64,000 nt of DNA from Octopus sinensis (taxonomy: Eukaryota), in assembly GCF_006345805.1 (NCBI RefSeq), contig NC_043014.1, positions 38,006,001-38,070,000 on the forward strand. The letters run 5' to 3'. Below the pieces are notes generated by a model. That model was not told where the DNA came from. It did no database searches and worked only from the letters and a program-made list of their open reading frames with translations. Of this stretch, positions 1 to 64,000 are shown one piece after another (the first letter of the stretch is position 1; every line of letters starts with the position of its first letter). The position numbers and the translations under genes are program-made.

Positions 1-3000
1 CTATTTATACGTCGTGCATTTCATTGCTTTCATTTTTTGTTGCACGACGAGCTGTCGTTCTTTGTTGACTATTTATACGTCGTGGCATTTCATTGGCTTT
101 AATTTTTTGTTGCACGACGAGCTGTCGTTCTTTGTTGTCTATTTATACGTCGTGCATTTCATTGGCTTTCAATTTTTGTTGCACGACGAGCTGTCGTTCT
201 TTGTTGACTATTTATACGTCGTGCATTTCATTGGCTTTCTTTTTGTTGCACGACGAGCTGTCGTTCTTTGTTGACTATTTATACGTCGTGCATTCATTGG
301 CTTTCATTTTTGTTGCACGACGAGCTGTCGTTCTTTGTTGACTATTTATACGTCGTGCATTTCATTGGCTTTCATTTTCTGTTGCACGACGAGCTGTCGT
401 TCTTTTGACTATTTATACGTCGTGCATTTCATTGGCTTTCATTTTTTGTTGCACGACGAGCTGTCGTTCTTTGTTGACTATTTATACGTCGTGCATTTCA
501 TTGGCTTTCATTTTTTGTTGCAAGACGAGCTGTCGTTCTTTGTTGACTATTTATACGTCGTGCATTTCATTGGCTTTCATTTTTGTTGCACGACGAGCTG
601 TCGTTCTTTGTTGACTATTTATACGCGTGCATTTCATGGCTTTCATTTTCTGTTGCACGACGAGCTGTCGTTCTTTGTTGACTATTTATACGTCGTGCAT
701 TTCATTGGCTTTCATTTCTGTTGCACGACGAGCCTGGTCGTTCTTTGTTGACTATTTATACGTCGTGCATTTCATGGCTTTCATTTTGTTGCACGACGAG
801 CTGTCGTTCTTTGTTGACTATTTATACGTCGTGCATTTCATTGGCTTTAATTTTTGTTGCACGACGAGCTGTCGTTCTTTGTGACTATTTATACGTTCGT
901 GCATTTCATTGGCTTTCATTTTTTGTTGCACGACGAGTGTCGTTCTTTGTTGACTATTTTACGTCGTGCATTTCATTGGCTTTCATTTTCTGTTGCACGA
1001 CGAGCTGTCGTTCTTTGTTGACTATTATACGTCGTGCATTTATGGCTTTCATTTTCTGTTGCACGACGAGCTGTCGTTCTTTGTTGACTATTTATACGTC
1101 GTGCATTTCATTGGCTTTCATTTCTGTTGCACGACGAGCTGTCGTCTTTGTTGACTATTTATACGTCGTGCATTTCATGGCTTTCATTTTTTGTTGCACG
1201 ACGAGCTGTCGTTCTTTGTTGACTATTTATACGTCGTCCATTTCATTGGCTTCATTTTTTGTTGCACGACGAGCTGTCGTTCTTTGTTGACTATTTATAC
1301 TCGTGATTTCATGGCTTTCATTTTTTGTTGCACGACGAGCTGTCGTTCTTTGTTGACTATTTATACGTCGTGCATTTCATTGGCTTTCATTTTTTGTTGC
1401 ACGACGAGCTGTCGTTCTTTGTTGACTATTTATACGTCGTGCATTTCATTGGCTTTCATTTTTTGTTGCACGACGAGCTGTCGTTCTTTGTTGACTATTT
1501 ATACGTCGTGCATTTCATTGGCTTTCATTTTTTGTTGCACGACGAGCGCTCTTTGTTGACTATTTATACGTCGTGCATTTCATTGGCTTTCATTTTTGTT
1601 GCACGACGAGCTGTCGTTCTTTGTTGACTATTTATACGTCGTGCATTTCATTGGCTTTCATTTTCTGTTGCACGACGAGCTGTCGTTCTTTGTTGACTAT
1701 TTATACGTCGTGCATTTCATTGGCTTTCATTTTCTGTTGTACGACGAGCTGTCGTTCTTTGTTGACTATTTATACGTCGTGCATTTCATTGGCTTTCATT
1801 TTTTGTTGCACGACGAGCTGTCGTTCTTTGTTGACTATTTATACGTCGTGCATTTCATTGGCTTTCATTTTCTGTTGCACGACGAGCTGTCGTTCTTTGT
1901 TGACTATTTATACGTCGTGCATTTCATTGGCTTTCATTTTTTGTTGCACGACGAGCTGTCGTTCTTTGTTGACTATTTATACGTCGTGCATTTCATTGGC
2001 TTTCATTTTCTGTTGCACGACGAGCTTGTCGTTCTTTGTTGATATTTATACGTCGTGCATTTCATTGGCTTTATTTTTTGTTGCACGACGAGCTGTCGTT
2101 CTTTGTTGGCTATTTATACGTCGTGCATTTCATTGGCTTTCATTTTTGTTGCACGACGAGCTGTCGTTCTTTGTTGACTATTTATACGTCGTGCTTCATT
2201 GGCTTTCATTTTTTGTTGCACGACGAGCTGTCGTTTTTGTTGACTATTATACGTCGTGCATTTCATGGCTTTCATTTTTGTTGCACGACGACGAGCTGTC
2301 GTTCTTTGTGACTATTTATTACGTCGTGCATTTCATTGGCTTTCATTTTTTGTTGCACGACGAGCTGTCGTTCTTGTTGACTATTTATACGTCGTGCATT
2401 TCATTGGCTTTCATTTTCTGTTGCACGACGAGCTGTCGTTCTTTGTTGACTATTTATACGTCGTGCATTTCATTGGCTTTCATTTTTTGTTGCACGACGA
2501 GCTGTCGTTCTTTGTTGACTATTTATACGTCGTGCTTTCATTGGCTTTCATTTTTGTTGCACGACGAGCTGTCGTTCTTTGTTGACTATTATACGTCGTT
2601 GCATTTCATTGGCTTTAATTTTTGTTGCACGACGAGCTGTCGTTCTTTGTTGACTATTTATACGTCGTGCATTTCATTGGCTTTAATTTTTTGTTGCACG
2701 ACGAGCTGTCGTTCTTTGTTGACTATTTATACGTCGTGCATTTCATTGGCTTTCATTTTTTGTTGCACGACGAGCTGTCGTTCTTTGTTGACTATTTATA
2801 CGTCGTGCATTTCATTGGCTTTCATTTTCTGTTGCACGACGAGCTGTCGTTCTTTGTTGACTATTTATACGTCGTGCATTTCATTGGCTTTCATTTTTTG
2901 TTGCACGACGAGCTGTCGTTCTTTGTTGACTATTTATACGTCGTGCATTTCATTGGCTTTCATTTTTTGTTGCACGACGAGCTGTCGTTCTTTGTTGACT

Positions 3001-6000
3001 ATTATACGTCGTGCATTTCATTGGCTTCTTTTTTTTTGTTGCACGACGAGCTGTCGTTCTTTGTTGACTATTTATACGTCGTGCATTTCATTGGCTTTCA
3101 TTTTTGTTGCACGACGAGCTGTCGTTCTTTGTTGACTATTTATACGTCGTGCATTTCATTGGCTTTCATTTTTGTTGTTGCACGACGAGCTGTCGTTCTT
3201 TGTTGACTATTATTACGTCGTGCATTCATGGCTTTCATTTTTCGTTGCACGACGAGCTGTCGTTCTTTGTTGAATATTTATACGTCGTGCATTTCATTGG
3301 CTTTCATTTTTGTTGCACGACGAGCTGTCGTTCTTTGTTGACTATTTATACGTCGTGCATTTCATTGGCTTTAATTTTTTGTTGCACGACGAGCTGTCGT
3401 TCTTGTTGACTATTTATCGTCGTGCATTTCATTGGCTTTCATTTTTTGTTGCACGACGAGCTGTCGTTCTTTGTTGACTATTTATACGTCGTGCATTTCA
3501 TTGGCTTTCATTTTCTGTTGCACGACGAGCTGTCGTTCTTTGTTGACTATTTATACGTCATGCATTTCATTGGCTTTCATTTTTGTTGCACGACGAGTGT
3601 CGTTCTTTGTTGACTATTTATACGTCGTGGATTTATTGGCTTTTTTTTTGTTGCACGACGAGCTGTCGTTCTTTGTTGACTATTTATACGTCGTGCATTT
3701 CATTGGCTTTCATTTTTTGTTGCACGACGAGCTGTCGTTCTTTGTTGACTATTTATACGTCGTGCATTTCATTGGCTTCATTTTCTGTTGCACGACGAGC
3801 TGTCGTTCTTTGTGACTATTTATACGTCGTGCATTTCATTGGCTTTAATTTTTTGTTGCAGACGAGCTGTCGTTCTTTGTTGACTATTTATACGTCGTGC
3901 ATTTCATTGGCTTTCATTTTTTGTTTCACGACGAGCTGTCGTCTTTGTTGACTATTTATACGTCGTGCATTCATTGGCTTTCATTTTCTGTTGCACGACG
4001 AGCTGTCGTTCTTTGTTGACTATTTATACGTCATCCATTTCATTGGCTTCATTTTTTGTTGCACGACGAGCTGTCGTTCTTTGTTGACTATTTATACGTC
4101 GTGCATTTCATTGGCTTTCATTTTTTGTTGCACGACGAGCTGTCGTTCTTTGTTGACTATTTATACGTCGTGCATTCATTGGCTTTCATTTTTTGTTGCA
4201 CGACGAGCTGTCGTTCTTTGTTGACTATTTATACGTCGTGCATTTCATTGGCTTTCATTTTTTGTTGCACGACGAGCTGTCGTTCTTTGTTGACTATTAT
4301 ACGTCGTGCATTTCATTGGCTTTCATTTTCTGTTGCACGACGAGCTGTCGTTCTTTGTTGACTATTTATACGTCATGATTTCATTGGCTTTCATTTTTGT
4401 TGCACGACGAGCTGTCGTTCTTTGTTGACTATTTATACGTCGTGCATTTCATTGGCTTTCATTTTTTGTTGCACGACGAGCTGTCGTTCTTTGTTGACTA
4501 TTTATACGTCGTGCATTTCATTGGCTTTCATTTTTTGTTGCACGACGAGCTGTCTTTCTTTTTGTTGACTATTTATACGTCGTGCATTTCATTGGCTTTA
4601 ATTTTTGTTGCACGACGAGCTGTCGTTCTTTGTTGACTATTTATACGTCGTGCATTTCATTGGCTTTCATTTTTGTTGCACGACGAGCTGTCGTTCTTTG
4701 TTGACTATTTATACGTCGTGCATCCTTCATTGGCTTTCATTTTCTGTTGCACGACGAGCTGTCGTTCTTTGTTGACTATTTATACGTCATGCGTTTCATT
4801 GGCTTTCATTTTTTGTTGCACGGCGAGCTGTCGTTCTTTGTTGACTATTTATACGTCGTGCATTTCATTGGCTTTCATTTTTTGTTGCACGACGAGCTGT
4901 CGTTCTTGTTGACTATTTATACGTCGTGCATTTCATTGGCTTTCATTTTTTGTTGCACGACGCTGTCGTTCTTTGTTGACTATTTATACGTCGTGCATTC
5001 ATTGGCTTTCATTTTTTGTTGCACGACGAGCTGTCGTTCTTGTTGACTATTTATACGTCGTGCATTTCAATTGGCTTTCATTTTCTGTTGCACGACGAGC
5101 TGTCGTTCTTTGTTGACTATTTATACGTCATGCATTTCATTGGCTTTCATTTTTTGTTGCACGACGAGCTGTCGTTCTTTGTTGACTATTTATACGTCGT
5201 GCATTTCATTGGCTTTCATTTTTGTTGCACGACGAGCTGTCGTTCTTTGTTGACTATTTATACGTCGTGCATTTCATTGGCTTTCATTTTTGTTGCACGA
5301 CGAGCTGTCGTTCTTTGTTGACTATTTATACGTCGTGCATTTCATTGGCTTTCATTTTTTGTTGCACGACGAGCTGTCGTTCTTTGTTGACTATTTATAC
5401 GTCGTGCATTTCATTGGCTTTCATTTTTTGTTGCACGACGAGCTGTCGTTCTTTGTTGACTATTTATACGTCGTGCATTTCATGGCTTTCATTTTTTGTT
5501 GCACGACGAGCTGTCGTTCTTTGTTGACTATTTATACGTCGTGCATTTCATTGGCTTTCATTTTCTGATGCACGACGAGCTGTCGTTCTTTGTTGACTAT
5601 TTATACGTCGTGCATTTCATTGGCTTTCATTTTTTGTTGCACGACGAGCTGTCGTTCTGTTGACTATTTGTACGTCGTGCATTTCATTGGCTTTCATTTT
5701 TTGTTGCACGACGAGCTGTCGTTCTTTGTTGACTATTTATACGTCGTGCATTTCATTGGCTTTCATTTTTTGTTGCACGACGAGCTGTCGTTCTTTGTTG
5801 ACTATTTATACGTCGTGCATTTCATTGGCTTTCATTTTCTGTTGCACGACGAGCTGTCGTCTTTGTTGACTATTTATACGTCGTGCATTCATTGGCTTTA
5901 ATTTTTTGTTGCACGACGATTGTCGTTCTTTGTTGACTATTTATACGTCGTGCATTTCTTGGCTTTCATTTTTTGTTGCACGACGAGCTGTCGTTCTTGT

Positions 6001-9000
6001 TGACTATTTATACGTCGTGCATTTAATTGGCTTTCATTTTTTGTTGCACGACGAGCTGTCGTTCTTTGTTGACTATTTTATACGTCGTGCATTTCATTGG
6101 CTTTCTTTTTTGTTGCACGACGAGCTGTCGTTCTTTGTTGACTATTTATACGTCGTGCATTTCATTGGCTTTCATTTTCTGTTGCACGACGAGCTGTCGT
6201 TCTTTGTTGACTATTTATACGTCGTGCATTTCATTGGCTTTCATTTTTGTTGCACGACGAGCTGTCGTTCTTTGTTGACTATTTATACGTCGTGCATTTC
6301 ATTGGCTTTCATTTTTGTTGCACGACGAGCTGTCGTTCTTTGTTGACTATTTATACGTCGTGCATTTCATTGGCTTTCATTTTCTGTTGCACGACGAGCT
6401 GTCGTTCTTTGTTGACTATTTATACGTCGTGCATTTCATTGGCTTTCATTTTTGTTGCACGACGAGCTGTCGTTCTTTGTTGACTATTTATACGTCGTGC
6501 ATTTCATGGCTTTCATTTCTGTTGCACGACGAGCTGTCGTTCTTTGTTGACTATTTATACGTCGGCATTTCATTGGCTTTCATTTTCTGTTGCACGACGA
6601 GCTGTCGTTCTTAGTGACTATTTATACGTCGTGCATTTCATGGCTTTCATTTTTTGTTGCACGACGAGCTGTCGTTCTTTGTTGACTATTTATACGTCGT
6701 GCATTTCATTGGCTTTCATTTTTTGTTGCACGATGAACTGTCGTTCTTTGTTGACTATTTATACGTCGTGCATTTCATTGGCTTTCATTTTTTTGTTGCA
6801 CGACGAGCTGTCGTTCTTTGTTGACTATTTATACGTCGTGCATTTCATTGGCTTTCATTTTTTGTTGCACGACGAGCTGTCGTTCTTTGTGACTATTTAT
6901 ACGTCGTGCATTTCATTGGCTTTCATTTTTTGTTGCACGACGAGCTGTCGTTCTTTGTTGACTATTTATACGTCGTGCATTTCATTGGCTTTCATTTTTT
7001 GTTGCACGACGAGCTGTCGTTCTTTGTTGACTATTTATACGTCGTGCATTTCATTGGCTTTCATTTTTGTTGTTGCACGACGAGCTGTCGTTCTTTGTTG
7101 ACTATTTATACGTCGTTGCATTTCATTGGCTTTCATTTTTGTTGCACGACGAGCTGTCGTTCTTTGTTGACTATTTATACGTCGTGGCATTTCATTGGCT
7201 TTCATTTTCTGTTGCACGACGAGCTGTCGTTCTTTGTTGACTATTTATACGTCGTGCATTTCATTGGCTTTCATTTTTGTTGCACGACGAGTTGTCGTTC
7301 TTTGTTGACTATTTATACGTCGTGGCATTTCATTGGCTTTCATTTTTTGTTGCACGACGAGCTGTCGTTCTTTGTTGACTATTTAACGTCGTGCATTTCA
7401 TTGGCTTTCATTTTTGTTGCACGACGAGCTGTCGTTCTTTGTTGACTATTTATACGTCGTGCATTTCATTGGCTTTCATTTTTTGTTGCACGACGAGCTG
7501 TCGTTCTTTGTTGACTATTTATACGTCGTGCATTTCATTGGCTTTCATTTTTGTTGCACGACGAGCTGTCGTTCTTTGTGGACTATTTATACGTCGTGCA
7601 TTTCATTGGCTTTCATTTTTTGTTGCACGACGAGCTGTCGTTCTTTGTTGGCTATTTATACGTCGTGCATTTCATTGGCTTTCATTTTTTGTTGCACGAC
7701 GAGCTGTCGTTCTTTGTTGACTATTTATACGTCGTGCATTTCATTGGCTTTCATTTTTGGTTGCACGACGAGCTGTCGTTCTTTGTTGACTATTATACGT
7801 CGTGCATTTCATTGGCTTTCATTTTCTTGCACGACGAGCTGTCGTTCTTTGTTGACTTATTTATACGTCATGCATTTCATTGGCTTTATTTTTTGTTGCA
7901 GACGAGCTGTCGTTCTTTGTTGACTATTATACGTCGTGCATTTCATTGGCTTTCATTTTTTGTTGCACGACGAGCTGTCGTTCTTTGTTGACTATTTATA
8001 CGTCGTGCATTTCATTGGCTTTCATTTTTTGTTGCACGACGAGCTGTCGTTCTTTGTTGACTATTATACGTCGTGCATTTCATTGGCTTTCATTTTTTGT
8101 TGCACGACGAGCTGTCGTTCTTTGTTGACTATTTATACGTCGTGCATTTCATTGGCTTTCATTTTTTGTTGCACGACGAGCTGTCGTTCTTTGTTGACTA
8201 TTTATACGTCGTGCATTTCATTGGCTTTCAGTTTTTGTTGCACGACGAGCTGTCGTTCTTTGTTGACTATTTATACGTCGTGCATTTCATTGGCTTTCAT
8301 TTTTTGTTGCACGACGAGCTGTCGTTCTTTGTTGACTATTTATACGTCGTGCATTTCATTGGCTTTCATTTTTTGTTGCACGACGAGCTGTCGTTCTTTG
8401 TTGACTATTTATACGTCGTGCATTTCATTGGCTTTCATTTTTTGTTGCACGACGAGCTGTCGTTCTTTGTTGACTATTTATACGTCGTGCATTTCATTGG
8501 CTTTCATTTTTCGTTGCACGACGAGCTGTCGTTCTTTGTTGACTATTTATACGTCGTGCATTTCATTGGCTTTCATTTTTTGTTGCACGACGAGCTGTCG
8601 TTTTTTTGACTATTTATACGTCGTGCATTTCATTGGCTTTAATTTTTTGTTGCACGACGAGCTGTCGTTCTTTGTTGACTATTTATACGTCGTGCATTTC
8701 ATTGGCTTTCATTTTTTGTTGCACGACGAGCTGTCGTTCTTGTTGACTATTATACGTCGTGCATTTCATTGGCTTTCATTTTCTGTTGCACGACGAGCTG
8801 TCGTTCTTTGTTGACTATTTATACGTCATGCATTTCATTGGCTTTCATTTTGTGTTGCACGACGAGCTGTCGTTCTTTGTTGACTATTTATACGTCGTGC
8901 ATTTCATTGGCTTTCATTTTTGTTGCACGACGAGCTGTCGTTCTTTGTTGACTATTTATACGTCGTGCATTTCATTGGCTTTCATTTTTTGTTGCACGAC

Positions 9001-12000
9001 GAGCTGTCGTTCTTTGTTGACTATTTATACGTCGTGCATTTCATTGGCTTTCATTTTCTGGTGCACGACGAGCTGTCGTTCTTTGTTGACTATTTATACG
9101 TCGTGCATTTCATTGGCTTTAATTTTTGTTGCACGACGAGCTGTCGTTCTTTGTTGACTATTTATACGTCGTGCATTTCATTGGCTTTCATTTTTTGTTG
9201 CACGACGAGCTGTCGTTCTTTGTTGACTATTTATACGTCGTGCATTTCATTGGCTTTCATTTTCTGTTGCACGACGAGCTGTCGTTCTTTGTTGACTATT
9301 ATACGTCATCCATTTCATTGGCTTTCATTTTTTGTTGCACGACGAGCTGTCGTTCTTTGTTGACTATTTATACGTCGTGCATTTCATTGGCTTTCATTTT
9401 TTGTTGCACGACGAGCTGTCGTTCTTTGTTGACTATTTATACGTCGTGCATTTCATTGGCTTTCATTTTTGTTGCACGACGAGCTGTCGTTCTTTGTTGA
9501 CTATTTATACGTCGTGCATTTCATTGGCTTTCATTTTTGTTGCACGACGAGCTGTCGTTCTTTGTTGACTATTTATACGTCGTGCATTTCATTGGCTTTC
9601 ATTTTCTGTTGCACGACGAGCTGTCGTTCTGTTGACTATTTATACGTCATGCATTTCATTGGCTTTCATTTTTTGTTGCACGACGAGCTGTCGTTCTTTG
9701 TTGACTATTTATACGTCGTGCATTTCATTGGCTTTCATTTTTTGTTGCACGACGAGCTGTCGTTTTTGTTGACTATTTATACGTCGTGCATTTCATTGGC
9801 TTTCATTTTTTGTTGCACGACGAGCTGTCTTTCTTTGTTGACTATTTATACGTCGTGCATTTCATTGGCTTTAATTTTTGTTGCACGACGAGCTGTCGTT
9901 CTTTTTGTGACTATTTATACGTCGTGCATTTCATTGGCTTTCATTTTTTGTTGCACGACGAGCTGTCGTTCTTTGTTGACTATTTATACGTCGTGCATTT
10001 CATTGGCTTTCATTTTCTGTTGCACGACGAGCTGTCGTTCTTTGTTGACTATTTATACGTCATGCGTTTCATTGGCTTTCATTTTGTTGCACGGCGAGCT
10101 GTCGTTCTTTGTGACTATTTATACGTCGTGCATTTCATTGGCTTTCATTTTTTGTTGCACGACGAGCTGTCGTTCTTTGTTGACTATTTATACGTCGTGC
10201 ATTTCATTGGCTTTCATTTTTTGTTGCACGACGAGCTGTCGTTCTTTGTTGACTATTTATACGTCGTGCATTTCATTGGCTTTCATTTTTGTTGCACGAC
10301 GAGCTGTCGTTCTTTGTTGACTATTTATACGTCGTGCATTTCATTGGCTTTCATTTTCTGTTGCACGACGAGCTGTCGTTCTTTGTTGACTATTTATACG
10401 TCATGCATTTCATTGGCTTTCATTTTTTGTTGCACGACGAGCTGTCGTTTTTGTTGACTATTTATACGTCGTGCATTTCATTGGCTTTCATTTTTTTTTG
10501 CACGACGAGCTGTCGTTCTTTGTTGACTATTATATACGTCGTGCATTTCATTGGCTTTCATTTTTTGTTGCACGACGAGCTGTCGTTCTTTGTTGACTAT
10601 TTATACGTCGTGCATTTCATTGGCTTTCATTTTTTGTTGCACGACGAGCTGTCGTTCTTTGTTGACTATTTATACGTCGTGCATTTCATTGGCTTTCATT
10701 TTTTTTTGCACGACGAGCTGTCGTTCTTTGTTGACTATTTATACGTCGTGCATTTCATTGGCTTTCATTTTTTGTTGCACGACGAGCTGTCGTTCTTTTG
10801 TGGACTATTTATACGTCGTGCATTTCATTGGCTTTCATTTTCTGATGCACGACGAGCTGTGTCGTTCTTTGTTGACTATTTATACGTCGTGCATTTCATT
10901 GGCTTTCATTTTTGTTGCACGACGAGCTGTCGTTCTTTGTTGACTATTTATACGTCATGCATTTCATTGGCTTTCATTTTTTGTTGCACACGACGAGCTG
11001 TCGTTCTTTGTTGACTATTTATACGTCGTGCATTTCATTGGCTTTCATTTTTTGTTGCACGACGAGCTGTCGTTCTTTGTTGACTATTTATACGTCGTGC
11101 ATTTCATTGGCTTTCATTTTCTGTTGCACGACGAGCTGTCGTTCTTTGTTGACTATTTATACGTCGTGCATTTCATTGGCTTTAATTTTTTGTTGCACGA
11201 CGAGTTGTCGTTCTTTGTTGACTATTTATACGTCGTGCATTTCATTGGCTTTCATTTTTGTTGCACGACGAGCTGTCGTTCTTTGTTGACTATTTTACGT
11301 CGGCATTTAATTGGCTTTCATTTTTGTTGCACGACGAGCTGTCGTTCTTTGTTGACTATTTATACGTCGTGCATTTCATTGGCTTTCATTTTTTGTTGCA
11401 CGACGAGCTGTCGTTCTTTGTTGACTATTTATACGTCGTGCATTTCATTGGCTTTCATTTCTGGTTGCACGACGAGCTGTCGTTCTTTGTTGACTATTTA
11501 TACGTCGTGCATTTCATTGGCTTTCATTTTTTGTTGCACGACGAGCTGTCGTTCTTTGTTGACTATTTATACGTCGTGCATTTCATTGGCTTTATTGGCT
11601 TTCATTTTTTGTTGCACGACGAGCTGTCGTTCTTTGTTGACTATTTATACGTCGTGCATTTCATTGGCTTTTTCATTTTCTGTTGCACGACGAGCTGTCG
11701 TTCTTTGTTGACTATTTATACGTCGTGCATTTCATTGGCTTTCATTTTTGTTGCACGACGAGCTGTCGTTCTTTGTTGACTATTTATACGTCGTGCATTT
11801 CATTGGCTTTCATTTTCTGTTGCACGACGAGCTGTCGTTCTTTGTTGACTATTTATACGTCGTGCATTTCATTGGCTTTCATTTTCTGTTGCACGACGAG
11901 CTGTCGTTCTTTGTTGACTATTTATACGTCGTGCATTTCATTGGCTTTCATTTTTTGTTGCACGACGAGCTGTCGTTCTTTGTTGACTATTTATACGTCG

Positions 12001-14880
12001 TGCATTTCATTGGCTTTCATTTTTTGTTGCACGATGAACTGTCGTTCTTTGTTGACTATTTATACGTCGTGCATTTCATTGGCTTTCATTTTTTGTTGCA
12101 CGACGAGCTGTCGTTCTTTGTTGACTATTTATACGTCGTGCATTTCATTGGCTTTCATTTTTTGTTGCACGACGAGCTGTCGTTCTTTGTTGACTATTTA
12201 TACGTCGTGCATTTCATTGGCTTTCATTTTTTGTTGCACGACGAGCTGTCGTTCTTTGTTGACTATTTATACGTCGTGCATTTCATTGGCTTTCATTTTT
12301 TGTTGCACGACGAGCTGTCGTTCTTTGTTGACTATTTATACGTCGTGCATTTCATTGGCTTCATTTTTTTGTTGCACGACGAGCTGTCGTTCTTTGTTGA
12401 CTATTTATACGTCGTGCATTTCATTGGCTTTCATTTTTTGTTGCACGACGAGCTGTCGTTCTTTGTTGACTATTTATACGTCGTGCATTTCATTGGCTTT
12501 CATTTTCTGTTGCACGACGAGCTGTCGTTCTTTGTTGACTATTTATACGTCGTGCATTTCATTGGCTTTCATTTTTTGTTGCACGACGAGTTGTCGTTCT
12601 TTGTTGACTATTTATACGTCGTGCATTTCATTGGCTTTCATTTTTTGTTGCACGACGAGCTGTCGTTCTTTGTTGACTATTTATACGTCGTGCATTTCAT
12701 TGGCTTTCATTTTTTGTTGCACGACGAGCTGTCGTTCTTTGTTGACTATTTATACGTCGTGCATTTCATTGGCTTTCATTTTTTGTTGCACGACGAGCTG
12801 TCGTTCTTTGTTGACTATTTATACGTCGTGCATTTCATTGGCTTTCATTTTTGTTGCACGACGAGCTGTCGTTCTTTGTTGACTATTTATACGTCGTGCA
12901 TTTCATTGGCTTTCATTTTTTGTTGCACGACGAGCTGTCGTTCTTTGTTGGCTATTTATACGTCGTGCATTTCATTGGCTTTCATTTTTTGTTGCACGAC
13001 GAGCTGTCGTTCTTTGTTGACTATTTATACGTCGTGCATTTCATTGGCTTTCATTTTTTGTGCACGACGAGCTGTCGTTCTTTGTTGACTATTTATACGT
13101 CGTGCATTTCATTGGCTTTGGCTTTCATTTTTTCTTGCACGACGAGCTGTCGTTCTTTGTTGACTATTTATACGTCATGCATTTCATTGGCTTTCATTTT
13201 TTGTTGCACGACGAGCTGTCCTTCTTTGTTGACTATTTATACGTCGTGCTTTCATTGGCTTTCATTTTTTGTTGCACGACGAGCTGTCGTTCTTTGTTGA
13301 CTATTTATACGTCGTGCATTTCATTGGCTTTCATTTTTTGTTGCACGACGAGCTGTCGTTCTTTGTTGACTATTTTACGTCGTGCATTTCATTGGCTTTC
13401 ATTTTTTGTTGCACGACGAGCTGTCGTTCTTTGTTGACTATTTATACGTCGTGCATTTCATTGGCTTTCATTTTTTGTTGCACGACGAGCTGTCGTTCTT
13501 TGTTGACTATTTATACGTCGTGCATTTCATTGGCTTTCAGTTTTTGTTGCACGACGAGCTGTCGTTCTTTGTTGACTATTTATACGTCGTGCATTTCATT
13601 GGCTTTCATTTTTGTTGCACGACGAGCTGTCGTTCTTTGTTGACTATTTATACGTCGTGCATTTCATTGGCTTTCATTTTTTGTTGCACGACGAGCTGTC
13701 GTTCTTTGTTGACTATTTATACGTCGTGCATTTCATTGGCTTTCATTTTTTGTTGCACGACGAGCTGTCGTTCTTTGTTGACTATTTATACGTCGTGCAT
13801 TTCATTGGCTTTCATTTTTTGTTGCACGACGAGCTGTCGTTCTTGTTGACTATTTATACGTCATGCATTTCATTGGCTTTCATTTTTTGTTGCACGACGA
13901 GCTGTCGTTCTTTGTTGACTATTTATACGTCGTGCATTTCATTGGCTTTCATTTTCTGTTGCACGACGAGCTGTCGTTCTTTGTTGACTATTTATACGTC
14001 GTGCATTTCATTGGCTTTCATTTTTTGTTGCACGACGAGCTGTCGTTCTTTGTTGACTATTTATACGTCGTGCATTTCATTGGCTTTCATTTTTTGTTGC
14101 ACGACGAGCTGTCGTTCTTTGTTGACTATTTATACGTCGTGCATTTCATTGGCTTTAATTTTTTGTTGCACGACGAGCTGTCGTTCTTTGTTGACTATTT
14201 ATACGTCGTGCATTTCATTGGCTTTCATTTTTTGTTGCACGACGAGCTGTCGTTCTTTGTTGACTATTTATACGTCGTGCATTTCATTGGCTTTATTTTT
14301 TGTTGCACGACGAGCTGTCGTTCTTTGTTGACTATTTATACGTCGTGCATTTCATTGGCTTTAATTTTTTGTTGCACGACGAGCTGTCGTTCTTTGTTGA
14401 CTATTTATACGTCGTGCATTTCATTGGCTTTCATTTTTTGTTGCACGACGAGCTGTCGTTCTTTGTTGACTATTTATACGTCGTGCATTTCATTGGCTTT
14501 CATTTTTTGTTGCACGACGAGCTGTCGTTCTTGTTGACTATTTATATGTCGTGCATTTCATGGCTTTCATTTTTTGTTGCACGACGAGCTGTCGTTCTTT
14601 GTTGACTATTTATACGTCGTGCATTTCATTGGCTTTCATTTTCTGTTGCACGACGAGCTGTCGTTCTTTGTTGACTATTTATACGTCATGCATTTCATTG
14701 GCTTTCATTTTTTGTTGCACGACGAGCTGTCGTTCTTTGTTGACTATTTATACGTCGTGCATTTCATTGGCTTTCATTTTCTGTTGCACGACGAGCTGTC
14801 GTTCTTTGTTGACTATTTATACGTCGTGCATTTCATTGGCTTTCATTTTCTGTTGCACGACGAGCTGTCGTTCTTTGTTG
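1..14880. repeat. 69-bp tandem satellite array, ~215 monomers, continues past the left edge of the window
   Basis: Consensus ctatttatacgtcgtgcatttcattggctttcattttttgttgcacgacgagctgtcgttctttgttga (69 nt) repeats without interruption. Variation is mostly 1-nt indels in T runs plus a few recurrent substitutions (tttttt/ttttct, gtcgtg/gtcatg). Confidence 0.99.
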
Positions 14881-15761
14881 GCTATCTACACGTCGTGCAA
14901 TTCGTTGACTTTCATTTTCTGTTGCACGACGAGCTGCCGTTTTTTGTTGGCTATCTACACGCCGTGCATTTCTTTGGCTTTTATTTTCTGTTGCCTGAAG
15001 AGCTGTTGGCTATCTACACCGTGCATTTGTTTGGCATTCATTTTCTGTTGCACCATGAACTGCCGTTGTTTGTTGTCTATCTACACGTCGTGCATTTCTT
15101 TGGCTTTCATTTCTGTTGCACGACGTGAGGCCGTTTTTGTTGGCTAACTACACGTCCTGCATTTCTTGATTCTCATTTTTTGTTTCACGATGACTGCCGT
15201 TGTTTGTTGGCTATCTTCGCGACGTACATTTCTTTGGCTTTCATTTCCTGTTGCACGATGACCAGCCGTTTTTTTTTGTTGGCTATCTACACGTCGTGCT
15301 TTTCATTGGCTTCCATTTTTTGTTGCACGACGAGGTTGGCTATCTTCACGTTGTGCATTTCTTTGGCTTTCATTTTCTGTTGCATGACTAGCTGCCGTTT
15401 TGTTGGCTATCTACATGTCGTGCATTTTTTTTGACTTTCATTTTCCGCTGCACGACGAGCTGTCGTACTTTGTTGGCTATCTACACGTCGTCATTTCTCT
15501 TATCTTCGATTTCTGCTGCACGACGAGCTGCCGTTCTCTGTGCATTTCTTCGACCTTCGTTTTCCGCTGCGCGTGGAGCTGCCACTCTTTCTTTCCTGGT
15601 TGCATTTCGTGCATTTCTTTGATGTTCGGTTGCAGATGTACATCGAACCTTCTTTCTTTGTCGATCATCTAACAGCCGTTCGCGTTTCTTATCTTCGTTT
15701 TCTGCTGCACGTCGTGAGTTTCTTTGGTGTTCGTGTTTTGATGCTCTTTTTTAGGAGACAT
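14881..15761 (-). pseudogene. Diverged satellite edge = frameshifted ORF of 23-aa STPR-like basic repeats (possibly the N-terminus of a Helitron RepHel protein)
   Basis: Manual translation from ATG at 15761, with one A added in the A6 run: MSPKKRASKHEHQRNSRRAA-ENEDKKRERLLDDRQRKKVRCTS-ATEHQRNARNATRKERVAAPRAA-ENEGRRNAQRTAARRAA-EIEDKRN..., then ENESQRNARRVDSQQ(K/R)TAARRAT-type units. Several indels are in frame (3, 12, 18 nt, and a compensating 10+2 nt pair). Confidence 0.7.
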
Positions 15762-15829
15762 TTTTTGATAAGAAATATCAGTATGTAGTAGTCAAATGAA
15801 ATTACAAATGCTTATCTTGTCAGTGTTAG

Positions 15830-16040
15830 AGCTGAATTTTTGACGCTATATATACAGGAATGCAAGGCAAGGCGTTGTGTGATAGAGAAGTTGGAATGCA
15901 ATCTTGGGATATTATCTTGATGTTTCTGACATCTCTTTTTATCATACCCAGGGCGCCCACAATAACAGGAACAGCTCTCGCTTTAAGATGCCACATCTTT
16001 TGTATTTCAATTTCCAGATCCTTATTTGGGTGTGTCAATT
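15830..16040 (-). mobile_element. R4/Dong-clade non-LTR retrotransposon, C-terminal restriction-like endonuclease fragment
   Basis: KDLEIEIQKMWHLKARAVPVIVGALGMIK matches the C-terminal motif of R4/Dong ORFs. A related fragment lies at 55790-56232. Confidence 0.6.
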
Positions 16041-16314
16041 TGAATAACTTACTAAAAATCTAATTTGGTAGTGAAATTATTTTGCCTTCTTACTCCCTTA
16101 CTTCAGATATATATATACCAAAATGGATTAACAAAACTCTAACTTACATCAGTTTTATCTTAAATTATCAATATGGTGTTGTTTTGAAACAATAACTGAA
16201 AATTTAGATGAAAAACTGATTAGACTCAAAATATTATTCGTATATTATCTTTTAATTGGTTAAATGAATATTATATTATCTTTAAATTGGTTAAATGAAT
16301 TTTACTCTTTTCAG

Positions 16315-17560
16315 ATATTCACAAGGTGTTAATACTGAAGACTAGAGGCCAGATGTTATCCCACTTGAGCTTGTTAATTGGTACACCGAAAGAGATTCCT
16401 GTATCAGAGCTTCCAACAGTGAGAGACAGTTTAAGACCTGGGTTACTACTTCGGTTACAAAATTCCAAGGACAGAAGGAACTATACAGATTAGGTCCTCA
16501 TACATGATATAATACCCCACCTTCTGCGACAGTGCACAATTCAAACCGCGAGCGATCATACAGTGTCGAACAACTAAGATAAAGCTAATGAGATTGTGGT
16601 GGAAAGTAGTGCACACATCACATGGTAAATGAAAAATGCTTTTCTACACTCACCTGATACACTGTTCGATATTTTGAGCTGCAAGTGTTCAATAGTTTTG
16701 TGTTTAAAAGAGGATTGTTCTCCCACTGGTAAGAGAGGAAATCACTCCCACATTGACTGTTGTTGTCCTCCCTCGTGAAAAGAAGATACCTTTTCTAGAG
16801 CTAGATTCCATAAGCTCACTGGGGACAAAAACAGGAGGGCAAGGCAGTATGCAAATGGGTTGAACTAATTATAAAGAAAATAAGAGACAGATTTCTACTG
16901 AAAAAAGGAAAAGGCTTTGGTAAAGAGAGGGAAGAAAAAAAGAGAATGAAGAGTGAAGTCATGCAAAGAGAAGAACAGCACAGCCATGATGTTTATCAGT
17001 TGTTTGATAATGAAGAAAATAAAGTAATGTCAGATGAAAATTCTAAAGAATCTTCTGAAGCCATACCAAAGAGGAAAATATAATAAAAAAAAACATTTTA
17101 AAATTTGCATTAGCTAGTATTCGTCACCATATCGAACTCCATGTTGCTGCTGAAATTGCAACTGCCGCTTGGATAGATGCAAGCCTCATCAGTCAATGGG
17201 ATTCATCCTTGGTTATAGATCATAGACTGAGATATCTGATCAGCAAGAGAAAGAATTAAAAGGAGGGCTCTTCTGTCTTTTGTTTGAGGGAAGAATAGAC
17301 GAAACCAAAGTTGTGGTTGAAGTAGGTGGAATTTCCAGAAAATTTCCAGGTCTAATTAAAGAAGAGCACTACACTATCTGCTCTGAACCTGGTGGTTAGT
17401 TTTTGTTTCATTTTACACTTGAAGCTGAATTGGAAATAAAAAAATATGCAGAGGTAATTGCTGATTATATTTTATTCTGGCTTCAAAAGAGAAGGCTTGA
17501 AATTTGAGTGCGAGTTATTGGTGGGGATTCAATTATTTAGAGAAAAAAACTTGATAGAAG
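16315..17560 (+). mobile_element. Degenerate DNA transposase remnant (hAT-like, hATm-type from recall)
   Basis: Stop- and frameshift-broken pieces: GTPKEIPVSELPTVRDSLR; VAAEIATAAWIDASLISQWDSSLVID; LLFEGRIDETK...LIKEEHYTICSEPGG*FLFHFT; RVIGGDS. These resemble the FDGRKD...EEH...EPG...GH...IGCDGT motif series. Family assignment is from memory and needs a Dfam/Repbase search. Confidence 0.45.
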
Positions 17561-17829
17561 ACTTATTTGGATTGTATGTGATGAATTAAGCACCAATTGC
17601 GTACTGCGGTCGATCTAATCGACTGGCTCCCTCCCACCAAAAATATGGCTCTTGAGCATAGAGGAGAAAAATATTTGTCCATGTTGTTTGTAAATAGCGA
17701 TTAAAACTTACAGTGAAAACAATAGCGATTGAACTTAAAGTGAAAACAATAATGTCTGAAAAATGAAAGTGAAAAGAATACAGAGTGAGTGAGATATATA
17801 TATATATAGAGAACTTGCTAGTTAGACAA

Positions 17830-17831
17830 AT

Positions 17832-17906
<75 letters not shown>

Positions 17907-18369
17907 GACATAGATAGATAGATACAGAGAGATAGATATAGAGATGGATAGAGAAATATAGATAGAGAGATTTAGAGAGGTAGAAATAGACAGAGATGGA
18001 TAGAGAGATATAGACGTCACTGACGCTAGAAAACCGAAAGTAAATATTTTAAAAACTCTCAAGGACGTGAATCTAATATAAAAAACATTTTCCTGACCAA
18101 TTGATATGAGAGGACAATAAGTTTCTTAAAGTTACGTCGCAAAGAGTTACCTTCCTTCTTCCCGTAACCCAGGAATGGATGTTTTCTGTCACATTGGGCC
18201 TGTTACTCATTACGTGAAAAATTTTAAGAGTCTAAAACCATCCATGAAACATTAGTAATGTATTTTCCTAGCTTGGAGAATATCAGTTGAAAAATACGGC
18301 CGTTATAATCTTTTACACACAGACACAGAGACGGGATTCATATTATATATATATATATATAATAATATA

Positions 18370-18421
<52 letters not shown>

Positions 18422-18575
18422 AATATATATATTCATATATTCTTTGTACCTATGTATTTATAAAACGTTAAAATATCAAACAAGAATTTGAGACATTTAA
18501 AATTTATCTAAAACCATAAACTAATGAATATCTATCTATCTATCTGTCTATATCTAATCTATCTATCTATCTATC

Positions 18576-18616
<41 letters not shown>

Positions 18617-18746
18617 GCTAGCTAGCTAGCTAGCTAGCTCTCTCTCTCCCTCCCTCTCCCCTCTCTCCCCCCTCTCTCTCTATATATATGTATATATATA
18701 TTATATATGTGTATGTATGTTGTGTACGTATGTATGTATGTTTACC

Positions 18747-18794
<48 letters not shown>

Positions 18795-18910
18795 GCACAT
18801 ACAGACATGCGCACGCACATATGCATACACATACATGTAAGTACATATGCACACACATGTACATATATATACACATATGTACATATATGTATATATAGAT
18901 GTATTATATG
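17830..18910. repeat. Microsatellite cluster: (GATA)n, (TA)n, (TATC)n, (TAGC)n, CT-rich and TA/CA mixed tracts
   Basis: Directly visible at 17830-18010, 18340-18430, 18530-18640 and 18670-18910. Confidence 0.95.
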
Positions 18911-19289
18911 TACATAGACGACCGTATGCTCATATGAGTAAGAATACATGGTATGTTAGAATACTTTGTAAGCAATATCATTACACGTAATTCGTATGTA
19001 CTAATACTAAAAGTACTAAACAGCATATCCTCTCTAGAAACATGCTCCATTTAAAACATTCATATTCACACGCCTACATATCAAATGTACTTTTGGTATC
19101 CATGTCACTAAAAGGAAGTCTAATGAGTAAATGCTAATTATTTGATGGACTTTAATTAGATACTATGCTAACGAATGCCGCAAATTATCGCATTGTTATT
19201 TGATCTCTTGTGAAATATTACTCAAGCTACACGTTCATATGAGGATGACGGTGTGTAAATGAATGTGTTTGGAATTGGCTGTGGTCCAG

Positions 19290-20515
19290 GAGAGAGTCGA
19301 ACGGAACAGACGTTTCGCTGGCTTCTATCATGAGGTGTTAGGATAATGCTGCGACAGATGATAAAGAATCAGTGAGTATAGCAAAACATACACGCACACG
19401 CACAAACACAGACTACACACGCACCGCTCAAACACAGACTACACACACACACACATATACACACACAGAGTATTATATATATATATATATACGTTTATGT
19501 ATTCGTTTTGCATGATACTTGGTGTGTGGTGTGTGGGGTTTGTGTGCTTGTGTTCCATTCTAGTTTTCTATTTAGGCTAGGTTTATCTTCTACTATGTGT
19601 GTAGCTTCCGTAATTTGTCTAAGCGTTGCGTCCGTTCTGTGTGGACAAGATTTTAACTTCTATGTTGTTGAGTGGGCCCCCATGTTCTCGCTCGACGTGC
19701 TGGTATAGCACCGATGAACTCTTCTCTTCCTTAAGTTCCCTCCAATGCTCTTTTACCCGCTCTCCTATGTTCCGTACTGTCTCCCCTACGTACCTCATTG
19801 TCTTGTTTCTGTACCGTCCCTCTGTACATCTTATACTTAAGACTACATTCTTAGCTTTACAGTTTGTTAGTGGGGCTAAGTCTACATACAATACAGTCGC
19901 TATCATTACAGGAGGTTCTATTAAAAGGATAGGTTTTACCGAGTAAGGATTTGATAGGGTTACCTGGCGTTTTTACAACCTTAATTCATAGATGAATCTT
20001 GTCTAGAGCCCTTCTAAAGCGGTACGCCAGTTCGCCTCTAGGGGTGGTTCCGACGAACATGACACTCTGGATTTTGTGGCTACCATACCATAAGTTGGCC
20101 TTCCCTATTTTCTTCTTAGTCCTTTCAATGGTATTCCATGACTTGCTCCTATTGAATAGGCAAATCCCATTCTTATCGTTACGTATGATAGTTTCAAATT
20201 TCCTCATGGCTCCTTTATTTATTCTGATCCTTTCTCTATGGCTGTATCCTGAGAACTGCTTGCGGTGAACGAAGTGTTGTATGAGTCTCTTTAACTCTGT
20301 TGAGTCGCACATGCGGGAAACATATCTCATTACTCTGATGAGGCCTGTCATCAATATATTAAGTTTTATATTGTCCACGATAGCTGAGTTCCAGCAGATC
20401 AGGTATTTGGAGGCCATAGGTTATTGCTTTTTACTCATAAGGTATTGGAATCTTATATGTATACCATTCTGCCTAAATAATGGATCTACAAATAGAATAT
20501 CCCTGCGTATCTGAC
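19290..20515 (-). mobile_element. Penelope-like element fragment: RT C-terminus plus GIY-YIG endonuclease
   Basis: ORF 19619-19906: NVVLSIRC...RYVGETVRNIGERVKEH (GIY-YIG). ORF 19986-20417: PMASKYLI..NSA...SGYSHRER (post-RT region of PLEs). Confidence 0.8.
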
Positions 20516-20821
20516 ATCCATTTTCATTCCTCCACCTCACTCTCTATTTCGTCTCTTATCTAAATTAACTATTGCTTAACCATCTTCTCACACCGTCTGC
20601 GATGAAGTGATATAATAAGTATCCTAGAATCAGCTATAAGACCTAATTATAAAAGTTCTAAAATCTACACACCCTTGGTTTTTTCCTATCTCATTACGAA
20701 AAAATTATATATATATATATATATATATAATTGCAGCGGCTTATAAACACCTTCCACGCTGCAATTATTTTCGTTTCAGCACACGATCTCAGATCAAATT
20801 ACTTACTATGCGAGTACATCT

Positions 20822-20867
<46 letters not shown>

Positions 20868-20869
20868 AT

Positions 20870-21684
20870 AAACGGGAAGCTTTATGAAAATAGACAAAAG
20901 ACGAAGGCAGGTGGAAAACAAACGAACAATTGTATTAGTATGGCGCTCAGGAAATATAAATAAAACAAGTCTTTAACGTTTCGAGCCTACGCTCTTCAAC
21001 AGAAAGATACACAGAGAGAAAAAAAAACACAGAAAGAAGGAGAGAAAAAAAATGCGTGCAGTAGCTAACGAATCAACATGGCGATCTGATTTCGGCCAGA
21101 GGTCAAAGATCAAACATGAGACGCGAGAGCGAAATAAGGGGAGATAATAGGGTTGATAATAGGGTGATAATAGGGTTGAAGGACCAGCTAATAGTGCGTA
21201 GGAGGGGTCTGGACGTGTGTATGTATAGGGTTGGTGTATGTATTAGTATGTATATAAGGGTGTGTGTGTGTGTGTGTGTGTGTATGAGAGAGTATTAGTG
21301 CGTAGGATTGGTCTGGACGTGCGTATGTATGGGGTTGGGTATGTATTAGTATGTATTAGTATGTATTAGTACGTATTAGTATGTATAAGTGTGTGTGTGT
21401 GTGTATGAGAGAGAGTATAAGTGCGTATGCGGGGTCTGGACGTGTGTATGTATAGGGTTGGTGTATGTATTAGTATGCTTAGTATGTATGTATTAGTACG
21501 TATTAGTATGTATTAGTTGGTGTGTGTATTAGTATGGCACATCATATATGATGTGATGTGTAAGTCGTGTGGGTGTAGTGAGGAGAAGGGGGGGGAGAAG
21601 GGGGGAGAAGAGGAGGGGGAGGAGAGGGGGGAAGAGGAGAGGATGGGGGAGAGAGAGGAGGGGGAGAAGGAAGGGGAGGGGGAG

Positions 21685-21700
<16 letters not shown>
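20870..21700 (-). mobile_element. Penelope-like 3' terminal remnant with low-complexity GT/GA tracts
   Basis: 20900-21010 is homologous to 41620-41735 and 59470-59640 and carries the same hammerhead-like motif. Confidence 0.6.
20970..21007 (-). ncRNA. Minimal type I hammerhead ribozyme-like motif (core variant CUGUUGA)
   Basis: Reverse complement: TCTTT CTGTTGA A GAGC GTAG GCTC GAAAC GTT AAAGA. Stem I TCTTT/AAAGA, stem II GAGC/GCTC, palindromic ACGT stem III. Confidence 0.6.
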
Positions 21701-21728
<28 letters not shown>

Positions 21729-22082
21729 TTATATATATAACGCGGAGTAGATGAAACAGGGACAACTGAAGATGGGGGAATATTCTTTATGTTGCATGTC
21801 TCGTTTCTCTGTTTCCTTTTACTGCTGTTCGAAAAAGTTCGTTTCTATGTTTTTGTTTTTGTTCTCGTTTCTCTTGTGTTCAACGTTTTTTTTTTTTATG
21901 TCCTGTACCCATATATGCATGTATATTACATATATTCGTAGGTATGTACATATATATATGTATATATGCATATAGTATATATATATGCATATGTGCGTAT
22001 GCGTGTGTGTATGTACACATAATTATATATATTATATATATATATAATATATATATATATACACATACATATATAAAAGAGG

Positions 22083-22417
22083 TTAAAGACCCCTTCGGTC
22101 ATGACTGACCATGGGATTGCACCTAGAAAGTTACCCTCCTAGACACAAGTCCGGGCAAGGTTGTTTATGGAAGACCAGCAGCCGCCCATGCATACCAGCC
22201 TCCCCTCTCCACGCCACCAGTGTTATCCAAGGGAAAGACAAAGTCGATGCAGCTTGGCACCTGTGACGTCGCACTCACTTTCTACAGCTGAGTGAACTGG
22301 AGCAACGTGAAATAAAGTGCTTTGCTCAAGAACACAACACGCAGCCCGGTCAGGGATTCGAGCTCACAACCTCACGATCGTAAGCTCGACGCTCTAACCA
22401 CTGAGCCATGCGCCTTC
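22083..22417 (-). mobile_element. tRNA-derived SINE, family A (CORE/Meta-like central block)
   Basis: Head AAGGCGCATGGCTCAGTGGTTAGAGC with B-box-like GAGCTCGAATCC; body TGTGTTCTTGAGCAAAGCACTTTATTTCAC; further copies at 24131, 54465 and 62965. Confidence 0.85.
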
Positions 22418-22486
22418 AAAGAAAACAAAGCAACAACACCAGACAATTGAACTACAAACAATAACTGAGATAAATAAAAGTTATAC

Positions 22487-22568
22487 TGGCAGCGATGGGA
22501 TTCGAACCCACGCCTCCGAAGAGACTGGTGCCTAAAACCAGCGCCTTAGACCACTCGGCCACGCTACC
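22487..22568 (-). tRNA. tRNA-Leu (anticodon TAG), 82 nt
   Basis: GGTAGCGTGGCCGAGTGGTCTAAGGCGCTGGTTTTAGGCACCAGTCTCTTCGGAGGCGTGGGTTCGAATCCCATCGCTGCCA: 7-bp acceptor stem, anticodon stem CTGGT/ACCAG with loop TTTAGGC, long variable arm and TTCGAAT loop. A TTTT Pol III terminator lies just downstream (22476-22479). Confidence 0.97.
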
Positions 22569-22731
22569 ACATACATATTTAACATGAATACATTTATATA
22601 TATAGAGTATATTGCCACACACCGATTCTTTATCATCTGTCGCAGCTTTATCCTAACATCTGATTATATACAGCGTCTGTTCCATTCGCTGCTATCCTGG
22701 ACCAAACACAGTCATTTTGGAACCATATATA

Positions 22732-22762
<31 letters not shown>

Positions 22763-23354
22763 ATATATATAATATATAATATATATATTATACATACATA
22801 CATACATACATACATACATACATCATACATACATATGTATATGCACATGCACACACATATGCATATATATATATATTATATATATAATATATATATATAT
22901 TATACATATGCACACCCATGTACATATATACATACATTTGACAGTTAGAGCGTGAGATCAAATAACTATGCGATAATTGCGACATTAATTAGCATAGTAT
23001 CTAATTAGGCTCCATCAAATAATTAACTTTGTCTCATCAGACTCCCATTTAGTGACATAGATACCATAGGACGTTTGAAATTTGGGCGTATGAGTATGAC
23101 GGGATTATAGGGAGTAAGCTAAAATATAGAAAGTACATACTGTTTATACTTGGAGTATTAATACAGACGAATTTGACAGTTTGTAATGACGTAATGACAT
23201 TGTTTACAAAGCATTCTAACACACTATGTACATTTACACTTATATGAGCATACACACATCTATATGTACATATAAATGCATCTATATATACATATATACA
23301 TGTGAATACACATATGTATGTATATATGTACATGTGTGTGCATATGTATATATA

Positions 23355-23387
<33 letters not shown>

Positions 23388-23404
23388 CTAATAAAATAAT
23401 AAAT

Positions 23405-23626
23405 GCGCCCTTTTAAAGCCTAGCCAGGCTCATGGGCCCGGTTTCCCGGTTCTATGGCGTCTGTGTTCCTCAGCTTGACGGGGCGCCAGTCCATCGCACC
23501 GTTACTGGAGTAACGTGAAATGAAGTGTTTTGCTCAAGAACTCAACGCGTCGCCCGGTCCAGGAATCGAAACCACAATCTTACGATCATGGTGCTGATAC
23601 CCTAACCATTAAGCCATGCACCTCCA
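23405..23626 (-). mobile_element. tRNA-derived SINE (family A-related head, different tail)
   Basis: GGTGCATGGCTTAATGGTTAGGG head, GGTTTCGATTCC B box and TTGAGCAAAACACTTCATTTCAC body. Confidence 0.75.
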
Positions 23627-23690
23627 CACAAACACACACACACATATATGCATATATGTGTGCGCGTGTGTATGTGCACATACATACGTA

Positions 23691-24012
23691 CTCTTTTACT
23701 CTTTTACTTGTTTCAGTCATTTGACTGCGGCCATTCTGGGGCACCGCCTTTAGTCGAGCAAATGGACCCCAGGACTTATTCTTTGTAAGCCCAGTACTTA
23801 TTCTATCAGTCTGTTTTGCTGAACCGCTAAGTGACGGGGACGTAAACACACCAGCATCGGTTGTCAAGCAATGCTAGGGGAACAAACACAGACACACAAA
23901 CATATACACACATACATATATACATTTACATATATACGACAGGCTTTTCAGTTTACCGTCTACCAAATCCACTCACAAGGCATGGTCGGCCGGGGCTATA
24001 GCAGAAGACACT
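23691..24012 (-). mobile_element. SINE family C (tRNA head, internal TA/CA tract, 3' body ending in AAACAAGTAAAAGAG repeats)
   Basis: Shares CCCCGTCACTTAGCGGTTC..GATAGAATAAGTAC..GCCGCAGTCAAATGACTGAAAC with copies at 25845, 32455, 46680 and 48785. Confidence 0.8.
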
Positions 24013-24058
24013 CCTACGCCTGTATGTATATATATATATATATATTATATATATATAT

Positions 24059-24103
<45 letters not shown>

Positions 24104-24130
24104 GTGTGTGTGTGTATTTAAAACATGTCA

Positions 24131-24446
24131 GAGACCTCCTCCTTCGGTCACGAATGACCATGGGATTGCCACATAGAAAGTTACCCTCTGAGGTACAAGA
24201 ACGTGCAAGGTTGTTTATGGAAGACCAGCAGTCGTCCATGCATACTAGCCTGCCCTCTCCGCGCCACCGATGTTATCCAAGGGACAGGCAAAGGCCGATA
24301 CAGCTTGGGACAGTGACGTCGTAAATCGATTCTACAGCAGAGTTAACTGGAGCAACGTGAAATAAAGTGTCTTGCTAGGTCCAGGATTCGAACTCACAAC
24401 CGCACGGTCGTAAGTTCGACACTCTAACCACTGAGCCATGCGCCTT
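24131..24446 (-). mobile_element. SINE family A copy
   Basis: Homologous to 22083-22417 over its full length. Confidence 0.85.
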
Positions 24447-24646
24447 CTCATATAACATGTATACATCTATATATATATACACTATATATACATAAATACG
24501 TACACACACACGTACACAGACATATTATATATATATATATAATATATTCATGAGTTTAAGATTTTAGATAAACTTTAAATGTCTTAAATTCATATTTAAT
24601 ATGTTAACGTTTTATAAATCCATAGGTACAAAGAATATATGAATAC

Positions 24647-24677
<31 letters not shown>

Positions 24678-24681
24678 TATC

Positions 24682-25115
24682 AGGTCACTTTCGAGTGCTA
24701 CTGGTAACATGTAACCCAGTACAACCTGTTGCATGGTCGGGTCGTCGGCGACTAAACCGGCAAACCCACCAGGCTTGCTTGGTGAGGAGGGTGTTTATTG
24801 GACACGCTGCGGGATGAAAAACAAAACCCGTCAAAGGGCGGAGGAACTCTTGAGAATCAACGGCCATCCAATAGATGTCTTAAGGCTGTATCATGCGCGG
24901 GGACATAGAAATAATCGGACTGAATACCAGATCGCGCGGTTAAACCACTGGGAGTGAAGGACTCCTAGCCTTTGTTAGGGCATCCTTCTAGGAGAAGGTA
25001 ACTCAGGTAACTGGGATAACTCTGATATAAGTCCTACGGCTCAGTGGTTACCGATGATGTTGACTTGTTCTTCTATTCGGATTATGGCTGCTGTTGCTTA
25101 GTGAGTGGGATTGAC
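24682..25115 (+). mobile_element. Probable 5' UTR segment of an RTE-type LINE
   Basis: GC-richer block with GGGCATCCTTCTAGGAGAAGGTAACTC and AAACCC motifs typical of RTE 5' regions (recall only); no coding part follows. Confidence 0.35.
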
Positions 25116-25785
25116 TCAGTGCAATAAATATATAAATATATGCATATATATATATATGTACGTACCAACATATGTATGTATATATTCATGCTTATATTGG
25201 TACAAGGCATAAAAAAACGTGAACAAAATGAGAAACGAGATAGGCAACATAAAGAACATTCCCTTCATCAGTTGTCCCGTTTTATCTACTCCGCGTTTAG
25301 AAGGTAGGGACAAGACGCGACTTCGTTAAAACAGTCCTTTCCGCAAAGCAAATTAAATAAGATTTTGGATTTTTTGCGGAGGGCTAAAGTGGTAACAAAA
25401 ACAGGACAGTAGGACAAAACAGTAAAAACAAATGGTGAGGGTTGTTAAGCCAAGACGAGGTGAAGTGATAAATGCTGGAAAAACGAGCTTTGAGAAGAGA
25501 CAGGCAAAAGCACGTTTTTTCTTTAAGAAGGAAGTGGAAAAAAGAAAGATAGGAAGCCGTTGGTCACGTGTGAGCAATGAGAGAGTCAAGGAGGAAGAGT
25601 GAGAGAGAGAGAGAGAGAGAGAGGGAATGGTGAATGGGAGAGGAGAGAAGAATAAGCATATCTATCTCCCTCCTCTCTTATTCTTCCTTTCTGTTTTCTC
25701 TCCCACCCTTTCCGTATTCTCCTCCTCTCCCCTTCACCGTTCCCTCTCTCTCCCTCTCACTCTTCCTCCTTGACTCTCTCATTGC

Positions 25786-25818
<33 letters not shown>

Positions 25819-25844
25819 TGTATGTGTGTGTATATGTGTGTGCG

Positions 25845-26056
25845 TGCGTGTGCATTCGTTTGTCCTCTCAACCGCTTGACAATCAATGTTGGTTTGTTTA
25901 CATCCCTGTAACTGAGCAGCTCGGCGAAAGTCAACGATAGGATCAGTAACAAATTAAAAAAAACAACCTACAGAGGGTGATGATCTGTTCGACTAAAAGC
26001 ATTCAAAGTGATGCTCCAGCATGACCGCAGTATATTGACTGAAACAAATAAAAGAC
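25845..26056 (+). mobile_element. SINE family C, 3' half
   Basis: CCAGCATGACCGCAG..TGACTGAAACAAATAAAAGA ending shared with the other copies. Confidence 0.7.
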
Positions 26057-26230
26057 AGAAGATAAAAATATGTCTGAAAATGTTTAGACAACACAGTACG
26101 TAATACTGAAATTTATCAGTTGATGATGAAATTCCAACACAAGGATTCAAACTAGTTCGGCTGATCCCTGATTTCCTGTCCAAGAACATGTCGCTTATAA
26201 AGTCATGGATATGACCTGTCTATTATATAC

Positions 26231-26615
26231 TACTAGCAGTATCGCCCGGCGTTGCTCAGGTTTGTAAGGGAAATAACTATAAAGCATTTTTAGAGAGTTA
26301 TAGCCAAAAAATAGCAAAAAAATGGAAAAAAATGATGGTAAATTTTTTTGAGAGTTAAAAAAGGTGGAGTCGCGTCCCCTAGACGGTCTGTGGTTTGGGT
26401 TTCTGATTCTCGACCCCATGTCGAATTTATCGATTTTTTTCAGAACTGGGGGAACTTTTCAAAATTTTCGCTGCGTTAGTTTTGAATTATGACATTGGGC
26501 TATGTGTGTGTCAAGTTTCATCAGAATCGGTTGAAAGCCGTGGTCAGAGTGAGGGTACGAGAAAACAGACACACAGAAAACGCACAGACAAACTGCCGTT
26601 TATATAGAGAGAGAT
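26231..26615 (+). mobile_element. Non-autonomous Helitron/Helentron-like element (~385 bp)
   Basis: Starts TACTAGCAGTATCGCCCGGCGTTGCTC; ends AAGTTTCATCAGAATCGG...ACAGACAAACTGCCGTTTATATAGAGAGAGAT; no TSD. A near-identical copy lies at 53247-53625. Confidence 0.7.
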
Positions 26616-27310
26616 GTTGATTAAAAGTTTTTTGACGTATTCAGTGAGGTAGTGTATAGCATTGAACCAAAATGATTTTAACGCACGACCCTACTAGAAA
26701 AATGGGAAATTATTGTCATTTTTACCGCATTTTTAAATCGAAAACTTATGTATTTTATATTTACTCTTATTTCTAGGTTACTACAGTTATGAAACTTTCA
26801 TATAAAGAAAATCACGAATTTTCATGAAGAAGCTGAATATGTTTGGATGACGTCAGTATTACCGTCAACAGCTGACCAATCAAAACTCATTTGAAAAAAA
26901 AAAAAAAAAGACAGAAATGGAGAAAAGTAAAAAGTACAAAGGCGTGTACCATGTTGAAATTACATTTTCAAAAGCTAAATGAATTTATCCAGTCATATCA
27001 ATTGTAACAAAGTTGTAAATATTTTTATCACAAAAATTTACTGAACTTAGACAATCAACAAGAAAAAAAAATGTTTTACGCATAGTGTTGTGTGTATATG
27101 TATATATATATTGACAATCATATACGTTCTCATACACCTATATTATCATGCATTTACGTTTACTGATACACACACATTTCAAGAACAGTACAACTGTTTA
27201 ATTCTTGCTTAAAGAAATACTGAAAGAGCACTTTTTGGAGCTTTACTCTTTCTGTATGCCGCTCTTTATGATTGAATTAATATTTCGAAAGGTCTTGCCA
27301 TATATTAGAG

Positions 27311-27529
27311 CAGTGCTTTTCGAACGTTTTGCTGGAGCGGAACCCCAAGGAGACATTCCACTGGCTCGAGGAACTCCTGTGCAATAATTTAATAGTCGTA
27401 TGCACACATATTTGCACAGGAGAATTAAAAATTACTGCCGATTTTAGCAGTTTTGTAACTTCTTGCGGAACCCCTGCACTGTACTGGCGGAACCCTAAGG
27501 TTCCGCGGAACCCTGGTTGAAAACCAATG
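27311..27529 (+). mobile_element. hAT (Charlie-type) MITE, 219 bp
   Basis: Imperfect TIRs CAGTGCTTTTCGAAC / GGTTGAAAACCAATG; 8-bp TSD tattagag (27303-27310) and tactagag (27530-27537), close to the NTCTAGAN preference. Confidence 0.85.
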
Positions 27530-28238
27530 TACTAGAGGAAGGCAGAAAAGTGTATTGTATGGAATGTCTGAACATGGAAAAGAAACTATATCGTAATGAA
27601 AAATTTGTTCGGATGGCTTCAGTACAGTTATGCTATAACTCAGGAACATCGAAAATATAATACAGATAGTGTTAAGCAAATAAAAGAACGGAATGGCATT
27701 GAATGCACGTCTTTCGGTAATCGGTTGATTAACACATAACGTTCAACAGTTACTTATATATGTGTAAGACTTATTATTTAGACAAAGAGGGAAGTGGAAT
27801 GTACGAAGTTGTCTTTCCCTTCTATTACCGATTATAACAGAAACCATGAATCTGATTGTGTTGTCTGCAACGAGTCGTCGAAAGCCTGCATCTTTATAAT
27901 AATCTACTTCGTGGTGAATTTCTTGACTTGAATGGGAGGTTCCTACTTCTAATAAAACTGATTCTAAATAAGTTACAAAAAAAAGATCATGGCTAACGTA
28001 AATCAAATACTTTGCTTCGTATTAATTAGAAATTGAGGCCCGTCTTTCTTAATACATACATCGATCCACTATACACATCGATGCATTAAAGTTAACATAC
28101 ATGAGAGAAGGAATATACAGTTGACTTACTGCAACTGATTTAGTTGTTATTTAAAAACAAAGAACTTACATCATCTCCTGTCAAACTCTACACATCAGAC
28201 TGTAAGAATCTGTAAGAATCAATAATAGTCATACAGAA

Positions 28239-29672
28239 ATGCCAAGCTTTTTCAGACGTATTAACCGTTTTTATTCATGTCGTTGGAGGACGTGTTACGC
28301 TTGTACTGTAGCTTTAATTCTGCTACAGTCTTTAAGAGTTGATATAAGTATGGCTTTTGTTTGCATGTTGAAAACGCCCAATCGGACAAATAATGAAAAT
28401 AATTTTACACGAACTAACGAACATTGTTCTTCTTTAAACAACCATAAAATAATGCAACATTTTGAAGGTGAGTTTGAATGGAGCAACACGTTACAATCAA
28501 ATATCTTAGCATGTTACTTTTATGGGTATATTTCAACTAATATTTTAGCTGGAATATTGGTAAACAAATATGGTGGGAAAAAAGTTCTAGGAAGCTCACT
28601 TCTCTTCGCATCATTTCTGACCATTCTCCACCCAAGTTTATCTCGAATAAGTGGTTACTTAACAATTGTCCTAAGAATATTAACAGGTATGGTCTCGGCA
28701 CCGATGTTCCCAGCAATCCTATCGCTAATGGCACGTTGGGCCCCACCATCTGAGAAAGACCTATTGATTGGTATTACTTTTACAGGTCAAGTATTGGGCA
28801 ATATTGCAGGTTTTGTAATATTCGGTTACCTTTGTGAGTATGGATTTGATAATGGATGGGGTTCTATATTTTATACAAGTGGTGTAACGACGTTGATTTT
28901 TAGTTTTGTGTGGTATTATGCTGTTTACGATAATCCAGATCTCCATCCTACAATCAGCCAAGAAGAACATGCTTATTTAAACAGAACTATAATATGTGAA
29001 AGACTACCTAAAAATATACCTTGGCGACGGATGCTTTCTTCGCCTGCAATTTGGGCTATTGTTTTCGGTTTGTTTGGTTATGATTGGGGCTCCATTTCCC
29101 TCCAGGTATTGCTGCCTCTGTATTTAAAAGAAGCCTTAAACGTTAATGCAACATCCAACGGTATAATTTCCTCAGCTCCTTCGGTTGCAGAAGTCATTGT
29201 CCTACCATTATGGGGAAAATTGGCCGATATTTTGCGTTCAAAGAATTATATGTCAACTCACTCGGTGCGTGTTTTATTCCAAACCGTTGCTCTAGTTGCT
29301 TGTGCAAGTCTACTGATTACCATGGGATACCTCAGATGTGACCAACTCATTCAAATATATATTTTCTTGTTTCTTTGTGGTGCATTCCTAGCATTTAGCT
29401 GTAGTGGAGTTATTGCCAACAGCATTGACATTGCTCCCAGTTATGTCGGCGTAATCTTTGGACTTACTAACACAATTTGTGCATCATCAGGCAGCTTTTC
29501 TTCCTTGTTCGCAAAAGCTCTGACACCAAATGGCACACAGAGCGAATGGCAGATCGTATTTGCTTTGTATGGCGCTGTTCTTGTCTTAGGTGCAATATTC
29601 TTTGCAGTGTTGGTAAGAACAGAAATTCAAGACTGGGCAAGACCTGAGGGATTCGAACCAGAGGAAGCATGA
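28239..29672 (+). CDS. SLC17 / sialin-like major facilitator anion transporter, 477 aa, intronless ORF
   Basis: Uninterrupted ORF with SLC17 motifs: TM1 LRVDISMAFVCM, FEWS..Q..IL..YFYGY, KYGGK, WAPPxE, FGYDNGWGSIFY-like loop (YGFDNGWGSIFY), VYDNPDLHPTIS.EE, IPWRRMLSSPAIWAI, DIAPSYVGVIFGLTNT, W..VF, C-terminal EIQDWA. About 12 hydrophobic segments. Exact paralog not assignable. Confidence 0.95.
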   Translation: MPSFFRRINRFYSCRWRTCYACTVALILLQSLRVDISMAFVCMLKTPNRTNNENNFTRTNEHCSSLNNHKIMQHFEGEFEWSNTLQSNILACYFYGYISTNILAGILVNKYGGKKVLGSSLLFASFLTILHPSLSRISGYLTIVLRILTGMVSAPMFPAILSLMARWAPPSEKDLLIGITFTGQVLGNIAGFVIFGYLCEYGFDNGWGSIFYTSGVTTLIFSFVWYYAVYDNPDLHPTISQEEHAYLNRTIICERLPKNIPWRRMLSSPAIWAIVFGLFGYDWGSISLQVLLPLYLKEALNVNATSNGIISSAPSVAEVIVLPLWGKLADILRSKNYMSTHSVRVLFQTVALVACASLLITMGYLRCDQLIQIYIFLFLCGAFLAFSCSGVIANSIDIAPSYVGVIFGLTNTICASSGSFSSLFAKALTPNGTQSEWQIVFALYGAVLVLGAIFFAVLVRTEIQDWARPEGFEPEEA

Positions 29673-29815
29673 TATTATCGTTGTGATCTTAAATAGATGT
29701 AGGTGTATTTTATTTGTGTATATATATATGTGCGTGTACATATATGTGTGTATCTGTGTGTATATATACATATAATTTATATATACGTTATATACATACA
29801 TGCATACATACATAC

Positions 29816-29873
<58 letters not shown>

Positions 29874-29881
29874 ATATGTAT

Positions 29882-29918
<37 letters not shown>

Positions 29919-29953
29919 GTAATCTCTATCTATCAGTGCTAGGAAATATATGT

Positions 29954-30990
29954 AATGTCTATCTATCAGTGCTAGGAAATATTTACCTATATTGAAGATA
30001 GTGGTTTTAGCGATAAAATAAAATATACACCTATCACTAGCTCAACAGTAAAGAAAAGGAATAATAGAAATAGGAAGGTCATCTGGTTTACGCCCCCTTA
30101 CTCACCCGAGGTGGCCTTCAATATAGGTAAATATTTCCTAGCACTGATAGATAGACATTTTCCAGTTAACCATACTTATAGGAAACTCTTCAATAGACAC
30201 AATTTAAAAATTAGTTTTAGTTCAACTACCAATTTTAAAAACATAATCAAACATAACATACAAAAAACACAAGAAGAAAACAGCTGTTCATGCAGGAATA
30301 AAGAATTGTGCCCGCTAAATGGAGCTTGCATGTCCAAGACCATCATATATGAAGCTACCGTAAACTCTATAACCACTAAAGACACAGTTTCGACGAAGAA
30401 ATACGTGGGCCTTACAGAGGGTAATTTCAAGGCCAGGCACTGGAACAAAAGAAAAGCGACACAATTGTCTAATCATATTTGGTCTTTAAGAGATAAAGAA
30501 GTCGATTATAACATACAATGGAAGATTTTGGCCAGATGTAAGTCCTATACTAACGGCAGCGGAAGGTGCGGTCTATGCGACATGGAGAGATGGCTTATCT
30601 GGAAAAGCAGCTTAGACCATACTACATGTCTAAATACAAGGACAGAGCTTTTCGGATCATGCCCACATGTGACTAAGTTTCTGTTACGTTTTTGGTCCCC
30701 TAAAGAAAACAGATAGAACATGCTTTCTATGTTATTCCCAAGAAGAATTTATATATTTTTATATATTTTTATATATTTTTTATGTATTTTTATATATTTT
30801 TATGACGAAAAATGCGAGCGATGTATAAGTACGCAGGCAAGCAGAGTTATAACAGAGTAATTTCCCTTTATTTAACGGTATTTTTTCATAACGTTTTCAA
30901 ATAGCCAGATAACCGAAGAGATGGTGTTGTGGATTTCCACTTCGGCATCTGAAACTCAGAGTTTTATCTTGACTACCGAGTAATGTAACA
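29954..30990 (+). mobile_element. 5'-truncated Penelope-like element with GIY-YIG domain
   Basis: RKVIWFTPPYS...KLFNRHNLKISFS...CSCRNKELCPLNGAC..KTIIYEATV...KYVGLTEGNFKARH...QWKIL....Y......CGLC..E...LNTRTEL...C.H (ORF 30111-30716); a hammerhead-like motif follows at 30907-30969. Confidence 0.9.
30907..30969 (+). ncRNA. Type I hammerhead-like motif in the PLE 3' terminus (core CCGAAGA)
   Basis: AGATAA CCGAAGA GATG...GTGG ATTT CCAC...CATC T GAAAC TCAGAGT T TTATCT. Stem I AGATAA/TTATCT, stem II GATG/CATC, stem III ACT/AGT. Confidence 0.5.
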
Positions 30991-31003
30991 TATTGTATAT
31001 ATA

Positions 31004-31034
<31 letters not shown>

Positions 31035-31055
31035 ATATATATAGATATATATATA

Positions 31056-31101
<46 letters not shown>

Positions 31102-32356
31102 GACACACACATATACATACATCCACACGAACACACATATCCGCGCATATACGTATATACACATATACATGCGCAAATACATTAATTCGTATGCACACTC
31201 ACACATACATATATGTATATATATGTGTTTACACTTTTTACCCACCATCCCAAAGAAGAAGTTAACATAGATCTATGTTGGTCAATTAATTCCAATTCGT
31301 TAATGAAATTTTGAATTATTTTGTTTACTCTGTAGTGTTTCAAGGAAAGTATATGTGTTTTTAACAGTTTTGGAAAGTTTTGGTGTTTGAATGTGCCTAC
31401 GAAAATAACTAACATTTATATACGCATGTGTACAAGCGTACGTAAATTTAATCATAGATATATATATATGTTGGATCTTGCAGGCATGAAGTGGATTCGA
31501 ACCACCATAACCAAATTTAAATTAACAGTTCAACAGAACTTTTCTCACGGTGGAACAATGGTTTTTCTCTGACAGCAGTTTTACATTTGCCAGATTGCCT
31601 TAGCTAGGCCGAAATAATGTCTTCACTACTTGACCCTTATAACCTCTTCTGCTTCACCAAAAGCTAGAATAGAGATATCACTGTACCACCAACGAAGCCC
31701 ATTGTTCTCAACAATGTGTCTATCCTACTGGATAGTTATAAAAGCAAGAACTTCCAAGCAAAAACCAAGTAGTCACTTGGTGACAACTGAGCGAGGCGGC
31801 TCATGACGACTCAGGTTGGGAACGGACTGCTAGAATCATGATCAGCGTGAAGGCAGCTACTAAAGACATTGGTCAACGAGAGAAATTATATTTACTGTTA
31901 GCAACTGCGAGACGACATCCTACAACCTTGCAACTTTCACTAGCTCTAATTACAACATCATTCTATCTATATTACTAAATAATGAAGAGAACATAAACAC
32001 AAACTTTACTTCGCATGCTTTTGGATGTATCATAACCTGCCCGTCGAGGCAAGGTACTGTAACGTCACGGTAAATAAATATTTCCTTAAAACTTCATGCA
32101 TTGTTCATCTTTCACCCTCTTTTACGATCCTATATCTCTCTCCACCCCTACACACTCAATAATACTATAAAAAGAGACGAATCCCCTAAAAAAAATTCAA
32201 ATCTGAAGAATCTACTAGAGTAGATGCAAGCGCTAATATATGATTTATAAAAATATGTGACAAATTAATAAAAATCTGTAAATGTAAAAACCATCCAGAT
32301 TTCTGAGTACCTTATTTCTTCTAATATATAATACCTGTACGTAACCTCCAAACCTA

Positions 32357-32414
<58 letters not shown>

Positions 32415-32454
32415 CCCACCACCCCAAAAAAAGAAAAAATAAGGCTATGCTGTA

Positions 32455-32580
32455 GCACTACCTTAAATGGCTTTAGTCGAACAGATCAACCCTTGTACTT
32501 ATTCTTTGTAAGCTTAATACTCTTTTGTTGAACCGCTAAGTTACGGCGATATAAACACACCAACAGACACAAAGGCACAC
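32455..32580 (-). mobile_element. SINE family C fragment
   Basis: TTATTCTTTGTAAGC...GAACCGCTAAGTTACGG...AAACACACCA shared with family C. Confidence 0.65.
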
Positions 32581-32884
32581 AAACACTTAAATACATATAC
32601 ATACATACATACATACATACATACATACATACATACATACATAAATATATATATATATATGTATAATAGCAGTGTTCTTGCTTCCAACAGTGTTTTCATA
32701 AGTCATCAAAATATACCACTATATTTTATTATTGCTTAATCAACACCGAAATATATGAGATCATAAGTAAAACAAAAACAAAAAAAAACCTCCGTATCTT
32801 CTCTATCTATGATTTCGTTTGCTGGAATGTCTTTTTTTTATTAGCTCTCCTGCTTCATTCACTGTATGCATGTTGTTGTTTGTT

Positions 32885-33178
32885 TCTTCTCGAGCCATGC
32901 CTGGCTCATAAGGGCCGGTTTCCCGGTTTCTTAGCATATAGGTTCCCCACCTGGACGGGATGCCGGTCCGTCGCAGGTGAGCTGCAAGATGCAGGAGGAA
33001 AGAGTGAGAGAAAATTGTGGCGAAAGAGTCAGCAGAAGTTTCGCCATTACCTTCTGCTGGAGCCACGTGGAGCTTAGGTGTTTCGCTCATAAACACACAC
33101 ATCGTCCGGTCTGAGATTCGAACCCGCGATCCCACGACCGCGAGTCCGCTGCTCTAACCACTAGGCCATGTGCTTCCA
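32885..33178 (-). mobile_element. tRNA-derived SINE (family D-type head)
   Basis: Head GGAAGCACATGGCCTAGTGGTTAGAGCAGCGGACTCGCGGTCG and B box GGTTCGAATC. Confidence 0.75.
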
Positions 33179-36100
33179 CACATATGCATGGACATAAACA
33201 TATACAAACACATGCTGACGAGCACACTGAATTGATTGATATTCTTCGATATTTCCCGACAGGTATTTTGTAGGCATTATATATGCCCCCTGGTTAAAAA
33301 CAGACAGCTTAGAATATGTAAATTTTTGTTTCTGTTATTTATTCAAGAAATAGATGAAGTATGGCGCCATTCATTGTTCCATGAATGACGGAATAAGACG
33401 CTTTATATAATCTTTGAAGGTATGAGACATGGTAAATAGAACCAGTGTAGGTGAAGAAGCAATGATGACTGAAATGTTATGGATCAAACTAATACAGATG
33501 GGACAAAATCATTAAATAAAAAGTTGTTATTGGCATTGTTGCAACGATCGTGTCTTTTACTTAGTTATGCGATCGGTCTCAGAGTTTGCTCTCTGTCGGC
33601 CACTTTAAAACGCTGTTAAAATAATTTTAACATGTAAAAATTATGAAGGTTACATATGTCCGATCAAGGTTACATTTGTGTAAGGGGAAGACTGCGAGAA
33701 AGATATAATATTTATGCTGCTCCTTATGTCTGGTAAGATATTTCCAAACGAGAATAATTACTCTGGTCCGCATATATACAATAAAAAGAAAATGTGGAAT
33801 ATTCACAAATCATTTCGCAGACTTCAAGATAATTCAGTGGCTATTCACCTCGTCAGCCGCTGTTGAACTCAAAGCAATTACTCATCTAGCTGCACGATTC
33901 TTTCATTCCTGTAACCAATGTTCTTGAAACCAATTTGAAGAAAAGAGCAATGTTATATACTGTTAGCAGGTTTTCCCTTTTACTTGATTTAAACGCTTCG
34001 CACGAACTGAATGAAACTGTAACTTTTTATGAAAGATTATTCAAACGTTAATCTGACGGTAATATCGATTGAGAATTAAAGCACTTCAAAACTTTAATAA
34101 AAAGCAAACATCTTCAAGAATAGGAAACCCATGTTTTCAAGATCTGTATAGAATCACAGTTTATATATAGAACTTTATGTTTATATATGTAACTTTATGT
34201 ATAGAATCACAGCAAATACAACTATAGCTATTTAAACGTCTAACGGAATATTTATACTGAGGGAAAAAAGAACTGAAAGTGTTCTTTAAGCAATGATGAT
34301 ATAAGATAAAGTTACTGCAGTGAGTACTATATGAATAAAAAAATGATAAACATAATTTAGTACACCGTTTATGACACTTGCCTCATAAGAGCTACAAAGA
34401 GAATATATTAATAAGATGAGTGGCTTATGTTTTATCGGTGTATGCATGTCATGCACTCTGTTATCAGTTTTAATATTTTATCAGTTGTAAGCAACTAATT
34501 ATTTTATCACGTGTTTTCATTATTGATCATGTCTTAGTTTGATAAATATGCTTTGTGTTCTGACAACTACTAGGTTATGAAAGTATTTTTCTTGTAGGAA
34601 TTTAATACATTCAACCATTTGATTCAATGGAATCTAATTTCTCGTGTTATATTCTTATTGATTATTGTGTTTCAAATTCATGAAAGACAATATGCATATT
34701 GAAAGCATTTTTGCAAAGTCTATTTCTTGCATAACCGTGTTCATCTTTAAAATTTGTCAAATAGGGGTTCTACAGAACCCCATAGCTAAATTCGACCATG
34801 AATAAGTGATCATATTAAAGCAGGTAATATCTGGTTGGTTTTGTTTATATCCCATACATCAAGTAAACTGAATAATGTAAGACGAGACGAAAAGTCTATG
34901 GATATTGAGTTCAATATCCTATTCATTCAGCCAACTCGCTCATACAATTAAAAGAAAAGAAAGGATCTCGTGTCGGTGACAACAAACGGACGTACCAGTT
35001 GCTCGAACAACAGAACTATCAACACATTGTATTATAAATGGCTAAATATCCCACAGACACTTGTACTGTTTCAGGCAGAATAAGCGGAACACTATATGAT
35101 TGTGTGTGACAAAGCCGGTTCATTTTCACTCACCGAACCCAGGTCGCCTAGAGGCTACAATACATAAGACTTAGCTACAAAGGGATCAAACAGGAACTGC
35201 CATCTGAATGATAAGCGATCTTAATCTGTTCTATTTTGCGCTCATCATCGAGAGGAATGATTTTTAAGGTTAATAGAAACCCTCCTGGGGTTAAAAAGGG
35301 TAGTAACAGTGTTCTCTGCAGAACAACCACGTTGAGCTGGTAACAACCACTACTTTTCAGTAGAGTTACTACATGCATCGCGTATAGAGATTTTAGGACT
35401 AGCAACCTTTCTTACTGAAAGATCAACGGTTGCGTGTCGCTTGTTTGTTTATATATTGCGAACTGGGACGAACGACTGCTAAGTCTAGCGGACATGTATA
35501 ACCAGTACCGAAGAAGGGTAATACCCAGAAACCAGTTGGGCAATTGGTTCCTGTCAACACTGGATGGAAGTTGTTCGCTCCATTTTTTTGCAATATAACG
35601 GACACAGACAGCGTGTTGTTAACCAGTTGGAGATGTCCTCCTGGGGTTAAAAAGAGTTGTAATAGTGTTCTTTATGGAACAACCATCTTGAGGTGGTACC
35701 AACCATTACTTTTAGGTAGAGTTACTACTTACATCTGGTATAGAGATTTTAGAACTAGCTACGATTTAAATTTATATAGGTTAAGTTTCAAATCATCTCC
35801 CTCTTCGTGGAGCAGCGGGTGACAAATTAAAGTTAGTTTCAAATATACGATTAAGACTAAGTATAATTTAAAATATATGGTTGAGATCATATGATTAGGA
35901 CTGCTTGCGGTAGAAGTTATTACTCTTCCTCATGCTGTGAATGGAAACCAAATCAGCCAAGAAGACTACGTGTTGAACTACTAACGATGTTTGTGTAGCA
36001 AATTGAAAGCTACTTCAGGAATTTCGTTGACGAAGGGCAGTTTATTCTATATCGTCTCAATTTACTTTGACACTGAGGAAAAGCTGAATAGAGGAGTGAT

Positions 36101-36211
36101 TATATATTAAGAAAAATAAAATAAAAGATTAAACAATTTAACATGTATGTGTGTGAGCAGGAGAGAGAAAAAAGGGCGCACATGTGAGAGTGGGAAAAGA
36201 GCGAGAGAGAA

Positions 36212-36243
<32 letters not shown>

Positions 36244-36572
36244 AAAGAAAGAGAGAGAAGAGAAAGCCCTCAAGTCAGTAGTGCACAGACATTGAACGAA
36301 TACTGCAAAGCGATTTTGCCACTATGTGCATCTCACAAAGGTTTGTTTGTGGGCACTTCCGTACCTGTAGATTGTACCAAACAAGCAACACTCCTTGCGG
36401 CATTCCCAAAGGCTTGCGAAATGTCCATAATCCTTGGTCTAAATGTTCTCCAGAAGAATCTACTCAAACCTTTTCGTTGGCACCCGGTATCACCCTCTCC
36501 CTTAAAATCAAAGTTGCTCATAAACTCCACTGGCCATCCATAGAATGAGTGATATTTCTGCTTAACCGTTTA

Positions 36573-37260
36573 GAGAGGCGTGTGGTTTAGTGGTTAGGGT
36601 GTTGGACGCATGATCGTAAGATTGTAGTTTCGATTCCTGGACCGGGCAATGCGTTGTGTTCTGGAGCAAAACACTACGGCATTGACCAGATGGTAGAATG
36701 CAATGAACAGCTGGCAGTGTTCCAGATGGCAAACATCCAAGCTCAGTTCGTGTTTGGCCTAGGATCACAATTCGGTCAAGGAGATAAACTGCCGGAAAAG
36801 CGTATCGTACGAGCGGTGACCACAATTATCCATCGTCATTGTCGTCCAGCAGTCTCTCATCAGTTTTATCTATCTCAGTGCATGCAGGATACGACGGCTC
36901 CTAGAAGTGGTTGATGGCAGCACATGGATCTCCTGACCAATAGAGCTTACGCGCCAGTTTGGGCAGATATTTCCTAGGACAGGGCATGGCAGTAATACCA
37001 TCAAAACTATACTGGAATTAGTTACTTCTGCTTAACCGTTTAGAGAGGCGTGTGGTTTAGTGGTTAAGGTGTTGGACTCATGATCGTAAGATCGTGGTTT
37101 CGATTCCTGGACCGGGCAATGCGTTGTGTTCTGGAGCAAAACACTTCATTTCACATTGCTCCAGTCCACTCAGCTGGCAAAAATGAATAATCCTGTGATG
37201 GACTGGCATCCCATCCAGGTGGGGAATATATGCGCCATGGATACCGGGAAACCAGTTTAT
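36573..37260 (+). mobile_element. SINE whose head is duplicated around a ~350-bp insert
   Basis: 36556-36675 and 37026-37145 are near-identical, including ~17 nt of upstream flank. Confidence 0.7.
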
Positions 37261-38287
37261 ATGGGTGGTGAGGGACCTTTACTTTTTTTTAATCTTTTAT
37301 CTTCTTTAACCGTTTAAATAGAACTTTATCTTGATGTATTTATCTGAATGAGACTGGTTCCTCAAATTGCGACCTTTACATAGTTTTTCTTTAAATGGAG
37401 GTCCAGTTTTATCCAAATCCAGATCGCATTACTCGGACTCGAGTTCAGTAAGAGAATCTGCTGTGCTACAGTGGGAGCATTGTCTTAGTATGATACAGAG
37501 GAATATTGTCTGTTCGGGATGTGGTTGGCTTCTTCAAGTGAAGGAAACAACATTCGGAAGTAAATAAAGAAACTTGAAACTGTCAAAGTAATCTCGAAAT
37601 AGAAACAAACAGGATATAGAGAATGAAAGAGAAAGCAGTACCAATAATAATAGAAGCACGAAGGGGGATGAAAAAAATGGAAATGAGCAAAAATATAAAT
37701 ACCATGTGAGAGCCAGCAATCCTATACATAGATCACCAAATAGTAAATTTTATTTTTGTTACTGTATTGTATTTTCTTACTCCCAGATATATTTTGACAA
37801 GGCCGTTGCATTTCTTGGGCTTGTTTTTTTTTCCATAATCTATGCATGTGTTGTGTGCATCTGTCATTGAAATAAGCACCGATGTAATTTTCTTTTGTTT
37901 GATCTTTTGTGATATTGTTACTCTGAAATGAAATATTCTTGTAACGGCGGTCAACATTACCCAATAGAAGTAACATATACACAAAATTTTGATATAATAA
38001 AGTGACAAACTGAAAAAGTACATAAAGGAAAATATCCACCCACGCCACAAGTGAGAACCAGAAAGTGAGCCAGATATATAGAGGAAGATTGTGAAAGAGT
38101 GGCAGCAAAATGGAGTTAGAGGAAAATTGTGAGAGAGAGAGGGGGTGCAAGAAAATACGAGAGAAAGATAGTGTGAATAACAGTGGGGGAAAACAAACCA
38201 CTTGCGAAAAAAAAAAGTTTGACTGTGTACGGTAGAAATGAAAATCCAAATAATGATAAAGAATGAGTACGATAATTAAAAGAGATT

Positions 38288-38702
38288 GGCAGCGAGCTGG
38301 CAGAAACGTTAGCACGCCGGGCGAAATGCGTAGCCGTATTTCGTCTGCCGTTATGTTCTGAGTTCAAATTCCGCCGAGGTCGACTTTGCCTTTCCTCCTA
38401 TCGGGGTCGATAAATTAAGTACCAGTTACGCAGTGGGGTCGATATAATCGACTTAATCTGTTTGTCTGTCCTTGTTTGTCCCCTCTGTGTTTAACCCCTT
38501 GTGGGTAGTAAAGAAATAGGAATTTCGTCTGCCGCTACGTTCTGAGTTCAAATTCCGCCGAGGTCGACTTTGCCTTTCATCCTTTCGGGGTCGATAAATT
38601 AAGTACCAGTTACGCACTGGGGTCGATGTAATCGACTTAATCTGTTTGTCTGTCCTTGTTTGTCCCTTCTGTGTTTAGCCCCTTGCGGGTAGTAAAGAAA
38701 TA
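38288..38702 (+). mobile_element. SINE family B (Nin/Deu-like domain), head-to-tail dimer
   Basis: GGCAGCGAGCTGGCAGAAACGTTAGC head; GACTTTGCCTTTCATCCTTTCGGGGTCGATAAATTAAGTACCAG domain occurs twice. Confidence 0.85.
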
Positions 38703-39045
38703 GATAATTAAAGATGACATGAATAGACTGTAATAAACACTTTTTATCCACCGACCTTTTTATCTAAACACATTACGTAGCAACAAATGCTGTACGCATT
38801 TTCCCCTCAGTGACAAAAACATTCAATATCACTGTGACAAAAAACATGAAATAACACGATCACAAGGCGATAACCTTCCCCCAACCAAAACAAAAATATA
38901 CATTTACCCCTCACTAAACACATACATTACTCAATTGAAAATAAATACTATAAAAATCAGGCTAAAAATAGCTAAACCCAAAGAAAAACATAACACTCTT
39001 TACAGTGTGTGTGTGTGTATATATATATACATACATGCATGCATA

Positions 39046-39231
39046 GGACAGACAAACGGATTAAGTAGATTACATCGACCCCAGTGGGTAACTTGTACTT
39101 ATTTAATCGACCCCGAAAGGATGAAAGGCAAAGTCGACCTCGGCGGAATTTGAACTCAGGACGTAACGGCAGACGAAATACGGCTACGCATTTCGCCCAC
39201 AGTGCTAACGTATCTGCCAGCTCGCCACCTT
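39046..39231 (-). mobile_element. SINE family B copy
   Basis: Reverse complement of the 38288 unit. Confidence 0.85.
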
Positions 39232-39233
39232 GA

Positions 39234-39266
<33 letters not shown>

Positions 39267-39280
39267 ATATATCTATATAT

Positions 39281-39584
39281 CACGTGACCACGTGACCGAC
39301 CAGGCTATATGCTGCTACACATCGCTGGTCACAATGCGCTTCGGATTGTTTTAGCCTATAAATGACGCCACCCCGCTGGCTAAGCGAGCAGGCCAACAGA
39401 AGAAAGAGTGAGAGAAAGTTGTGGTGAAAGAGTACAGCAGGGATCGCCACCACCCCCTGCCGGAGCCTCATGGAGCTTTAGGTGTTTTTCGCTCAATAAA
39501 CACTCACAACGCCCGGTCTGGGAATCGAAACCGCGATCCTACAACCGCGAGTCTGCTGCCCTAACCACTGGGCCATTGCACCTC

Positions 39585-39586
<2 letters not shown>
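39281..39586 (-). mobile_element. SINE family D
   Basis: Head TGGAGGTGCAATGGCCCAGTGGTTAGGGCAGC; near-identical copy at 52845-53149. Confidence 0.85.
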
Positions 39587-39625
<39 letters not shown>

Positions 39626-39642
39626 GTATATATATATATGTG

Positions 39643-39684
<42 letters not shown>

Positions 39685-39700
39685 TATATATATTATATAT

Positions 39701-39755
<55 letters not shown>

Positions 39756-39976
39756 TTATATATATCCCAAAATAAGCAACAGGATAAAAAGAGGTGATTC
39801 AATATGCCCATTAAAAGCGACTCCATTTAATTGAACAATGCAATCATTACATCAATTTAAATGCAGAGCTATCCTCAGCTGCATAAATAAATAAATGGAA
39901 TATGTTTAATCAGCTGGACACATTGATATAATTATAGTTTCACAGGGGTATATAATTAGGAGGCTTACTACACAAA

Positions 39977-40127
39977 GGCCATTACAAAATACATATTATG
40001 ATTAGTAGGGTAGAACATCATACAAAGGAGTAAATGAATAAATTATGTTTGCGATGCTTAAACTATTTATTTATTCCTTTCTATGATGTTCTACCCTACT
40101 AATCATAATATGTATTTTATAATGGCC
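39977..40127. repeat. Fold-back inverted repeat, ~65-bp arms with ~20-nt loop
   Basis: GGCCATTACAAAATACATATTATGATTAGTAGGGTAGAACATCATA... pairs with ...TATGATGTTCTACCCTACTAATCATAATATGTATTTTATAATGGCC. Confidence 0.9.
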
Positions 40128-41049
40128 TATAAAATCATGCATGTAATAACAAAGGTAACTTTATAACATATAAAATACCCGTTCGGTCCGAATACCTCCT
40201 ACTCCCCTCACTACAACCATACCTATTATTTCTTCTGTGGGATTACTTCTCCTACCTCAAATTTTAATACTCTGTCTCTTAAAAATGTAACTTATATACA
40301 CATGTTATCTATACACACATATATATATACATTTTATCTATTCTGGTTATAATATCATTTTTAACCTTAAATTTTATCTTTATACAACATAACAATATCG
40401 TTTATATACTATAATTCCTAGTACCCCATGATAATTTCCTCTGTATTAAGATCATAGGTTTTATTAGCGTCTTGCCCCTTTAACTAGTAATTAACATCTT
40501 GATTTGGGGTATTCCCCTACCCAGCCTCCTTTGTAGAAGTTACTTTTATACTAATCCTAAAATCCTGACGATATTTAAGACCATACCCAGCTATGCGCTG
40601 TCAACTCACTCCTTCCCTCCAGAACTATTTGAAATTTTCAAAAATCAAATCACTTTGTAAAATATACGACTATATCCTCAAGCGCAGGCGTAATTCTGTG
40701 GTAAGAACCTTGCTTCCCAACCGCATGCGTCCGGGTTCAGTCCAACTGTCTTGTACAATAGCCTCGGGCCGACGAAAGTGTTGTGAGTGAATTTGGTTGA
40801 AGGAAAGAAGCTCGTCAAATACATAGCAATGTAGGTGCTTCGGCAGCTTCAGTCACACTTGGTGACGGTTAAACTTTTCTTTTATGGTATCAGATTGCAC
40901 CAAGCTGCTTGTATAAATTTTTACTACACACACACATATATATCTATATTACACACACATACACACACACACATATATATATATATATGTGTGTATATAT
41001 ATATAATATAATATAATATAATATAATATAATATAATATAATATAATAT

Positions 41050-41225
41050 AATATAAAATCCGTTCTGTCTGTCTGTGTGTCTTCTAGGATCTCGGGCATC
41101 CTCCATCCGATTGCGCTCAAATTTGATATGTAGATACCGACGGTATCAGGGCGTGTATAAGTCTTGAAAAAATTTCAAAAATCGATTCCAGGTGAGAATG
41201 CGATCGATAAAGCCGTGGGAACGTG
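41050..41225 (+). mobile_element. Helitron-type non-autonomous terminal fragment
   Basis: ATATAAAATCCGTTCTGTCTGTCTG...CCGATTGCGCTCAAATTTG terminal pattern; a similar pattern occurs at 44380-44560. Confidence 0.45.
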
Positions 41226-41589
41226 TATTTGTACGTGCAAGTACAATAGCTGTTGCGATCGATATTACACGTACACGAGAAAAATACATGCAGTTTGCGC
41301 AAAAAAGCCGACTGGCTTGAAATAATGCCACAAAATGCAGTATATTTAAGAGACCAAAAATGTAAGATGCAAAAGAGATATTTTCTTCAAACTTGACATG
41401 AAAGAAGGAAGGACTATTTGGTTTCTCAAGAAGTTTTTTTTTTGCCTTAACTTCGTTTAACAAAACCAAAAATTTTATTGAAATAAAGGCATGCTTAATT
41501 ATGTTTTAATGAAAAGAAAACACAGATTGCTTTTTATTCGGCAGATATGATTCAGCACTGCCCATTGGACGAGAGGCGTTTTGCTCGAA

Positions 41590-44380
41590 TATATATAGAG
41601 AGAGTGGGAATTTACAAAAAAACAAAACAAAAGACGAAGGCGGGTCTGTAAACAGCAAACAGATGTATTAGTTTAACACTCGAGAAGTGAGAAAGTCTTT
41701 TACGTTTCGAGCCTACGCTCTTCAACAGAAAGGAACACAGAAATAAACAGAGAGAGAAAATAAAAAAGGTATAGTGGCTAGCGACCAATCATGGTGAGTG
41801 ACGGACAGAGGTGGTCAAACAGGAGAGCTAGGAAGAAGAAGTGATAAAAAAGTAGTGGTGATCCCAAAACGAAGGTGTGCGTGCGTGTGTATGAGAGCGT
41901 GTATGTGCGTGTGAGTAGGGCTGGTGACCTTGACATGTGCATGTGCTCATGTGTAGGTGTGTGGATGATGGTGTGGGTGCTGGGAAGTGGTCAGTGCTAG
42001 TGTGTGCAGGGTCCTGTGATGTGGTGGGGTGTGGTGTGGTGGTGTGTGGTGTGATGTGGTGGTATGTGGTGTGATGTGGTGGTGTGTGGTGTGGTGGTGT
42101 TGAGGTGTAGGAGAGGCGAAGGTGGAGAAGCAAGGATGGGGAGTGGCTTGGAGTGAGGTAGGGTAGGGATGGGGTATGTGGGGTAGGGATGGTGGGATGG
42201 GAATGTGACAATGAATGTGACGAGGGGTTTACGATGAAGGGAGAGGGTGGAAGGGAGAAGGTGGGTAGGAGACAAGAGAGGAAGTAGGTGTCAGAGCAAG
42301 AGAGAAGAGGAGAGGTGGGTGGGAGTGAAGGGAGGAAATAGGTGTGAGAGGAAGAGAGGAAAGAGAAGGGTGTTAGATGAAGAGGGAAAGAGTTGAGTCC
42401 ATGTGGCTCAAATGATCGAACGGAGAACATTAATTCTTGTTCACGGCGAAGACAGGAGTCTTGATGGCAAGGACAATCCGAACACAGACAGGTGTTATAA
42501 AGAGTGACCGGTAGAGCGGAAATTGCGCGAGACTGAGGTATCGTTGCCGAATCTGATGTCTCGGAGGTATTCCGCGAACCGGCCAGCCAAGCGGTGTCCC
42601 GTTTGACCGATGCACAGAGAAGGGCAGAGAGAGCAGGAGATGCAGTAGTTGACGTTGCTAGAAGTGCAGGTGAAGGAGTCAGTGATATGATAGGGTCGAT
42701 GATGGGTGCCAGTTAGGATGGCGGTGTTGGAGAGGTTAGGGCAAGTGTGGCAGCATGAGAACAAGCCGTGTTGGGAGGTTGGGTTAGGGATTAAACTGTG
42801 GGCCAGGAGGTCACGTAGGTTGTGGGTTCATTTGAAGGAGGTGAAGGATCGGTTAGGGAAGATGTGGAGGGGTCGGCCTGGAGTCGCTGGAAGGCTCGGA
42901 GAATGGTGCGTTGGAGAGATATGGTGGAGGGGTGGTAGGTGAGAGGAAACTGGAGACGGGTAACGGCGGGGCGGGTGCGGGGGTATAGAGCAGATGCACG
43001 GTCCACCAAAGTGCTCTGGCAAGGGTGGTGTGGATAGTGGTGAGGGGATATCCACGTAGGATGAAGTGGCGAGCTATGAGTTGAGACTGAGTCTCAAAGT
43101 CATGGTTATCACTGCAGAGCCTGCGCAGACGGAGGAATCGGGAATAGGGGATGGAGAGCTTGGTGTGTTTAGAGTGGGAGGAGGAGAAGTCGAGGCATGA
43201 GTGTGAGTCTGTGTGTTTATAGTAGATGGACGTGGTGAGGGTGGAGTGATGAATGCTGACCGAAATGTCGAGAAAGGCAACGGAAGCGTCGGAAATAGTG
43301 CAGAAGAAGTGGAAGGCAGGATTAAAAAATTGGAGAAAAGGGATGAAGGAGTCTAGTTGTGCGCGGGGGAGTAAGGTCGCACCGATACAGTCATCAATAT
43401 AACGACTGTATAGTTCGGGAGTGGGACCAGCAACACGTGAGAATATTCAGCTTTCAACGTAGCTAACGAACAGGTTCGCATAGCTGGGGCCCATTCTCGT
43501 TTAGAGAGTTTAGAGGGGCCAGGAGGGAAGGAGAAAGAGTTGAACAGACGAATAGCATGGTTGGTGACATGGATGTGAGAGGGGAGGGAAGCCATTAGGG
43601 AGGTGAGAACACAGTCAAGGTCTCTGGAGATGAGTTTGGTGGGGCAGTTGCAGGTGGAGATGAAGGGGCGGCCAGGGTTGTTAGGTTTGTGGATTTTGGG
43701 GAGGAAGTAAATTGTGGGGATATGAGGGATACGGACAATGAGGTTGGAGGCGGTGAGGGGAGACGGGGGGAGGAGATGAGGTCATGGATAGTGGAGGACA
43801 CCATTTGTTGGTGGCTGGGCGTGGGTTTGGAGGGCAGAAGGCAGTAGAAGGAGGTGTGTTAAAGTTGGCGGAGAGCTTCGGCCGTGTAGAGGTCCGCGCG
43901 CCACACCACCACGGCTCCACCCTTGTCGGCCGGTTTTATGATGATGTCTTTGCGGCATCGGAGACATTGAAGGGCCGAGAGTTCGACTGGGACTGATGTT
44001 CAAATGTTGAGGACACCGGGAAAAGTCAAAACCAGTTCACAAAAAGATTGATTGCTTAGAACTGGCCAGGAACTGGCGTCCACTGGTATGACCGGCGGCC
44101 CAGGTCGGTGAAGAAGTCCTCCGCATTAGATGTAGGTGGAGTGTCGCGGAATAGTGCACACAACCTAACACGGTACACGAAGCCGTGGATATCAGCACGA
44201 GTCCGAAATTTGTAGCTGGATGAAACGAGGGGGATGAAGCACTGGCCCCTACTGAGAAGGGAGCGGTCCGCCTCAGAGAGGGACAGATCTGGAGGAATGG
44301 TAACAACAGACTGAAGTGAAGAAGGGGTGGTTGGGACAAAAGTGGGAGGGGTGGTGGGGTAGTGGAAGGTTGGGAGGGAT
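41590..44380 (-). mobile_element. Degenerate near-complete Penelope-like element (RT + GIY-YIG) with 3' hammerhead
   Basis: Motifs in order: LSEADRSLLSRG..FIP; YFLPKIHKPNNPGRP; MGPSYANLF; RYIDD; FLDISVSI..IYYK.TDSH; FTCTSSNV.YCISC..C..IGQTG.RL..RF.E. Multiple frameshifts. Confidence 0.9.
41696..41732 (-). ncRNA. Minimal hammerhead ribozyme-like motif (CUGUUGA core, GUA cleavage triplet)
   Basis: Reverse complement: CTTT CTGTTGA A GAGC GTAG GCTC GAAAC GTA AAAGA, located at the 3' end of the PLE. Confidence 0.6.
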
Positions 44381-44796
44381 ATATCTCTATATATAAAACT
44401 GAAATGCGTTTTTACCGCTTGGATCGCTTTCAATGCCACTACATCTCGTCCGATTCGCTCCAAAATTTACAGGGACATGTAGAATGAAGTGACGAAGCTC
44501 GTGGGCTACCTTAGAAACCCCTATCTTAAAAGGTGTGGTTGCTAGGGGCCATCGTCCTCACTCACGCTATTCCCTCCTTTCCCTCTCTTACTCCCCTTCA
44601 TTATAACTTTGAGAAGTCCACTACGGTTATTTAATGTATTCCCCTCAACTCCCTTTCACTTTCCCTTTATAAGTTCGTCAGGCGGCTTTCTTTGATGTAT
44701 CTGTTTGCATTCATAGGGAGAATTATCGCTACCAACAACACACAATCATGAGAACAAATAGTATGAATCAGATATTCTTGCGTTCATTTATATATC

Positions 44797-45030
44797 TGTG
44801 TGTGTGTGTGTGTGTGTGTGTGTTCTATATATAAATATGTATATATAATGTATGTGTGTGTGTGTGTGTTCTATATATAAATATGTATATATAATGTATG
44901 TGTGTGTGTGTGTTCTATATATAAATATGTATATATAATGTATGTGTGTGTGTGTGTTCTATATATAAATATGTATATATAATGTATGTGTGTGTGTGTT
45001 CTATATATAAATATGTATATATAATGTATA
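44797..45030. repeat. Minisatellite, 5 units of (TG)nTTCTATATATAAATATGTATATATAATGTA
   Basis: Directly visible; the units differ only in TG count. Confidence 0.9.
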
Positions 45031-45319
45031 TATACAAAGTGTATATATCTGTATTTATGTATATTAAACTTTTTCATACTTTTTCATAGTTATATATATT
45101 TTTAAACAAATTATAAATATAATTTAATAATTTTTATTTTCAATTTAAATAATTTAAATTTTTCAGTTTTATATTTTATATATTTTCTATATTATATATT
45201 TTTTTTAATGTTTTTGTTTTTGGTTTTTCACTGTTTGATTTGCCTATTAGTGGTTTTATCTCTAATTTAATTTATTCAGATATATATCTCATTTGTATAC
45301 ATTTGTATATATAATGCGT

Positions 45320-45362
<43 letters not shown>

Positions 45363-46179
45363 ATGTGTGCATTACGTAGTCGGTCGATTCAGCTGAAAAT
45401 ATGCACACCTATGTTAAAAGTGCTGGCAAAATTTGCATGACAACTATTTTTTTCCTCAAATGAAAGGCATCACCTCTAGGACAAAATTCCTCATCTTATA
45501 AAATGTGGCCCCAGTAGACCCGAATGAAATCGGGTTATATTAACCAAAATGTGAAAAGGGGTCTAAATGGGGCTGGAAGGGGATTAAAATTTGAAGGAGC
45601 GGGTGTTTAGGAATTCTCTGTTACATCAAGCTAAAAAAATTGCGCCAGCCTTTTAATCGTCAATGTGTTGCCGTCCATGATGAAGAAGTTTTGAATGCTT
45701 GCCATCGTGAGTCTACTGTCGTGAGAAAGAATCACTTCAAAACTTGGTGCTTACGAATTTTCTTTTACATCAAGTTCAAAATGTTACGCCAGCCATTAAA
45801 CTGTCACTACGTTGCTGTCCGTCGTTAAGAAATGCCAGCCATGGTGACTCTACTATCCTCAGATTCTATCCCTTCAAACTTTGGTTTCCAATATTTTATT
45901 ATTTTTATTCAGCTCGCAAGTTCGTCTGTCCCTTTTAAATGTTAGCGTTTTGCTGTCTGCCTTGAAGCAGACCTTTCCATTGCCACTGCCTCATATTTCT
46001 GATTGATCTTTCTAAATATTTTATTTCTCAACTTACTCAAGATCTTCTGTTGTTTATAAATGGGAGAGAGATAGATAAAGATAGAGAGTAAGAGAAAGCG
46101 CGGGAGAGTCCGAGAGAAAAGAAAAGTAAGAGAGTGGGAAAGTGAGAGAGAAAGGAGAGAGAAACAAATACGGAGAATC

Positions 46180-46490
46180 ATCATCATCATCATCGTTTAA
46201 CGTCCGTTTTCCGTGCTAGCACGGGTTGGACAGTGTGACCGGGGTCTAGGAAGCCAGGAGGCTGCACCAGGATCCAGTCTGATCTGGCAGTGTTTCTACA
46301 GGTGGATGACCTTCCTAACGCCAACCACTCTGTGAGTGTAGTGGGTGCTTTTTTCGTGCCGCCTGCACAGGTGCCAGGGGGTCTCGCAGCGGCAACGATC
46401 GGTTGGTGCTTTTTACGTGCCACCGGCACAGAAGCAAGTCAAGGCGGCGCTGCAATCGGCCACGTTCGGATGGTGCTTTTTACGTGCTGA
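46180..46490 (-). mobile_element. RTE-related 3' end / short interspersed element with (TGA)n tail
   Basis: Plus strand (ATC)n then GTTTAACGTCCG...TTTCTACAGGTGGATGACCTTCCTAACGCCAACC; internal GGTGCTTTT(T)ACGTGC-like motif three times. Confidence 0.65.
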
Positions 46491-46554
46491 AAGGAAGCAA
46501 CAGAAAGTAACAACCACACTCTTACCCGCGCGTAGAGCGGGTTACCTTCAGCTA

Positions 46555-46599
<45 letters not shown>

Positions 46600-46679
46600 C
46601 ATATTGCAACCGTGAAATCAAAAGCATAATTAGGATAACTTAATGAACTTTAGATGATGTATGAAATAACACCTGACAC

Positions 46680-47025
46680 AGGTCTTTTCCTTGGAAGCAA
46701 AGGTTTGTGAGTGGATTTGGTAGATGGAAAGTGAAAGAAGCCCGTCGTATATATGTATGTGTGTGTGTGTGTGTGTGTGTGTATGTGAATGTATGTATGT
46801 ATGTATGTATGTATGTATATATATATTTATGTGTGTCTGGGTCTGTGTTAGTCCCCATGCCAACGCTTGTCAACCGATGCTAGTGTGTTTATGTGCCGGT
46901 AACTTAGCGGTTCAGCCTAAGAGAATGATAAAATAAGTACTAGGCTTATAAAGATCGATCTGTTCGAGATTAAAACCCTTTAAGGCTGTGCTCTAGCATG
47001 GCCGCAATCAAATGATTGAAACGAA
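46680..47025 (+). mobile_element. SINE family C copy
   Basis: GTGAGTGGATTTGGTAGATGGAAA..GAAAGAAGCCCGTCGTATAT, TG tract and 3' body. Confidence 0.8.
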
Positions 47026-48384
47026 TATAATACATACACACACACATACACACACACACGTATGTATACATGGACATATGTGTACGTATATGTTTATGTA
47101 TTTGTGTGTTTGTGTGAGTGTGTGTGAGAGAGAGAGAGGGAGAGGGAGGGAGGGAGGGAGAGAAGGTAAATAAAAACCCTCGGTACGTCATCATAAATGT
47201 AAGTTTCGAGTTACCGCCCTTTAACGTTCTGCATTCATTGTAAATATACTACGTTTAGTTTTACCTTCTGTTTATCCCTACAGAATCAATAAAACAAATG
47301 TCAGTGAGGTGTTTGGGATTATGTGTGATAGATTCGATTCACCCGCCACATTTGTGACCTCGTGTCTTTTAAAGTAATCAATATAATTTTAATTATTTCG
47401 GCAATTAGGGGAGACAAGACCAAACATATATGTTCCTCCGCACACACACACACACACACACAGAAACACACTGAGTTTCATCTGGTGCCTATATCCGACA
47501 CTATTATTTTTGTATGTGAAAGGCACGACGGAGCGATTTAAATGAATGAATTATTGCTTAATGAATGAATGAGCGATAGAATAAACTGCTGGTTCGCCGT
47601 TATCATTACTTCTACTGCTGCTTGCTAGACGTAACACCACACCGTCTTAAACTGCTTAAGATTATCGACTGCTTTTCGTTGCAGCTGCGACCGGCTCTGC
47701 TAGTCTATTGTCGATATTCTGAAGCAGCTGAAAATTACTGCTAAACAGGACGTAACGAATCAGTGTTGACTGTACTTTTGATTAATTCTCTCACTCTCGG
47801 ATAGAGTAAGTAACGGTTGTACGACTACTACGTTTTCCCCAAACTTTACTACATTGGCCATTAAGATAATGTGAATTATGCCGACATAAACACAGTCTAC
47901 AAGGAAAGTTGGCATTGCAAATGGAGTAGATTACAGGAAGGGAAACTCAAGCGAGAGTGGATTTTCTAAGCAAATCAGGCTCTTATATGATGTAAGCAAG
48001 ATTATTTATTTGTCCTCTTGTTTGTTTATTTTTTCTATTTATTTTATGTTTGCTTTTCATTGTGGGGGGTGGGGGGGTCTGTCAAAATATTTTCAATCGT
48101 GGAAAACGATTTCAACAGCGAATTCTAACATAAACACTCAGTTAAAAATCATCCACATTGAAGGGGTATAGTTACCGTTTGCAAAGCTTGAACCTTGAAC
48201 GTAAAGGTGTATAATCTAAACACAGGGCGGTATTTACCTATGTCCAGCACGTTACCAACACTGCAAATTTCCGACGCGTTTATGATATCTTTATCAATAA
48301 CCATATTTTTTTTTTTTTTACATACTCACAAAACAGCCACGAATTTAGAAACAAAGAACGGTCGTTTATATTTGTTTCAAATTT

Positions 48385-48575
48385 TGGCGCAAGGCCAGCA
48401 ATTTCGGAGAAGGGGGCTAGTCGATTACGTCGACCTCAGTGCTCAACTGGTATTTATTTTAATGACCCCCGAAAGGAATGAAAAGCAAAGTCGACCTCGG
48501 CGGAATTAGAACTCAAAACGTAAAAACGGACGAAATGCCGCTAATCATTTTGCCCGTCTGCTAACTCGCCGCCTA
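48385..48575 (-). mobile_element. SINE family B, diverged copy
   Basis: CCCCGAAAGGAATGAAAAGCAAAGTCGACCTCGGCGGAATT; a second, older relic lies at ~48630-48725. Confidence 0.75.
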
Positions 48576-48784
48576 AACAGTCGTTTATATTGGCCCTAGT
48601 ATTTCCCTAGACTTTAGTCATTGACACCAAAATTATGAAATGCAAAGTTGATTTCAGCAGAATTTCATGCCAGAACGTAGTCAGAACTAAATATCTGCAA
48701 GGCACTTTGTTCGGCGCGCTAACATTTTTATAGAACCCCACTTTCGTTTTAGTAATCATAATAATCAGGTCTAACAAATTTAGT

Positions 48785-48939
48785 AGTGGCTGTATGGTAA
48801 GTAGCTTGCTTACCAACCACATGGTTCCGAGTTCATTCCCACTGTATGGCACCTTGGGCAATTGTCTTCTACTATAGCCTCGGGCGACCAAAGCCTGGTG
48901 AATGGATTTGGTAGACGGAAACTGAAAGAAGCCCGTCGT

Positions 48940-48979
<40 letters not shown>

Positions 48980-49117
48980 GAATACAATATATATATACTG
49001 AACTTCAGAAGTTCCTGCCGCTAATGGTTATATTTACATGCCGAAATCTACCTGTAAATAATTGTTGGTTTTTTGAAAAACCATCGAAGAAATTATTTAC
49101 TCTTATTATTATTATAT

Positions 49118-49178
<61 letters not shown>

Positions 49179-49410
49179 GCATGTATGTATGTGTGTGTAT
49201 ATATGTGTGTGTCTGTGCTTGTCACCCCAGCATCATTTGACAACCGATGGTGGTGTGTTTACGTTCCCGTAACTTAGCGGTTCGGCAAAAAGAGACCGAT
49301 AGAATAAGTACTAGGCTTCCAAAGAATAAGTCCTGGCGTTGCTCGACTAAAAGGCGGTGCTCCAGCATGGCCGCAGTCAAATGACTGAAACAAGTAAAAG
49401 AGTAAAAGAG
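48785..49410 (+). mobile_element. SINE family C, full length with interrupted TA centre
   Basis: Head GTGGCTGTATGGTAAGTAGCTTGC..GAGTTCATTCC; tail AAACAAGTAAAAGAGTAAAAGAG. Confidence 0.8.
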
Positions 49411-49819
49411 AGATTAGGTCTAACAAATTTAGTAATAATAGTCATGTCTAACAAAAGCACTCAGTCAAAACTTTGGAGTGGGGCATTTTAGTCATTTGAA
49501 TCGACCCTAGTACTGACCCCTATTGTTTATATTATCGAGCTCAGAACGACGAAAAGAAACGTTAATTTCGGATGAGATTTGAATTCAGAACTAAATACTG
49601 CAAAGCAGTCTTGTCGGACACTCAAATGACATTTTTTTTCTGTCAATCCACCACTCTTTTAATAATCTCATTAATTATTTCTAACTTATGTTATCGATTA
49701 CACACAGCCACACCCAAACACACTCACAAGCACACACTCACACACACTTACACACATACTCGCACACACATATATGAATGGGTGTACACCTCCACGCAAA
49801 CACAGCCACACACACATAC

Positions 49820-49909
49820 ACATGTATGCACAACACACACATACATACATACATACATACATACGTACGTTGGTACGTACGTACGTACATACATACATAC
49901 ATACATGCA

Positions 49910-49943
<34 letters not shown>

Positions 49944-50243
49944 CATGCATACATACATACATACATACATACATACATACATACATACATGCATACATAC
50001 ACACATACATACATACATACATACATACATGCATACATACACACACATACATACATACATACATACATATATACATACATGCATGCATGCATGCATACAT
50101 ATATATATACATACATACATACATGCATACATACATGCATACATACATACATATATACATGCATATATGCATACATACATACATACATACATACATACAT
50201 GCATACAGACATGCATGCATACATACATACATACATACATACA

Positions 50244-50272
<29 letters not shown>
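49820..50272. repeat. (CATA)n microsatellite, ~450 bp
   Basis: Directly visible; it is the source of the HTYI/MYVC pseudo-ORFs. Confidence 0.98.
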
Positions 50273-50276
<4 letters not shown>

Positions 50277-50743
50277 TCATACGTCATTGAGCATATGTAA
50301 ACATATTCACACTTGAAATAACAGCTGTGTCCTTTTTGCAATTTTAATTGAGAAATTTGCATTTTAGTTTCTAACAGAAATTAGATTAACTGGAAAGTCG
50401 ATTTGTTGGTCCACACTTCATTTTTAGCAGTTATCACTAGTCATTCATTTTTGTCGAAAGACCACTGTAAATATATCCAGTTAACTTGTCCGATGCTCTA
50501 CCGAATTCGTAGATATGCGGCCCGATGGTTACACACTCTAGCATGGTGATGGTGGCAAGTAACCTGACTGCTATAGCTGCTCTGTCGTCCTAAGAAGAAT
50601 AAGGCACCAAAGCCAATCCTGGTACGTTTTGATCTCAAAACCCTTTAAGGAAGAAACTAAACTCCGCATTGCAGCACACAATTCGGTGCAACACACGACT
50701 TAAGTTAGGAATGGCCTGGGCCAATATATATATATATAGTTTT

Positions 50744-51590
50744 AAGGCGGCGAGCTGGCAGAAACGTTAGCACGCCGGGCGAAATGCGTAGCCGTATTTC
50801 GTCTGAGTTCAAATTCCGCCGAGGTCGACTTTGCCTTTCATCCTTTCGGGGTCGATTAAATAAGTGTCAGTTACGCACTGGGGTCGATATAATCGACTTA
50901 ATCCGTTTGTCTGTCCTTGTTTGTCCTCTCTGTGTTTAGCCCCTTCTTGGTAGTAAAGAAATAGGCATTTCACCTGTGTTCGACTTTGCTTTTAAGGCAG
51001 CGACCTGGCAGAATCGTTAGCACGCCGGGCGAAATGCTTAGCAGTATTTCGTCTGCCGTTACGTTCTGAGTTCAAATTCCACCGAGGTCGACTTTGACTT
51101 TCATCCATTCCAGGTCGATAAATTAAGTACCAGTTACGCACTGGGGTCGATGTAATCGACTTAATCCGTTTGTCTGTCCTTGTTTGTCCCCTCTAAGTTT
51201 AGCCCCTTGTGGGTAGTAAACACATAAGTATTTTGCCTGCCGTTACGTTCTGAGTTCAAATTCCGCCGATGTCGACTTTGCCTTTCATCCTTTCGGGGTC
51301 GATAAATTAAGTACCAGTTACGCACTGGGGTCGATGTAATCGATTTAATCCGTTTGTCTGTCCTTGTTTGTCCTCTCTATGTTTAGCCCCTTGTGATTAG
51401 TAAAGGAATAGGTATTTCGCCTGCCGCTAGGTTCTGAGTTCAAATTCCGCCGAGGTTGACTTTGCCTTTCATCCTTTCGGGGTCGATAAAACAAGTATCA
51501 TTTCAGTACTGGGGTCGATATAATCGACTGGCCCCCTTTCCCAAATTTCAAGCCTTGTGCCTATAGTAGAAAGAATTATTATTATTATTA
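50744..51590 (+). mobile_element. Tandem array of SINE family B units (four Nin-like domains)
   Basis: GAGTTCAAATTCC.CCGA.GT.GACTTTG begins near 50805, 51068, 51252 and 51436; the array ends in TAGTAGAAAGA(ATT)n. Confidence 0.85.
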
Positions 51591-51659
51591 CTCATATTTT
51601 AATTTTTTTTTCTCCTGCAAAACCATACCTATATATATATATACATGTGTGTGTGTGTG

Positions 51660-51664
51660 TATGT

Positions 51665-51733
<69 letters not shown>

Positions 51734-51850
51734 GAGGGATATGTTATTCAAGCGGTTACCGTATTGGCTCTCAGTTAAGTTTCACTTAAAAGTGCCAGGT
51801 TGCATCTGCAACCGCCAGTAGTCTGTGCATCGGAAACACGTGTAGGTCAT

Positions 51851-51905
<55 letters not shown>

Positions 51906-52140
51906 TAATAATAATAATAATAATAATAACTGGGCCTCACCTGCAAGGTCATGTGCTGTTTATCTTGATATGAAATCACCAAGTCACACACATATGGGTG
52001 TGATGCATGTGCCTGGTGTACCCTTATCAGACGGGTAGTCATGATGAGTATACTGGGCTTCGTATATTTTACCCCAGTGTCACTTTGATGGCATGCACAG
52101 CTCTTTCACTCAATAATAATAATAATGATAATAATAATAC
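51660..52140 (+). repeat. (GA)n and (TAA)n tracts enclosing a ~180-bp retroposon 3' fragment
   Basis: 51930-52112 (…GGCATGCACAGCTCTTTCACTC) is flanked on both sides by AAT repeats. Confidence 0.6.
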
Positions 52141-52844
52141 ACACATGCATACACACACACGCATACACATACACACACACATCCATATACTCAATGTATT
52201 GAATTTTATATCAGATGATGTTTGCACTCTGTAAAATATATTCTTTTGAACTTCACACCTCTTACATTGCGTTATGTTGAATCCACAGACACTCGCACAC
52301 GTGTGTATTATGAAATGCCACACAAAGCGACCTTGAGTTCTATTCAATGAACAAAGTGAATTTTAAAAAATACTTAAGATTGTACACGAAATAAATGTTG
52401 AAAAAAAAAAAAAAAACGATAAATAACAATTAAGTAAAAACCGCGTATACTCACCTCACACACATATACATATCCACAGACAGATGCACACACACATGCA
52501 CACACACACATGCAAATACACACATACATAGTCTGGCTCGCAGACGCAAATACAAACATACATTATACATGTGTGTGAATGTGTGTTTATGTGTGTAAGT
52601 GTGTTTATGTGTGTGTAAGTGTGTGTAGTCAACAGATTAAATCCAGAGATGGTCAGTTTAATAAACACTTTGTAGTGCTCAATCAATTTGAAGTTAGACT
52701 TTTAAATCTTTATCGAGAACTAAGTCCGCAGAGTAAAGAGTGGCTATAAGAGGAGCCTAGGTGAGCTGATATGGAGATAATGACGCAAATAAACAAATTA
52801 ACCCGTTTGGGCTTGATATACAAAATATACGTATATATATCACG

Positions 52845-53149
52845 CAATCACGTGACCGACCAGGCTATCAGATGTTGCTACACATCGCTGGTCACAAATC
52901 CGCTTCGCATTGTTTTACCCTTCAAATGACGCCACCCCGCTGGCTAAGCGAGCAGGCCAACAGAAGAAAGAGTGAAAGAAAGTTGTGGCGAAAGAGTACA
53001 GCAGGGATCGCCACCACCCCCTACCTGGGCCTTGTGGAGCTTTAGGTGCTTTCGCTCAATAAATACTCACAATGCCCGATCTGGGAATCGAAACCGCGAT
53101 CCTACCACCGCGAGTCCGCTGCCCTAACCACTGGGCCATTGCGCCTCCA
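52845..53149 (-). mobile_element. SINE family D copy
   Basis: Homologous to 39281-39586. Confidence 0.85.
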
Positions 53150-53193
53150 TTATACGTATATATGCATGTAAATATATATGTGGATATATATAT

Positions 53194-53246
<53 letters not shown>

Positions 53247-53248
<2 letters not shown>

Positions 53249-53618
53249 CTAGCAGTATCGCCCGGCGTTGCTCAGGTTTGTAAGGGAAATAACTATAAAG
53301 CATTTTTAGAGAGTTATAGCCAAAAAATAGCAAAAAAATGGAAAAAAAAATGATGGTAAATTTTTTTGAGAGTTAAAAAAGGTGGAGTTGCGTCCCCTAG
53401 ACGGTCTGTGGTTTGGGTTTCTGATTCTCGACCCCATGTGGAATTTATCGATTTTTTTCAGAACTAGGGGAACTTTTCAAAATTTTCGCTGCGTTAGTTT
53501 TGAATTATGACATTGGGCTATGTGTGTGTCAAGTTTCATCAGAATCGGTTGAAAGCCGTGGTCAGAGTGAGGGTACGAGAAAACAGACACACAGAAAACG
53601 CACAGACAAACTGCCGTT

Positions 53619-53625
<7 letters not shown>
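53247..53625 (+). mobile_element. Non-autonomous Helitron/Helentron-like element, second copy
   Basis: Near-identical to 26231-26615; inserted in a TA tract. Confidence 0.7.
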
Positions 53626-53649
<24 letters not shown>

Positions 53650-54416
53650 TATATATATAATATATATATATATATAATATATATATATATATATAAAAAC
53701 ATTCATTCTTATATTATTGCGGCGTTACGTGCACCCCTCCGTTTGTTTGTCCAATTTTAAACCCTGCACGACTTCTATACACACTGTCTTTGCTACCCGC
53801 CATTGCTTCTTCACCAAACTTTTTGGCGCCCTCCGATTCTTCCCCTCTCTTCCTCCCATCCTCCTCCCCTCTTCCTCCCATCCTCCTTAATCCTTCTTTC
53901 TCCTTTTCTTCTTGGTCACTGATTCTGTCCCCTGCCTCCACCCTCTTTGATTCCCTCCTCTCTCTGTCTCTCTTTCTCTCTCTCCTGCGACCTGCTGCTT
54001 CTTAAACCATTCTGTTGGCCTTCGTATCTCGACCAACATGTGTCCGAAACGGTAATTATTTCTACGCCAGCTATGTTTTGTTTTTGTTTTTTGTTCTCAT
54101 TTGGTCTAAAGTCGTATGACAACCACCGTTATATATATTTTGTTTATTCATTACTGTTTTCAATTTCGTTTTCGTCTCTTGTATTCACATCCGTCTTGTG
54201 CGTTCACATTCCTGTCTTCTACCAAGAAATCTAATGCTTACAGCTTATTTTTTTTTCTTGGGGCTGGCCGAGTTGGAGCAAATATCAGAATTGAACAGCC
54301 GAAATTTGCTATGATGATTCGGTGTCTGACTGAAGATTGAAGGCTTCGAATGATTTGTCTGTGTTCCGTGTTCGTCCCTTCCTGTATTTCACGTTCATTA
54401 TATATAAAAACATTCA

Positions 54417-54457
<41 letters not shown>

Positions 54458-54464
54458 TATATAT

Positions 54465-54803
54465 AAGGCGCATGGCTCAGTGGTTAGAGCGTCGAGCTTA
54501 CGATCGTGAGGTTGTGACCTCGAATCCCGGACCGGGCTGCGTGTTGTGTTCTTGAGCAAAGCACTTTATTTCACGTTCCTCCAGTTCACTCAGTTGTAGA
54601 AATGAGTTGCGACGTCCCTGGTGCCAAGCTGTATCGACCTTTGTCTTTCCCTTGGATAACACTGTGGCGTGGAGAGGGGAGGCTGGTATGCATGGGCGAC
54701 TGCTGGTCTTCCATAAACAACCTTGCCCGGACTTGTGTCTAGGAGGGTAACTTTCTAGGTGCAATCTCATGGTCATTCATGACCGAAGGAGGTCTTTACC
54801 CCC
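54465..54803 (+). mobile_element. SINE family A copy
   Basis: Full-length homolog of 22083-22417. Confidence 0.85.
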
Positions 54804-54837
54804 TTTTTGATATATATATATATATAAACAAGTTATT

Positions 54838-55238
54838 AGTAAGGGCAAAAGAAAAAAATTCTAATGCCAAAATATGCCGAAAATAGACACTACTTCAATA
54901 ACCATGTAATTTATCACTACAAACACGTGTTTCAAAGAAAGCCGACAGAAATTTCTAAAAAATTCCGTTATTACCATATCGGACCCGATTTCAGAGTTAG
55001 TTCGTAAGAACCTTCTCTTCATCAGTGATAAATGCGGTAAAGAAATAAGTGAAATACTTACTTATACCCATGGGTGTACTTATACCTATGGGTCCGATAT
55101 GGTAATAACGGATTTTTTAAAGAAATTTCTGTCGGCTTTCTTTGAAACACGTGCTTGTAGTAATAAATTACATGGTTATTGAGTAGTGTCTATTTTCGGC
55201 ATATTTTGGCATTAGAAATTTTTTCTTTTGCCCTTACT
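54838..55238. repeat. Long inverted repeat, ~149-bp arms with 103-bp spacer
   Basis: 54838-54986 is the reverse complement of 55090-55238 with only a few mismatches/indels. Confidence 0.95.
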
Positions 55239-55742
55239 TATAAATTATTTATAAATTTAACCTTTAAAGGTATTCTTTGATATGCTGGGCATTGATAGAA
55301 TTTTTTCGAAAAATTCTATCCTATATTATATATATATATATATATATATAATATATCTATATAGATATATATATATGAAGAGAGAGAGGGGAATGAAAAC
55401 TGAAAATGTTCAGAAGATGAACATTCAGGAATGAGCAGGTAAATATTTATGAACAGGTTTACATGGAGCAGAAAACACAGAAAACTAAGGGAGAGGGGGT
55501 GGTATTTCATGTTCGATAGCTGTTTCTGCATAATTATGACACCCCTCCCCCGTTCATGAAATATTCTATCTATTATGCTATTATAATTATTATTACAACT
55601 TCGCTTTTCCTCCTATCGGGATTGACGAATTAAATGCCAGTGAAACACCGAGGTCGATATAATCGACTCTCCCCACCAACTTCCAATAAGTTTCAGGCCT
55701 TGTGCCTTTTAGTAGAAAGAATTATTATTATTATTATTATTA

Positions 55743-55788
<46 letters not shown>

Positions 55789-55789
55789 T

Positions 55790-56232
55790 ATGCATGAGTT
55801 TTGCTTTATATTTGTACAAGTTGGCTCCAAGTCTCACCCAGAGACCTCAAGAGACAACAGATTGGAAGTTCGTGATGTTGTTATGCCTAGTGTGCCATAT
55901 ATTTGGTTTTGTATTTAGTGTTGTACTAGTTAATGTCTTTAAAAAAAACCCAAACTTTTGTTTGTTTTAAAACTTGAGATTACATAGAAAGTATTTTGCG
56001 TAGGATATGAGCAGTTCCCATGAGCACTATCTTTTGAATTTCTGCCATTTTGGGGTTTCCTGGTATCTGAGTTAGGTCGCGATCAGCCCCCTTTGCTATC
56101 ATTCCCAGGAAACCTATGACAACAGGTATTGTTTTAGTCTTCAGGTTCCACATATTGCTGATTTCTATTTCAAGATCTTTATATTTGCTCAGTTTTTGGT
56201 AGGTTTGACAGATACGTTTATATCGATTGGGA
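55790..56232 (-). mobile_element. 5'-truncated R4/Dong LINE 3' end inserted in (TAA)n
   Basis: NIKDLEIEISNMWNLKTKTIPVVIGFLGMI...IQKIVLMGTAHILRKILS; (TAA)n on both sides. Confidence 0.8.
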
Positions 56233-56241
56233 TTATTATTA

Positions 56242-56315
<74 letters not shown>

Positions 56316-56335
56316 TATTATTATTATTATTATCA

Positions 56336-56367
<32 letters not shown>

Positions 56368-56387
56368 TTATTATATGATTATTATTA

Positions 56388-56438
<51 letters not shown>

Positions 56439-56444
56439 CATTAT

Positions 56445-56770
56445 TGGAGGGTCCGGTGAAAGTGAACGGAGTCTGGTTCGGACCAGATCTCCTGGTAGAT
56501 AGGAACTGGAAAGAGGTCATGGGTCATGACTAGAGTGGCCAAGTTCATCCAGAAATGGGCAGAAAGGAAGCTGCCGCTGAAAAGCCGGGCAGAAGTAACG
56601 AATGCATATATCGCATCCGTAGTGTACTACCGCCTAGCTGTCGTACCTTGTTCTAAGAAAACTCTGACCAGATTGGAGCGCTTGCTTTTCCGATTCTTAC
56701 GGAGGGATTCGGTTCCGCTGGTCAGAAAATCCATTTGCTGTCAACACCCACACCGTGGTGGTCTTGGGAT
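56445..56770 (+). mobile_element. Tx1/L1-type LINE fragment (post-RT region)
   Basis: W..RKLPLKSRAEV.N.YI.S..YYRL...P...LERLLFRFL...PLV....CCQHP..GGLGIP. Confidence 0.7.
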
Positions 56771-58650
56771 ACCACTCTTGATTTTGATTGGTCTGCTTAC
56801 TATTGATGTACTGGAATGGTTCAGCGTGATCGTAGTTCCCCATGTATTCATGCTGTGTTTCATAAACTTGATGAGAGTTGGGGATACTTTGTATACTTCC
56901 ATCACTTTCAGAATCCACGAGTGAGGTACACTATCGAACGCCTTTTTGTAGTCGATCCATGATGTGCTCAGGTTCGTTTTCCTGGTTTTGCAGTCTTCAA
57001 GGATCATTTTGTTTATCAGCAATTGGTCCTTGCATCCGTAGCTCCTTCTTCGACAACCTGTTTGTTCTGGTGCTAGTAGGTTGTCTTTTTCTAGGAATGT
57101 GTATGTTCTTTCAGTGATTACAGATGTTAATATTTTATACATTGTTGGTAGACAGGTGATTGGTCTATAGTTCTTTGGCTTTTCTGTCTCATTTGTTTTT
57201 GGTATTAGGGATGTCACTCCCTGTGTCAACCAGTCTGGGCTATTTTCTGGGGTTTTCATGACTTCGTTGTATGCTGATGACATATCTGTTTGATCCAGAA
57301 GTTTGGTACTCGATCTATTCCCGGTGACTTCCAATTGCTGGCCTTTTTCAGGGCCAGGGTGAACTTCTCCTTTTGAATATTTTCCCATTCCTGTACTTCT
57401 TTATTTTCCAGGAGTATTTCTTGTTCCTTAATCCATTCTGCAGATTCATTATGTTGTTTTTCATTTTCCAATATCATACTCCAGAAATTTTCCATATCCT
57501 CTTTCTTTGGCAGTTGCTCAACATTTATTTGTTGTTTACCGCGTTCCCTGTAAAATTTCTTTCTATCTTCTTTAAATAATTTGTTTTGTCTAAATTGTTT
57601 GCTTCTCTTTATATATCGTGACAGTCGTTGTTCCTTTGCTTAGATGTTTTGCTTTAGGTTTTCATTTGCTTCAGGTATTTCATTTTTTGTTTGATCCCAC
57701 GCTTTTTGCATATTTTCTTGGCTTTTCTTTGGTTGACCTAGTTTCCGTTACTTATTTCGGTCAGTATTGATAGGTCGCCGCTCATGCATTATATATACTT
57801 TTCTAAGTTTTCTTTCTATTTTGGTTGTCTTGTCTTCTGTTGGGCAGTTTTCTTTTTTAGTTTTATGCCTTTTGCTTCAGTAATAGCTGCAGCTGTAGAA
57901 TAGATTAGTTGGTTTAGTGATGTTATATTTAGTGGTTCTGTTGTTGTTGATTTTATCTCATCTATTATATTATTGCCAATTTTAAGCAACTCCTTCAGGT
58001 TCTTATCCATACTGACTTTTGGAAGGGGCTCTCTGTGGTGTCTTGTGCTTTTACCTGTTCCCATTTTTTCTGTATTTCTTCTTTTAGTTCCAAATATTTC
58101 TCCCTATCCATGTCACTGTTTCGTCCAGTTGGTTGTTTTACAGGTTCTTCTATCTCATTACCCACAGAGGGCTCCTCGAATACATCCTCTTCTTGGTTTT
58201 CTGTAGTCCCTATTTCTATTTCATTTGTATTTGGTGTTATACAGTGAGGTCTGATGACTTTTTCTTTTATTTCTTCCAGCTCAGTGTCTGGGAGCCTCCT
58301 GTTTTTAATGATATTTCTTCGGACATTCCCTAACTTGTTGGGATCCATATTCAACCTTGAGGTTGGATTTTGTTGTCTCCATAATTGATAAGTCCCTTTT
58401 GTCGTGTTATCTTCTGATGGTGTGACTACCGCCGTGTAGTATGCTTCCATTACTAGTTTATAGTCTTCCCGATTCCATTTAGTTCTAGGGTTTTTGCGTG
58501 TGGTATGGCTTGCATCGGTGGGGTTCAGGTTGAGGTTTTCCTCGATTAAGTTGCCCACAGTTGCCCGGGAGTGGGTAGAGTTCGAATCAGTAACCAACTT
58601 TTCGCTCCTAGCCTGACTCCTCACTAGGGGGCGCGCTCCTTGTTGAGCAT
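56770..58650 (-). mobile_element. R4/Dong-clade LINE, 5' portion (N-terminal region and start of RT), frameshifted
   Basis: RTKWNREDYKLVMEAYY; NWKSPGIDRVPNFWIK; KNYRPITCLPTMYKILTS; EQ.GCRR.SYGCKDQLLI; WIDYKKAFDSVPHSWI. Confidence 0.9.
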
Positions 58651-58824
58651 GGGAATAAATACCATACAAAGGTAATAATTTTTTACAACTTTAAATAAGG
58701 GTATCTGAGAGACACCACCATGCCGAAATAGAAGTCAAACCCTGACTCTAAAATGGTGGTGTCTCTCAGATAACCTTATTTATAGTTGTAAAAAATTATT
58801 ACCTTTGTATGGTATTTATTCCCA
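58650..58824. repeat. Fold-back inverted repeat, ~72-bp arms with 31-nt loop; a third copy lies at ~59215-59325
   Basis: 58650-58721 is the reverse complement of 58753-58824; 59215-59325 is the reverse complement of the left arm plus spacer. Confidence 0.9.
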
Positions 58825-59480
58825 TACTGGCCACTTATCGATACTTAAATATCGATATTATCCTTATTTATATAATTTATATAATTTATATAATTCGTCA
58901 CTATATTCACTGCGGTGTTTATTTTGACCATATCGCGCTTACGAGGTAGTTGGCGGGCAATTTAAATCTGGCCTTGTACATACGTGCATATATACTTATG
59001 TATGTACGTTCGTATATGTAAGTATAACATGTGTTCTGTATATATATATATATATATATATATTTGTATTTATGTGCCCATCTGGTATATTCAACTGACG
59101 AAAGCAGAGCTTATTTGAAGCAAAGCTAGAAATCCAGGATCTTGAATTATCCAGTAATATATTTTTGCTAGTTTATTTTATCTCATGGTGCGATATGAAC
59201 ATTTTAGGTGGTTTTTAGAGTCAGGGTTTGACTGCTATTTCGGCATGGTGGTGTCTCTCAGATACCCTTATTTATAGTTGTAAAAAATTACTACACTTGT
59301 ATGGTATTTATTCCATGCTGGCCACTTGATAATATCGATATCGATATATATATATTATAATATATATATATCTATATATATATATATATATATAATATAT
59401 ATATATATATCACCATGTTGATTCGCTAGCCTCTGCACGCATTTTTTTCTCTCCTTCTTTCTGTGTTTCTTCTCTGTGTA

Positions 59481-59518
59481 TCTTTCTGTTGAAGAGCGTA
59501 GGCTCGAAACGTTAAAGA
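59481..59518 (+). ncRNA. Minimal type I hammerhead ribozyme-like motif (CUGUUGA core) in a solo PLE terminal repeat (59410-59650)
   Basis: TCTTT(59481-85) CTGTTGA(59486-92) A GAGC GTAG GCTC GAAAC(59506-10) GTT AAAGA(59514-18). Confidence 0.6.
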
Positions 59519-60149
59519 CTTGTTTTATTTATATTTCCTGAGCGCCATACTAATACAATTGTTTGTTTGTATTCCACCTGCCTTCGTCTTTTGTTTATTT
59601 CCGTAAACCTGCCTTCGTCTTTTGTTTATTTTCATAAAGCTTCCCGTTATATATATATATATAGGTAGATAGATAGGTAGGTAAATAGATAGATAGATAC
59701 AGATATAGATATCTAAATTTTGTACGACTCTCTTATTCTTTCATTCTTTCATTCTTTCTTTCACCCTCTTCACACTTCGTTTTTTCTACCCTTCTTCCTT
59801 TCGCTCCCCATCTCTCACATTTCCTGGCCTTCCCTTCATTCTCACCTTCTCTCCTCTTTCACTTCACACTGTTTCCCGTTTTCTTTTTCCTCGTCCCTCC
59901 CTAATTCTTCTATCCCTCTGCCTCTACCTCTCTTCTCTCCGTCCACGTGAATTGTGTTCGGCCAAGCCTGACCTTTCTTTCTTGGTTTGACTACCATCCG
60001 TGCAACATATATATTCTTTCCCATGCTTATCACCTCTTATGTTCCTGATGTAAGGCGCTTCTACACACGCCAGCTTAATTTAATTCGTCCTTAGTCTAAA
60101 GACACCTGTTGTTAATGTCCTTTGTATTTGTGTACCATTTCTCTGGTGT

Positions 60150-60368
60150 TTTCCGTTCTTTGGAGCTTTTTCCGTCCGGGTTGCGGATCCGTGGAACAAG
60201 CTGCCAGACGAGATGGTAAAGATGCCGACAACCGCTTTGTTCAAAGCCTCCCGGACCTCAAGTGGCCTGAACTCTTTACATGAACACCACCCTGTACTTA
60301 ACTCCATGTCCCTCTACATGGCCTTGCTATTTGCTTTTGAGCCAAATAACTAACTAACTAACTAACTA
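60150..60368 (+). mobile_element. CR1-clade LINE 3' end with (CTAA)n tail
   Basis: GAFSVRVADPWNKLPDEMV...FK, then 3' UTR and TAACTAACTAAC. Confidence 0.75.
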
Positions 60369-60619
60369 ATGTCGCTGCTTTCTTCCAAGAAATCTAATGC
60401 TCTTAGTTTACATTTTCCTTGGGGCTGGCCAGATTGGAGCAGTCTCGAGTAAAACCAGCCGAAACTGCAAATCTAACCTGGAACTCCGAATGACCCGTCC
60501 TTGTTTTTTCTTGTCCATTTTTTTGTATCACCTGTCAGGATGTTTTGTGTTCTTATCCCATTTTTTGTATTCTTTTATACACACACACACACACATACAC
60601 ATACATGTACACACACATA

Positions 60620-60667
<48 letters not shown>

Positions 60668-60670
<3 letters not shown>

Positions 60671-60893
60671 CTACCCACAAGGGGCTAAACACAGAGAGGA
60701 CAAACAAGACAGACAAACGTATTAAGTCGATTACATCGACCCCAGTGCGTAGCTGGTACTTAATTTATCGACCCCCGAAAGGATGAAAGGCTAAGTCGAC
60801 TTCGGCGGAATTTGAACCCAGAACGTAACGGCAGACGAAATACGGCTACGCATTTCGCCCGGCGTGCTAACATTTCTGCCACCTCGCCGCCTT
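60668..60893 (-). mobile_element. SINE family B copy
   Basis: Full-length reverse-complement copy. Confidence 0.85.
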
Positions 60894-61399
60894 ATATATG
60901 TGTATATATATATATATATGTCCGATGTCTGTGTAAATGAATACGTATGAGTGTGTGCATATGTGCGTATGTGTGTGTGTGTGTGTGGTGTGTGTGCGCG
61001 CGCGCACGTGCATGTGTGTGTCAGTGTGTGAATCAGCGAGGAATATATTTTACCGGCGTAACAGTTCGTAATCATTTAAAATAAGTAGATAAGCTGATTT
61101 ACCTCCACAGAATTATGAGACACTCCGCAGTATGTAGTTCAAACAAGTATTGTGAATTTTGTGCTTCTGCTCACGGAGAATGTAATAATACACACACGCA
61201 CACATACGCGCGCAGACATACACATACAAATACACGTACACTCAAGTTTATGTATGGAGGAAATATAATAACCGCAGGAGAAGCTGTGTGGTACGAAGGC
61301 TGGTCTCCGCGTAGCGCCTTGAGCGAGTGTCTTCTACTATAGCCTCAGGAAATAGTTTCATTCGGCTCCATACAACTTAAATATTCGTGGATGCGTAAA

Positions 61400-61692
61400 A
61401 AGTATGTGTGTGTATGTGTGTGTGTGTGTGTGCGTGTGCGTGTGTGTGTGTATGTGCGTGTGTGTGTGTATGTTGTGTGCGTGCGTGTGTATGTGTGTAC
61501 GTGCGTGTGTTTGTGTGTGTGTATGTGTGTGTGTGTGTGCGTGTAGGTGTGTGTGTGTAGGTGTGTGTATGTGTAGGTGTGTGCGTGTGTGTGTGTGTAT
61601 GTGTGTATGTGTGTGTGTGTATGTGTGTATGTGTGTGCGTGTGTGTATGTGTGTGTGTGCGTGTGTGTGTGTATGTGTGTATGTGTGTGTGC

Positions 61693-61724
<32 letters not shown>

Positions 61725-61737
61725 GTGGTGTGTGTGT
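61400..61737. repeat. (GT)n-rich microsatellite
   Basis: Directly visible. Confidence 0.97.
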
Positions 61738-62196
61738 ATAGATACATATTTTTTACGCTTATGTATTTGTTTTGCAAGATTGCTGATGTGAAATCGTGTG
61801 TTGAAACATATTGTTATATTTCAGGATGGTCTTATTTTTATGTTTTGCCAAATAATCACACACTCTCTACACTCGTTCTTCACATTAGCATATTTTAGTG
61901 TACTTTGTCTGAAATCTTTCCTCACACAACTTGTGACCTCTCCAACGAATTCTCCATCATACATGTCTCCTCCTGTTACACCACAGAAAGACAGAATGAA
62001 CTAAACAGGACGGGGGGTGGGGTGGATACGTATGATGAGTGATGATGGATTTCAGACAAAAGACACTAAAGTAAGATTAATAATAAAGCTGAAGAACGAG
62101 TAGACAGTGCATATGATTATTTGCCAAAAGAAAAAATATGACCATCCCGAAATATAACAATATACATACAAACATACATATATATATATATATATA

Positions 62197-62540
62197 CTGA
62201 AGCTCCGGCGTCTGGCAATGGACTTGGTAAACACCCACAAAGTTATCAACCACCTCACCAACAACAACACTGAACACCTTTTTGATCTCCATGTGTCTAA
62301 CACACGTGGACATGCCTACAAAGTCAGAAAACAACACAGCTCCCATGACTTTCGGAAACATTTTTTCACGCTCAGAGTTGCTGAAGCATGGAACAAACTG
62401 CCTGCGTCAGTTGTTGACTGCCATGACACTGCATCCTTTAAGGCCCTCATGCTTTCCGAAATTCGCCGAAACTACACCTCATTATACATACACTTTAGAT
62501 AAGTTGTAGTGCACCTGAGCACTGTACACAATGTTTATTA
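62197..62540 (+). mobile_element. CR1-clade LINE 3' end
   Basis: TRGHAYKVRKQHSSHDFRKHFFTLRVAEAWNKLPASVV....ASFK. Confidence 0.85.
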
Positions 62541-62558
62541 TATTATTATTTAATAATA

Positions 62559-62598
<40 letters not shown>

Positions 62599-62881
62599 TA
62601 AATTACAGATAAAACCACAATTAGGCAAACAGTGAAAAACATAAACCAAAATATAAAAAATAAATATAATTAATATAATATACAAAATATATAAAATATA
62701 AAATTTAAAATTAAATTATTTAAATTTAAATTTTTTTTATTTAAAATTTTTAATTTATATTTATAAATTTTATATTTTTTATTTTTTAAATTTTAATTTT
62801 ATAAATTTTTAAAATTTTTAATTTTTTAATATTTATATTATTTTTTAATTTTTAATTTTTTATAATATAATAAGTATAATA

Positions 62882-62942
<61 letters not shown>

Positions 62943-62964
62943 CATACACTACACACTCATTAAA

Positions 62965-63327
62965 CTCGATTCCGTCGGTCACGAATGACCATGGGTGCAC
63001 CTAAGAGGTTCCCATCCGGGGTACAATTCTGGGCAGTAAGTCGCCTCACCGGCGCACGCACAACCTAAGGTTGTTTTTATAGAAGATCAGCAGTCACCCA
63101 TGCATGCCAATCACCCCTCTCCACGCCACCGATGTTATCCAAGGGAAAGGCAAAGGCCCATTCAACTTGGCACCGGTGACGTCGCAACTCATTTCTATAG
63201 CTGAGTGAACTGGAGCAACGTGGAATAAAGTGTCTTGCTCAAGAACACAATACGCAGCCCTGTCCGGGAATCGAAATCAACCGCACGATTGTAGGCTCGA
63301 CACTCTAACCACTGAGCCATGCGCCTT
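62965..63327 (-). mobile_element. SINE family A copy (diverged)
   Basis: Homologous to 22083-22417. Confidence 0.8.
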
Positions 63328-63614
63328 CACAACATACATACAAAAATAAATGTGTGTGTGTATATAACAACCACGTGTGTACATAAACAAACTTACATTT
63401 GTTTTTAGAAGAGCCGAATGTGTATCGCACGATACAGACAAGAAAGTGGTATTTTCGAACGCAGTATCGCCGTTAAAACAGCACAAAAACTGGGCGATAT
63501 TACCCTTTCAAGGCGGAAAAAGTATGTATGTATGTGTGTAGATATATGACCGCGTGTGTACTGTTGGCGATTTTTTTTCCTCTGTCTTCCCTTCTCTGGA
63601 TCTTTCCTTCTCCT

Positions 63615-63655
63615 ATGTTTCCGACGAAGAGCTCCGCTCGACGAAAGTTAAACCC
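63615..63655 (+). ncRNA. Decayed minimal hammerhead-like motif in a PLE-type terminal repeat
   Basis: GTTT CCGACGA A GAGC TCC GCTC GACGAAA GTT AAAC: stems I and II intact, core altered. Confidence 0.35.
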
Positions 63656-64000
63656 TCCTTCTTTCCTTCTTTCCTGAGCGTCCAATAATACTATTTGTTC
63701 CACGTCCTCGCGTTGTTGTGTTTTTTTGTGCTTTCATGTTTGGATTAACTATATATATATATATATATATATTAGAAGGTTTGGGGTATTATATATTAGA
63801 AGAAATGAGGTACTCAGAAATCTGGATGGTTTTATATTTACAGATATTTATTGATAGGTCGCATGTTAGCGCTTGCGTCAAACAAGAGCGGTGGATGTAT
63901 AAACAACAAAATTAGGTTGAGTTTTATTTGTGAAATGCAGTTGTTTTGAATTTGCTTCAGAAAGTTTTATTTGTGAAATGCGGTTGTTTTAAATTCGCTT

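What the first reader, a model, noticed from the sequence alone, without database searches (positions are those of the whole stretch)
1..15761. A 15-kb satellite built from the coding sequence of a 23-aa STPR-like DNA-binding repeat
Seen: the 69-nt monomer is exactly 23 codons. In the diverged edge (14881-15761) one minus-strand frame reads as a protein starting MSPKK(+1 A)RASK..., followed by in-register 23-aa units (ENEDKKRERLLDDRQRKKVRCTS / ATEHQRNARNATRKERVAAPRAA / ENESQRNARRVDSQQRTAARRAT). Several indels there preserve frame. The ORF track misses this frame. Established: STPR (score-and-three peptide repeat) domains of Bombyx FMBP-1 and ZNF821 are tandem 23-aa basic helices that bind DNA. 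Against the FMBP-1 repeat as I recall it (ETSEERAARLAKMSAYAAQRLAN), the consensus here matches E1, R6, A8, R9, A18, R20 and A22, and the first unit has R9-L10. Inference: one repeat of an STPR-containing gene, most plausibly a Helitron RepHel N-terminus, was amplified over 200-fold into a satellite. The intermediates between gene and satellite are preserved at the edge.
Basis: partly seen in the sequence, partly recalled or inferred. Interest (0 to 1): 0.85.

Follow-up and report, generated by a model that had tools for sequence, protein, structure and literature searches.

The report
Octopus satellite grown from protein-coding repeat
A 15-kb block of 69-base tandem repeats in an octopus chromosome ends in a short remnant of a gene for a 23-amino-acid DNA-binding repeat (STPR-like), so the satellite probably grew from one coding repeat; the link to a Helitron transposon is not shown.

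Summary
The 69-nt array is real: 223.8 copies at window 1-15334, running off the left end. The core (1-14856) is 97-100% uniform. About ten decayed units follow. The outermost 267 nt (15484-15750, minus strand) is an open 89-codon frame made of 69-nt units only 61-67% identical to the monomer.

Evidence for a coding origin is moderate and comes from several directions.
- The monomer has codon-like period-3 composition (GC1/2/3 = .65/.61/.13; 3-10 of 5000 shuffles reach it).
- The edge frame is more similar to real STPR proteins than any of 2000 shuffles. The best match is P0028, a bona fide Pfam STPRs member.
- The outer units fit the STPR pattern better than the less diverged inner units. Neutral decay simulations rarely reproduce this (p = 0.0005-0.007).

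Evidence against family membership is also clear.
- Pfam STPRs is not reached.
- No homolog was found among 1.84 billion proteins.
- No frame shows dN/dS below 1.
- The ATG is out of frame by one base.
- Nothing Helitron-like was seen, and the place to look lies outside the window.

Verdict: the coding-repeat origin is probably right (about 0.6). The Helitron parent is unproven. This is a new variant of the known "repeat inside a gene or transposon becomes a satellite" theme.

The parts
1..14856 (-). Homogenised core of the 69-nt satellite, about 215 monomers. It continues beyond the left end of the window. In the coding-like frame each monomer reads ATKNESQ*NARRINSQQRTTARR, with an in-frame TGA.
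   Evidence: TRF. Per-monomer identity to the core consensus is 0.97-1.00. There are 151 indel events in 209 monomers, of which 148 are 1-2 nt, 1 is 4 nt, and only 3 (3, 6, 9 nt) are multiples of three. They are deletion-biased and enriched in homopolymers.
14857..15519 (-). Ten decayed early-type monomers, 75-96% identical to the ancestral-type unit GCAACAGAAAATGAAAGCCAAAGAAATGCACGACGTGTAGATAGCCAACAAAGAACGGCAGCTCGTCGT (= ATENESQRNARRVDSQQRTAARR). They lack the TGA of the core, but the frame is broken by 1-2-nt indels.
   Evidence: Wrap-around DNA alignment. Substitutions fall 17/26/13 by codon position and synonymous counts match the neutral expectation. STPR pattern scores are mostly -14 to -33 bits (one unit with a deletion, 15383, scores -6.1), as expected for neutral decay.
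15484..15750 (-). Open 89-codon frame with a TAG stop at 15483-15481. It is the putative remnant of an STPR-like coding region. It holds a partial unit (15750-15709), unit u708 (15708-15640, AAENEDKKRERLLDDRQRKKVRC), unit u639 (15639-15571, TSATEHQRNARNATRKERVAAPR), unit u570 (15570-15520, with an 18-nt in-frame deletion, AAENEGRRNAQRTAARR) and the start of the next unit.
   Evidence: Translation. u708 and u639 match the ancestral unit at 42/69 and 46/69 ungapped positions in the array's own register. Period-3 statistic G = 29.9, reached by 0/5000 shuffles. BLASTP to P0028 gives 42% identity over 50 aa, 28.5 bits, E = 3e-6 for the pair, reached by 0/2000 shuffles. It is the top tblastn hit of 120 STPR proteins anywhere in the 64-kb window.
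15759..15761 (-). ATG proposed as the start (MSPKK...). It is out of frame with the 89-codon frame by one base. The A6 run at 15747-15752 would have to be A7.
   Evidence: Sequence. One-base deletions in homopolymers are very common in this assembly's array: 113 deletions against 18 insertions of 1 nt. The shift is therefore plausible as an error or decay, but it is unverified.
15826..16038 (-). 70-codon ORF fragment (…EIQKMWHLKARAVPVIVGALGMIK…) directly upstream of the ATG. From memory it resembles the C-terminal end of a retrotransposon ORF. An A-rich stretch follows and ends at the ATG. It may mark an insertion that truncates the 5' side of the coding remnant.
   Evidence: ORF list. No Pfam hit. 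The retroelement assignment rests on my recollection only.

Best explanation
The region is a large satellite array that is now non-coding. The record appears to be an Octopus sinensis chromosome. The founding monomer of the array was one 23-codon unit of a gene, or transposon ORF, that encoded a divergent STPR-type tandem basic repeat.

Such a coding region is already a tandem 69-nt repeat at the DNA level. Unequal exchange or replication slippage between neighbouring units can therefore expand it. This step is inferred.

After the gene died, one variant of the unit was amplified and homogenised over at least 215 copies. That variant carries an AGA>TGA stop plus four or five further diagnostic changes (GTA>ATA, GAT>AAT, GCC>GTC, GGC>GAC, and in most copies GAA>AAA). 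This is shown in the sequence.

Array edges escape homogenisation, so older states survive there. First come about ten neutrally decayed early monomers. At the very end come about four much more diverged units that still read as an open STPR-like frame next to a possible start codon. This is shown.

The array itself does nothing as a protein. Any present role would be that of ordinary satellite DNA.
For: (1) Array anatomy and a divergence gradient toward the boundary.

(2) Codon-like phase composition of the 69-nt unit. GC by phase is .65/.61/.13, and seven of the eight T fall in one phase. G = 24.0 is reached by 10/5000 mononucleotide and 3/5000 dinucleotide shuffles. The AT-rich phase is the third position of the only open minus-strand frame. 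There is no short sub-repeat; the best lag gives 27/69 matches and lag 3 gives only 23/69. The signal is therefore not a degenerate trinucleotide repeat.

(3) The edge frame against real STPR proteins. The best BLASTP score is 28.5 bits (composition-adjusted) or 43.5 bits (raw), against shuffle means of 18.6 and 31.5. None of 1000 column permutations and none of 1000 residue shuffles reach it. The pairwise E-value is 3e-6. The partner P0028 scores 41.4 bits on Pfam STPRs over residues 22-85, which includes the aligned residues 27-76.

(4) All four of our units choose the same register against a 23-column STPR matrix built from 57 real units. The joint column-permutation count is 25/5000.

(5) Two regimes at the edge. 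The outer units are 33-39% diverged in DNA yet score -4.2, -7.5 and -7.9 bits. Most inner units are 4-25% diverged yet score -14 to -33 bits. The ancestral unit scores -11.8 and the core unit -20.4. Simulated neutral decay of the ancestral unit to the same divergence gives -32 +/- 10 bits, with p = 10/5000 and 33/5000. With the real mutation mask rotated, p = 0.0005 and 0.007.

(6) The unit length of 23 aa equals the most common STPR spacing, seen in 60 of 127 spacings in real proteins.
Against: - Pfam STPRs is not reached by the real frame. The idealised unit gets 10.5 bits against a cut-off of 27.
- Absolute pattern scores of our units are negative, while real units score +21 to +53 bits.
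- L10 and L21, conserved in real STPR units, are R in the monomer. Only the outermost unit has R9-L10.
- phmmer of the 89-aa frame against 1.84 billion representatives gives nothing at E<=1e-3. The word-indexed search of 5.8 billion proteins also gives nothing.
- Substitutions show no third-position excess (14/14/16). Synonymous counts equal the neutral expectation in every frame.
- The consensus monomer itself is not significantly STPR-like (31/300 and 77/300; 1122/5000).
- With a sharp HMM built from real units nothing exceeds the shuffles.
- The set of 120 STPR proteins was fished with a profile in which one of six rows was our own consensus unit. This could bias the comparison slightly, although the aligned part of the frame is not that unit.
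- The hypothesis was formed after looking at the sequence.
Confidence: 0.6

Rival explanations
1. This is an ordinary satellite with no coding ancestry. The A-rich strand happens to translate into an Arg/Glu/Gln/Ala/Asn-rich peptide. The 69-nt length, the open edge frame and the faint STPR resemblance are coincidences noticed after the fact. The edge is just the usual non-homogenised, decayed array boundary.
For: - No Pfam hit, no homolog in two very large protein searches, and no dN/dS signal.
- Three of six frames are open in the ancestral unit and two plus-strand frames stay open for hundreds of codons. Openness of the edge frame has P about 0.17.
- Shuffled 5x units produce many spurious Pfam hits.
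- The divergence gradient is what any array edge shows.
- The monomer carries a 9-bp inverted repeat, TGCACGACG/CGTCGTGCA, typical of satellites (DNA fold z = -2.3).
Against: - The period-3 composition is unlikely for non-coding DNA (3-10 of 5000 shuffles) and there is no sub-repeat to explain it.
- The BLASTP score to real STPR proteins is never reached by 2000 shuffles that preserve composition or periodicity.
- The most diverged units are the most STPR-like, the opposite of what neutral decay predicts.
Confidence: 0.32
2. The parent was the STPR-bearing 5' ORF of a canonical Helitron (HLE1). Rep and PIF1-helicase remnants lie beyond the array on the minus strand, to the left of the window.
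For: - HELIANO reports Pfam STPRs as one of 20 domains stably carried by Helitron-like elements, almost exclusively by HLE1, within 4 kb of RepHel. Molluscs are among HLE1 hosts (PMC11417382).
- The STPR-like frame sits at the N-terminal end next to a candidate ATG, as in P0028, where the domain starts at residue 22.
Against: - Nothing Helitron-like was detected in the window.
- The 65 nt between the ATG and a retroelement-like fragment show no recognisable 5'-TC terminus (by eye).
- The two informative STPR loci fetched from other genomes, L002 and L004, have no Helitron_like_N or PIF1 gene within 9-10 kb.
- STPR domains also occur in host genes such as FMBP-1 and ZNF821 (Pfam description; established knowledge).
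Confidence: 0.2
3. The array is still a protein-coding gene for a giant repeat protein.
For: Long open frames exist on the plus strand, up to 520 codons.
Against: - The plus-strand frames switch constantly through 1-nt indels, encode hydrophobic low-complexity strings, and have no homolog.
- The minus-strand frame has a TGA in every core monomer.
- 148 of 151 indels in the core are 1-2 nt and only 3 are multiples of three.
Confidence: 0.02

Closest known systems
STPR domain (score-and-three-peptide repeat; Pfam PF21107; Bombyx FMBP-1, human ZNF821, and ORFs carried by Helitrons)
   Same: - Tandem 23-residue basic units.
- The same register of conserved charged positions: E1, Q/E5, R6, A8, R9, R16 and R20 in STPR numbering.
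- The outermost unit has R9-L10.
- Significant local similarity to a bona fide member, P0028, inside its STPRs domain.
   Different: - Below the Pfam threshold.
- Conserved L10, L21 and E4 are mostly absent.
- Pattern scores are negative against +21 to +53 bits for real units.
- The sequence is a dead remnant with a frameshift between the ATG and the frame and a stop after 89 codons.
Satellite or tandem-repeat arrays born from repeats inside transposable elements, for example satDNA-like repeats carried by Helentrons in Crassostrea gigas (PMC7492417, PMC8268682; review PMC6947457)
   Same: - A short internal tandem repeat of a mobile element or gene expands into a long homogenised array.
- The host is a mollusc.
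- There is a possible link to rolling-circle transposons.
   Different: - In the oyster the repeats are non-coding central repeats of non-autonomous elements and form many short dispersed arrays.
- Here the founding unit appears to be protein-coding sequence (23 codons of a DNA-binding repeat), the array is one block of at least 15 kb, and the transition zone is preserved.
- No element termini were found.
Classical satellite DNA arrays with non-homogenised edges
   Same: Head-to-tail monomers at 97-100% identity, a divergence gradient at the boundary, dyad symmetry in the monomer and transposon fragments at the flank.
   Different: The monomer has codon-like phase composition, and the outermost units keep a protein-like pattern instead of decaying.

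Membership tests
STPR domain (Pfam PF21107) | Score at or above the Pfam gathering threshold (27 bits) | tested here: not met
   The real 93-aa and 233-aa translations get no STPRs hit at E<=10. The idealised 5x unit gets 10.5 bits, E = 0.89. Shuffled 5x units get unrelated hits as strong as E = 7.5e-9, so this level carries no weight.
STPR domain (Pfam PF21107) | Tandem units of 23 residues | tested here: met
   The 69-nt period runs throughout. The two outermost full units are exactly 23 codons in the open frame. 23 is the most common spacing in real STPR proteins, 60 of 127.
STPR domain (Pfam PF21107) | Conserved positions of the unit. In 57 real units: E1 100%, E4 88%, R6 100%, R9 100%, L10 95%, R20 82%, A22 74% | tested here: inconclusive
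   - R6, R9 and R20 are kept in most of our units, and E1 in three of four.
- L10 is present only in the outermost unit. E4 and L21 are absent.
- The joint register test gives p = 0.005, but absolute scores are -4 to -12 bits.
STPR domain (Pfam PF21107) | Significant sequence similarity to an accepted member within its domain | tested here: met
   P0028 scores 41.4 bits on Pfam STPRs over residues 22-85. It aligns to the edge frame at 42% identity over 50 aa with pair E = 3e-6. As the best of 120 it scores 28.5 bits, reached by 0/2000 shuffles. Caveat: the set of 120 was retrieved with a profile that included our consensus unit as one of six rows.
STPR domain (Pfam PF21107) | Sequence-specific DNA binding by the repeat helix | not testable with these tools
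   This needs a binding assay with the peptide.
Helitron (HLE1) RepHel element | HUH Rep domain (Helitron_like_N) and PIF1-type helicase in the same element | not testable with these tools
   They would lie downstream on the minus strand, to the left of window position 1. The flank could not be fetched. Nothing of the kind is seen in the window's ORFs.
Helitron (HLE1) RepHel element | 5'-TC and CTRR-3' termini with a 3' hairpin | not tested
   Only 65 nt separate the ATG from a retroelement-like fragment. No terminus is obvious by eye. No formal search was run.
Satellite DNA | Long head-to-tail array of near-identical monomers, non-coding, with diverged edges | tested here: met
   223.8 copies at 95% matches. 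The core is 97-100% identical. Every core monomer has a TGA in the coding-like frame and frameshifts are frequent. The edge gradient is shown.

The most novel reading that the evidence does not exclude
A preserved gene-to-satellite transition. One 23-codon unit of the STPR DNA-binding domain of a Helitron-borne ORF was amplified more than 200-fold into a chromosomal satellite. The original N-terminus and sister repeats still sit at the array edge, and Rep/helicase remnants lie at the other end. This would be the first satellite traced to the coding repeats of a DNA-binding domain. It would also raise the testable idea that STPR proteins made by related elements recognise the array.
Probability: 0.18. 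Interest if true: 0.65.

Novelty: new variant of a known kind. Interest (0 to 1): 0.5.

Why it matters
Satellites are known to arise from tandem repeats inside transposons, but the founding unit is almost always non-coding and the transition has almost always been erased. Here the founding unit seems to be 23 codons of a DNA-binding repeat, and the old coding units survive at the array boundary. That gives a rare dated series from gene, through early monomers, to a homogenised core. Such a series can be used to study how arrays start and how homogenisation spreads. It also shows that protein domains built from exact-length tandem repeats are a latent source of satellite DNA. If the evidence does not hold up, this is an ordinary octopus satellite.

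Tried and rejected
- **Protein searches.** Pfam on the real and idealised translations was not significant. The PDB sequence search gave only a chance hit to a mitoribosomal protein at E = 0.075. The search with the frame-corrected 238 aa found nothing. Exhaustive phmmer of the 89-aa frame against 1.84 billion proteins found nothing.
- **Protein search with a 446-aa plus-strand satellite ORF, meant to find other arrays.** It found nothing and used the last search.
- **Attempts to reach DNA left of the window.** Satellite ORFs and a 143-aa ORF are not called genes in that record. The other end of the array was therefore not seen.
- **Metagenome scan for the monomer.** No matches.
- **HMMs built from real STPR units.** The first run of the softened model failed silently because of an option clash and is discarded. 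The sharp model shows no signal above shuffles, and the softened one only p = 0.01-0.06.
- **dN/dS-type counts in three frames.** No signal.
- **Helitron domains next to STPR ORFs in other genomes.** L002 and L004 have none, and L003 is cut by the contig end.
- **Trinucleotide-microsatellite origin of the period-3 signal.** Rejected, because there is no excess at lag 3 itself and no sub-repeat.
- **A present-day coding function.** Rejected.
- **Literature search for a described octopus satellite.** Nothing relevant.
Full report
**1. What is there**

TRF reports a single 69-nt array from window 1 to 15334. It has 223.8 copies, 95% matches and a score of 27697. The array starts at the first base of the window, so its true length is unknown.

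The minus strand is A-rich and T-poor (A .458, T .147). I cut the minus strand into monomers at a conserved anchor. This gave 223 units of mostly 69 nt (115 units), 68 nt (53) or 67 nt (23).

Identity to the core consensus is 0.97-1.00 from about 14856 leftward. It falls steeply toward the right boundary.

A look-up of the intronless MFS transporter ORF at 28239-29672 places the window on NCBI GCA_006345805.1, record CM016876.1 (55.35 Mb), at about 38.006-38.070 Mb. From memory that assembly is Octopus sinensis; the tool does not name the organism.

**2. Anatomy of the edge**

I aligned 15760-14857 (minus strand) to a tandem of the ancestral-type unit, GCAACAGAAAATGAAAGCCAAAGAAATGCACGACGTGTAGATAGCCAACAAAGAACGGCAGCTCGTCGT. 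Reading outside to inside, the alignment gives:
- a poorly aligned 51-nt partial unit;
- two units of exactly 69 nt (15708-15640 and 15639-15571) that match the unit at only 42/69 and 46/69 ungapped positions;
- a 51-nt unit with one 18-nt deletion;
- ten units of 68, 68, 57, 72, 68, 67, 68, 57, 69 and 69 nt, at 75-96% identity;
- the core.

The ATG at 15761 is in another frame. It joins the open frame only if the A6 run at 15752-15747 is read as A7.

Inward of 15519 the frame is broken repeatedly. Every core monomer has a TGA in this frame (ATKNESQ*NARRINSQQRTTARR).

Two plus-strand frames are open for up to 520 codons. Open frames are therefore cheap in this composition.

**3. Is the open edge frame more than chance?**

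Openness by itself is not. With the observed 44 substitutions of the three outer units placed at random, 1.7 stops are expected, so P(none) = 0.165. Substitutions fall 14/14/16 on the three codon positions. Synonymous counts equal the neutral expectation in all three frames. The same holds for the ten middle units.

**4. Period-3 composition**

Seven of its eight T are at position 3. The phase-by-base statistic G = 24.0 is reached by 10/5000 mononucleotide and 3/5000 dinucleotide shuffles. For the 267-nt edge frame G = 29.9, reached by 0/5000 shuffles.

Only 4 of 518 non-genic 267-nt windows in the rest of the window reach 29.9. Two are ATT/ATA microsatellites and two lie in an odd GC-rich block near 42.5 kb. 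The true MFS gene reaches at most 23.9.

The unit has no short sub-repeat. The best lag gives 27/69 matches and lag 3 gives 23/69. A degenerate trinucleotide repeat therefore does not explain the signal. The AT-rich phase is the third position of the one open minus-strand frame, as expected for coding sequence in an AT-rich genome.

**5. Is it STPR?**

*Direct family tests fail.* hmmscan finds no STPRs hit on the real translations. It gives 10.5 bits (cut-off 27, E = 0.89) on an idealised 5x unit. Sixty column-shuffled 5x units produce 59 different spurious Pfam families, some at E = 7.5e-9. That score therefore means nothing. The two large protein searches find no homolog.

*Building a comparison set.* I fished with a small profile made of our unit plus five STPR-like units written from memory. 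It returned 163 proteins, almost all carrying a precomputed PF21107 annotation. Their unit consensus is ETPEQREARLQQMREYQRERLAA.

*Results against this real set:*
- A sharp HMM shows nothing above shuffles. A softened HMM puts the edge frame at 19.6 bits against 15.1 +/- 2.1 for shuffles (13/500). Real members score 37-60 bits.
- A 23-column matrix from 57 real units gives our units -4 to -12 bits, against +21 to +53 for real units. All four of our units pick the same register, and the joint column-permutation count is 25/5000.
- BLASTP of the real 89-aa frame against the 120 proteins gives a best hit, P0028, at 28.5 bits composition-adjusted or 43.5 bits raw. It is reached by 0/1000 periodicity-preserving column permutations and 0/1000 residue shuffles. 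The reversed sequence scores 22.3.
- The pairwise alignment is RRAAENEDKKRERLLDDRQRKKVRC... against RRAAETVEQRSERLRKQRQRDCARC..., with 21/50 identities and E = 3e-6.
- P0028 is a proper Pfam STPRs member at 41.4 bits, and its domain (22-85) contains the aligned stretch.
- In a blind tblastn of all 120 proteins against the whole window, the top hit falls at 15714-15577 on the minus strand. Four more of the top 25 hits fall on the same frame.
- The consensus monomer alone is not significantly STPR-like.

**6. Direction of evolution**

STPR pattern scores along the edge are as follows:

| Unit(s) | Score (bits) |
|---|---|
| Three outermost units | -4.2, -7.5, -7.9 |
| Ten middle units | mostly -14 to -33 (one unit with a deletion: -6.1) |
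| Ancestral-type consensus | -11.8 |
| Core unit | -20.4 |

The units most diverged in DNA are thus the most protein-like. The less diverged middle units behave like neutral decay.

Mutating the ancestral unit at random to the same divergence, and keeping only stop-free outcomes, gives -32 +/- 10 bits. The observed values are reached in 10/5000 and 33/5000 runs. Keeping the real, patchy mutation mask but rotating it gives p = 0.0005 and 0.007. Keeping the positions and shuffling only the replacement bases gives 61/2669 and 139/2225.

This fits a model in which the outer units are sister repeats of a former coding region rather than old satellite monomers.

**7. Helitron?**

The HELIANO paper lists Pfam STPRs among 20 domains stably carried by Helitron-like elements, almost only by canonical Helitrons and within 4 kb of RepHel. 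It lists molluscs among the hosts (PMC11417382).

For this locus nothing could be tested. Rep and helicase would lie beyond the left end of the window. The record's ORFs are not indexed, so the flank could not be fetched. No window ORF has such domains.

STPR ORFs fetched from two other genomes have no Helitron genes within 9-10 kb. A third locus is cut by a contig end.

Immediately upstream of the ATG lies a 70-codon ORF fragment that I recognise, from memory only, as a retrotransposon C-terminus. It has no Pfam hit. An A-rich stretch ending at the ATG follows it, so the ATG may be fortuitous.

**8. Mechanism**

*Shown:* a homogenised core carrying an in-frame stop, a zone of decayed early monomers, and an outer zone that is open, period-3 structured and STPR-similar.

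*Inferred:* the coding region was already a 69-nt tandem repeat, so unequal exchange or slippage could expand it. After loss of function one variant was amplified and homogenised, and the edge escaped homogenisation.

In the core, 148 of 151 indels are 1-2 nt. One-base deletions outnumber one-base insertions 113 to 18 and cluster in homopolymers. This looks like long-read assembly error or slippage. It makes a one-base discrepancy in the A-run near the ATG unremarkable.

**9. Verdict**

- The coding-repeat origin with STPR affinity is the best explanation, at about 0.6.
- A plain satellite with a chance resemblance remains a serious rival, at about 0.3.
- The Helitron parent is a reasonable but untested guess, at about 0.2.
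- Formal STPR membership is not established, because the Pfam threshold is not met.
- In kind this is a new variant of the known route from internal tandem repeats of genes or transposons to satellites (PMC6947457, PMC7492417, PMC8268682). Its unusual features are that the founding unit is coding and the transition zone survives.

Noticed in passing
window 15826-16038 (-): A 70-codon ORF fragment (…DLEIEIQKMWHLKARAVPVIVGALGMIKRDV…) lies directly upstream of the candidate ATG and is followed by an A-rich stretch ending at 15761. From memory it looks like the C-terminal end of a retrotransposon ORF. It has no Pfam hit. It may have inserted into the 5' side of the coding remnant.
   Followed up: partly
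window 28239-29672 (+): An intronless 477-aa MFS transporter ORF (MFS_1, 150 bits) is the only clear host gene in the window. It places the window on GCA_006345805.1 CM016876.1 at about 38.03 Mb.
   Followed up: yes
window 22487-22568 (-): Rfam tRNA match at 58.7 bits. Whether it is a real tRNA gene or a SINE head was not resolved.
   Followed up: no
window 38338-38703 and 51043-51529: The same 184-nt unit occurs in tandem at two places: 2.0 copies at 95% and 2.6 copies at 89%. It looks like a SINE-type dispersed repeat that tends to duplicate in tandem. It has no Rfam hit.
   Followed up: no
window 42001-44000: A GC-rich block (GC .536) has very strong G-over-C skew (+0.55). Its period-3 signal is as strong as that of the satellite edge. 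An adjacent 135-aa ORF at 44056-44463 (-) has no Pfam hit. The block is unexplained.
   Followed up: no
window 56741-57388 (-): Reverse-transcriptase fragment (RVT_1, 52 bits) inside a strongly T-rich stretch at 56-60 kb.
   Followed up: no
window 1-14856, every monomer: Each monomer carries a 9-bp inverted repeat, TGCACGACG ... CGTCGTGCA. A two-monomer single-stranded DNA fold gives z = -2.3. In the coding-like frame the two arms are the codons for A-R-R and R-R-A.
   Followed up: partly
window 1-14856: One-base deletions outnumber one-base insertions 113 to 18. 57% of deletion events start in homopolymer runs of 3 or more, which make up 26% of positions. Identity to the consensus drifts from .987 near 14 kb to .972 near the left end. 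This is probably long-read assembly error inside the array. The only common substitution polymorphism is G/A at monomer position 7 (39 of 209 monomers).
   Followed up: partly
L002 8720-8944 (-), 10001-10357 (+), 17421-17690 (-): In the unidentified ENA assembly that holds P0028, three separate STPR-type ORFs lie within 20 kb in both orientations, with no Rep/helicase nearby. STPR-coding fragments behave there as dispersed repeats.
   Followed up: partly
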